Below the pieces are notes generated by a model. The model had not been told where the DNA came from. It saw nothing but the letters and a program-made list of their open reading frames with translations, and did no database searches. A DNA stretch of 64,000 bases from Anthoceros angustus (lineage: Eukaryota > Plantae > Anthocerotophyta), in the NCBI GenBank assembly GCA_010909165.1, contig MU008196.1:558001-622000 (forward strand). The letters run 5' to 3'. The translations under genes and the position numbers were made by a program. Below, piece after piece: positions 1 through 64,000 of this stretch (the stretch's first letter is position 1; each line of letters starts with the position of its first letter).

Positions 1-2900
1 AGTCTCTCAAGGAGGAAACTGAAGGAGAAGAGGTCAAGGCCCTCCCAATAGCAGACTCCAGCGAAGACTCTGATTTTGATCCTGCCGTAGCTAAGCGGAT
101 TGGGTCTTAGGACCATCTTTGGTGCCTCCTGCTGCTAGTCTCGTGAGCTTGGGGCACATGTGGTGGGACATGAGGCGGGACAGGCGCCCCCTCAATCACA
201 CCTCGGGTGAATTTCAGATTTGGTCGGAGCTTGGGTGTGGTGGGACATCGAGGCGGGACAGGCGCCACTCAATCCGGCCTCGGGTGGGGCTGGAATTTCA
301 GGTCAGGTTTGGGTGCCTACCACCCATGGTCATCCAATCCCTAGCATTGTGGTTGCAGCACCCATGGATGGGGAAGGCACATACACACGTGTGTCTCGGT
401 TTAGCAGTGAACTGGAACAACGACTTTGAGGGATTTCAAGGTGTATTACGGGATATGGTCTCGAAATGCTTGAAGCATGGGAGCAATTTCACCATGCATT
501 ATGCTTTTGAGCCGGGGCAGGTGGTGATGAGCGCTAGATGTCTTGAGGATACACTCGGCTGCTGCGCCATTTCCTCGCCTAACCCAGTGTTTGTGGCAGC
601 CATAGCCAATGCTCAAGCCTCAGCGCTAAGCCGGCGATTCGGCCCATGCTACGATGGCCGGGGCAGGGGCCGACGCCAAGCAGCGGTGACCTTGGGCGCA
701 ACCAGGCTAGCTGCGACCACATTAGTGTCCCAGCTACCTTGTCAACAGCTGCAGTCCCAGACCCAGTGGCTGCATTCTTTGCCATCACGGAGAAGGAGTT
801 CCGAAAACCGCAAACAAAATCGGTCATTGATCAAGTTCGAACTGAAGGGAGAGCGATGCGAGATGATGTACTGCCGCATCCACAGCTCGGGAGGATACTA
901 AGAGCATCACGGGTGAAACAGCTAAGTTTACAGGTGCCTAGAAATTTGAGCCATTCACTGCATTTCGAGATCTTGCGATCGATGTTAAACAAATTTGGAG
1001 ATACCCTCGATCAGTGTACTCGATGGCGAGAGAAATTGGGCGTGGCAAATGCTCACTATCTTGCCAGTTCGAGAGAAGGCCTATGGGCAATACAAGAACA
1101 ATGCAGAATTTTGAGGTGCTCATTCTGATAAAAGCGGTAGTGGGACAGCCAAGATTGCATCAATAAGCGGGGCGGCTGCAACTTTTCCTTTCTGAATCAC
1201 TATGCTCCAGTTGCAAGGTGCGTGGCACACTCCACTTGCGTCACTTGCAACAAGACTGGTCATGTGGCTTCAGTGTGCTTTGTGAGTCATCCAGAGAGGA
1301 AGAACATGAAGGTTCCCAGCAACTCTAAAGGATCTGACAATAGCAATGCCACAGCGGCTGCAATAGGAACGCTAGGGACGACAGCAGCCATTGCTAGTGT
1401 GAATGACAAAGTTCAACAACGCTGAGACAAGAACAAGCAAAGAGAAGGCGGCGGGTGACAGGAAAAATTAGCGTCAAAATTGGCTAAGGTGGCTGCAATG
1501 TCCACGAGGAGCTTTGAAAACCAAGTTGAATGCCATGGTGGGTGGGTCGGGACCTCGTTCGATGTGAGTGTGACACACGCTAGAAATTACAGGAGTAGCA
1601 TAGCCCACTGATTATGGGTTTCCATACCATGCATATCTTTGGAGCTTGGTCTCAAATCACAGGAATTCAAGCCATGCCATCGTACTGGTCATGAACCTAG
1701 TGGAATTGTTGGAGCCGAAGTTTCCAAAGATGTTGCTGCGATGGGGAAGAGTGACAAGGTCTTCAGCTCAGATGTTGAGCGACTCCCAAAGCAGGTGTCT
1801 GACCATGCCAAAATCATTTGTGCAACTCAATGCAGAGGAAATGGAAAATCAGCTTGCCGGACTCCTCATTCATCTCACTGAATTCTGGGGCCCAGTCAAG
1901 GATGCAGTCGATGCTGTTGGTGAAGGAGAGCCCCTGAGACTCTAGGTATCTCAGTAGGACTGGACAAGACTCAATGGCAATCACACCTGAACAGGTGAAG
2001 GGTCGAGTGCTAGACACTGCCTTGTTCACATACAGGGACCTGGACATTTCCACGACCAAATTGGTGGAGATGCTGGTGCAGTCTGTCTCGGGACATACTC
2101 GGGACTCATCCACTTCGGCCAGCTTGGGACTCTCCAGCATGGGGGAGCCATTAGCCTTGATGCCTGTACAGCATTCACAGGTGACCAGCATGCCTGGGGG
2201 CCTAGTAGAATTCGAGGGTCTGTCGGCGCTGATGAAGTCCCCAAGACATACTCTGGATTGGGACAGCCATGCATTGCATGCTATCATTCAGGATGAGCCT
2301 GCCATTTCAGGGCATCACAGGGTCAACGTGAGGCTAAACACTGCCCTCGTGGATAACCGTAAAGGGGTGGTGACAATTGAAGGAATTGCCCCACAGGTGG
2401 TTATGATGGACAGGCGTGCGGGATGATACTCGATGCCAGATTAGTGGCCTACTAGGGAGGGACACCTCACCTTCTACATGTGTAATGCGACCGGGGTGGC
2501 AATGAGGCGGTCAGAAACACGAGAACCCCTATCCATAGTGTTCAATCCTGGCACTCCAGCACAAGTGACTATTCAGGTGAAATGCTTGGTTACACAGCAC
2601 CACCCTATATGTGTTACTTAGCAAGAGGCCTTGTTTCCACCAGGGTTTGTTGTGGACAATTGGGCAGAGCAAGACACATATCGTATGGACTGGTTGGGAC
2701 AAGGAAGCAAGCGATCATGATATCGAATTTACAGTCCGTAGAAGGGGAGCTATCTGGCCGTCTGAGGCAGCCTGAGGGGACTTTCGGTCTCAGCATTCTT
2801 TGCCACACTGACCTCAGATTGGAACAACAAGCGCATTGGGACTCCAGCAGCCTGTGGACCACGGACTCTCCCTGGGGGTGGGAAATGAGTGAGGTTTTGT
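1..2900 (+). mobile_element. Truncated Ty3/Gypsy gag-protease region (no RT follows)
   Basis: CCHC zinc knuckle CVTCNKTGHVASVC at 1237-1278, plus degenerate knuckles near 1117 and 1203. Frameshifted aspartic protease ~2390-2720: VDNRKGVVTIEGIAPQVVMMD.GA ... FNPGTPAQVTIQVKCLVT ... QEALFPPGFVVDNWAEQ.TYRMDW. Confidence 0.75.
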
Positions 2901-2948
2901 TTTTTTTCGTAGGTACGGAGTAGAAAATAAGGCGGGAAGGAAGAAATA

Positions 2949-5900
2949 ATGACAGGTCATCGACTTTTATTGCACGACATGATGACTAGAACACATGGTA
3001 CAATGAAAGGAAGCACATTTCCATTCATCAAGGAGCTGAAGTGGAGGCTCTTTGCGAAGATTGTGTTGGGGTTGGTGAATTACCAACGGACATCTTATTT
3101 CAGCACCAACTTCCTCCAGTTCTTGTGGAAGATTTCGCGAGGAGCTGTTTGGATTGGGGACATTATGTATGAGGCCTACATCCACCACAGGAGAAGCTCC
3201 TTAGGCCAAATTCGGTGGATGAGGAAGGGCCAAGGCCCTCGCTATCTTAGCACCTACTTGGTGCATTGTGGGAAAGCGGAGGCTCTCACAAGCAAGAGCT
3301 TGAGGATGCGTGGCATCCTTTTGAAGTCATCCACCTCCAAGCTTAGAGAAAGGCCTTGCCTTTTGCATTGAGGAGAACCATGGGAGGTCGGACCTCCACA
3401 AGCACACCTAGACCAAGGCGGAGGAAGTGGAGGCAACAAGGTTGCGGAGTGGAGGCTTTTCCCCACAAGAGCAAGAAGGAGGAGAAGAGCAAGATTTGGC
3501 CAAGGAGGGCCAAGTGGTAGTTTATGAGAGAGAACTACCGCTCCAAGGGTGGGGAGTCCCCACCATTGCATGGGTGCCTAGGGAAGAGGCACCCTCACCC
3601 CAGGGGAGCCACCCGGTGGCGACTCACTGCAGGGCCACCACCTATGATGTGTTGCTAGGGCAAGAGGAGGAGAAGGCAGCCAAGTTGGAGAAGGAGGAGG
3701 AGCACCACAAGAAGGTGCAAGGGAGGAGAAGGAGGAAGAAGGAGGAGAAGCGGGCGCCTGGGCCGCCATCACCCGCATTAGGTGGGAGGCGGATGGGGCG
3801 ACGAGGGGACCTGCCCGCCGATGGCCCAGGAGCAAGGGAGCTGGAGATTTCCAGAAGAGGCGGGGTGAATTTGGGCCCTAGGAGATTTGCTGAGTGCTTG
3901 TGAAGCACTCAGCCGTGTAGACTTGAAGGGGGCTAGGGAACTAGCAGCCTCCTTGTGGGCATGTCAGGAGGAAGTCAAGGCCCAGGAGATGACCGAGAGG
4001 AGAGCAGGGACCAAATGGCAGCTGGAGGCCATGGAGTCCGACGAGAAGGCAGCCAAGTTGGAGAAGGTCAGAGAGCCAGCGACCTTGTGGATCAACGGGC
4101 GGAGAAGGTCTGGAGGAAGGTTGTCACAAGCAGGAGAGAGCCATTGACAACCCAAAGGACTCTTGGAGGAGGAGGAGCATTTTGCCCAATTAGAGCAAGA
4201 ACGAAGGGGCAAAGCGGAGGCTCTAGGAAGGAGAAGGTGGCGGTCCAAAATGGACGCTACAGAGCAAGTGATGGCTACCCAAGCCATCAAAATCCGGGAT
4301 ATGGAGGAAGAATTGCGGAGGACCGGTATAATTTGGAGGAGAAGGTCTGGAGGAAGAAGGAGAAGGCAGCCAAGTTGGAGAAGGAGGAAGAAGGAGAAGG
4401 TCTGGAGGAAGGAGAAGGAGGGCTTGCCCAAGCAGCTGACCGGAGCAAAAGGAGGTCCCAGAGGAGGAGCACCACAAGAAGGTGTGGATGATGGTGGTGA
4501 GGAAGAAGATTTTGGGCGGACTATGCCCTTGGGAGAATTAGCCAAAGGGCAAGGGAGGAGAATGTGACCCTCCATGTCAAGGTGGGAGAATTGACCACCT
4601 CAAGGATGCCTACAAGGTAGGTGTGAAGATGGAGAGTGGCTCTGAGATTGATGATCTCCAAATGCAATATCAGCTTGGGGCTCACTCCACAACAGATTTT
4701 GAAGGCCAACAATGAGGTGTTTGGCCAAGAGGAGGACAATAGGTCCTCATGATGATGACAGAAGGAGTTGCAACAGTGCAGCCTGAGGCCTGATTTTGAT
4801 GAGGCCATGACATGGACTCGAGGAACTGAGAGAAGGAAGGAGGAGGAGGAGGCGGCGCCAAGAGTGGAAGATGGCGGAGAGCAGGAGGGGCAGCCGCCCT
4901 CACGGTCACCTACCATGGTGGTGACCACCTACCATGGTAGGTAGTCACCGGACTACGGGGTGAGGTGGTGGGAGGCGGAGAAGGTCTGGAGGAAGGAGGA
5001 GGCGGAGGCCTGGGGTGAATGGGAAGGGGTCGGGGGTAGTATACCCAGGCGGTGAGGTGGTGGGAGACAACCCCACCGAGGAGACTAAGGACGGGTCCAC
5101 CTGAGGAAGCAAGGGAGGAGGAGAATGTGACCCTCCATGTGAAGGTGGGAGGCGGAGAAGGAGGAAGAAGGAGAAGGCAGCCAAGTTGGAGAAGGCAGCC
5201 AAGTTGGAGAAGGCAGCCAAGTTGGAGAAGGAGGAAGAAGATCTTTGAAGACATGCTCCATGATAGGTATGGACAAACCAAAGAGGAAGGAGAAGGCAGC
5301 CAAGTTGGAGAAGGAGGAAGAAGAAGGAGAAGGGTGGACTACCATGGTAGGTCACACCCTAGTCCGCCACTCACCGCGTAGGTGTGAAAACGGCGCCAGC
5401 GGCGAGAAAAGGCGCCGAGCGAGGGGCGCGATTGCCGATGAACAGAATCAGGCGCTACCTGGAGATGGAGGAAGGAGGAAGGCGGTGTACTTGCCCCACA
5501 CGGAAGGCGACAAGATCCGGGAAGGGACAGAGCAAAAGGAGGCGAGGCCAATCCACAAGGACACGTCACCACCCCAAAGAAGATAAGAATGGTCAATGAC
5601 CATAAATGAGCTTTGGGGAATGGGAAGGATAGGTGGTGTGGTGACATCCTTTAAGGATGATCTTAGGTGAAGTTACTAGAATAGAATTTACCAAGGATCG
5701 ATATAGATTTAGGTGCCGCATTAAATGTCGTAGGAAATAATAGAATATTGGAAAAGGTGACCTGCAGTAGGGTCACCTAAGGGAGGTTGTATGTGGAAGG
5801 CCTCCTATAAGAGGAGGAGGATTTCACAAAGTAAAGTATCACGTCTTGCGCTTCCATACTCATGAGTCCTTTGCCATTAGGAATTTCGGTCCGTGAGCCA

Positions 5901-6620
5901 ACGCACACCGTAGAGAGGAAGTCGCGGTGGTCGGAGTGCTTGGTGGAGGACTTGCTGCAAGTGCCTAAGCAGTTGCTCCCCTTGTGAATGGTTCTTTGTG
6001 AAATTGCTTTGCTTTGGGTGTGTGGCAATGCCCAGAACTCGGCTTGAGGGTAGACTACAGGAAAGACTCGGAGGTTCTCCCGTGTCAAACTCATAGCAAC
6101 CGCCCAAGGAAGAACTTCTTTGGTGGAGGACCCAGGCGGTGCCGTAGGCGAGCCGGCGCCGATGGCCAGGCGAGGTTAGAATAGGAGGAAGAGGATGAGA
6201 AGATGAGTAGAGGATTAGAGGTGTAGGTGTTAGTGGAAGGCCCAGAGCCTAAGGGACGAATCCCAAATGCAAGTAAAGGCGCTCCACAGGTGGAGAAGAG
6301 TGGTCTTAGAAGTAGGGAAAATCGCGGTGTGGATCGGGGGTCCACAGGCGCGTGATAGGCTCCTCTAAGGCGGGACACCTGGTGTGTTGTGTCGTTGTGG
6401 GTCGAGGATTGGTGATTTTCGGAGCGGTGCAAGTGGTGCATCTGTGAGAGGAGAGAGTAGAGGCGCCTTGCTTGTTTAGAAGGCGAGAAGTGTGTCTCTG
6501 CGGTGATCGGTCATCCAGACCTCGAACTTTCACACGAGTCTCATGGACGAAACCCAGCGTCTGAGCGGTGGGATAAGTGTGGCGCTAGAGGGAAGCCTCA
6601 GCCCGGGGTTTTCCCTCACA
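2949..6620 (+). mobile_element. LTR retroelement family A, 3' part: accessory ORF, coiled-coil ORF, 3' LTR
   Basis: ORF 2949-3371 (KWRLFAKIVLGLVNYQRTSYFSTNFLQFLWKI...YLSTYLVH) matches 54256-54560. Glu/Lys-rich frames run 3427-5380, followed by a purine tract and an LTR homologous to 56691-58276. Confidence 0.7.
5637..6620 (+). repeat. Family A LTR (TGTG...CACA)
   Basis: Follows the purine-rich GGGGAATGGGAAGGATAGG tract, starts TGTGG and ends CTCACA. TATA-like CTATAAG at ~5805. Colinear similarity to 56691-58276 (e.g. shared ACTCGGCTTGAGGGTAGAC and GGAAAGACTCGGAGGTTCTC). Confidence 0.7.
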
Positions 6621-7632
6621 TTTTTGCGTGGGGACTTCTTGAAAGTTTGAGTTTTGTGATTTCTTTCGCTAGGCTGCAGAATGTTTGAGAAGGGACTGGC
6701 GATTGACCATATGTTGTGAAGGACAAACTTCACGCCCTCTAGTTTGCCATAGGGGTGAACGGCTGAGGCACTAAAGGGCGTGGATTGCTTCCTTCTTAAC
6801 AACTGTGGGTTGGAGGACATGAGGATGCTTGCAGATGACTGGTAGGGGACGGTCTCGAGAGATACACGGAAGGTCGCCACCGCCTGCACCGCAAGGGATT
6901 TACGCGCTTCACGGAGGAATCGTTTGAGGGAAGAAACTACTGTTGCCGTCACCCATCGACAGCAGGAGGAAGACGCGCTACGCAATTGAAGAGGAGGCCA
7001 GTCTTGCCGCGATGCACGCAGGAGAGTCCGGTGGTCGACGGGAGGACGGATCGGAGGGAGAAGGAGCGGAGCTCACTGATAGCGAACGGAAGGAGGTTGT
7101 GGAAGAGAAGCTGGTGTCGGGGAACGAGGAGGAGACATCCTCCCGAGCACGACCGCACCGCCGCAACTCCACGACGACTTTGCGAGACGGCGATACCCAC
7201 ATCCCAACTTCCAATCGATACGACGACGAGGTCGCCGAGCGGGAATTTCGTGCCTGGTCGAGGATTTGGCAACGCCTCGACGATCGCGCCCATCGATCTT
7301 TGGGACGCTGTGGTCGCACATCTCCGGCCAACCCGTAATCTGACCCAAAGATCCCAACTGCTCTCCGCTTCCACCGAGGGAAGGAGAAGTATTGGGCAAT
7401 GCTAACGCCAGACGAGCAAATATGAGTGGAGTTGGTCGGAGGAGGAGGCCGCCATACCCACGGTCCGCCAACAAGACGTGAAATTTGGCGAGAAAAAGAA
7501 GGGAGACGCTGGAGGCGCTTTGTAAGAACTTTTGAGCATGTCTCCCACGCCACTTGGAGGATGGAGTCGCCGATCGATCGCACATCTTTCCGGATCACGA
7601 GAGGGCGTACGCGCAACAATGGTATGGTCGCA

Positions 7633-7922
7633 CTGCAGGGTATTAAACAATATACTTAGACTAATACACTTAGTCTAAGTTAGGTGTCGCTATCATTCAT
7701 TAGTTAGCTTAAGCTAATCACTAGGAAGCTTCTTGTGCTCCTTCCTAGGAGCTTCTTGTGGAGCCCTATTGGAGGGTATAAATACCCTCCAAGCCTCATC
7801 TCAATGTGAGAGAGCTACTTTGCCTCCTCCTCTCCTCTCCTCTTTCCACCAGATGGCGCCCCACGATCCTTCAACCGTATCGAGCCATGGTTTGGTTGTG
7901 TTGTGATGCTAGAATTTTCTAG
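7633..7922 (+). repeat. Family C LTR-like repeat, copy 1 (recognisable part only)
   Basis: Highly similar direct repeat of 11359-11663 with TATAAATA box at ~7777. Downstream it decays into GC-only sequence. Confidence 0.7.
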
Positions 7923-7989
7923 CGCAGGGCCGTGCAGCTCGGAATTGCATGATCCGATCGCGGCGAGGGCGAACGCCGCAGAGCCGCGA

Positions 7990-8560
7990 GCGGATGAGGC
8001 CGTGAGCGAGGCAAGACCGCGACCGGCGCGGGCGGCGGGCAGGGCGGAGGCGTGCGCAGGAGGCCGCGGAGCGCGAGCCGCGGGCGCGGGCCGCGAGCCG
8101 CGGCGCGCGCAGCCGCGGCGCGGGCGCAGCCGCGGCGCGGAGCGCGGCGCGCGGGCGCCAGCGGGCGCGAGGCGCCAGCCGGGCGCGCCGGGGCTGGGCG
8201 CGGCGCCAGCGCGGCGCCGCGGGCGCCGCGCCGGCAGCGGGCCGCGGCGGCGCGCCGCTGGCGCGGGCGCCGCGCGCGAGCCGCGGGCGCGGCGCGCCCG
8301 CAGCGCTGGGCGCGCAGCGCGGGCGGCAGCGCGGGCGGGCGCCGCGGCGCTGGGCGCGCAGCGCGGGCCGCGCCGCAGCGCAGGCGCCGCGCGGCGCCGC
8401 GCCGCGAAGGCAGGCGCCGCGGGCGCGCGCGCGCCGCGGCGCGGCCGCGCAGGCGGCGCGCGCGGGCGCTGGGCCGCAGGCGCTGGCGCGCGCGCGCGCG
8501 CCGACGCGCAGCGCAGGCGCGCGCCGCCGGGCGGTGGGCATGCGGGCCGCGGGCGCGGCG
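7990..8560. repeat. Near-pure G/C low-complexity tract, probably a base-calling or assembly artefact
   Basis: Almost no A/T and irregular GCGC runs. An N follows at ~8668, and the same decay follows the second family C repeat (~11700-12150). Confidence 0.6.
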
Positions 8561-11355
8561 GACTCCATACACCACATGACCGCGGGATTGTGCGCGCCGG
8601 CTGTCCATCGGTGGCCACAAGATGGTGACTGCCACGGTAGGCTGCCCACCCCTATGGTGCCTCCCNCACCATCTCTCCAGCCTCGCCTCCCACATCCGTG
8701 TTCCCCACCATCTACGTTGCCTCCAAAGATCACTTGACTATGACGCCTGCTTGCCACCTTCCTCCATCTTCCTTCTCCACTAGTATCTCGTGCCTTCCTT
8801 CCCCGACATGGCCTTCACCTTCCACCGCCTTTCCTTCCCTTCTTCCCCGCAAGTCATGCACACACATCACTTAGAGCTCACGCCCCCATATATCACCACG
8901 CCGCACCAACCGCCAACTCCTCATTCTCCACCCAACCTCCATCGCATAACCGCTCACAGCCATGTACACTCCACCACGCCCATGTACCAGACAACACGGC
9001 AATGACGCTGCCTAGTGGCTTACCGCCAACCGCCTCCATCAATTCTGTGTAGTGGCAATGTAGTCTATGTCCGTCTCCACCTCATCATCCGCCATCTCCA
9101 CATCCGCCTCGCCGCGCTTCCCCATCATTGCCGCCACCGTGTCCTTCTCCTCACCGCCCTCCCGACCATCATATGCACGCTGCCTTGGCCCCCGCAACCG
9201 CCTCCTCCAAGAGACCAGCCCACTCCTGTGGCAGCAGTTTCCTCCTCCACAGCATCCTCCTCCCACGTTGTTGGGGTTATCCATCGCCACCGAACAAGGT
9301 CCACAAGACCAATGGCCTCTCTCTCGCCAGCCACACGGCCGGCCTCTTGGGCAGCACCACCATGCTCCTCCCGATCACCACAGCCTCCTGACTCACGCCA
9401 AATTCCTCCTCCCTCCCGATGTCACGGCCTGCATTCCTCCTCCGAAAGTTTTGATTCTCTCTGCAGAAGTGCCCAGGTTAGCTCCCACCTATTAGAGACA
9501 CCCACTTGCGGCCGCTTTCTCTCAAAGATCGCCTCTTGGCGCAGACTCCACCGCTGGAAGTTGCTCCCTCCAAGACCCGACACCTCTCTCGCCGCCCGCT
9601 CCACGCGATGATCATCCACCTCCACTTCACCGAATCCGCATTCTCCACATGCCCACCTCACTTGTCGCGCTAGGACCATCCTTCACTGCTTCCATCCAAG
9701 CTGCCAGTTTTGTCCGGCATTGAGTCTCGTGCTCTTGGTCATTTCCCGGCTTCCAGCACCTCACCATCGACCGAAGCGCCAAGCCGTCTATGGGCCCCCT
9801 CTCCTACTTAGGGCCACCACCTTTTTTGGGCGCCGACATCCAATGATGCACGGATTTGTTGGAGAAACTCCAGTGCGATCTTGTGGATCAGCGGCACGCG
9901 GAGAAGATCCTGGAGGGGAAGTTGTCCCAAACGGAGGAAAGAGCAGTCCGGGCAACCACCCATGCCATGAGTTTTCAATTATTCTTATGGCAAAACTGGG
10001 GACTATATATGGCATGCATGGAGGAAAGGCATACGTGGACAAGGAAGGTTTCGTGTTTGTGTACAGGCCAAGGAAGGTGGCATGGCAAGGCAAGAGCCAA
10101 CCGGTGGCATGGCATGCCACGTGATCCCCTTCTTCACACCCGCCCCCATTGGTTTGGGACGTTGACTTTGAATATTTGGCTGAAGCTCCTTGCAAAGAGG
10201 AACCCTTGGTAGGCGGTTCCTTCCCCTTGCCCTTCCCTGCTCGAGGCATGGCGCCTTTCAACTCCAAGTGCTTCTAAGGCAGTAAATTACTTCCCAAGTG
10301 CTGTCAAAGGAGGAAGCTACTTCCCAATCCCAAGCTTCCTCTCGTCCTCTTGGGGTCTCACCTTGAGGCTCTCCTGGTGGGGAACAATCACACAATCAGG
10401 AAGTTAGCTCTGGCTCACTCCCCGCCACCTTCTTCTCTTCTTCTCCTCTCTCGCAGAGGTGCCTCCCCTCAGTTTGCCTGCGCTTTCCTGGCGACTCTCC
10501 TCTTCAATCCGTGGTTACCCTCCGTCGCCTGAAGCGCCGCCCTCGCGTCCACTGTTCCTCCCAGCACTCAACACTCGCGGTGCTTCGCAAGTCTTGCTCG
10601 AAAAGCTCCTCAGCACATGATATGTTCCTCCTCTCCCTCTCACTCCAGCTAGGGTTTCTTCCTCCGCTTCAGCTCGCGCGTAGCCTCCCTCTCCTCCATG
10701 CTCAGTGGTGGTGGCGATGGTCTTTCTTCTCTTCTCTTACGCTCCAGCTTCAACTCCAGTTCTTCATGAGGTGGGGACGCAACAGCCTTCTCCAACTGCC
10801 TTCTCATCGGACTCCATGGCCTCCAATTGCCATTTGGTCCCTGCTCTTCTCTCTGTCATCTCTTGGGCCTTATTTGCCCGGACTTCCTCCTGACATGCCC
10901 ACAAGGAGGCTGCTAGTTCCCTAGCCCCCTTCAAATCCACACGGCTGAGTGCTTCACAAGCACTCAGCAAGTCTTCCCCTTCCCTGCAGCAGTGAGGCTC
11001 GCCCCACCGGTGGGGTGCCAGCCCTACGTGGCTGCTCCCCCCTTGCAGTAGCACCGCCTACCTACTGGTGGTGGTGGTACTGACGGTAGTCACCGCACCC
11101 ACCGGGTAGTGCCTCCCTACGGGTAGGCTGCCCAGGGTGCCTCTTCCCAGGGCACCCACGAGATAGTGGGAACTCCTCCCACCCTGGGTCGTCACCCCTA
11201 CCGTGGTAGTCCTCCTCTCATAGACTACCACCTAGCCCTCCTTGGCCGGATCTTGCTCTTCTCCTCCTCCACCGCTCTTGTGGAAAGGCCTCCCACTCAA
11301 GGCAACCTTGTTGTCCACCTCCTCAGCCCTGGTCACAGCCTGAGAAGGTGGTGCA
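8560..11355 (-). mobile_element. Inverted, diverged family A internal fragment (coiled-coil region)
   Basis: ORF 10764-11054(-) LLSACEALSRVDLKGARELAASLWACQEEV...KAQEMTERRAGTKWQLEAMESDEKA is nearly identical to 3887-4147(+). The reverse complement running down from ~11350 aligns to ~3405 onward. Confidence 0.7.
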
Positions 11356-11358
11356 TAG

Positions 11359-11663
11359 TGTAAGGGTATTAAAGCCCAATGTACTTAGACTAATACACTT
11401 AGTCTAAGTTAGGTGTCGATTAAGTATCATTAGTTTAACAAGCTAATCACTAGGAAGCTTCTTGTGCTCCTTCCTAGGAGCTTCTTGTGGAGCTTCCTAG
11501 GGAGCCCTATTGGAGGTATAAATACCTCCAAGCCTCATCTCAATGAGAGCTACTCTTGCCTCTCCTCTCCTCTCCTCTTTCCACCATCATGGGCTGCCAC
11601 ACGATCCTTCAACCGCATCGAGCCGAGCTTTGGTTTGGTTGTGTTGTGATGCTAGAATTTTCT
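11359..11663 (+). repeat. Family C LTR-like repeat, copy 2
   Basis: Starts TGTAAGGGTATT and is a direct repeat of 7633-7922. TATA box at ~11517. Confidence 0.7.
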
Positions 11664-12159
11664 AGTCGTGAATGGTCGCGTGGGTCTGCAGTGATCCAGT
11701 GTGCGCGAAGCTGCAAACGCCGCCAGCCGCGAGCGACGCCCAAGCCGTGAGCGAGGTAAAGGCGACCTCAGCGCAGCCGTGTGCCGCAGCCTCATGGTGT
11801 GAGGCCTTGTCCGCGGAGGCCGTGGCGGACAAGGCGCTGGGCTGCAAGCACGGGCGGGGCCGTGTTAACACGGGCGCTGAGGCGGGCGGGCGCAGCCGCG
11901 GCCGCTGGCAACGGACGGCGCGCCAGCCGAACGCGGGCGGCTGCCCGCAGCCTTGGCAGCGGAGTGCGCAGCCGCTGGGGAGCGTTGTGAGGCTGGGCGT
12001 GGGAGCTGTGGCAGCGACAGCCGCGGGCGGCGAACCGCGGCTCGCGCTACGGGCAGCCAGCCGGGCTGGACGCTTCAGCACATGAGCTGCTGGAGCCCTG
12101 GGTCAAGTGACGCAGGTTCGGGCGCGCACTCGCCTGCTAGCGCGCCAGCCTCCTCCTGG

Positions 12160-12530
12160 CGTTCGTCTGAGTGGTTACCCCAGCCACCATCATCCTTCAT
12201 CTCGCCATCTTCCTTCTTCAGACTCTTCCACGATTCACGATGTCGTTGGATTCGCCGAGAAATCACACTCCGCCTCACCCTCAACACTGGTGTCGTGGTT
12301 ACGTACCCGGTCTCGGGATTGGCGTGCCTCTCCCGCTGCAGATCCCGTGACCCACAGTCGCTACCGGTGCCACTCGCGCCACTCCCCAACACCGGGATCC
12401 CCATCTTATGCCCCACCCTTGCGCATTTGACAAAAGGTACATAACCCACTTGTTTTCGTGGTTCCGGGCATTCATTTGAGTAGTGACCCGGTGTTCCGTG
12501 AATTATACAAGACTTTGGAATCGCCATTGG
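12160..12530 (-). mobile_element. Retroelement Gag fragment with CCHC zinc knuckles
   Basis: ORF 12075-12527(-): C-IIHGTPGHYSNEC followed by a degenerate CARVGH knuckle. Confidence 0.6.
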
Positions 12531-14189
12531 CTCGTGATGGATCTGGTCTCAGTAAGTCGGCCTCGTCTGGGGCCTCATTACTTGAATCGATTTTTTTCGG
12601 TAGTGGAAATTTTAGAGAGAATTGACCTTTTGGTCATTGTTTTACCTGCATAAGAAAATTCATTGCAATAGTAGAAAATCATCTACCATCAAGGTACAAA
12701 ACAATTGAACCATCCAAGTGGGTAAAAATCATCTACCATCAAGGTAGAAAATAGAGCAAAGAGAAAACATGACGACTAAGTGAATACCACCGGTCTAAAG
12801 CTCATTCTAGAAATCCCACCAAAATCGCTTAACTGACAACAACATTTTCTCGTTAAATAATATTCATAGTGATCCTGTGATATACAAAAACCAACAAAGA
12901 AACCTTTTCTTGCAAGAGTTTCCGATATCCGTAATGGCATGAAATACAATTCAACTAATGAAGAGTAAATACCGTAATAGATTGAACTCGCTAGATTGAA
13001 CTCTACTTCAACAACAATGGAACCTACAAACAAAACGAAAACAGCACACAAACCGTGATTAGGCCGATACTAGAAAACACTGGAAATAATCATAGCAAAT
13101 ACTTAAGAAATGATACTCACCTTATTTAGGGAAATTGACTGTACAATTATACAGATTGAAAACGTAATTTTCACCACCACTTGGCTTGATTGGCTTGTCC
13201 AAAGATCATTATTGGCAACCAATTGATGAAGAGGACTTGGACGAAATTGTCCTTTCCCAAGGTCACAACCTAATAAAATACAACCATTGATTTTCAATGT
13301 ACCGCATTAATAAAGAGCATAAGAAAACTTACCAATCCCGACGGATTTTCGCAGACAGCGCAAATATCTCGAGGCACATTCTTCTCGCCTGCCTCTTTCC
13401 ACCGCAGCCTCAACCTCTTGCCGCTCTATCCGCTCAGCCTCTTGATGCTTAATGTGCTCTTGTCTCCTCTCCACATTTCTCCGCCTCAATCTCAAGGGCT
13501 TTCTTTGCTTAGAGACTCGTAATTCAACCGCGACGCCTGCTCTCTATAAGAGCCTCCAAATCCTTTTGCCCTGAAACTCCAATTCGCTTCGCCTCATCAT
13601 ACTCCACCCCGTACGCTAATCTCGAAGTCACCAAAGCCACTTCCATTTCCATTTGCAACACAGTCAATACAATATCCAGAGGTGCTACCACCACATTTCA
13701 TCCCGGTTAACTTCGGATGATGATCACTCACTATGCACAATGCCCTCCAACAGAGGGACCATCGCATCCACTTCCCTCGTATCAATGTTGAAATGAGGGA
13801 CGAAGGTTTCCACTAGTCGCAGGATTCACAACCCGCCAAGATAAACATAATCGAAACTCCAAAAGAAGTGAAAACAAACAAACAGAAAAAGAATCAACCT
13901 TGTCAACATATGGAATTTCACTAGAACACCCAGCTTGTTGGTCTCGCTTATCCATCCGATGCCATCGGAGGTATGTTTGCAACCAAAACACCACGCCTCC
14001 CACCCCTGAATAACAGAGACCAAGATGATTAAAACAGATCCAACATGGCTGCATCGCAAGGAACCCGATAATACTGTGGACTACGGACTTCCCCAAGAAA
14101 TTAGGTAGGATTTTGTTTTTGTGGGAGCGAAGGATAGAACGAGGCTAAAAGGAGGAAATAAGCCCTGCTAGCACCTGACGGCACCGAGT

Positions 14190-17100
14190 ATACCCCGACC
14201 GAGTGAGGAACGACTAGACCTAATGGCGGCGTGCACGGGTACCCACCCACCTGTGACCAGGTGATAAGTACGCCGTGGAAGGTAACTTAGAAGTTGGAGC
14301 GTAAGGAGATCGGGCGACGCCACGTGACGACCCCGAGTGGAGGACGCATGCGCTGGTCAGACTGTAACCTGCTGAGGCCGTTATAGCGGTGTATTCACGC
14401 CTGGCGCGCGCGGAGTAAGGCGAGTACGTCAGAAGCGCCAGAGTGCCATGCACCGGCGCACGGACAGTGGAAGAGGCGCCCCGCCCAGTTACTCAAGGCG
14501 TGGTCGCGAAGAAGGTCCTGGCGCACCGAGACACCGCGATCTCGCGCCCCGCACCGCTCCGCGGTATCTCGGGACACTCGACGCGCGGCTCACCGCTGAG
14601 GTCGGAGAAGCGAACGCGCGGGAGGCTCAACGCGCTGCCAGCCTTCGACAAGCGGCGAACCAAGGGAGAAGAAGGCGATGGCACCCAAAAGCCATGGAAG
14701 TTTGGGAGCCATGGAACCTTGTGGAGCGCAACATTGTGACCCGCGCTATCCGGACTTTGGGCTCGCCCAGGAAGCGGGGAATTGGTGCAGGAGTGGCATT
14801 TGGACGTGTTCCAAATGGTCTGGACCTTTGACGGTCACCGTCCGGAGTTTGCCCGGAAGATGCTGGCGGCGGTCAACAAGGAGGTGCGGTCCAAGAACCT
14901 CCGAGAGGACCCAAGGCGATGGACCTTGAGGTCCCAAGGCGGCCTACAACCGCCCCAAGGAGGAAGAGGGGAGGGTGCCGAGCCCTCAAGGCGGGGAAGA
15001 TAGGTCCACCACAGCGATGCTAAGGCTCGACGAACGGACCACCAACGGTTGGTCGATATCCGACCTGCTGGATGAGTCGTGGCGTGGCCCGGATCATCGC
15101 CCATCGAACCTACTACCAAGGTGGATCACCTTGGTGATAATCTATTAGTGTTCCCGCACGCTGCGCCGGGGAAGAGGGCGACTGGGAAGGATTATCTTCA
15201 CCGTTTAGCTGTGAAGCTCGCAAGCTCGTGGAGCGAGAAGCCCCGCCATCTGGCCGCCCCATACCGATCCATGTATGGGGCATTTCAACTCCTCGTGGAA
15301 GGAGAGCTTGAGCGAGCGCCCGAAAGGACCGGAGGCCTCCCAAGTGGAGCGGCAAGGGCGCCGGAGGAGGAGGCCGTCGACAAAACCAAACGGACTGGAG
15401 GAGGATGACGAGGATTCCGACTCCATACGCCTGGAGCGGACCCCTCACCACCTGTGGAAGTATGGAAGCACCCCGCCTCCTTCCGTGCCCCAACCACCAA
15501 GCAGAAGGCCTGCCCCCAAATTTCACCGGCCATCACTCCTACCGAGGAGCCTCACGACTGTGAGAGAGCAAGAACGCAAGACCACGGCTACCAACGCACC
15601 CTGGGCTGCAAGATTCTTCCCCGCCGACGAGTGGCAAGAAGGAGGAAGCGAAGGAGGGCGTAAAGGGACGCCGCCTGTGGAGCGGAGGACACCGCGCAGC
15701 GTGATCCGAGCCGGGTCCTGCCGCCGATGTGAAGGGGCAAAGGGCGTTCCTGACTCCATCACCTCCGCCGAGCCTGTGAAAAAGGGCGGAGAAGGAGCTC
15801 GCGCCAAAAGGGCCAAGGAGGGGAAGCCCGAGCCAAGACTCGTGACCTAAGGGTCCCGATTGTCCGAGAACCCACCGACTTGCCCGGATCATGTATGGAG
15901 GTCCTGACGGACTGGAGATGCCGCCCCGCAACGGACTTTGTGGGAGCCTCACTCAGCCGCCGTGGAGGAAACACGGCGGTCCTGCCACCGCCATGGACGT
16001 ATGCCTGGGTCTGTAAGGGATGGCCGAGAAGGCCTGTGAGGTGGAAGCCACCCGAGGCGCATGGTGCTCCTCCGAGTGCTGGAGGGAGCCTGTGAGGCGA
16101 GAAGGAAGGCCGAAGCTCTCGGCAGGATTGAGGAAGGAAAACGCCGGGAGGCGGAGAGGGAGGTTTGGTCCATCCGCAAGGACCGGACCAAATTCCTTCA
16201 GCTGGAGGAACAGCTGAAGCAGGCCAAGGAGGCCCAAGCGCGGGCGGAGGACCTCTGCAGGCAGAGGGGCGTAGCGCAGCAGGAAGCAGAGGACGCCCGG
16301 GCGCAAGCGGAACGGGCGCGGGATCTCGCGGAGGCAGCCCGACTGGACCAGAGCCAAGCTGGAGAGGCTCAGGTGAAGGTGGCCAAGGAGGCGGAGGCCA
16401 CGGCGAGGCCGATCGCGATCACTATCGGATCGAACCGTGGAGAGAGGCCGAGAGAGCCGCGCCAATCAAGGCCGAGCAAGTGGTCATGGAGCAAGCACGC
16501 GAGCCGTGAGGAGGCGCTGAGGCCAGCACCCGGGAGATTGGGGACCCTGTGGTGCAGCAGCAGGAGGTAGAAGGGCGGAGGCTGGAGCGGAGGACAACAA
16601 GGACACCTTTGAGTTGCAACCCAAGATGCACGGAGCAGGGGTTCTCAACGAGAATCCAAGACTTCGAGCGAGGTGGAACGCCGCCTCCGGGCTGTGGAGC
16701 CTGACGGATACGCCCGCCTGAGAAGGAAGTGGAGGACCTCCGGAAAGAATAGAAGAAGGGAGGAAGGCACTGGAGGAAAAGGTACATCGTCCCAGGAAGT
16801 GAGGAGCTCACCCATGGCCCGCAAAATGGCTGAGTAAGCAACAACGGGAGGAGGAGAACGCCGAGCAGCAAGGTTGCAAGAGGTAACGGAGGCATTTTGA
16901 CGGCCTCAAGGGAGTCCGCCCGCCATACCGTGAGCTTGGCCACGAGACAGCGCCAAGAAAGTGGGCGATCCGCCTGCCACGAGCACCTTGAGGAGGGAGT
17001 ACCGGTGCCCGGCTCATGTGGAGGAGGCGATTCAAAGAAGTCGATTCCGCCTTACCACGCAGAGCTCCTCAAGGCCTGGAGGTCCCGCGCCACCCCAGTG

Positions 17101-18554
17101 GGGAGGGTGGACTCCGGGACCAAGGAGGAGGAGGACGGACCCGGGACAAGACAACCGCTGGAGTCCTAGGAGCGCCTGCTTGACGACGGCAGCAGAAGAA
17201 GGAGAGCAGCTGGAGGAACCGGAGGAGGAAGGGGCCACACCGAGGTAAGCTCAGACCTCGCATGGAAGGACGAGGAGGATCTTGAAGGGGGGCAACCGGG
17301 CATTCGGGAACCAAGGGAGGGCTCATGGATGAACCTGGCTAGCCCGGGCGAGGAGGCATGCCCAGAGTCGAGGGTCCTGACTTTGTCCTGACTCGAGGAA
17401 AGGCCGGACCCGAGGTCCGCCCAAGGAAGTCCGACTTAGGGATCCAGACTCCAGTGACGAGTCCGGCCCCGAGGTCCGACCCTGTGGAAGGGTTGGGTCC
17501 AAGACCGACCTGAGGCTCCCGGCCCCGAGGACCGGACTCAAAGAAGGCCGGCTGGGGAGACCTGACTGGAGGGAAGACCGGACCTAGAGGTCCGGACCGA
17601 GTCGAGTGGTCCCGAGGTCCAAACTCGGGAGTGGGGAGAGCCATCACACCAACCCCAGCAGATCCAACTTGAGGGCCCATCGCGCAGGGCCCGCGAGAGA
17701 GAAGAGGGAGGACGAGGAGGACTTGGTGGTGATCGCTGCCGCCGCCGGTGGCATGGCTGCACCGGAAGAGGAAGGGTCCCGCCGCGATCATCCGATTGGT
17801 GCGCCAGCTGTGGCTGTTTTGGGGCCGCCGTGCCAAGAAGGAATGAGGGGCTATCCTCCCCACCACCGACGGCGGCGATAGGTGGAATAGGCGTAGTAGG
17901 CGGCTGGTTAGGTACCCCGAAATGGCCCCTCACTGCAGAGGTGTAATAAAGGCGCCGACCTTCGCGAGTATATAAGAGGGCCAAGGCCGCCCGAATAAAT
18001 CATCTTCTCTTGGTGTTGATGCCGCTCTGCACCTTTGTGTGTCTTCTTGCTAACGTGAGTCCCGAGTCACCGAAAGGTGCACGATCCCGGGAGATTGACT
18101 GTGGTCCCGTGACGACCCTAACGTGTTGTGGTGTGCAGGAAGGGTGATCCCGTGCTCGCCGGAGCCGCGCAAAGACCGAACGGACTGAACGGTGAGCCGA
18201 GGAACTCCGGAGGGCGGCAGCCCGGACGGAGAGGCCCGCGGAACGACGAGGAGGTCCGGACTGTAACCCGCGCTTTTCTAAGACCGAGGAGTGTAGCGTG
18301 AGGGAGAGAGGAAAGGATCGATGTGAGTGAGTGAACGATACGGACGCGAACGGGTCTCTTAAACGCTTGGCCATACCGGCCCAGACGGTGAACGCTGAGT
18401 AGTTAGAGTATGTGTGTTGAGGTCAACGAGCGCGGCGGTAGGAATCACCAAACGCGGTAAACGGAGCCTATCATTCCTTTGGGAACGGACTTTCCTACAA
18501 CGACACGGGATTGTCGCCAATATTATCACCGAAAGTCGCGCCACAAATACCAAC
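14190..18554 (+). mobile_element. LTR retroelement family B, 3' part: accessory ORF, coiled coil, GGTCC-rich repeats, LTR
   Basis: Colinear with the reverse complement of 48751-51400 (shared GATAAGT.CGCC, TTAGAAGTTGG, GGCCGTTATA.GCGGT.TATTCACGC, GGTGTAATAAAG, TATAAGAGGG). Coiled-coil ORF at 16061-16570, LTR ~17894-18554. Confidence 0.65.
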
Positions 18555-18569
18555 TGAAACTTGTGATAA

Positions 18570-21500
18570 AGTGGACCACATGGTGCTGAAAACTCGATGG
18601 TCGACATTGTTCGAGGTCTCGCTTTATGATGAACAACAGGAGGGGCATAATTTAACACACAAAAACAAGTCGTGACACGATTTTGACAAGTCCCTACAAA
18701 CTTGCAACAAATCTCAAACACTTACATTGTTAACTTGCACTCGCAAGGGTTGATCAGTGACTAGAAAATACAATTTCGGAGTCACATTGAGGACATTGAC
18801 GGAAGAACACCCTTAAATCATCCCGCATCCGATTAAGTTCTTCGCTTCCCTGATAGGATCGCTCACCAGAACAAGGACTCTTCTGTTGCCTGCTTGCTTG
18901 ACCGACCGGTCATATCCGCAAACCATATCGAACATCGGGAAGGAACATACAAAGGACTCAAATGTCACAAGCTTTCAAAACATATTACCTTGAGAATCCA
19001 AAGATCCGTTTTATGGCCACACACTCTCCCAAAGATCGAAGGCACCGAGCCATCAAACGTGTAATCATTGTTACACGGCAGCTCTTATTGGTGTAATAGC
19101 CAACGAGCCCAGCTTCCATGGTCTTCATGAACCTTGACAACATTCCTTTTGAAACACGGAGTTTTGCATACCAAGCCTAGCCAAAAACAAAACAAGCTTA
19201 GTAAATACAAACCACAAAACTTAAGCCCAAATAACAACAAACTTACATTTGATCTTGGGTTATCAATCGTTGAATTGAACAAAACCCCGAATTGATGATT
19301 TTTGTCGCAGACCACTTGGGAGAGTGTTCAATACTCTAAAAGTTTCGATAACATCCTCGTCAGAATCTTGACCTTTGACTAAATGCTCACTGGTAATTCT
19401 TCATGTCCACTTTGTAATTTTTAAAGCCGTTCTTGATACCGCAAATAAGAAGCTTAATACAAGACATCAAACGTCAAAGATACAATGAACAAAACAACCA
19501 AAACATCCGAACAAAAGGTCCACCAAAGAACGAGAAGTCCTCGATGAGCGTTATGTAACTCTTCACCACCTCGAACTCCAAACTGGTCATGCAAAAATAT
19601 GCACACCGCAAACAATAGAGCATAAGGCCTGTTTAAACCATAAATGAACAATCAAGTGCACCCCTAAACCAACAATATTACCTTTTTGAGCCCCGCCCAA
19701 ATGAGCATTGATGATCTCGTGAAAGAATCACCATCATCATCGAAATCAACTTCACCTCTTTTCGACATGACACAATCCCAAGGTCCTTGCTGATTTTCAT
19801 GGACAACCACGCTGGACCCATGGAAAATTCCATGAAACATGTTGATCATCGAACATCGAACCAAGCTTTGGTTAAGATGCACTTCCTTGTTAAAATTCGT
19901 TAAAACCACGAAAGAAAGACATCAACCGCAAGAGAGAATCAAAATCACCATGTGAAGGAAAGTCGAACTATCAAAATCAACAAGTAAAAAACATCACTAC
20001 TTACGTTTCGGAGAAAATCTTGTCCTTGATTCGAACTTGATGGAAAAAGGATATCGAATAAGATTTAGATCCTTGTGAGGATATCCTCAACAGAGATCCC
20101 ATCCCGACCCCACTCACTTTCATAAAGGCCCGAGACGACTTGACACCGCTTATTCCGCTTTGGACCTATCCTCCCACCACTCAAAGCATCATTCACAGCT
20201 CCCTCCGGGACTATTGGGTCAAATCCGCCTCAAAATTGCTTCATCATCAATTTCCTCCATACCCATGGCAAAGTCATCTTCGGATCATCACACTTTAGCC
20301 TCTCAAACATATCGAGCACTTCTTGATCGTGATGACTCTGTGGTCGGGAACCACAAGCATGGAAACCGCTGTAAAGCATTCTGCTCAGGCAGCACACAAA
20401 TCTCTAGACTCCAGACAGTTTTGGCAAGACTCACAACCATGGGATCGCCGTTATCAAGAAATCATTCTCCCCACAACCGGACCCCTCTCTCGATAATCGG
20501 GACATAGTTAGTAATCGCAAGAGGACCTTCAACCAATGCCACAGTCGAGTGTCCACCCTTCTCCTCTTCTCGAACAAACTCACGCACGCGAGCATCCTTC
20601 TTGGATGAGAAGTGCCTTGGCGGTTTAGGAATGTCTTTTGGGAACTAAATAAGTTCCTTCACTGTGCACCAAGACACCATCAACTTTACCATCATCCTGC
20701 GTGGATGGGGATGAAGAATCATGGATTTGACACGCTCTTGTGTAATGGCTTAGCCATGACTTCACCAAGGACCCTTGTTTTTTCCAGTCCAAGGCCCAGT
20801 GGGTTTCTTTTAGGAGCCATCCGCAAGCCAAAAAAAGAATTAGAATGGACAAGGAACAAAACCATCCAAAAGGAGAACTTCAAAAACAAACAAAAAAAAA
20901 AAAACACTTACGTGGTGTTCGAACTTCCAAAACGAACTTCTCAAGGGTCTAACAGATGATTATAAAACAATCCAAGACAAAGAGAGGGGTGGGGGACATG
21001 GCATGAACATTCATTGAATCTACACATTGTTAAATTTAGTGATCCTTTCCACTTTATGTTAGTGAGAGAAGAGCACTCCTTCCAAAAATACCCACATATT
21101 TCGTAATTAGACCTATTTGCCAAATAATAAGAAACAAAAATATAGCCCCAGCAGACAAAACAAACACTACGCATAACGACAACATTCAATCGTGACTAAT
21201 CAAGCAAGAAGAGGTTATCCGATCTGCTGCAGACAGAATCAACGCGTTGTAGGCCAACCCTTCACACGATGAGGAAGCCTACACAAAAATTTGAATTAAA
21301 TAACTTATAAGTGGTACCAAAGCAAACTCTTACCACATGAACCAAACAATGACGAAAATGACAAAGACCATCGGTCAATACATACGAATCATACCATATC
21401 AAGGATAACACATAAACAAAACTTCAACCGCACCAAAGCTTGTCCAAGAAAGCTTGTCCGCACAAGGAAACCAATAAGAAAGAGAAGCACGTTTTGCATC

Positions 21501-23962
21501 GACAAAACAAACAAACGACATTATAATGTGTCATTATGCGAGTTGAAAAAGTAAACCAGGACAAATGTAACTCAAGTCAATTTTTGTTTAACCAACACTC
21601 TCTTACATTAAAAATCTTATGGCCAATTACTTCTGCATAAGAATACAAAACAATTAAAAAATGCTGCTCAACATAAAGAACAATGCAAGGTAGAAAACAA
21701 GATAGATAGCATTTTTCAAGAACATATGTAAAGCGAGTAACAAAAGACGCTTCGCATCAAAACAAGGTCCCAAATGTGTCCGCCACTACATCCAAACCTT
21801 GACTGCATCAAAACAGCGGGAGAGAGTAAGATCACACGAGGAAGGCGAACGCTGTCCGAGAAAGAACAAAAAGGCAAGCTTTGCAGACTGACAAAACAAA
21901 CAAACGATAAACCATGAACCATGACAAAGGACAAATGTAAAGACAACATTACTTTGCAAAGGTCATAACCAACCTCTCTTACGTCCAACAACCTCTTGCA
22001 GCCGATTACTCCTGCGTTTCAAAAAGGAATAGAAGACAATAAGAACAAAATACTGCTCAACATTATGAACAATGCAAGCTACTGAAGAGAAGATAACATA
22101 CATTTTCCAACAGCAACATATGCGTAAACGCAGAGTAACCAGTTGACACAAAAGACATTTGATGACTTACCAAAGTGGTCCCGATCTATGACCGCCACTT
22201 CAAACGAAAACTTGACTGCATCAAAACACAGCGGGAGAGGGTTACAACACACGAGCAAAGCGAGAGCTGTCCGAGAAACAAAGACTTGCACAGCGCTTTA
22301 AACGCATACATTTTAAACCAACAGAAACAAAACTACACGAAGACACACAGGAACCGAAACCTAAATAACAAAATCGATCAGGTAACGCGATAGAGACAAG
22401 AAGACAAGACAAAAGAAATGATACCAAGCCATGGAACCACAACGACAACAAGCAGATAAAGGGGACACTTCCAACAAACAAACAAACAAGCAATACGAGA
22501 TTTTGCAGAAGAGAAAGAACACAAGTATCACACATGCAACAGAATGAACAAAAGTAAGCTAGCCAACCATAAGCTCGAAGCTCCAAGTCGAAGACATTAC
22601 GGCTGGTCGCTTACAAAAGAGGAAGTAACACCATCGACGCGTAAGCAAAACAAGATCGAACGAATTAACTACAAAGAACGAGAAATCATAGAAACAAAGA
22701 GCACTAGGGACATACAAATCGATAACATCTTAGCGTGTCTTTCCTAAGAAATATAAACAATCACGCAGTGCAAAGAACAACATCAACAGGGAAAATACAC
22801 AAAACATCCTACGATATATATAGAAACTTGAATACACTACCACCATAGAGGTAGACAAAACACCAAACCCAACAGAGACTAGAAAACAAGAATGAAATGA
22901 CAAAGCGCCAAATACACTACTCCGTAGCAACGAAGCAACAACAAAACCGCAAAACAACAAGACACAAAACAACAGATAGAACAAAAAAAACAACGTGAAC
23001 GCAGATGGACAGCGACTTCAAATGGAGCAAAAGGCCTTAACCTTTGCTAAACCTTGGCCTTCGGTACTAAAACAACCTTGGCCTTGGACTAAGCAAGCAC
23101 ATGGACCTTAGAGGCAAAGACACCTTGGCCTTCGAACATGGGAACCCCTTGGCCTTCAAAAGAACCTTCAAAACAGAAAGCAAAACCTTGGCCTTCGAAA
23201 CAAACTTTACAGACCTTGGCCTTCGAACGAAGGCGAGAAAGGCCTTAACCATTGGAAAGGGCCCGAAAGAACCTTGGCCCAAAACTTAAACGACCTTAGC
23301 CTAGCGAACCTAGAACACCTTGGCCTTCAATGAGCTACATGCACCTTAGCCGGGAGCGAACCAAAGACGCTGGCTCGCTAAACTAGAACTAGAGCTCCTT
23401 CCCAAATGAAGGAAGACCTTGGCCTCTGAAACTAAACACTGAGCAAAACACCTAAGCCTTGGCGGAGACTAGACCACCTCGGACTTGAAAAAGAGAATGA
23501 CAAAAGAACTCGCCGAGGGAAGCCATTTATATAGGCCAGCAAACCCTAACATTCTCACTCTGGGCGCGCTTCTCTACCAAGCTGGTTTGAATTTACCGAA
23601 CCTAACATTCCGAGCCCAATTCCAAACCAACGTAGGTTTGCCACCGCTGCCCCTACTGCTCAACCAAACCTAGATTCAATTTTCCAAACCTAGCCTAACC
23701 AAGACCAAACCTAATCTCCGAACCCCGATGCAGCAGTATGAACCAAGCTACCGCCAACCACGATCGCCACGCACTACCCCACCATCGAACCATCTAGAAC
23801 CTAACTTTCAGTACTTAAACAAAGATGCACATAGGGTTACCGGGTCACTACTCAACACACCGCCAGCCAGGGTCAGCAAGCACGGGCGGTCCGTGACACG
23901 ACTGATCGCCACGCCAGAGTGACCATTTTAACGAGCCCTATTCCTCCATTCTAAAGTAGACA
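18570..23962 (-). mobile_element. Family D: long LTR and A/C-rich leader region of a large Gypsy-like element
   Basis: Minus strand begins TGTCTAC (forward GTAGACA 23956-23962). TATA GGCCTATATAAATGG at 23523-23537(-), a tandem motif array, a long TTTG-rich leader and a frameshifted ORF starting MAPKR at ~20820. The second terminus was not found. Confidence 0.5.
23030..23470. repeat. Array of ~12 ACCTTGGCCTTCG-like motifs
   Basis: Directly visible recurring motif with variable spacers. Confidence 0.85.
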
Positions 23963-23965
23963 GAT

Positions 23966-25528
23966 TCAAAACATTGGATTGACGGTGAAAGATACATTTT
24001 TTTTGTGGTATAGAAAGTCCGCCAGTAGTTCCCTACAATGTAGTACAAGGCTTGAGTCTTGTGATAGACCCGTCAGGCACCGATTGGCGGTGTCTTGATG
24101 GTCATTGTAGTGGAGGCAACCGCAAACATTTGGAGTTGGACCCTCTTGACCAAACTTTGACCGGTCCAAAAATAGCCTTTTACATCATGCTCAAAACATC
24201 ACCCCCATTCCTAGAGTACATATACTTACACACCAATCACAAGTTTGTTGGTCGACCTACAAAAAGGAACAAAGGGTGGTGCTAGCTGGCCGCGCCCACT
24301 CCATTCTCATTGACACATATGGGCAAGGTACACACCTTTCCAGAAAGCGCTTTTTGAAAGCGGGCAAGCATCTCGTCTGTCGAATGTAAAGGATATTCTT
24401 CCCGAACCTCTTTGAAAGAAGAGCAGCCTGTGTTTCACCATCGCCACTTGTATGACATGGAATTTCTTCCGAACGTGATCTCCTCATCCATGCCCTTGAT
24501 CTATAAGTCCCGCTAACACCTTTTCGAGCGTTATCGAATTTGCCCACATTCTCCAGTTGGTATCCCTTGAAAGGATTTCCATGGCTTTGCCAACATGTCT
24601 TTAGGCTTCACATAAACACTGTCCACTTGCTTTGGCTCCTCAGTCACCTTTTGCTTCCCTTTCCCTTTTTGCTTGTCCCAGCTGGTGTACATGCTTCGTC
24701 TGTTCCAATAGCTCTCCTGCTTCCTACTTGGAAAAAATCATGTCCACATTGTCCCACACCTTACCCTCCTGCTTGGCAATGCACAAAATGAGGGACCGGT
24801 TGTCCCACGGTTTTGCTAGACGCCGTCTCCTTCATCATCTCAATCAATCCTAGCACTTTGTACAAATTATACTTCCATGACATGGTCATCTGCACTCCTT
24901 CTCGTTTTGCAACGAACAGCTCATTCCTCAAGTACCTGACTTGCTCAATGAAGTTCATCTTCTTCCTTTTGTCCGACATAATATTGTGATATGTGGCAAG
25001 CACTCGCATTTTAGGAACAGTAAGCCCACAGGATACATGTGCTTCAACATAGTGGAAGCGCTTCTTCCCTGGAAAGATATCAGATAAATGTTTCATGGCT
25101 TCATTCGTGTGGTTCTCGCCAAGCACCCCCGTGACATATTTGTTCGCCCGCCATCGCTTCCAGTCCAGCTTGCTCAAGTCATCACACTCACTTGGAGCAA
25201 TCATACAAAGCAGAAGCAACACACCCTCTTCTATCCTTCCCTTTGAAATAACAAGTGCCAAATAGTTGGCCCATGCCTCATCAACCCTCCAAATCTTCGC
25301 ATCCGGGGTAACGTGCGATGCTAGCCTTAGGTTCTCCAATTTGACCAATACTATCTCCAATACAACCTTCTTCGAGTACGCAGAATCCCTAAGGCAAGTC
25401 AGGGGATCTGCATCTTTGATTGCATCCTCCAGCCGTTCAACATCTATCAAAATATAAGCTGGAATGTTGGCACCGAGTCCTCTTGCCTTGCCACGTTCTT
25501 CGCTTTCCTCCTCCACCTCGTGCTCCAC
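23966..25528 (-). pseudogene. ParB/Srx-like domain protein, frameshifted and ending at the family D LTR
   Basis: 255-aa ORF 24761-25528 contains VLGENHTNEAMKHL...VEAHVSCGLT...LATYHN...MNFIEQVRYLR, resembling the G.NH/T..A..L ParB-like signature. Coding-like frames continue to ~23966. Confidence 0.45.
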
Positions 25529-25694
25529 TATGGATTTGCCTGGTACCCTCTATAGCATCCAAAGACGCTGCACTCCGCTTTCCTCTTGAGCCAGCCGTCG
25601 GCCCAGCATCACTCCTTGCAGACCCTTGGAGGCGCTGAGCCAGCCCCTGCTGTTTCTACCTCCTATCAAGCCTCCTTCGGCCCCCATATCACCT

Positions 25695-27230
25695 TCATCT
25701 CTGCGGCATCCGATGGCCACCACCACTTCCACTTCCTCCATGCTCCCTTGGATGGGTTACGCTAAAGGACCTCGTGGAAGGGGCATCGGCCGGCCGGCGC
25801 CCCAGTCCAACATCTCCCTGTTGAAACTGGATGAACCAATTTGGATCAAGTGTAGGCAAGTCCGAACCTGCTCCACCCTTAGGCGCAACATGGGTGCCGG
25901 CCGGCCAGTGCCCATGAATCTCATCTCTGTTGTATGCAATAGTTGGGACCACCATGGACGGCCCTTGCATGGCCAAGCTTAAGAGGTCATTTGCATCCCT
26001 GTCTTCATCATATCCCCAATACACTTCTTTGTCTGAATGGCCAAGCACGTCTGGAATAGGGCCATCTTCCTCATATGATGGGCCGAGCTCATTGTCTGGA
26101 TTCTCTGACTCCGGACTTTTTGCCTTTTCATCACTTTTTTGCATCGCTGCTCTCACCCATCTCATGGACACCTCCCTCCTATGATCCACAATTGCCTCTG
26201 TAATCTTCCCACAGATAGCCCTGATGAGTACCCTTCCGACTAAGGGGAGCTGCAAAACCAAAAACCGAAAGATGGGTCATTGATCAAAGTCATAGAGCAA
26301 CCAACAAGAGTATCATTTCAGACAAAACCTGTGCTTACAGTCTACTGGCGCATGGAGTCACGGAACTCTTCAACAAGTGATCACAGGTGCACATTTCTTG
26401 CGGTGAAACCTCTCCGGACTAAGAACATAATGTGTACATATCGGGATCTTGGATTACTACCTCGAACTCATATGGCTTGGTGGTGCAAGACAAGATAAAC
26501 TCTGGCTCTACCTCGAACTCATATGGCTTGGTGGTGCAAGACAAGATAAACTCTGGCTCTCCCTCATTGATGTCCATAGTGGCCCATATAACCCAACCAG
26601 CCCTAGCTCTTTGATTGGCAATCCACTTATGTTCCGCAGTTTGAACAAGGGCGTCCGCAACCGCATCTCCTCATCTAGATGTGGATCGTGCATGAGCACC
26701 CAATCCTTGTCCAAAATAACAACATGGTCAAGCTGACCACAGTGACTAAGTCCCTGGATAAGCACCATCCTCTCGTAGCTGAACAGAGAAGGAATTGGGG
26801 TGCATAGGATTAACCGCACTTTCGCAACCTTCTCCACTCCTATGCCACTGACTTTGTTCGCTATATACTTGAAAGACATGCTCCCGGATTTTGCACTCTT
26901 ACGGAGGCTATACGTCCTCCTACACCTACAGGGAGTGCAGATTGCATTGGCAAGGTGCCCCATGTGTGGAACACAGTGGGTCGTGCCTCCACCTGCCCGT
27001 GGAGGTCGCCATCTTTGCCTTGCTTGTAGCCCTAGTTTTCTTTGGCTTATGGGTCGGTGCTGGCGGATCGGCGACTGGGTCAGCCTAGTCCTTGTTACTC
27101 CTCCTCCCGCTTGCCATCTTCCTGTGAACAAACCTTCACCCATTCTGTACAGACTGCAATGGCGCGGATGTTCAAAATTCACCACAAGGATGAACGATGG
27201 ACCTCTCTCACAATAGCTGCTGCCTAGCAC
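25695..27230 (-). CDS. Hypothetical ORFs co-oriented upstream of the ParB-like ORF
   Basis: ORFs 25695-26261 (188 aa) and 26508-27230 (240 aa). No family recognised. Confidence 0.25.
26457..26558. repeat. 51-bp tandem duplication
   Basis: CTACCTCGAACTCATATGGCTTGGTGGTGCAAGACAAGATAAACTCTGGCT x2. Confidence 0.9.
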
Positions 27231-28492
27231 ACTTGAAGGCTCTCTCGTGCTTGCCTCTTAACTCCCAATCAATTGACGAAGGCTTCTCTTCAGCTCTTCG
27301 CTCTTCAGTGCGTTACCGCACAGCTCGGATGCCCTAGATTGCACCTGAACTGGCTCCAAATGGCTTAGGCCAAATTGACACACAATTATAAGAATGTGGT
27401 TGTTAAGGATCAAGTCGTGGTGGTACCTTAGGTGCAAGTAGCTAAGACACACCATGGTGTTAACTATCCAGCGCTTAGATCAGTACGTAGATGGGGTGCC
27501 TAGAGGAAGTGGATGCCCTTGGTGTAAGTAGTTTAGGCACACCATGGTACCAAGTCCTATGACGAACGTTGTCTAAGAAACTATCTGAGACTTTATGTAA
27601 GAAAAGAGATGGGAAGTTCTGTCTAGAGTGAGGTATAATAGACTTCTTAAGTCTTCTTCTCTTGAGTTTTCAACCAGACTTCAAAATTTATTTATTCACA
27701 TGTTATTTTAACTCACAACAAATACTTTGAATGTTGTTTAGAACCTTGTCCCGACCAACATCAAGGTTTTTACAAATATATGTCCCCACATGCCACTTTA
27801 ACTCACAACAAACACTTCGAAGGTTTTTTAGAATCTTGTCTCGGCCAACATCAAGGTTAAGTAAATGTGTGTCAAATGGTTTAGGCCAAATGAACACACA
27901 TATATAAAACACAAGTTGTTAAGCATCCTGGCTTAGATCGATACTTAGATGGGTCTTTGGAGGAGTAGATGCCCATGGTGCAAGTAGATTAGGCATATCA
28001 TGGTACACGTGGTTAAGTACCAAAGTCCCATGACTTGATGCAGTTTTTGTAAGCATCCAAGTTTTTGTAAGCACATTTTTCTGGTTCGAGACCGCAACAC
28101 ATTTTTCTAGTTCGAGACCACCGCAACACGCGGCCCACATGGGAAACCGGTGCGAGTCCTTGTTTACATAACTTATTGTCAAATAAATAAGTAGCTTAGG
28201 CGCTGTAGAACATGATAGGTAGTGATAATAATATAATAGGTAATGATAATAATGCCCTTCTACTCTTCCGATAAAACCATCCTCCCACCCTCCACTTCGA
28301 ACGGACGAGTAGGTACCTATCTGGTCTCACCTCTAAAGAACCAACCTCCCCCACCCCATCCTGCCCCGCCCTCGTTTATTTCAGATAAGTCAATTAATTA
28401 CCTAGCCTAAGCGAATGAGATTGTAGACAAACGGTAACGCTAGAGAGTGTCAAGGCACTGGCTCAGGATCTTCACAAAACTGCAGTGCCGGT

Positions 28493-28635
28493 AATGTCCA
28501 CATCCACGTGAAGAGCCCTGATATTACATGGTGCGAATGTCAACATCCACGTGAAGAGCCCTGATATTACATGGTGCGAATGTCCACATCCACGTGAAGA
28601 GCCCGGATATTACATGGTGCGAATGTCCACATCCG
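28493..28635. repeat. 43-bp tandem repeat (x3.3) containing CACGTG, downstream of GNOM
   Basis: Unit AATGTCCACATCCACGTGAAGAGCCCTGATATTACATGGTGCG. Confidence 0.9.
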
Positions 28636-29018
28636 CAAGCTACATGATCATCTACTAATGTTAGAGGTGTTCTATTCTACGACCCAGAACCTTGGTCACC
28701 ACACGCCGTACAGGTTCGGAGACGGCACCAGTTTTGATGTAGCAAAGGAATCCGTCTTGCCTAACTTGCACCTGCAACCCGTCATGCTGCAGCAGTCTAA
28801 ATGCGCAGGCAGTTGCAGCCTGTAGGGTTGTCGCCTGAAGACGTTGCAGGCAACAAACCTACGAGCTGCAAAACTACGTCTATGACATAACCGGCAAGAT
28901 GCACCAAACTATTTACCTCAAACTGGATGAAATAATGAAAGTATCTGCTCTGCATAAAGCAACATGATTTGCTCGGTTGCGATCTGCCGTTCTCTAAAAC
29001 CTCACATGCCGACATCCT

Positions 29019-32000
29019 CTACGAGCTGTTCACATGTGCTGATTCTTCTGGTGCTGCCTCCACTGCCACAGGTGAAGCCTCTAGTGCAGCACCTTCTGTA
29101 GTCAGCACCTCTTGCTCCACAATCACCTCATGTTTGTCCGCTCCACTTCTCTCTGCTGCCAGTGGAGCTCTGACTTCAGGAAACATATCATCTTGAAGCC
29201 AAGGCGAAATAGCCTGAACCTGAGGCCAGCTCTGCTCCAACAAGCTGTCGCCTCCGAGAGTGCTTCTCTGCATGAGGACTCCTCTGGTATGCATCACAAG
29301 CAGCATGTTCTTCAAGATCTCAGGCACTTGTTCTTGCAGCCTGTCGCTAGCTTTGCCCCTGAGCCTAAGTTTCAGGTACTTTTCCATATGACCCAGAACA
29401 GCGAGCCAGAGTGTCCCGAAGCTAGGTAGGGCAGACAGATGGTCAAGAAAATGAAGAAAACTTTTTGATATGAATTTCATCGCTTGATACAGAGTTCCTT
29501 CCATGCTCCGAAACTCTTTTGAGGACTGCCTACTTACTATGTCCAGTAGATCATCTAGCAAAGGAAAGACAATCTGGTCAAAGCAATGAGCCAAAACTGC
29601 TGGGCTGGCGTTTAGGTCATCTGCTGCGATTATACACCGTTGCAAAGCTGACAAGGCATAATTCCTGACTTCCTCCCTGTGATCCAGACATACTTTCCTT
29701 AACCCTTGAGCAAGTCGAAGCCACATATCTGCAAGCTCTTGAATCACCTTTCCATTTTCACCTACTTCCTCAGCTGGGTTAGCATCAGAATTAGCTACTT
29801 TCCTCCACTGGACAAGACAGGTGACTGACTCTGAAAGAAGATCAAGTGCGGATCGACTGTCATTGCCACCAGTCCTGGATTCAGCAAAGGCCCTTGCTGC
29901 ATCAAGGCAAAGAACATAGTTGGCGGGCAGCATGTGTGCACCCTCAGCCATTATAAAAACAAGAGCTTCAAATCCAGGATCCGACGCCTCTGGATGCCGA
30001 GCAGTCATTGTCAGTAAAGATGCTACTGTTCTCCATCCAGCCATGGATTTAATATGTCCAGCATTGGCTCTGACGAGCTGCATTACCTCCTGGGTGATTC
30101 GCTCACAAAACTCGTCAGCAACGCGGGCATCAAGTTTCAAAATCAGCTGCAGAGATCGCAGAAGCTCTTCAGACAGGTTTTCCTTATACGGAAGCAGCCG
30201 TTGGCAAATGTGAAGTAGACCAAAAACAGCCTTCTCCACAAGGGGGGTAGGAGTAGTTGCAGTCTGGACAATGCCAGCCATGTGCTCATAGACACCCTGC
30301 CAAAGCAACATTATCCGGTCACGATTATTGAGCGTGATGGCAATTAAAAGCTCTAAGCAGAAAACAGCGGTATCTTCATCCTCTGGTGTGGTTCCTTTCG
30401 TTGACCTTCCTGCAGCCCCAATGAGAGCCTTAGCTAGCTCCAAAAGTGAATCCGCTTGCAAAAATCTGCTATCTGTGAAAATATTGTCAATATGACAAGC
30501 TTCAATGGTACGAAGGGTTCGTTGATGAGCTGCCAACTGTTGCTCTGTAGGCTGCAATCTAGGCTCCTCACTTTCCAGAGAAAGAAGCTGACTAAAACGA
30601 CTCATTAAACCAGATGACTTCCGACGCGCACCACCAGTAGGTGCAGGCAATAGGGCCTGGTTGCCCGGGAAAACTTTTCCATGTGCTGATGAAGTCATGC
30701 CATCTGTCTCATCAGCAATATCACTGGCAACACGTGATGCTAAGAGACCTAACTTATGCAAACGGAGAATGCAATCCAGAATATTACGCCATCCACCACG
30801 AATATAGTCACCAAACTTATTGGCAATGGTGAACACAGCAAGTGCAGCCATTCGAGCCTTTGTATCCCCTCAAAGGCAATGAGGCTCTTCCACAGACGTG
30901 GTGGGATTGAGTAGAGTTGTGAACTTGCATAGGGACACAGCCAAGTCATCTAGCACATCCTCAAGGCGATAGCTTGCAGCAATCTTTGCCACTGCCAGGA
31001 AACCATCTACACATGCCTGTTGCACCTCCTCTTCTTCAGCATGGTCGAAGACAACAGAAATAGCAGCAATCGTTGGACCCGAGATCATAGCAAACATATC
31101 ATTGTCTAGGAGTTGAGCCATATCACACTGAATATAAGGAGAAGTTGTTCGAGACCTACGCATCAAATCCACCCACCGGCTGTAGGTCATATCACCAGAT
31201 GCTGTACCATGGTCATAAGATACTTTGATTTCATCCCGTACAATTGAGTGGTACAGATCTAACAGCATCTCACGAGGTAGATCTTCCCCACCATTGATGC
31301 TCCGATTATTCTTGATGAAGTCTTCTTCACTCATCTTCCGTTTAACTCGAACATTGTGCTGGTCTGTGTTGAGCATAATGACAGAGTAAGCAAGTACATA
31401 AGCAGCATCCTTATTAGCCAATATCCCAGAGGACTGTTCATAGTATCTCTCTGCAAATGCATCAAGCACCCTGGATATCTTCTGAGCCTCTCCTGGTGGC
31501 CAGCTCTCGAGGAAATGCATAGGCACTATCTAGACTCATATCAGTGAAGTCAAAAGTTCGAGCAAACTCAACCAGCACATCGAGGCAAAACTCATCAGGA
31601 TCACCCAGGAAATCTCCTAATAGGCTCTTATCCAGACCCGACGTGTACCTGAAGAAGCATGCCACACTTCGCGGATCAAGCTTCTCTGGCAAAAAACGGA
31701 TCACTTGAAGAAACTCAAGACCCTTCTTAGGATCTCTGTTAAAATGATCAGCACCAATCATTAGCCTACGTTTTATGTATTTGCATCGTCGAACAAACTG
31801 AACCCAACACTGTGGATCTTCGTAGTTCTCACACTGCACTGTCCAGAACGGCACATACTCCTGACCTTCTTCAATTGCTGGCCCAGAATAAGGGACTGAA
31901 GCACCGTCAACTCTGTCAGCCATACTATGAATCACAGCGAAGCCCTCAAGTGCAAGAACATGCATGGCAGAAAGTGGACAGTTCACTGGAAATGCACTCT

Positions 32001-33710
32001 TGACAGCAAGTTCCCAAGATCTTCAAACAAATTACTGCACGTGATGTCACAGTCAAAGTTGGCGTACATTTCAACCATGAACCTAGGTTGACGACAAAAG
32101 TCAACCAGGGCTTCCATAGCCACTTCCTGTTCTTGGTACGTCGCCCCATACCTCCCTGTGCCAGACGGATTATCACGTAAGAGAAAAAGCTTCCAGTTGA
32201 AGCTTGACATGGCACCGAAGATGATGGTACAGATTAAGGACTATACTGCATGCCATGGATAAAACCAAAGGCTGACGAGAGAGTCCCATCTGGATAAGGT
32301 TACGGCAGAGCTCATCCTGCACAAGGGCCAGCAGCTTGGGGTGCTGACCAAATGATTGCCCACCCAATTCCAGCGCAGAGTTGATAAGCCCAAGTGCAAA
32401 AGTGGGACATCCTCATCACTAGCTAAAACACTTTGACCAGGGCCCTGGGATCCCCACATTCAAGAGTGAGCACAAAAAATGAAAATCTCCACCATGCACA
32501 TCACTCCATAGGACTCCCTTGACGCAGCATCACCTTGATGACCATCCATTTTGTTCACTGCCCCCCAGTCTTGGAAATTACTACCATCAGACAAAGCTAA
32601 CCCAGGTGACGATGGTGATAGCTGAGGAGGAAGCTTCTGTGTTCCATCTTCTAAAGAGGGACCATCGTTAGAGCCTGTGCTGGACAAGCCCAGAACATTT
32701 GCCCCATTCGCCTGTAAACCAGAAACGGTTCCCTCTGTTTGCAACTCTCCCTGCACAAAAGCAAGGTTCCAACGTCAGTTGTGACAGCCCTACTTCTGCC
32801 CACCGCTTGCGTACAAGACATTAAGGTGTAGCATCACTCACGGAAGCGGAGCTGTTGCACGAGGATTGCTCAAACTGACTGCTTGGAGTCGTTCCAGAGT
32901 GGACACTGACAAGAGGCAATCTTGAGAAGATGGTCCTAACAAGCTCATGCATGGCATGGCGGGCAGTGCGCTGCAAGAGCTCGCCTTTTGAACCAGCCTG
33001 ATGCACAACTCTAAAGCAGGTGTTCACCACATTCAGCACATCACCATTACTAAGAACAGCACCCGCACCAGTTTTAACACATGCCAGCAGGACTTGCAGG
33101 ATCTTCATGAGGACAATTTCCTCAGAGGCTGGGTCAGTGACCTCGAAACGGCAGCTAGTGACACAGTCCACTATGGAATGCATCGCTTCACCAACGTGTG
33201 CCGTCCTTGCATTGAACACTTGCAAAGTCAGAATCTTGTACACAGCAGAAAGAGCAACGCCTGTGATAGGAGCTCCTGCCAAGTAACGACCAGCAGTGTC
33301 AATCGAATCCACAGGCACAGCAGCAACGGCTGTCTTTGACAACACAAAAGAAGTTCAAGGATGACGATGCAGGTACCTGTCTCATCGGAACGGATAACCT
33401 CAAGAAAGGGTGAAAGGTAAATATTGGGGCTAATGGTCTGCCAGGGCTGGTGCCAGCTGAAGATGCGGCGTCGTAGCATCTTGAGTGCATGCATGAGTGA
33501 GTGTTCGTGCTGATCGTCATGCCCGGCCATGTAGCGAGTGCCCCACCGCGCATTCCGGCGCATCACAGCCAACACAGCCCCAATCTCTGCATTCACCATA
33601 CAAGCCAATGTTCCACCATCCCCTGTTGCGGCAACCCCTGTATTCGAATGACTGGTCTCAAGGATGCCGCCTCCAGGCTGCAGGTCCGACACAAGACTAC
33701 CGCATGCCAT
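29019..33710 (-). CDS. GNOM: GNOM-like GBF1-type ARF guanine-nucleotide exchange factor (Sec7 domain)
   Basis: N-terminus LACMVNAEIGAVLAVMRRNARWG and SPFLEVIRSDETG/APITGVALSAVYKIL. Sec7 motifs PGEAQKISRVLDAFAERYY and YSVIMLNTDQHN. HDS region AVFTIANKFGDYIRGGWRNILDCILRLHKLGLL. Predicted GT-AG introns 33276-33376 and 32751-32841 restore frame. The remaining frameshifts are 1-3 nt losses, often in homopolymers. Confidence 0.95.
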
Positions 33711-34158
33711 GGCCTTATAAGCTGCAGGATTCCTCCTTAGGTTGGCAGGAGAGATCCCCCCTACTGCAGCCTTCTAGCCCGCCCCTTGCCAGATCTCCAT
33801 GAAAATAACACGGAGCAGATGCGTTGCTTGCTGTGAGAGCCCAACAAGGCAATGAAACACTACCACGAAGATGGACATCCATTCACAGCGAGCGCCTCGG
33901 AAGAAGGCCGTCAGCCCCTGTCGATGCAGCTAAGCTTGAGCCATTTACAGCGAATCCTGTCCGGAACACTGCAAACGGGTTCGACGATGATGACTTCAAT
34001 GGAGTGAAGCCAGTGAAACGACAGTCGACAAGACCACCAACTTTTAAGGAAACGAAAATGGTATTATTCCGTATGAAAATATATAGGGAACGTGGAGACT
34101 TTATAAATATGCGGAGATAGAGGTCCATCCACAAGAACAAGCCTGAGGTCCAGACCTA

Positions 34159-34335
34159 TTATATATATATATAATTTATATATATGTATATATAGTACTT
34201 TCTCTTCACATCGAAGTATAGAAAGAGAAAGCTTAATATAAAAATAGTAATAATAAGTATGATTAATATTATTATAGTTATATATTTACTTATATGGTCA
34301 TAAAGTTTTAAATATCTGATATATAATAAAAATAT
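34159..34335. repeat. (TA)n-rich, very AT-rich tract upstream of GNOM
   Basis: TATATATATATA runs and almost no G/C. Confidence 0.8.
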
Positions 34336-34911
34336 TAAACCAAAAGGTGAGAGGTTGTTCAATTTCTAGTTCTCATATCATGTAATAATGCATTCTCCGA
34401 CTTTCCTTGAATGGAAAAGAGATAGGCATTATTTTGACATGCATGAGTCTTGATGAATTAAATAAGCTCAATAAAAAAAGCAAGCTAATTGTGTACCAGG
34501 GAGAAGTTAAATGCTTATTGTGTAGAAGAAGAAGGAGATGAAGAATTGTTCGGTGCCGTATTTAGTGCTACTTATACATATTTAAGATGCAAATCACTTT
34601 GTACACAAGTGGGCACCGCTTATTCACGGTCAATCCTTCTTCCGTCCTCATCCAAATTTTACTCCCTCGTTGATCCATAAGGTTAATCGAAAGCCATCAC
34701 CAACAACCCTCTACGCGCCCAAGCTAATCCCTAAGGACAAAATTCACTCGCTTTGAGACTCTTGCACAACGCGGAGTAAGACTTCTTAGTCTCCTTTTTT
34801 TCAATTTTTTTGTAATATAATACTATCCATTTTAGGCCGTACAGTCGATACTTATAGGCAATTCCATAGCAATTCCAGTATCATGGGATGCCATAATGCG
34901 AAGCGATCACT

Positions 34912-35039
34912 AAAAGCCATCAAGTTCACAAATTCCAACAAATGTCTTTCAACCAGTGTGGTTCAGGGCTGGATTAAAAGCCATCAAGTTCACAAATTCC
35001 AACAAATGTCTTTCAACCAGTGTGGTTCAGGGCTGGATT
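34912..35039. repeat. 64-bp tandem duplication
   Basis: AAAAGCCATCAAGTTCACAAATTCC...CAGGGCTGGATT x2. Confidence 0.9.
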
Positions 35040-35949
35040 ATTAGGACTACCGAGACATGTCACGGGGTAACCGCAGCGGTGGCATAACAAGGACGAGGGA
35101 AATCCAGATTTTGATTTTTCAATGATTTTGAGGTTCAATAAATTAGCATGTACATCGGACGGGCTTGTGAGAATCTAAAGGCTTGTGAGAATCTAAATTA
35201 GCACATACATCGGACGGGCTTGTGAGACTCTAAATTAGCACGTACATCACACGGGCATGTGAGAATCCGATGCTACCACTCGTCCGACATATGTGTTGGT
35301 GAGGCTATGATTATGCACTACGTTGTGGAAAGCACCGAGGATGTGTTCTTTTAGAGAGAGATCGTGTTCTTTTACCAGTATTAACAATGAAGAGTCACAC
35401 AATCTAGAGCATATATATATATATATATATATATGGTATGCAAGATAATGCGGTCCTTCCATGATGTAGGATCTGTTCTGCGTTTGTGAGCAGGGAAAGT
35501 GTAGTACCAGTGTTGTGGGTGAGATCATGAAGTTAGGTAGGCTATAATCATGACAATTTGCCACACAGCATATAATAAGATGTGGGTGACACATCTAGGT
35601 AGTGTATAGCACCACCTTAGGGACCTCCACGGCAGAAAGGAGATGTTTTTTGAATGGTTAATTTAAGTAAGCTGTGAAATAAGAAAGGGACAACCTCAGG
35701 CCCCGCTCATGATGGGATTCAAAGATAGACGAGAAAACTGATCGAAGTCCTCAGAGCTACTGCCCCATACGTTCTCTAGTGTGAGCGAAATAAAGAAGAA
35801 GCCCACTTGCATCCCGCTATACTTTGGGACCTTGAGAGCATAAAAAAGAAGCCCTCTTGTATCCCGCTATACTTTTGGACCTTGAGAGCGGACCGGGCGT
35901 TCCAACCAGATTAGTTAGTGATAACCTAAGCGAGATGGTGTCTCATGGT

Positions 35950-36190
35950 GGTCAATAACCACCACGTCCGCCACCGAAACCTCCACCATGGACAAAAAAA
36001 CATGTCGTGACCGATGAGCAATATGTTCTAAGAATGTACCTCGCCCTCCTAAGCCATGTAGCCAAGTCATGGCGAGCTATGGCAAACATGACATTGGGGA
36101 TAGCGTCGTAGGTGGCGATGTGATGACCCCCATAGGGATAACGAGCAAGGTGTATCCCCGAGTCATCGAGGTAGAGCCGCACTCGCAAGT
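35950..36190 (-). mobile_element. CRE-like (RLE) non-LTR retrotransposon, C-terminal Zn-finger fragment
   Basis: LDDSGIHLARYPYGGHHIATYDAIPNVMFAIAR parallels MDTFGMHRAHCLNGGQRIATHDVIRNVMFAM at 48630-48730. Confidence 0.6.
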
Positions 36191-36539
36191 AAGAAGGGAA
36201 GATGCCACAAGCTAGAGCAGTGCCGGGCGACTAATCGCATCGCAGCGGTGAAGGTGGTTGCGCGCCTCGTATACATGGATATGAGCCATGTCAAGCGCTC
36301 ATGTTCTTACCAAAACAAGAGCGAAGCCGAACTCTTGTGGACCTAGGGATAGAGGAGTCCAAGAGGACGAAGTGGAAAGCCTAGCCGAGTTGCTTCTCAA
36401 GCAACAACGCCTGCAACCCCCTGAAACCATCGAAGATGAACGTCGAGAAAGGAGGAAAATCTCGCCGAGCATCTCCAGAAAGCATTTCCTTGGCCTGCCT
36501 CAAGGAAATTTATAGAGGCCTAGAGGATGAAGCGAGAGG

Positions 36540-37037
36540 CCAGAGTAAGTGGTCTTGCAAGTGGATATTGAAAACGCTTTCAATACTATATAGAGGGCCG
36601 CAATATTTGAGGAGCTCAGGGATGCAGGTGGTGTCTTAGCGAATCTCATCCCGTTTGTTCGTTGTTTTTATGGCAAGTCTTCTAACCTCTATTGCCAGTA
36701 CAAGAATTGTACCTCGGGATGTGGTGTCTCATTTTTGGAATCGGCCACGGGGACCAAGCAAGGCAACCCTCTAGGAGGTGCTCTCTTTGCCCTTGCTCAC
36801 CAGAAGGCAATATCCAAGACTGCCCCTTCTGCGCGTGATTGTGTCTTTCCTTCACTAGCGAACGACTCTCACATCATTGGGCTATGGGCCAAGGTCAAGA
36901 AGGCCTTTGAGTTCTTCTCACATGAGCTCTTATTGCTATGATGGAGGGTCAAGCTCTCTAAGTGCCGAGTTTGGTCTCTGTCGGCGCTCATCCCTACTTT
37001 AAATTTTTAGTTCCCGACTAGTGAGATTGTCGTGCTG
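36540..37037 (+). mobile_element. CRE-like non-LTR retrotransposon RT fragment (left part)
   Basis: VDIENAFNTI at ~36562, then SATGTKQGNPLGGALFALAH and FPSLANDSHIIG (YADD-equivalent). Ends ...SEIVVL. Confidence 0.75.
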
Positions 37038-37274
37038 AAACAGTGTTAGCCAAAAGTGCCCTTGACATTAGGCAACCAAAATTGTACGCGAACGAAAGTC
37101 CTAACCTCTCACTCTCTGAGGAGGTCGCTATGAACGTGAATGTGAGAAAATGAGCAGGGATGAACGGAATCCTGGTAAATCCTTATCCCCCGGTGTGGTG
37201 CAAGCCACCAAAGCTGCAGCAAGCTCATCGGATGCAAAGGAAAATCCAAGGAGTCACCGATCATTCAGTGTCCC

Positions 37275-37410
37275 TAGCTGGCAAAGGGAAAGGGGGCAAT
37301 TCTCCGCACCTCGCGGTGGTGGTGAAGACAAAATAGGTGGTAGCCGCCATTGCGACCATCACACAACAACATGAGTGCCGGATCATCAATTCTCCGCACA
37401 CCGACATGGA
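37275..37410 (-). CDS. PHD finger at the integrase C-terminus
   Basis: Across two 1-nt shifts it reads C-R-V-C-RRIDDPALMLL-C-DG-(R)-NGGY-H-LF-C-L...C, fitting the C4HC3 spacing with one Cys substituted. Confidence 0.8.
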
Positions 37411-37479
37411 TAGTCAACCGGAGGGACCCATTCTTTGTGACCATTGGGGTCCAAGTTGGGCAGATGGCATGGGGCACAA

Positions 37480-38520
37480 TTCTTCATGGTCCGTTGTAAC
37501 CCTTGCCATCGACCCCTCCAGTGACAACACTCCATTTCTACGCACCTCTCGCATCAGCACATGTCTGCGGTGCTAGGCTCCAAAGTATCCCTGTGTTTGC
37601 ATTTGTAGATAGACATAGTCCTGGCTGAAATTTCACGACCTTAGGTGGAAACTCCCACTCTGATGAGCATACGAGTGTATCACGATCTTGAGCTATCTTG
37701 AGATTGGCCATAGCCATTGGCATCACCGCCTAATAAGGCTGCGTTCCCCAATAGCCTTGGCCCTATGGTGGGTCATCCAAACTCAACACTTCTTGCATCA
37801 TGAGCAATGGCCACAGGTGGTCGCTCTCTTCCAAACAAAAGGAAAGGTGAAAGTTGGCCGTTGATGCATGCTTGCTCATCCACAGCCCATAGCAATGTAT
37901 GGCAAAGCCAAGTCCCAATCATCTTGGGCTTGGTGAGGCATAGCTTTCTCAACGCTTTGTTTGATGGTGCACCATCCTCTCAACAAATGCCCTTGTGGGT
38001 GATCACGGCTTGTCGCGGTGGTCAATAAGTGCACCATCCGAGATCAAACTCACCTCGAATTGACTCCACTGTGCTGAGACACTCAGACTGCTCCTCACTA
38101 AGCACATTGTGCAAAATGCTTGGGATGTGCTTGGTGATGTCTTGTCCGGAAGTGCTACATTCCACCCCGCAAAATGTTCAATCATGACCATGATGTAAAC
38201 ATTGCCACGTGGTGTGCGTGGAAATTCTCGAGTCACGGGACCACCTAAAGAAGAGTCCCATGATGGGCAGCTGCGCTCAGAATGAGGGTTGCTAAAGAAG
38301 CCTTGACCACATTGAGCACACTGCCACCTCCTCGCTTTTGGTGAACATGCCATGCTGGAAATGTGATGGAGGCAGATCAGGTGCGCTTCACACCAAAATG
38401 GCCTAGATCTTCATGCACCCTATGGATAAGCCTCAGACGATCCTGTGGTGGAGGCACCAAACGCTTAGCCCGTTGTACCTCCTCGGCGGTACCCATCCCT
38501 CCACTCATAACAAGCTCTCT
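37480..38520 (-). CDS. Integrase (HHCC, DDE core, C-terminal domain), frameshifted
   Basis: RVHEDLGHFGVKRT; CAQC; GP..EFPRTPRGNVYIMVMIEHF; VERMV.TIKQALRK; KFQPG.YVYL...NCAPCHLPNLDP. Confidence 0.85.
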
Positions 38521-38719
38521 GACCTTCTCTTCGATGTGCATCCAAGCTAGCATCCATTTGCCCTCTTCACATGCAATGTGGCCTTCACTCACACATCCTT
38601 GTGTGGCTGGCAAATTAACCGCACATGCATTCGCAAAGGCAGCATTAGGAGTTTCCTCCATGTCACCGTCTGGCGAGCTTCGGTGTCCTTCTCTGTCAGG
38701 GTTGCGTGGTATGTCGCAT

Positions 38720-39000
38720 TCGTGCTTGGTTCCAGCCGATGGACCACCTCAAACTCATAGTCCTCAAGAATCATTGCCCACCTTGCGAGTTTCCCGCTCG
38801 TATTAGACGCCCATTTCAAGGGCGATGGTCTCACCAAAATTAACATTCGCCCATACAGATAAGGGCGAAAATGGCGATAGCCCACAGTGCAAGCAACTCC
38901 CTTCATATAGGAGTAATTTGCTTACGCATGTTGCTTCTTGAAGCATAGGCAATGACCCTCTCGACCTTGACATCCACTTGCTTGACTCCACCCAAAATGC
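38720..39000 (-). CDS. RNase H of Gypsy pol
   Basis: HFRPYLYGR...PLKW...SGKLARWAMILEDYEFEVVHR. Confidence 0.85.
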
Positions 39001-39099
39001 TCCGGTCGTATGGAGGACAAAAGGCTTGGAAAATCAAATGCCATGCGGCATTTGCATCGGCTTGCTCTTCAAGCCCTCAAAGCGACAACAGCTACATCC

Positions 39100-39900
39100 A
39101 ATCCGGTTGTCTCCTTGGATCATTCAAGGGCTTAGCAATGCTGCTAAAGGCCGAACATAGACCCTATAGTAATTGCACAACCCTAAAAAGCCCTAAGGCA
39201 GGAGCACATTAGTTGGAGCTTGGATCATTGGATGGCCTGCACCTTAGCAAAGATGTGGTGTTATGCCATCTGGCGGTCCGATGCCCAAGATATGCTGCTG
39301 TCCATGGCAAATTCACACTTGGTGGATGACATGTTAGGCGGGCCTTTGCGACCTCTGGAACAAATCCTCCGGATGCATCGGATGAGTGTCAAAGTCCACA
39401 CTATGGACCAATACATCATCTATGTAACACAAAAGATGAGGCGCCTGCCGATTCTTGTCCATGACTCTTTGGAAAGTCACTGGTGCATTCTTGAACCCAA
39501 AAGGCATGACCAGCCACTCCCACAGCTGGTGGGCTCCATGAAATGCTGTCTTGGGAATGTCCTCCTCTTGCCCGGCACATTGAAGCCATGTAGTCCGATG
39601 TAGAAAAGAACTTAGGCGTCCGTCGCGTCAAACAACTCCTCTGGTGTAGGCATAGGATACCTATCCGTAGGCTGTTGCGCATTGATGGGACGATAGTCCC
39701 CACATTCGTTTTCGGTCAAAGCCTGTCCTTCTTAGGTGGAAGAACGATTGCTGCGTGTCGAACTAGAGGGCCTAATTAGCCCACCTTATACAACTCACAG
39801 CGGCGTCCACGGTTTCCCATTCTGGCTCAACTTTGTGCTCTGCGCTGTAGATAGGCTCGATGGTGTTGAGCTTAATCACGAAGGTCATGACATTGCACCT
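39100..39900 (-). CDS. Reverse transcriptase of Gypsy pol
   Basis: DYRPINAQQPTDRYPMPTPEEL; EDIPKTAFH; MPFGFKNAP; CYIDDVLVHS (YIDD at 39415-39426). Confidence 0.9.
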
Positions 39901-40214
39901 CTTCAAATCCTTCATCTTGAAAGCAAAACAATCAGTATTGTAAAAGCAAAGTATCTTTGCCTACGCCTAAATCCGGTGAGGACCCATGGTCCAACCAAAA
40001 GTTTCCGTAGTAGGTGAAGCCTTGGCAGCCGTTGACAGTCCTGGTCCTAGATCCACCAAGGTAAACAAGTTTGGGAAACATGTGCTCCACCCCATGCGTC
40101 GGTGATAGGACCGATGGCAAAGCGAGATGGCAAGTGATGACGATCGGATGACAAGAAAAAGTACTAGTATGAACAGCAGTGGGTCCCGCGCCTCGAAGTC
40201 TGGTGAGCATCGAA

Positions 40215-41095
40215 AGCCAAGCAAGGTGACCCGGCCGGTCGCCGACATCCATGGCACGGCCAAGTGCTGCAAACCTCTGAGCCCTGGAAGCCTTGGGTGC
40301 AGCCGTGCTGTGGGTGTGGAGACCCATCACCCGTTCCCTCTCCTCCACTATAGGTTCCTCCCACACCTTGGTATCTTCATTAAAAAGCATACCGGGACCG
40401 TTATTCCTATAAGCATAGGAGCCGGGATAGTGACCACGTGGCGTGTGTTCTCCTTAGCCGGGTGTGTTGGTAGGAAACCAAGGGGCTCTCTCCTTGGCTG
40501 CAACAGGCTTGGGAGTATGATTGTCATCCAGGACATCCTGTAGGAGACGGGTGGGCTCCATTTCTTTGCTTTGTAAAAAAAGTGCGAGGATAGATAAGGG
40601 ACCAAATTGGTCCAATAATTCTGTGAGCATAGCTGCCCACAGGCTGCATCCATGGTGAAGGAGGTCCAATGATGTGTTGGATCACGACCATGTCTTGGCG
40701 ATTGTGGCCGAGCATCCAATTGGGCTGGTGTGTTCTCCAGATAAGCCACTTGAGGATGTTGATCCTGGCCAAAGTACTTGCACGGATCCTAAATAAGCCT
40801 GAGCGGTTATCTTGCAACCCGCTCCTTTCCGGCTTGGGATAGGCCTTGGCACTCCATCTCGCAAATCCACATGCCCAAGGGCTTGACGTGTGCTTGGATG
40901 TCTTGAATGTTCATGGGGAGTGTCAAACATGCTCTTGCTTGCGAAAATTGCTGGAAAGCTACTGCTGCAGTGCACCGATGTGCGGCATATGCCTATGGAC
41001 AAACATCACAAGATGTACGAGAGGCGTGATGCCACACCTCAACAACGCCTCAAGACCCGGTGCATAGGCCCCAAACACTCCACCAAGGTAATACC
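40215..41095 (-). CDS. C5-cytosine DNA methyltransferase domain inside pol (frameshifted)
   Basis: Motifs in canonical order: I GITLVE.FG...GLEALLRCGI (~41095-41030); III/IV LGHVDL..GWECQGLSQAG (Cys 40849-40851); V GLQDNRSGLF; VI YLENTP (~40735); VIII DAA..GSYAHR..YWTNL (~40600-40650); IX/X EPIVEERERVMG...QRFAALGRAMD (~40350-40245). Confidence 0.85.
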
Positions 41096-41149
41096 TCGTG
41101 ATGAAGGTAGCCAAGTAATCACAGCTGATGAATGGGGAAACATGTGCTC

Positions 41150-44100
41150 CCTCCCCGGGTCTGAAGGCTTCTGCAGCACTTGCATAACACGAGCAACTGT
41201 TTCTTGAGCTTCTTGCATGCTCCTTACTATGGGAGGCTCGAGAATGGGTGGATCGAGACACGAGAGGACAGGTGTGTTCCCAACACATCTCCTCATGAGC
41301 ATGTGAGAGGATGTCCTCATCCTCTCACACTCGATAACCATGCTTGAGCGATGTGGTGGTAATAGGCGGCCCCATCCCCAAGGTGGATCTGCACCATACA
41401 GCTGTCTTTCCACCGTAGCCTCGGTACTGTCACCCATGCAAATCAAGGTAGGTAGGCAATTGCCCCCCACAATCGGCCTAAAAAGGCTGTGCATCCGATT
41501 GTCAATTGAGACTCGAGGAAGCAATTCTGTCCAACAGATGTCATAATTAGTGGCACAGTGACTAGACAAGCTTAAGCTCATCTGCTGTGTTGGGCTTCAA
41601 AGTGATCTTGGTTGGTGTTTCCCCACAGCTCAAGCCCCATTTGTCGCGAATGTTCCATGGGGAAGGCTTCTCCCTTCAAGCGGCCGTAACCTTCCCTATG
41701 ATCCGCTTGTGCTCTTTCCAACAACAGGTGCAAATCCATTTACCGACATGGCTAGCCCGATTGTCCACAAGCACGTTACTTACGTGGCCTTGCGCGATTT
41801 GTGGGTATACGATTGGTAGACCCCGACTTTCCCAAGCCAATTGTGCACGCAGTCTTGCCGGAAACAAGTGAATCCAGTGTCACCATGATGGCGCAATCAT
41901 CGACCAACGATTACCTCACCGTGGCTGCGACATGGTGTCCAAGTTAGCCTCTTCAATTCCTACATCCCAGAGGTGAGCAAGGTATGTACACCCTCTTCAA
42001 CAACTCCTTGCGCGTTAACATGGTCGTCAGCTGTTGGACTTGTGTGTGTCTAGCTTATGATCTGGCTAGGAACCAGTCGGGTCCTTTGCTCCTCTTGATC
42101 CCCTTTAGGTAGATGATTTGACCCTCTCACCTTGGTATCTTTGGACTCGATGGAAGTTCTTTGGAAAGACACAGGCATTGCGGCTCTAGCTCCTTCTTGG
42201 CGTGTGGTGGATGATGCGTCTAAGAGGTGACCCGGCCAGTTGTTGTGGCCCGCCACTGGACGAATCAACACGCTTAGACCTTTGCCATGCAATGGTTCAG
42301 CCTTGGCTCCTTGTGTGTTGCATAAGCCTCCATGATCGCCCATAATCTTCACCAAGATCATCGATGTCCGTGATTCTGAGTTCCATAGCATTGGCGGGCT
42401 TAGCATTCAAGCTTGCCGCCAAAGTGCTGACGGTAGTCGGTCGACCATGGCTGTCTCGGGCGATCATTTGAGCAGCAATACCTTAGCCTCGCGCTTGACT
42501 TGGCTCTTCTTGGCGAGATTTCCTCTGTAGCCTCTGCCGAGGCACTCCACATGCAGTTGCTCCAGTTCAATAGTGATGGTAGGCTTAGTGGCGGCACTAG
42601 AGTCTATCCTGTTTTCCAAGGTCGCCGCTCGGATACTTTGAAAAACAAAGCGCCTCCACGTGACGGTTTCTTGCAATGCGATGTAAGGAGTCGACTAAAT
42701 CCATGCGAGGCAAAGGTGTTCAACGCCACACTTACAAAGTGTGGTGGCGATGTGTGACCTTGGGCGGCTTGGACTCCCTTGTTGACGACTGCGTTATTCT
42801 TGAACTACCCTTCCACGAAAACATTTGGTAATGGTGGAAAGCCTTGGTATCTTTGAGCTTGTCTGTGAAGGTTTCTGCAGCACTTGCATAACACGAGCAA
42901 TCGCTTTCTTGAGCTTGCCGCGCGCTCCGGGCTGGGAGGCCTGGGAATGGTCGGATATCGAGACCGAGAGGACATGTGTTCCCAACACATCTCCTCATGA
43001 GCATGTGAGAGGATGTCCTCATCCTTCCACACTCCTAACCATGCTTGAGCGCGAGCACTGTGGTAATAGGGGAACGCCCATCCCCAAGGCGGATCCGCAC
43101 CATACAGCCTGCCTTTCCACAGCCTGTGCAGCCCATGCAAATCCAAGGTAGGTAGGCACCGCTTCCCTCGCTAACTGCCTAAAAGGCCTGCTCGTCTGGG
43201 CTGTTGAGACTCGGAGGAAAGAAATTCGCCCCAACAGGATGTCATAATTGGTGGCACCGTGACTAGACAACGACCGCCAAGCTCACCTCATCTGTGTTGG
43301 GCTTCAAAGTGATCTTGATCGTTGGACTTTCTTTCACAGCTCAATCGCCTCAAGCCGTAAGGCGAATGTTCCATGGGGAAGGCTTCAACGCACTTCTAGC
43401 CGCACAGCAGCCTAACCTATGATCACCGGCCGTTTCCCCGTGTCCAACAACACCTGGGTGCAAATCCATTTACCAAAGACATGGCTAGCCCGATTGTCCA
43501 CAAGCACGTTACTTTACCGTGGGCCTTGCGCGATTTGTGGGTCAGACGATTGGTAGACCACGACTTTCCCAAGCCAATTGTGCAGGCCTTGCCGGAAACA
43601 AGTGAATCACCGACCATGATGGTTTTGCAATCATCGCACCAACAAGACCTCACCGTGGAGACGCAGCATGGTGTCCAAGTTAGCCTCTTCAATTCCTACA
43701 TCCAGGGCCGAGCAAGGTGCTGTACACCCTCTTCTTCAACTCCTGCGCTTAACACCATGGTCGCGCAATCGAGCGGCTGCTCACTTTGTGTGTCTAGCTA
43801 TGACACGGCTAGGAACCCGGTCAGTCCTTTGCTCCACTTGATCCCCTTCAGGTAGATGATCTGACCCTCTCACTGGTATGCTGGACTCTGATGGAAGTTG
43901 CTGGAAAGACCTGGGCATTGCAGCTCTAGCTCCTCGACGCGGTGGTGACAGTGTCGCTCTAAGAGGTGACCCGGCCAGTTTGGTAACAGACATCGCCTCG
44001 ACGAATCAACTCGCTTAGACCTTTGCCATGCAATGGTTCAGCCTTGGACTGCTCCTTGTGTGTTGCATAAGCCTCCATGACTCGTCCATAATCTTCACCA

Positions 44101-44620
44101 AGATCATCGATGTCCGTGATTCTGAGTTCCATAGCATTGGCGGGCTTAGCATTCAAGCTTGCCGCCAAAGTGCTGACGGTAGTCGGTCGACCATGGCTGT
44201 CTCGGGCGATCATTTGAGCAGCAATACCTTAGCCTCGCGCTTGACTTGGCTCTTCTTGGCGAGATTTCCTCTGTAGCCTCTGCCGAGGCACTCCACATGC
44301 AGTTGCTCCAGTTCAATAGTGATGGTAGGCTTAGTGGCGGCACTAGAGTCTATCCTGTTTTCCAAGGTCGCCGCTCGGATACTTTGAAAACAAAGCGCCT
44401 CCACGTGACGGTTTCTTGCAATGCGATGTAAGGAGTCGACTAAATCCATGCGAGGCAAAGGTGTTCAACGCCACACTTACAAAGTGTGGTGGCGATGTGT
44501 GACCTTGGGCGGCTTGGACTCCCTTGTTGACGACTGCGTTATTCTTGAACTACCCTTCCACGAAAACATTTGTCGGTAATGGTGGAAAGCCTTGGTATCT
44601 TTGAGCTTGTCTGTGAAAAC
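41150..44620 (-). repeat. ~1.74-kb tandem duplication of the gag-knuckle/protease/linker segment
   Basis: 41150-42860 and 42880-44620 are colinear, and 42290-42860 is near-identical to 44040-44610. The junction at ~42865 has TCTG(T)GAAG microhomology. Confidence 0.85.
41480..41780 (-). CDS. Aspartic protease (second copy at ~43220-43510)
   Basis: VLVD(N)(R)ASHV resembles the LVD(S/T)GAS active site. C-terminal ATNYDILLG seen in the duplicate copy. Confidence 0.65.
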
Positions 44621-46589
44621 CAACTCCTTCTTCTCCGCTTCGATAGACCTGATCCGGGTGTGTAGTTGTCCCCATACTTGTCAACCAACGTAGTAAAGTC
44701 GATAATGAAACATGGGGTCGGGTTTCAAGGCGAAGAACTGCGCCTCACTGGTCGATCAACATACCCGTGCCATCCCTCAATTTCGTAATCGCCTAAAGGC
44801 CATCATCTTGTTTCACCCTTCTTGCAAATGCAAGCTCGGCAATTTTCTCGGGGTCTTGGTTGGGAAGGCCTTATCCAAAATTGCAAAGAAGTCTTCTCTG
44901 AGGTTGTCATGATTGGGCACATCTAACATATCTGGGCAGTAGCGATAGCCATCTCACTGGAGTCATGTTCCTGCTTGTGGGTGGTGGTGACGACATTGTG
45001 CCGGTACAATCCACCTTGATGGCGATTCTGCGATGGCCATCAAAGCTGTATGCCACTTGCAGGCAGCTGCGTGGCGAGTTAGGCTTCTCTACTCGCCAAC
45101 ATTTACGGTGCATGAATCTCAAAGCGGATCCGGGGCCTCATCCAGCTAGATACCCGGTATTTGTTCAAACATATGCCGGAGTGTAAGCGGCTCCATGCTT
45201 AAACGACGCGACTAGTTAAAGCCATAAAGCAGTTTGAAGTCCCTAAGAGTCTGCGTCCACTGGTCTACCGAAAACTTCTCGGACTTGTGAGCAGTACTCG
45301 GATCCTTCCATGGTATCGGACTTCGACTCCTCCTCCTCGGGCGTAGCTCCACTCATCCGAACAATGGTCGATAGAGGTGACCAACTCACTCTCTTGCTTC
45401 CAGAGACGGACACTACCCCAGCATCGGCCCGTGGTACTCGGCCGGAGGTAGAGGATGACGGCGTCGGCTCCTCAACCGGTCCTAACTCGGATGAACCAAG
45501 CCTCACAGTCCATTGACGTCGTGCTCTCCGCTGTGAGACCCAAGGTCGCTGTGGTACAGTCCTGCTTCTCAAATGATAGGCTGGCTCCTCATCGCTCCCA
45601 TCAGATGACATGTATGGCCCATGCAAAAGTAACAAAGTCGGTAATTAACAGGAGGTTAGGAAAGGGAAGAGCATGACACAAAAATTTGTGCCTGCTGACT
45701 TGACCCTGACTCCTTGCTAGAACACCAACAGAAAGCTCAGAGATAGGTGTACCACCCTCCACGGACCTCGGCCGGTGAGTATCCTGTCACTCCCTTAGCT
45801 CACAAAGCGCTGTACGTTAGGTCCACACCATGATGCCCATGAATCGGGCGAGGTAGATCTTTGTGCACACAACAACTCTGCGGCCTGGCCGATGGCGGCA
45901 AGTTTCGAGCGTTGTCGAGTAAAACCATACGAAAGAAACATCGCTACCGCAAGGAGCGCTAATGTGTCTTGTTCACTCAAAACCGGTGTTTGGGCAAAAT
46001 CGCGAGCGGTGAACCACCGTGGCGCAATCTTTCACAACAGGCGCGGCCGCGGATCACCAACTCGAAACACAGCGGATCTTGAGCACCGCCCTAACAAACC
46101 AGATTCGGTGAGTTGCAGGTAAGTCCTCACCCGGCATCAACACTCGGACCACACACACGACATGACGCTCACGACTTGCTCCGATTCGAGAAATCACATA
46201 TCTTATGTCCCCTAATGCTACGGGAAGGTCCAAGCCAGCAACGGCGCTGAGAACTTCGACAACTACTTTGCTAAGCCCCGCACGGTACTTATCCGGCACA
46301 CTTGCTCGGCCGCTGCCGCGGTCTCACTCCACCGTCGGCGATGCGCCGCTTCAACCTCGCAGCCATCTTGCGTAATAATGCCCGAGCTGCCCGGTCACTC
46401 ACGTTCGTCATCGACATCATATGTTTGCCCTTCACGCCTCGCTCACGAGCCCTAAACGAACCCATACGTTTCATGCCCTGGTCGGATTTGGTTATTTAAT
46501 AATCGGCCTGATTACCTAGGTTAATTAATTAGCTAGCCTAATTAATCAGCATGGCTTGACAAGATTGCTTCTACTCTAGGGCTACGGAA

Positions 46590-48750
46590 TTGGGTGTCCC
46601 CTTTGGTGATCTCGACTTTGTCAAGAGCTTTTTGGATTAGTCCTTAGCGGATGACCTTTCCCACATCGAAGACCTTCGTTTGCTGGAGGATCCATATGTG
46701 GCTTTAGGCATTCTCTCCTCATGCTTTGCCAAACGCCCAGATTACCTTATCCGCACATTGCCTCCTTCTCCATTTCTTCTCCCGCGTGTAAAGGTCTCGA
46801 GAAGAAGATTATGAGTGTCTTGGGAGACATTCTAGGCCTTGGGGCTTTAGTGTCCGCAAGCAGTACAAGTGACAAGCATCCTTAGCTTATGGTAGGATAG
46901 TCTAGTTTTCATGGAGGAATACTTGCCGGTGTGGTTTTTGGCGGTGGGCTTTGTACACCTGCTTTAGCCTCGCTTGCTTCACGACAAGACCTCTTTGGAG
47001 GACTGTATCGTGTTGAAGAGAGAACCCTCCTTTCAAGTGACCTTGAGATAAGCTTAGAACGTATTATTATCTGACAAGCAAAGTAGCTTTTCCTCCTTTC
47101 ATGACCTTCCTCAACGATGGTTTAGGGTTGCGCATCCTTTGCTTCGACAAACAACCGCCAGCCTAATCCATCTTTTGGACCCTCGATTCCGAAGATACAA
47201 TAGACCGCCTTGCTCTAGTTCTAGGAAGGGCACAAGAGCTTTTGGATTAGTCCTTAGCGGATGACCTTTCCCACATCAAGACCTTCGCTTTGGAGGATCC
47301 ATATGTGGCTTTAGGCATTCTCTCCTCATGCTTTGCCAAACGCCCAGATTACCTTATCCGCACATTGCCTCCTTCTCCATTTCTTCTCCCGCGTGTAAAG
47401 GTCTCGAGAAGAAGATTATGAGTGTCTTGGGAGACATTCTAGGCCTTGGGGCTTTCGAGTGTCCAGCAAGCAATCTGGCTCATCGGCAAGCATCCTTACC
47501 GGTAGCTTATGGCGGGATAGGTCTAGTTTTCATGGAGGAATACTTGCCGGTGGTGTTTTTGGGCAGCTGGGCTTTGTACACCTCTGCTTTAGCCTCGCGT
47601 TTCTTGCTTCACGACAAGACCTCTTTGGAGGACTTTGTATCAGGTGTTGAAGAGAGAACCCTCCCTTTTCAAGTGACCTTGAGACAAGCTAGAGACATGT
47701 TATCTACGGAAGCAAAGTAGCTTTTCCCTCCTTTCATGACCTTCCTCAACGATGGTTTAGGGTTGCGCATCCTTTGCTTCGACAAACAACCGCCAGCCTA
47801 ATCCATCTTTTGGACCCTCGATTCCGAAGATACAATAGACCGCCTTGCTCTAGTTCTAGGAAGGGCACAAGAGCTTTTGGATTAGTCCTTAGCGGATGAC
47901 CTTTCCCACATCGAAGACCTTCGTTTGCTGGAGGATCCATATGTGGCTTTAGGCATTCTCTCCTCATGCTTTGCCAAACGCCCGCATTACCTTATACTTT
48001 TGTTGCCTCCTTCTCCATTTCTTCCCGCGGTAAAAGGTCTAGAAGAAGATTATGAGTGTCTTGGGAGACACTAGGCCTTGGGGCTTTTTCAGTGTCCAGA
48101 GCCAACTGCAATCCGGCAAGCATCCTTCACCCGAGCTTATGGCTGGATAGGTCTAGTTTTCATGGAGGAATACTTCTTGCGATTGGTGTTTTTGGGCACC
48201 GGGCTTTGTAACCTCACGCTTTAGCCTCGCTTTCTTCACGACAAGACCCTTTGGAGGACTTTGTATCAAAGGTGTTGAAGAGAGAACCCTCCCTTTTCAA
48301 GTGACCTTGAGACAAGCTAGAGACATGTTATCTACGGAAGCAAAGTAGCTTTTCCCTCCTTTCATGACCTTCCTCAACGATGGTTTGAGGGTTGCAGCAT
48401 GTAGCAAACAACCGCCAGCCTAATCCATCTTTTTGGACCCTTCGATTCCAAGGAATACAATAGACCGTCTTTGCTCTAGTTCTAGGAAGGGCACAAGAGC
48501 TTCGCCATTGACTCATCCATGCATACAAGAATTTCACATCGCACCTACAACCTTCACTACAACAATGCGCTTTCGTCTGGGCTTGGTTCAGCCAGTGGCT
48601 TCCTCACTTCTCACCTATGAATGTGGCTCTGCCATGGACACATTTGGGATGCATCGTGCACATTGTCTTAATGGGGGTCAACGTATTGCCACCCATGATG
48701 TCATTCGTAACGTTATGTTTGCAATGACTTGTGAAAGTGGTAATATGGCT
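46590..48750 (+). mobile_element. CRE-like non-LTR retrotransposon post-RT region and CCHC finger, with a ~620-bp triplicated segment
   Basis: LGVPFGDLDFVKSFLD; LAHRQASLPVAYGGIGL; MRFRLGLVQP...ECG..MDTFGMHRAHCLNGGQRIATHDVIRNV. Repeat starts at ~46624, ~47235 and ~47869. Truncated at 48750 by family B. Confidence 0.75.
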
Positions 48751-51700
48751 TGAAGGGAGCGTTGGTATATGTGGGCGTACTTTCGCTGGCGGACTAGTCG
48801 GGCGCACATTTGTCCCGTATCGTGTAGTATGGGGTTCAATCCCAAGGGAATGGTTCACTCCGTTGCTTACTATTTACCTACCCCGTGCCCTTCTTGGTTG
48901 CGAGACGGGGGGCAGCGGACCGCTGACACAATGCGGTCCCCGGTCGCACCCTTCTAAGGCATTCCTTTAGCCTGTGGTACGGCGCCAGAGGCGTTGCTCA
49001 GGGTACCGCCCTCACTTGCCCATCGAGCTGACCGCGGTACGTCCCTCCCTCCATAGCGTCAACGACCAGAGGTTACAAGGGACCAACTATACTGCCCCCA
49101 GACTTTCTACTTTGTACCTACCTTGCCTCTTCTTTCATGTTTCATAATCAACACTACCGTACAGGCCCGGTATGGCCGAACGTTTAAGGACTCGCACACG
49201 TCCGCTTATTCACCCTCATTCAAGGTCTTCTCTTCCGCTCCGCTCTCGTCACTCTCACTCTCACTTGCACTTTCACACGTCGTTGGAGTCAGCGCTCCGT
49301 GAACGCCCGTGGTACCCTCCATCTGCGGGCGCTGCTCGGCCAGCCCGGGCTCTACATGCCCTCACGCCAACCGCTCCTCCTCCGCTCGGCCATCCCTCGT
49401 CCCGTCCCTGAGGCCGTGGATCGCGGTTCCTCATCCCCTGCATTCAGCTCTCATGCGTTGGGGGTTCATCACCAGAACTTGGATAGACCTCTCTGGAGTA
49501 GTTAACCCGCTCGATGACTCGAGACTCGCATTAGCACTTGTCTCGCAGGAGTCAGTATGCACAACACAGTATCAACTGTGGCGCGACTTTCGCTGACGGC
49601 AAGCCGGGCGCGCACAATCCCGTGTTGTTGTAGTAAGGAGTCCGCTCCCAAGAGAATGATAGGCTCCGTTTGCCACGTTTCAATCGTTTCTCACCTCAAC
49701 ACCGTGACCGTTTCAGACTCAGACACACACGTTTATCGTTTTACGACTAACTACTTGTAACGTCCACCGAATAATCGGCGGTACGTAAGCTAAGGACCCG
49801 TTTGCGTCGGGTATCAATCCGATCGCCACTCGTTCTTCTAGTCCGTTACTCTCACCACTCTTGCTACACTCATCGTTCTTGGGGTAAAAGGCGGGTGGGT
49901 CATTAGACCTCCTCCGGAAGCTCGCTGGGCCTCTCCCGGCTCTACATGCCCTCCTGAGTCCCTCCGGCCACACGTTCCACGCTCCATCCAACGCCGATCC
50001 ACGCCTGACGAGCAAGGGTCTTCGATCATTCGCCCTGCACACACCACCACCACATTAGGGTGGTCACCGGGGACACTGATCGGATCTCTTCGAGTTGTCG
50101 TGCGGCTCGGTGACTCAAGACTCACATTAGCGCAGGGCGCACAAAGTGCGCAAAACGCGATCCACCAAGAGAAAGATACTTTACTAGAGTAGCTTCATCC
50201 CTCTTATACTACGCCCAAGTGCGGCGTCTTTATTACACCCCTATTCTGAGCTGATGGCCAGCTCAGTGTGCCCTAATCGGCCGCCTACCATCGTTCCCCC
50301 TCCCGCCTATCTCCGTCGTCGGCGGTGGGCCTGGGAGTGCCCTTGGTTCCGTCTCGGCGCCGATGACCCCACTCCTTGCCCTGACTGTTGCGGCGCACCC
50401 AATCGGATGATCCGCGAGGCGGGACCCCTTCCCCTTCCCGAGACCCTATTAGGTTGGGCTACCGCCGGCGGTCTGAGAACCGCGGTAACCACCACATCCT
50501 CCTCTCCTGGCCTTCGAGTGGGTCCCCGTCAGGGCCACGCTGATCGCCTCCTCCGAGCAAGTCGGGTGACTCCCTCTCTCCCGAGTCCGGACCGGGTCCC
50601 GTCTCAACTCCGGGTCCGATCAAGTCGCCCTTATTTCGCAGTCTCGACCTCGTGGTCCGGCCTCTGCCCGTCTGCACTCAAGGTCCGACTATTGTGGTCC
50701 GGTCTCAAGTCCGGACTGACCACCGGACCTGACCGCCGGGCCCACCTCCTCACCGCCCCTTCCCGCCTTGGGTTCTTGGTTTCCTCCTTCCACCCCTTTC
50801 TGTGGTCCTCGCCTCCCTATCCTTCCCCGGGTTGCGCTGGATTACCTCAAGGTCTCACATGCTGGCGCCATGCTCCTCCGGGCTCTCCTCCGCAGCCTTC
50901 TTGGGTCTCATCGCCGCGTCCTTCTTGCTCGCTGGCGATTGGCGCCCGCCTCTTCGCCGCTTGTCGCCCAACCTCAAGGTGAGCTGCAAAAGTGCCCAAG
51001 CTAAAAGATAGCGCCAAAGAGCTGGGTGACGGAGCGCGAGAGACTACGAAAATCGTCGCGAGGTCACAAAGAGAAATGGCCTACCCTCCGTGCCACGACG
51101 TCGAGAGTAGTCGCCGAGCGGGAGGTGTCCTTCGCCAGAATCGCTGAGGTCCATGGCCTACTTCGCCTTACGCCTGCCATTACGCCGCCAGCCTAGCCTA
51201 CGCCGAACTGCATCGGAGCGTGAATACCGCTTATAACGGCCATGCAACCCTACGGCCCCGTCTGCTGCATGCCCGCTTCACCGAGCCCACGTGGCTCCTA
51301 AACACACCCAACTTCTAAATTACTTTACTTGGCGACTTATCCCGCCCCACTCGGAGTGTGGTCCGGACTTACACCCCGATGGGTGTGTCCGAGCTCCTCC
51401 CGAGTGTGCTCCGAGTCCTTCACCACTCCCGAGTCCTTCGACCTTCTCCGGAGCATTAGTACTCCGGCTTATTTCTTCCTTTCGCTTATTTTCTACTCCC
51501 CACTGAAAAACAAAACCTAACTCATTTCCTACCCCCGGGGAGAGTCCGTGGTCCACATCAACCCCAAAAGGAAAATCACATTATGGGGGCGGCAACCCCC
51601 CTCTTATACTGCCTCTAAGGCAGAGCCATTATTGCAACCCCAAAGACTAGCCCTACCCCCAGCTACCTATACATGCACGAGAGACACCGGATCCTTACAC

Positions 51701-51950
51701 GTGGCTACCTACGTCTTCGACGGTGGGGCTGCTGTTGACTTCAGACTCAGACCGGCAGCCCAATCCCCAACCTCGCGCACCCGAGGCACCTCATTATCCT
51801 TGACCTGCCTTGGGACCCGGCCCCACCTCCGGTTGGAGGTGTGCAGTAGAGGTCCGCCTGAGGCGTGAGGGACCCAGACCCAGGTCCTGGCCTCGGAGTT
51901 GAGGGGGGACCCAGAGATCCGGCCTCCGGAGTTAAGGGGGAACCCATTGG
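48751..51950 (-). mobile_element. Family B copy (minus strand) with two tandem LTR-like units
   Basis: Reverse complement is colinear with 14190-14440 and 17300-18554. LTR-like units at ~48751-49560 and ~49565-50290. Confidence 0.65.
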
Positions 51951-51999
51951 TGCCCGAAGGACAAGCCTAGCCCAATGACGGACTTTCCCTTCCGGGCGG

Positions 52000-52920
52000 A
52001 CTCATGAGGTGGGGACCCACCATGGTAGAGGGGCACAACCCGGCAGCGGTTATCGTGAGCGAGAAGAGGACATGGTGGTGACTCCCCCCACTACGGGTCC
52101 ATTCTCCGTCCCGCCTCTTCCTCGATCGCTACCTTCTACGCCCCCCAACCCGAGTGCCGAGTTCGGGAAGCATATCTCTTGGTTCGCTAGGGACTCACCG
52201 CCCGGCTGCTGCCCCTCGCCCGAGGGCCCCGCCTCGCCATCGCTTCCTCTCTCAGCACCTAGGTTCCTGCCATCCTCTCCCAAATTCTTCTCGGCTCTCT
52301 CCCACCCTTCTGGTAGCCCTACCACTTCCGCCATCTTGTGCACCTTGCTCACGGCTCGTGGGGTGAGGGAACTTTTCACCCTCCCTTCCCATGGATCCGA
52401 CCGCCTTGATCTCTCCGGTTGTTTCTCCCACCACCTCGCCTCCTTCCGTGGGTATACACGACCCAAAGATATGTATCATCGTGGAATGCAAAAGTTTGGG
52501 CAACTAGCTTAAATGAGTTCGCTTTGAAACAGCCCACACTTTTGCTAGAAATGGTTTGGTGAAGACATGCAAGGAAATTTTTGCTCCTTTTGAGCGGGAG
52601 TTGTAGGACCATGTCGGAAGGCGAGAGGATATGCAGGAAAAGAAACGGGTCAAAACGACCTGGTGAGGAGAAAAGGTAACCTACATGAGTGGTAGGAGGT
52701 GTCCTACCACCGTAGGAGAAACTCCTACCATGGTAGACGAGGGTAGGAGAGATCCTACCACCGTAGGAGATGACCGCTAGTGTTTTGATCACCTACCAAG
52801 GGAATAGCTCCTACCATGGTAGGAGAGGGTAGGAAGGTATCCCACCAGAGAAACTCCTACCGTGGTAGGAGAAAAGGAAAACGCCACCATGGTAGGATGT
52901 CCTACCACGGAGAGATAGGT
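52000..52920 (-). mobile_element. Family A-related fragment (minus strand) with a palindrome array
   Basis: 52415-52465 resembles the reverse complement of 5040-5075. Repeated CCTACC(A/G)TGGTAGG units at 52680-52910. Confidence 0.45.
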
Positions 52921-53099
52921 TTCTAAGGAAAGTAGCTTATGTTTTAGGCGTGATAGGCTTGCTATATATAGAGTCTTTTAGTGGACTAGATAAATAGGCC
53001 AAAATAGGTAATTAAGAAATTAGAGGCTAATTTTCGAATTAGAAATTAGAAAATAGGGAAATGGTATTTTAGTATAAGGAATTAGGAAACTAACATCAA

Positions 53100-56000
53100 T
53101 GGTGAGAAAGGGCCACGTGGCACACATCCAAGGGCAGGATAGAATGGTAGTTACTTTTTCTAACCCTTGGGTGACTTATAAAAGTGAGCAGTGTGCGCAG
53201 GAGGCCACAACTCGAAACTTGAAGAGACGGCCTCAGCAGAAGGCGCCGCCACACCTCAAGCTGCCCAAGGCCCCATACAGCAACACCGCACACGCGCCTG
53301 TTGAGGAGGAGAAGGAGGGCGCAAGCTCAGCAAGGAGGCGAAATCCAGCGCCCAAGAGAGGAAGAAGGAGGAAAAGAGAAGAAGAGAAGGGAGAAGAAGG
53401 TTGGGCAACCCAACACTTACCAAGCTCGTGAGGGTGCCTAGGAGGGTGGAGCGTGGCAAGATTGCTAGGAAACCGTGCAGGAAGGGCTCCTAAATTGCTG
53501 TGGAAGGTGTAAGAGTCCGTGGGGGAATTTTGTTGAGCTTTCTCTTGCAGGAGAAATCGGGGTTACTGGGGACGCCAAGGTGTAAGGACTGCAGGAGGAG
53601 AGCAAGGGCAAGGACCTTTGAGCTGTGAGCAAGAGCAAATCACTGAGGAGGAGAAACGTTTGCAAGGATAGGAAGCTGGCAGGTGCTGCAGGAATTGCAG
53701 GAGAGGCATCACTTTTCTTCAATTTCGTGCAAGTACTAACCAAGGAGGCCATGACCAAGCCTACCATGACCAAGGGCAAGGAGGTAGTAGCCAAGGAAGG
53801 AGCGTCCACCAAGGGAGGTGGCGCAGGAGCGCAAGAGGTCTAAGGCGGAGGATCGACCTGAGGGTGGAAATTTGACATGCCCTTATTTACGTGCTATGCA
53901 GGCCAGCTATCCTCTAGAGACCTTTCGACTTTCGACCTTGGGCAGCAGAGGAGAATATTCAGCTAGAGTGGGTGTATGGGCGACATTGGTCTTACACCAA
54001 CCTTGAATTGATAGAGGAGTGTTTTGCTAATTTGCAGCAGACGGAAGAGGAATTGGCCGCCCACCGGATAGAAACGCACGGACGGATCCACGGTGTTGGA
54101 TAAGGAGCATACGCTGTATATGGCAGCCGGATAGCGAGGATAGCGGAATCACGCTGATGGAAGGAACGAGTGAGGCAAGCGTGCATCAACGGCGGATCTT
54201 CCCAAGGGAGCCCTTACACTTATGCAAGGGGCATGAAGGCTAAGTCCAAGAACGGTTGGCGACGGACCAAATCTTGGAGCCCAAGTGGAGATTGTTCACA
54301 AGAATTGTTTTGGGCTTGGTGAGCAATCCAAGGGTGTCATATTTCAGCACTACCTTCCTCCATTTTCTATGGAAGATCACTCAAGGAGCGAAGCCGGATT
54401 GGGGCTCATCATGTATGAAGCATACACCTACCACCGGAAAAGTTGTCAAACCCAACGCGCTTGGATGAAGACAAGGCCATGCTATCTTAGCACTTATCTA
54501 GTGCATTTGTGGGAAGTAGAGGGCTACTCACAAGTAAGGAGTTGGATGATTCCAAGCATCCCTTTAACATTGTGTACTTACCTGTGGAGAGGGACAGGAG
54601 TGCTTGGTGCTTTGCTAAAGGAGGTGCCGCAGCACCACCGGACATTATTGCCGGAAGGAATCCTCCAAAGATAGGCCGAGGATGTGCAGGAGGACTTGCA
54701 AGGAGAAGTTGTAGGGGATTTGAAGTTTGGACCGCTGGAGGATGCGGAGATGGAAGGTAGGATAGATCCTACCATGGGTGAATCCGCGAGGGTGGGAGGT
54801 GTTCCCACGGTTTGGGACCCCTTCGTCCTCCTCATGACAAGGCCTACAGCAGGAATTAGTCCTACCACGGTGGGAAGTAGTCCTACTGGTAGGAGCACCT
54901 CCTACCACGGTAGGAGGAAAGGAAGTCACGGTTTGGAAGCTCCCAAGGGGAGATAAGAAGGCAACCGCCCTGCTAGGTGGGCGAGCGGATGGAGTCACGG
55001 TGGAGGAGTTGCCCACCAAGTGATGAGCGGGAGCTCATCATAGGGAAGCAAGGGATGTAAGATCCCATGAGCAAGGCAAAGGCCTTGAGTCTCCGGAGGT
55101 AAGAAAGGAGACTTAGACATGTTGGAGGAGATGCTGCGCATAGGGGAGATGTTCAGAAGATAGGAGCCGCCAAGAGGAGAGTTGAATTCTTGAAGACGGA
55201 GGCGAGAAGACAAGGACCTACCAAGCAAGGGAAATTGCGGTAGGCGGAAACCCAAGTGGAGGATGTTATGAGGATGGAAGCTCAAGTGGAGCACTTGGAA
55301 AAGAGTCTTGAAACAAGGCAACAGGAAACAAACCATCATATTCGGAGAACAAGGCTCTTACCAAGCAATTGGCAGCTCGAGAGGAGAAGGTGGAGCAACT
55401 TGCTCACATGGTGCGCACATGGAAAAGAAGGCGTAAGACAAGCAAGTGCTGCTAATGGAGGAAAGGTCAAGACGAGAGCAATCTGCAAAGAAATGAGGAC
55501 AAAGACAAAGGCAAGTAGGCGCACATGAGCGGGTCATAGCCACACAGTGTGAAGATTAGTGACATGGAAAAGGAGCTGGGAGAAATCCACGGAGGCTGGA
55601 ATTGAAGGAAGAAGAGCTGGAAGAACGGACACATTTTGTCCAAAGATTGGAAATGGAACGAGAAGTCCAAAGAACGGAGAATGCACAACTCCCTAGGAGG
55701 ATAGGGGAGTTGGAGGAAGAAATGGCAAAGGAGAAAGGCCGTCATGAGGCGCAAAGATATGTTGGCGGTGAGGGAGCAGAGATTTCTGATTATGCCCTAC
55801 AAGAGAGATTGATCCGCCAACCGCAATGAGAGGACGGAGAATGTGGCTCTCCATGTCAAGACCGGTGAGCTGGCCTTGAGCGAGATGCTTACAAAAGCAA
55901 GTGTGAGCATGGAGTATGGCTTGAGGATTACGAAGAATTGGAGATGGCACAACAACGATTTGCAGCCCATCTTCACAACAAGGTGCTCAAGGCCACTAAC

Positions 56001-58276
56001 GAGTTGTTGCGACTTGCTGAAGAGGAGGAATGTTGGGACCTCATGACGATGATAGGGAGGCCCTCATGCAAGTCCAACCGGAAGCCTTAGACTTGGAGAG
56101 TGTCCCAAGCAGGGTGGAGAAACTTCGCACTGTGGAGAAGCAAGCGGGAGAAGCCGCATGTGGAGAGAATCACCCTGTGAAGGGGTAAGGAAGAAGAAAC
56201 GACTGTAGGAACTCCTACTGGTAGGAGGAGTTCCTACCGTGGTAGGAGGGACTCCTACCGTAGGAGAAGGTCCTACCATGGTAGGAGGGCCGGAAGAAGC
56301 AGGATTCAAAGGTCGCTAGCATGGATTTGACGGCAAGGGAGGCGAGTACCTTGGCCCTTGCAGAAAGAAGGAAGAGGGGTTGATCTTGAATGGAGCAAGA
56401 ATCACAAGGAGAAGACCAACCTCCCAACATGGGTGCAGAAGGAGCTCACTTGCTCCACAAGTGAGAGGAAGAGGAGAAGTCGAGGATGAGCCATGGCTAA
56501 GAGAGCCCGGCTATTTTATTGGAGGAAGGAACTCAAGATAGGCATCAAGATAAGGAAGGGATTCATAAGAAGTCCTTAAATTAGCTTGAAGACATGGGGC
56601 AAGATGCCACTTGGGAAGACTTTTCTTTAGAGGAGGACAGCATTAATGCTTGTCACCCAAAGAGTGTGTTGACTAGCTAGATAGGAATGTTGTGAGCCAT
56701 TAAGGCTCACATAGGTGAATTTGCTAGAATAGAATTTTACCCAAGATGCTTGGATGTCGAACTTAAAGTCGACAATAGGATACACTAAAATAAGGAGTGA
56801 GGCAAAGGCGGCGCTGTGGGAGGTATGTGAGGACCTCCCTATAAAAGGAGGGAGCTTGTGAAGTAAAATTATCGTGTCTTGCGCCCCATCCTCCCGAGTC
56901 CTTCACTTTGTGTGAATTTCGCGGCCGCAAGCCAACGCAGGTCCGGTAGAGAGGAGAACGCGCGGTCGGAGTGCCGGGTGGAGGGCTTGCTTTGCAGCGC
57001 CGCTAGCCGCCTCCCTTGTGAATGGTTGTGAATTGTTTTGCTTTGAGTGTGTGGCGATGCTCAAGGAACTCTCGGCTTGAGGGTAGACTGCAGGAAAGAC
57101 TCGGAGGTTCTCTGTCCGGTGCAAACCACATAGCAACCGGCCCAAGGAAGAACTCACACTTCCTGACGGACCCTGTGCCAGCCGTAAGGGCGAGTTGGAA
57201 TTAATGAGCCAGAATTGGTGTTAGAGTAGGAGATTGTGGAGGAAGGAAGGGTAGATGAGTAGAGAAGAAGAGGGCGTTGTTGATTGAGAGAGTTGTGAGG
57301 AGGATTAGAGTGTAGGAAAACTAAGGCCATGCAGAGCCTAAGGGACGAATCCCAACTGCAAGTAAGAGGGCGCCTGTGGAGAAGAGTGTCTTAGGAGTAG
57401 GGACGGTTGCGGTGTGGGTCGGGGTCCCCTGGCGCCCGTGATAGACACCTTGTCATAAGACGAACTGCAATTGTGTGGTGTCGCTAGGTTGAGGCGCAGA
57501 ATTTTACGGGCAAGAGCGTGTGGCCGAGAGGAGAACGCGCGGTCGGAGTGCCGGGTGGAGGGCTTGCTTTGCTGCGCCCCGCTAGCCGCTCCTTGTGAAT
57601 GGTTGTGTGAATTGTTTTGCTTTGAGTGTGTGGCGATGCTCAAGGAACTCTCGGCTTGAGGGTAGACCGCAGGAAAGACTCGGAGGTTCTCACCGTCTGC
57701 AAACCACATAGCAACCGCCCAAGGAAGAACTCACACTTCCTGAAACGGAGCCGTAAGGGCGAGTTGGAATTAATGAGCCAGCAATTGGTGTTAGAGTAGG
57801 AGATTGTGGAGGAAGGAAGGGTAGATGAGTAGAGAAGAAGAGGGCGTTGTTGATTGAGAGAGTTGTGAGGAGGATTAGAGTGTAGGAAAACTAAGGCCAC
57901 AGTGTGAGCCTAAGGGACGAATCCCAACTGCAAGTAAGAGGGCGCCCCTGTGGAGAAGAGTGTCTTAGAGTAGGGACGGTTGCGGTGGGTCGGGGTCCCC
58001 GCCCGTGATGATAGACCTTGTCATAAGACGAACTGCAATTGTGTGGTGTCGCTAGGTTGAGGTGGTGAATTTTACAAGACGGCGAGCTGCTGTAGAGGGA
58101 GCGTGAGAGGGCGCCTTGCTTGTTTAGAAGGCTGAGGTAGTGTGTAGCTGCGGTGGTGGGTTCTCAAGATCTCTACTGCTCCCCAAGTCTCATGGGACGA
58201 AACCCAACGAACGAAAACGACAAGGGATAAGTGTGGCCAGAGGGTGCATCTCGAAGCCCCGGATCGCCTCCCCACA
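53100..58276 (+). mobile_element. Family A copy: internal TATA, accessory ORF, coiled-coil ORF, 3' LTR
   Basis: CTTATAAAAG at ~53176, ORF start MTKPTMTKGKEVV, EPKWRLFTRIVLGLVSNPRVSYFSTTFLHFLWKI...YLSTYLVHLW, Glu/Lys-rich frames at 55100-55830, then the LTR. Confidence 0.7.
56691..58276 (+). repeat. Family A LTR with a ~580-bp internal tandem duplication
   Basis: TGTGAG...CCCACA termini. GAGAGGAGAACGCGCGGTCGGAGTGCC occurs at ~56949 and ~57527. Removing the duplication gives ~1 kb, like 5637-6620. Confidence 0.7.
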
Positions 58277-59950
58277 ATCACATCTTGGATAATGCATATG
58301 GTTAAATTAGCATCGCCCGCAAATTTGCGGCGTGACACGCCCTTGACGTGAACATGTGATTGTGAATCATACACCCCACCACATGGACTAGAATAGCCTT
58401 CCTTTAGCTCCTTAGGCCATCTAAGTATATGCGGTAAGGATGTTTTTTTCTGATCCATACCATCGATACATAATAACATGTACTTGTGAGGCTCCGTGTA
58501 TCCTTTCGTTCGATGTTGTGTCAACTTCTTCCGCTCCTCCATAAGCTTTATGCGATGTTTGTTCAATGCCTCCTGATATATATCTGCTATACAACCAAAT
58601 GTCATGTCAGTGTTCATCAATGACATATACCATCATTCCACGACCAACGACCCTCCCCACTAATGCCTCATTTCAAATGCAATAGATGAAGGGGTCGACT
58701 CCATTATAAGGCTGGCGTCTAGGCGATTGTCCATTGTAGCGGCCAAGGGGCACTGACCCTAAACGCCCCTCGAGAGGGTCAACCCCTAAACGACAAACCT
58801 AGGGTTCCGGCCGTTGTATGGTCCCGGCATAGCGAGGCCCTAAAGGGTCCTCCACTCTAGGGCGCCGAAAAGTCAAGGCCATAAAATGTCAAGGCGAAGT
58901 GTCCACCGCCGGCTCATGCGCCTTCAATTCAAACATGCGCTGCAGCCGCGCCAACCCCTACCCCCATCCTCCCTCCTCCTCTTCCCATCCCCCTTCCACC
59001 CTTCCACTGGGAGCTGCGCCTCATCTCCTCCTCACTCGAGGCCCCGATGCTGGCGCCTTCCTCCTCGCATGTCGCCCTCATCTCCTCCCCCGAGGGCGCT
59101 GCATGCCGACGCCTCCTCATCTCCTCCCCGGGGAGGCGCCGCATGCCGCGCACTCTCTCCTCCCTCCACACTTGAGGCCGCTTAGAAACATGCCCGCCTC
59201 GACCAAGGGCCGTACCGATCGTACATCTGACCAAGGGTCAACATCCACCATCACAACATACCACTGTTCGACATCAGATGGCCCACCTCGCTGTGACGGC
59301 CAACCTGTGCCTCTTTTATACCATGCCGGAAAAACGGCGTACAGCGATGAGCATAGCTTGATCTGTCCGCGATCCAGTGCTCCGGATGTTGAACTTTAGA
59401 CCGGCGCGGAGAGAACATGTTGAAAATCAATTGGATTTCAATATCTTCATGCGCTTCAAGTTTTGGTTCTATAGTCTCGTAAAAGCACGACTAAATATAT
59501 CGCACTCGCTTTGCTCCATGCCACATTTGTATTGTGTCCACACTTCTAGCTTGGTGAAAGTGTCGGGAAGATTGTAGACTTCAACATTAGGCAGCCGCTC
59601 TGCCAATTGCAGAAATGTTGCATCCATCCATGCAATAGCGCCCAATGCATAAGATGATTTCACCCGGGGGTTTGGCTTGCTACCATCCCATGGTGAATTC
59701 AACAGTACTCTGCCCTTCACCTCCTCGTACCTTTCCGACCCTATACAATACACCCTTCCAAGGATTTCGTGCAACACTTGATTGAACCTGCCTTCGTAAA
59801 AGCATGCACTGCCTTTTCCTTTCGATCCATGGTCGCCTTATAAGGGTCTCTAAATGTGTCTCCTCATCACAAAACTGGATAAGCATGTTTTTCATGTGGA
59901 AATCATATGGCGCCATGGCCCATGCCGTTGGCCATGGAAAAAACCATATG
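58277..59950 (-). mobile_element. Sola/DUF7869-like DNA transposase fragment, probably intron-containing, cut by the family A LTR
   Basis: Upstream piece: VC.KSFRRVYCIGSERY; AWMDATF..LAERLPN..VYNLPDTFTKLEVW; KI.K...FSTC. Downstream piece: KHRIKLMEERKKLTQHR...PHKYMLLCIDGMDQKKTSLPH...GDANLTI. A CAG acceptor is plausible at ~58583. Confidence 0.55.
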
Positions 59951-62795
59951 AAAATAATATCCTCAATGTGTATGTATTTTTATTTTTAGTTTCTATGTGT
60001 TCTACATTATTTATGTTTGAGTCCTACAAAGAGCTCATATGTTACTCATGAAAGGACAACATGCTCATGTTATAAATGTCATTCAGTGTCTATGTAGTTT
60101 AAATATTTCAATATATAGGTGCTCTTATATGGAATCTCTTATGAATCTACGTAAAATGAATATAAAAACAACATAAAAATAATCACATCCCTAAATTTTA
60201 TGCCCTTCATACCAGTCTTATATGAATATTTATAAGCTAAATTTTAAAATTTTAAAATAATTAAATATTTTTACTATATGAAAAATGTCTAATAATATAA
60301 AAACATGGATAAGTACATCCAATAAAATTCATATGTATTTTAATACCCTGTATCATGTGTAAAATAATATAGAGAGCATGTAGATAGGGTCCACACGGTC
60401 GGCCATGAAAAGAGGGTATGAATATCATATCCTGTCATAAATGTCATTCCTTGTAAAGTCTTAGTACCCATTTGCTTTTGAGTACTACAAAGAACTTGTA
60501 AAATACTCATGAAGCTACAAGTATCCTTCTATTTTGTGTGTCATGCTAAATGCATTTACTTTCTTTATATCAAAATATATGTACGCTAATATGAAATCTG
60601 TATGGACTTATGTGAAAATAGATATACACATCATACGCGAATTGCAATGATTTGTATATACCTTTCACAATTCCTTTCTGAATATCTAATACAATAACAC
60701 CCCCTTTACAGCGAGGTGGGGCAGTCACGCCAAAACATCACTGACACCAAAGACTAGGCCTCCAAGTAGCCCGCCGTCCTTCCACGGACGACTTGCAACA
60801 AGACATCCGCCACCGCTATTTATTCCAAAGAAGAGTCAACAAGAATACATGAGAGATCGGAGAGCTCCCCATCTTTGCCTAAGCTAGGAGCTTAGCCTCT
60901 CCTCGATCTCCTCCTCAGCCTCTCCTCTAGCACGCCACACTCTAGGCACCAAAGTCCTATCCTCACAAGAGTGTAGCTCCCAAGTGCTAGGATCCTTCTA
61001 GACATGCTCACACTCTAGGCTCCCAAGGCCTTTAGGCTCCAAAGTCCTATCCTCAAGAGTGTAGCTCCCCATGCTAGGATCACAAGATATCTCTAGGGCT
61101 AGCCTCATCTCCTTATATAGGAGGCTTACATCATTTCCAAAGTAAGCTAAAAGCGGACTTTCTTCCTTAAGCCCTAAGCTAAGTCTTACCACCACTACTT
61201 ACAACTTACTAACTAGATCCATGCAATAGCGCCTAATGCATAAGATGATTTCACCGGGTTTGGCTTGCTACCATCCCATGGTGAATTCAACGATCTACGC
61301 CCTTCACCTCCTCGTACCTTTCCGACCCTATGCAATACACCCTTCTGAAGGATTTCAGGCAACACTTGATTGGAACCGGTGCCTTCAGAAAAGTACAGAC
61401 TCTGTCTTTTCCTTTCGATCCATGGTCAGGCCTTACAAGGGTCTCTAAATGTGTCTCCTCATCACAAAACTGGATAAGCATGTTTTTCATGTGGAAATCA
61501 TATGGCGCCATGGCCCATGCCGTTGGCCATGGAAAAAACCATATGAAAATAATATCCTCAATGTGTATGTATTTTTATTTTTAGTTTCTATGTGTTCTAC
61601 ATTATTTATGTTTGAGTCCTACAAAGAGCTCATATGTTACTCATGAAAGGACAACATGCTCATGTTATAAATGTCATTCAGTGTCTATGTAGTTTAAATA
61701 TTTCAATATATAGGTGCTCTTATATGGAATCTCTTATGAATCTACGTAAAAATGAATATAAAAACAACATAAAAATAATCACATCCCTAAATTTTATGCC
61801 CTTCATACCAGTCTTATATGAATATTTATAAGCTAAATTTTAAAATTTTAAAATAATTAAATATTTTTACTATATGAAAAATGTCTAATAATATAAAAAC
61901 ATGGATAAGTACATCCAATAAAATTCATATGTATTTTAAATATCATGTGTAAAATAATATAGAGCATGTAGATAGGGTCCACACTCGGCCATGAAAAGAG
62001 GGTATGAATATCATATCCTGACATAAATGTCATTCCTTGTAAAGTCTTAGTACCCATTTGCTTTTGAGTACTACAAAGAACTTGTAAAATACTCATGAAG
62101 CTACAAGTATCCTTCTATTTTGTGTGTCATGCTAAATGCATTTACTTTCTTTATATCAAAATATATGTACGCTAATATGAAATCTGTATGGACTTATGTG
62201 AAAATAGATATACATCATCTGCGATTGCAATGATTTGTATATACCTTTCACAATTCCTTTACGAATATCTAATACAATAACACCCCTTTTGAGGTGGGGC
62301 GATCCGCGATTAGCGACAAAACATCACGGACACCAAAGACTAGGCCTCCAAGTAGCCCGCCGTCCTTCCACGGACTTGCGGTCGACTTGTCTGCCCATTG
62401 CTATTTATTCCAAAGAGTCAACAAGAATACATGAGAGATCGAGAGCTCCCCATCTTTGCCTAAGCTAGGAGCTTAGCTCTCCCTCGATCTCCTCCTCAAC
62501 GCTCTCCTCTAGCACGCTCACACTCTAGGCACCAGTCCTATCCTCACAAGAGTGTAGCTCCCAAGTGCTAGGATCCTTCTAGACATGCTCACTCTAGGCT
62601 CCCAAGGCCTTTAGGCTCCAAAGTCCTATCCTCAAGAGTGTAGCTCCCATGCTAGGATCACAAGATATCTCTAGGGCTAGCCTCATCTCCTTATATAGGA
62701 GGCTTACATCATTCAAAGTAAGCTAAGCGGACTTTCTTCCTTAAGCCCTAAGCTAAGTCTTACCACCACTACTTACAACTTACTAACTAGATCCG
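59626..62795. repeat. ~1.59-kb tandem duplication (transposase 5' part, AT-rich spacer, chromovirus LTR)
   Basis: 59626-61218 is repeated as 61215-62795 with ATCC microhomology. Identical ORFs at 59854-60051 and 61449-61646. Confidence 0.85.
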
Positions 62796-62826
62796 AGGTG
62801 CATGCTTCTCATGCAAGGCTCGTTAC
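62290..62826 (-). repeat. Chromovirus 3' LTR (partial duplicate at ~60712-61218)
   Basis: Polypurine tract GATGGGGAGAAA immediately upstream on the minus strand. Ends ...CACCTCA at 62290. TATA CCTATATAAGG. Confidence 0.7.
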
Positions 62827-62829
62827 TTT

Positions 62830-64000
62830 CTCCCCATCGAAAAGAATCACATCCTCGATGATAGCCAACGTCGAGAGATCATCCAGATCCTTTCGAATAT
62901 CCTCTAACGTTACCCAAACCGGATCGAGATCCCACGCAACTTTACCATATCGTGGTACGATTCCACGCTTTGTAGGCACGCTACTCTCGCAAGGAATTCC
63001 TCAATTTCCGCATTCCTTGATTATCTTTGCGAACACTGTACTTCTTGTCCATGTCTTCTTTCTCTTTGCACACAAATGGTTTCGAGTGATACATGAAACA
63101 CATTGTGTGCAAAAATCCATTCAGCTAACTTGTAAGCCACTTCTCCAATGCGCTTCAAGACTACAAATGGACCACCATATCTTGGCCTTAACTTAAGAGT
63201 TAATCCTTGAGGTAATGGGAAATGCTTCAATTTCACCCATACTTTATCCCCAACGTTGAAGACAGCTTTCTCCGTGCCTATCAAAGATATTTCTTCCGAC
63301 GTGCTTGAGCCTTGGCTAAAATTCCTTTGGCAATCTCATGCCTAGCCTTCAACCGCTCAATGAATCGGCGTGGATCTCTAGTGGTAGTATCGAAAACTTC
63401 AGCATTTAGCATGGATACCATCCGGTCAATTTCCTCCCATCTCAAAAGGACTACATCCAAGAGAGGCGTATGTGTTGTTATAACAAAATTGCATCGTCTA
63501 GATGATCACCAATCCTCCGATCAATCGCACATAATGCCTTAAGTATTCTTCTTGGATTCGTTGACTCGCTCGGTTGAGCCATCGATCGGATGGAAAGTCG
63601 TGCTCATACATAATTCCACATTCAAGCATTTCATCAAATGCTGCCAAAATTCTCCTGTGAACCTTGGATCCCTGTCACTCACAATCTGCATAGGTAAGCC
63701 ATGGTACTTGTATACATACTTCTTAAACAAGTGGCTACCTCGGCCACTCTTCTTTGTAGGGATGAAATGTGCTTGTTTGGTGAATCTATCCACCACATGA
63801 TATGTACAACCATTCTTTGGTGGCAAAGGCATGATAAAATCCATAGAGATACTCTTCCAAGGTCCACTTGGAATAGGTAGTAGCAAACCTCTTGGTTTAG
63901 CTTGCTCCACCTTATCTTGCGACAAACAGACATGCCTTGACATAATCCACATATCGATACATTCCGGCCAAAAAGCCTTCCTTAGCTTCTCATAAGTGGG
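62830..64000 (-). mobile_element. Ty3/Gypsy chromovirus: integrase core, GPY/F motif and chromodomain
   Basis: PSGPWKSISMDFIMPLP...VVDRFTKQAHFIP...IVSDRDPRFTGEFW; KLRPRYGGPFVVLKRIGEVAYKL...HNVFHVS; EIEEFLA...VK.RG...WVTLEDI. Confidence 0.9.

Follow-up and report, generated by a model that had tools for sequence, protein, structure and literature searches.

Does a Ty3/Gypsy retroelement of a land plant carry a cytosine-5 (C5) DNA methyltransferase of its own within pol, and could the copy found here still make use of it? This is the question raised by the window, that is, the whole 64,000-nt stretch of Anthoceros angustus DNA that was analysed. Three-frame translation of 42300-37900, combined with Pfam searches on stop-free pieces, located the parts of a Pol on the minus strand, namely reverse transcriptase (RT), RNase H, integrase, and a PHD-like tail. 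Upstream of RT, at 41095-40220, the translation revealed methyltransferase-like motifs spread across all three frames. On sequence comparison, the identification of 41095-40220 (minus strand) as a decayed C5 DNA methyltransferase (DNMT) domain of DNMT3 type in a Ty3/Gypsy pol holds. The locus as a whole is very probably a dead, LTR-less, and internally duplicated Ty3/Gypsy copy, belonging to a family whose Pol combines a DNMT3-type C5 methyltransferase between protease and RT with a PHD finger behind the integrase. Elements of this kind are already known (KnitGypsy-Dnmt3, 2018); what is new is the host group, land plants, for which no earlier description was found in the searchable literature. 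The land-plant origin stated in the original prediction is supported by a neighbouring 610-residue ORF (29019-30851, minus strand), which encodes a GNOM/GBF1-type ARF-GEF 63-67% identical to angiosperm GNOM.

Most of the evidence comes from natural relatives of the segment. With its one long unbroken piece at the C-terminal end, window positions 39935-40453 (minus strand), a search of 1.84 billion representative proteins found 120 matches at E ≤ 1e-3 (best 2.7e-12), always through query residues ~9-70. Many of these matches were long Gypsy polyproteins, and PF00145 passed its curated cut-off in P0034, P0003, P0049, P0062, and P0035, beside RVT_1, RT_RNaseH, rve, and PHD.

Pol domains and the place of the DNMT segment among them

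The succession of RT, RNase H, and integrase on one strand is the Ty3/Gypsy order, and the tblastn matches of the relatives are collinear with it. RT-homologous sequence starts from ~39930, on the same strand as the DNMT and ~290 nt downstream of it, in agreement with the distance of ~300 nt initially predicted. The broken RT (39127-39930, minus strand), delimited by RVT_1, tblastn, and lesion count, has its Y-I-D-D box near 39400 and gave a Pfam match to RVT_1 on 39337-39627 (E 5.5e-10). A broken RNase H follows on the same strand at 38592-38969, as indicated by Pfam (RT_RNaseH on 38592-38921, E 3.7e-4, below its cut-off) and by tblastn of relatives. The integrase, also broken (37670-38469, minus strand), comprises an H2C2 zinc-binding part at 38380-38469 and then the catalytic core; Integrase_H2C2 was matched in Pfam by the piece 38380-38748 at E 0.0017, and tblastn yielded a sum E of 5.7e-20 with orf3 of L001, a contig of the ENA metagenome assembly ERZ25067493. 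The PHD-finger-like C-terminal tail of the integrase lies at 37277-37483 (minus strand), where the Pfam PHD match in the window itself has an E of 0.027 and query positions 918-975 of P0113 match the same stretch by tblastn. In the relatives, including P0035, P0049, P0011, and L001 orf3, the PHD finger PF00628 occurs at the same place with E values of 1e-8 to 1e-11. In chromoviruses, the position held here by the PHD finger is occupied by a chromodomain.

The stretch that joins DNMT to RT (39931-40243, minus strand) was found by tblastn to be homologous to the corresponding linker of the relatives, with L001 orf2 (query positions 217-261) and P0074 (query positions 167-244) matching 40068-39808. 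In Closterium sp. NIES-54, contig CASDOD010256753.1 presents a gag ORF, then a single 643-residue ORF (L007:10693-12621) that contains both PF00145 (27.3 bits) and RVT_1 (77.3 bits), and then RNase H and integrase. P0225 and P0228 hold aspartic protease and DNA_methylase within one ORF, and four contigs of ERZ25067493 (L001, L004, L005, and L006) carry protease, DNMT, RT, RNase H, integrase, and PHD in order. Because the relatives thus carry DNMT with RT, or protease with DNMT, in single ORFs and in the same order, the DNMT domain is judged from their sequences to belong to the retroelement.

The rival explanation that survives best, which we nevertheless regard as very unlikely, takes the DNMT-like segment for a host DNMT3 pseudogene, or for a separate insertion, lying beside an ordinary Gypsy pol. 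Taken alone, the window would permit such nesting, since no LTRs delimit the element and the region upstream has been rearranged by a tandem duplication. However, the closest relatives of the segment are all retroelement-borne and none is a host DNMT3 gene, the protease-DNMT and DNMT-RT fusions of the intact relatives agree with the window in strand as well as in order, and the segment has no introns and is connected to RT by a 290-nt linker homologous to that of the relatives. A DNMT domain within the Gypsy pol therefore remains the preferred reading.

The duplication concerns the gag/protease side of the element. It consists of a copy A at 41162-42869 and a copy B at 42866-44617, both on the minus strand. 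Protease-like motifs were recognised in copy A by eye only (V-D-N-R-A-S near 41770 and Y-D-I-C near 41540), and copy B contains L-L-D-T-G at 43450-43397 and Y-D-I-L-L-G. Apart from these short motifs, the frameshift-tolerant scores for protease and gag (36-55) fell inside the null range (maximum 75), and no Pfam match for gag or protease was obtained in the window. The claim that the DNMT lies between protease and RT is accordingly upheld by the order in the ORFs of intact relatives, whereas the protease of the window itself is recognisable at motif level only and is not significant. The two arms of the duplication are essentially 100% identical over their first ~540 nt (42330-42869 and 44076-44617, minus strand) and ~78% alike over the remainder, where 110 transitions, 113 transversions, and 38 small indels were counted. 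Gene conversion, a template switch from one family member to another, or an assembly join could account for this mosaic identity.

No pair of direct repeats encloses the region from 36 to 49 kb. LTRs were not found, and neither were the ends of the element. Further repeats are present in the flanks. Positions 46622-48502 hold a tandem array of about three units, each 607-638 nt long, that repeat an ORF that starts with M-L-C-Q-T-P-R-L-P-Y and has no Pfam match, and an inverted match with 65% identity connects 48351-48725 with 36079-36459, on either side of the Gypsy relic. The flanks at 36.3-36.95 kb and 46.6-48.5 kb (plus strand) had been considered by eye as fragments of non-LTR retroelements; this guess found no Pfam match and is not claimed. 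Near the end of the window, 59626-61220 and 61217-62794 form a tandem duplication with 94% identity in an A+T-richer region, close to which an integrase-like match was detected at 63548-63928 on the minus strand (P0057, E 1.2e-5).

Decay of the copy

The alignment path through the DNMT part crosses six frameshifts (near 41023, 40821, 40768, 40710, 40660, and 40589) and two in-frame stops (40993-40995 and 40454-40456) in 838 nt of the minus strand, equal to 9.5 lesions per kb. The N-terminal half of the domain has in addition suffered many small deletions. From RT to PHD, 25 frameshifts and six stops over 2305 nt amount to 13.4 per kb. By the same method, the GNOM-like host gene showed ~2 lesions per kb, with one stop and no frameshift in its 3' 2.4 kb; some frameshifts are overcalled where identity is low, yet element and host gene still differ five-fold or more. 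With lesions so much more frequent than in the host gene, and with no LTR pair found, the copy is considered dead: it is a fossil that cannot make any protein.

It had been suggested that the frameshifts may be read errors and that the copy could be intact. An intact or recently active element, with its frameshifts introduced by sequencing or assembly, appears slightly less probable still than a separate origin of the DNMT segment. In its favour, the host gene in the same window is not free of such breaks either, being interrupted by a stop in frame (30870-30872) and apparently changing frame near 31521, 32000, and 32190. Against it stand not only the excess of lesions in the element over this host gene, but also the at least eight in-frame stops that arose by substitution, the many small deletions in the N-terminal DNMT half, the lack of LTRs, and a 1.7-kb tandem duplication on the gag side, with arms that for the most part agree at only ~78%. 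Since the host gene also has a few frame breaks, some of the lesions, though not most, could be assembly errors. Read error does not rescue the copy, and any activity, such as self-methylation or mimicry, is therefore excluded for this copy, whose DNMT is broken.

The GNOM/GBF1-type gene, with the stop and apparent frame changes mentioned above, lies within 29019-32400 (minus strand); its frame breaks may represent pseudogenisation or decay, short introns, or assembly errors. Elsewhere in the window, 7800-8760 is a low-complexity region with a very high G+C content of 0.68, one ambiguous base, and long Ala/Arg/Pro-rich ORFs in several frames of both strands.

In the pol part, o/e was 0.57 for CpG and 0.69 for CWG, with an excess of TG+CA (o/e 1.40), compared with 0.44 for CpG and 1.74 for CWG in the host gene. 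The depletion of CpG and CWG fits a long-standing methylation of the element by the host in CG and CHG contexts, although this is suggestive only. The present-day role of the copy is likely to be only that of methylated repeat DNA.

Homology and type of the methyltransferase relic

Direct searches with window pieces returned little. None of five stop-free pieces reached PF00145 at E ≤ 1 in Pfam, a PDB sequence search with three window pieces gave nothing relevant, a word-indexed protein search with the C-terminal piece returned no match on account of its length window, and ESM-atlas features provided a weak pointer to PF00145 clusters that was treated as a lead only. As a check, PF00145 thus fails on the pieces of the window and succeeds on the retroelement-borne relatives, which pass the cut-off; the identification of the window DNMT accordingly rests on these relatives rather than on Pfam or PDB significance of its own.

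The relic occupies 40220-41095 (minus strand), as delimited by a family hidden Markov model (HMM), frameshift-tolerant alignment, and comparison with the relatives. At its start, the motif I region (SAM-binding loop; 41025-41095), placed by translation, alignment, and HMM positions 41-61, is degenerate; beginning near 41093, it reads F-G-A-Y-A-P-G-L-E-A-L-L-R against the family form F-G-G-x-x-A-G-L-E, and it is weak by itself (E 4.9). Motif IV with the catalytic Cys lies at 40843-40860 (HMM positions 100-146, E 0.002). The sequence G-W-E-C-Q-G announced for it does not occur literally in the window, where 40860-40843 reads E-M-E-C-Q-G followed by L-S-Q-A-G; GWECQG/D is the form of the intact relatives. 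The replacement of the usual Pro by Glu before the Cys was correctly noticed, but it is no peculiarity of this copy, the preceding residue among 36 relatives being Glu in 20, Pro in 13, Ser in two, and Asp in one. Translation, alignment, and HMM also placed motif VI, L-E-N-T with the ENV-type glutamate, at 40729-40740, and the motif VIII region, M-D-A-A-C ... N-Y-W-T-N-L, at 40603-40653. The R-x-R of motif VIII is absent from the reading path of the window (S-Q-N-Y-W), and the S-Y-A-H-R stretch of the family is found in another frame. Motifs IX-X (40244-40429), which gave both the best protein match (E 2.7e-12) and the best match to the family HMM (E 2.4e-25), are the sole well-kept stretch, with Y-P-G-S-Y-A-Y-R ... 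E-R-E-R-V-M-G-L ... L-G-R-A-M-D-V. Motifs I, IV, VI, VIII, IX, and X, all on the minus strand, follow the canonical unrearranged order, which is that of DNMT3 and not that of DRM.

The family HMM, built from the domains of 34 relatives, was run on the entire window, divided into 2798 six-frame segments. The four highest-ranking matches all fell within 40992-39935 (minus strand) and in the order of the model, covering HMM positions 100-146 (E 0.0017), 173-233 (E 0.12), 237-279 (E 2.3e-4), and 291-352 (E 2.4e-25). Other DNMT-like spots on the minus strand (10767-11057, 60573-60737, and 62159-62323) had E values of 0.3-3 and unconvincing alignments, and were judged to be chance. When aligned to the natural relative P0049:680-1000, the window could be followed from 41057 to 40220 over 276 aligned positions with 41% identity. 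Together with the collinear HMM matches, this alignment substantiates the original prediction of C5 methyltransferase motifs in canonical order on the strand of RT, and the coordinates given for them proved right. An independent test was offered by the N-terminal half (motifs I-VIII), which had played no part in finding the relatives. Frameshift-tolerant local alignment of this half of two natural relatives to 41160-40560 (minus strand) scored 83 and 103. By comparison, 204 real 600-nt segments from elsewhere in the window had a mean of 30.7 (sd 4-5) and none scored above 54, and 150 shuffles reached at most 45; the two scores thus correspond to z = 13-16. That the motifs arose by chance in decayed sequence, without methyltransferase homology, is next to impossible: the Pfam and PDB searches with single pieces did find nothing, but this reading is refuted by the C-terminal piece, with its E values of 2.7e-12 in the protein library and 2.4e-25 with the family HMM, and by an independent N-terminal half lying 13-16 standard deviations above its controls.

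The type of methyltransferase was determined on the family rather than on the fossil. An alignment of the DNMT domains of 29 relatives (A1) was converted into a profile and searched against PDB, where it matched DNMT3A (5.7e-24), DNMT3B/3C, plant DRM (2e-12), M.HhaI (1e-7), and DNMT2, in that order. The AlphaFold model of P0049:660-1000, a natural relative and not the broken window copy, had a mean pLDDT of 95.7, and its best 50 Foldseek matches were all DNMT3A/B/C (E 1.8e-18, TM 0.80-0.84 by target). Because both the A1 profile and the predicted structure match DNMT3A/B best, the family domain is assigned to the DNMT3 type. Across A1, the catalytic Cys, the Glu of motif VI, and several residues of motifs VIII-X are invariant; relative to DNMT3A, the family domain is longer by ~55 residues between motifs VIII and IX.

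Plant DNMT3/DRM and the host DNMT3A/3B of animals are hence the closest counterparts of the family domain in sequence and fold, and DNMT3 is likewise unrearranged in motif order. Differently from these host enzymes, the family domain has neither PWWP nor ADD, is embedded in a retroelement polyprotein, and in about half of the family has Glu where Pro usually precedes the catalytic Cys.

The Gypsy-DNMT3 family and its biological meaning

Two domain layouts were distinguished among the relatives. The first, with the order RT-RNaseH-DNMT-integrase-PHD, is that of the majority of relatives P0001-P0120, including those of chlorophytes; the second, protease-DNMT-RT-RNaseH-integrase-PHD, is shared by the window, Closterium, and the ENA contigs. 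In the DNMT tree, layout 1 formed one moderately supported cluster and layout 2 several lineages outside it, and the window stood on a long branch without a resolved position; its subfamily is thus proposed on the basis of domain order, not of phylogeny. The named members of the family are Closterium (Zygnematophyceae), a close algal relative of land plants, and the Chlorophyta Haematococcus lacustris and Cymbomonas tetramitiformis, most others being metagenomic. A word-indexed search with P0093 returned only ENA and JGI proteins and no named land-plant relative.

The layout of the window recurs in gene models of Closterium sp. NIES-53/54 (CAI7782159.1, CAI7912910.1, and CAI7913481.1) and in the contigs of ERZ25067493, with gag, protease, DNMT, RT, RNase H, and integrase, as well as PHD in the ENA contigs. 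Their motif IV is G-W-E-C-Q-G and they share 52-54% identity with the window over the C-terminal part of the DNMT, but their ORFs are long or complete, unlike those of the shattered window copy. No paper describing these elements was found. Among four ENA copies, the DNMT dN/dS was 0.10-0.25 where dS was not saturated, which it often was; selection appears to act on the DNMT module in these closest relatives of the window. Haematococcus lacustris KAJ9527864.1 and Cymbomonas tetramitiformis KAK3250090.1 belong to the same DNMT family, with 39-50% identity among A1 domains. The chlorophyte and metagenomic polyproteins have the same PHD tail and include both the EC and the PC variant of motif IV, but they differ in bearing the DNMT between RNase H and integrase rather than between protease and RT.

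The closest published system is KnitGypsy-Dnmt3 of Klebsormidium nitens, a DNMT3 carried within a Gypsy pol and showing Ka/Ks < 0.2 between copies, which was explained as an independent acquisition within the Klebsormidium lineage (de Mendoza et al., 2018, Nat Commun 9:1341, PMC5890265). The K. nitens domain produced no methylation in yeast, a result its authors deemed inconclusive, and the paper does not mention a PHD finger (PMC5890265). By the published description, both systems have an unrearranged DNMT3-type domain inside the Gypsy Pol of a streptophyte, keep the key catalytic residues, and show low ratios (Ka/Ks < 0.2 there, against 0.10-0.25 in the closest relatives of the window). They differ in host, a charophyte alga there and a land plant here, in that the window copy is dead, and in the DIRS-like repeat arrangement of K. 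nitens, which was not found in the window. In L001, just downstream of pol, 5501-5706 and 6823-7028 form an exact 206-nt direct repeat, 1322 nt apart; this repeat may belong to an LTR, or to terminal repeats arranged in DIRS-like fashion as reported for K. nitens. More distant parallels are SymbioDIRS-Dnmt3 and SymbioLINE-Dnmt, which are likewise retrotransposons with a captured cytosine methyltransferase but pertain to the DIRS and LINE classes, to another eukaryotic supergroup, and to an independent capture; the SymbioDIRS-Dnmt3 domains of Symbiodinium methylated CG de novo in yeast (PMC5890265). A 2026 preprint refers in passing to 'streptophytes (Gypsy-DNMT3)', and no report of Gypsy-DNMT3 from land plants was found in the searchable literature, which is thin on subscription journals.

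In working members of the family, the DNMT module would be translated within Pol and presumably released by the protease of the element. Once freed, it would methylate cytosines in a SAM-dependent manner, in the cDNA of the element, in the integrated copy, or in host DNA. A methyltransferase function of the family is inferred; its domain is conserved in the relatives, as seen in the invariant residues, the dN/dS of about 0.1-0.25, and a predicted DNMT3 fold.

In its broadest form, the interpretation would be that Gypsy-DNMT3 is an old family of the green lineage, distributed over chlorophytes, zygnematophytes, and at least one land plant, rather than a capture private to Klebsormidium, that it exists in two domain orders, with Glu-Cys in about half of its members and an integrase-PHD tail, and that copies with an intact methyltransferase persist in the genome of the window or of a close relative. 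Taken jointly, these statements are possible and rather doubtful; if they were true, the action of a transposon-borne de novo methyltransferase could be tested directly in a plant.

Retrotransposons with a DNMT3 of their own invert the usual picture in which the host silences the transposon. The fossil described here extends the known range of Gypsy-DNMT3 to a land plant, Klebsormidium being the sole described example in the searchable literature, and the searches made for it reveal a wide spread of relatives among green algae, Closterium included, and point to intact natural copies as candidates for assay.
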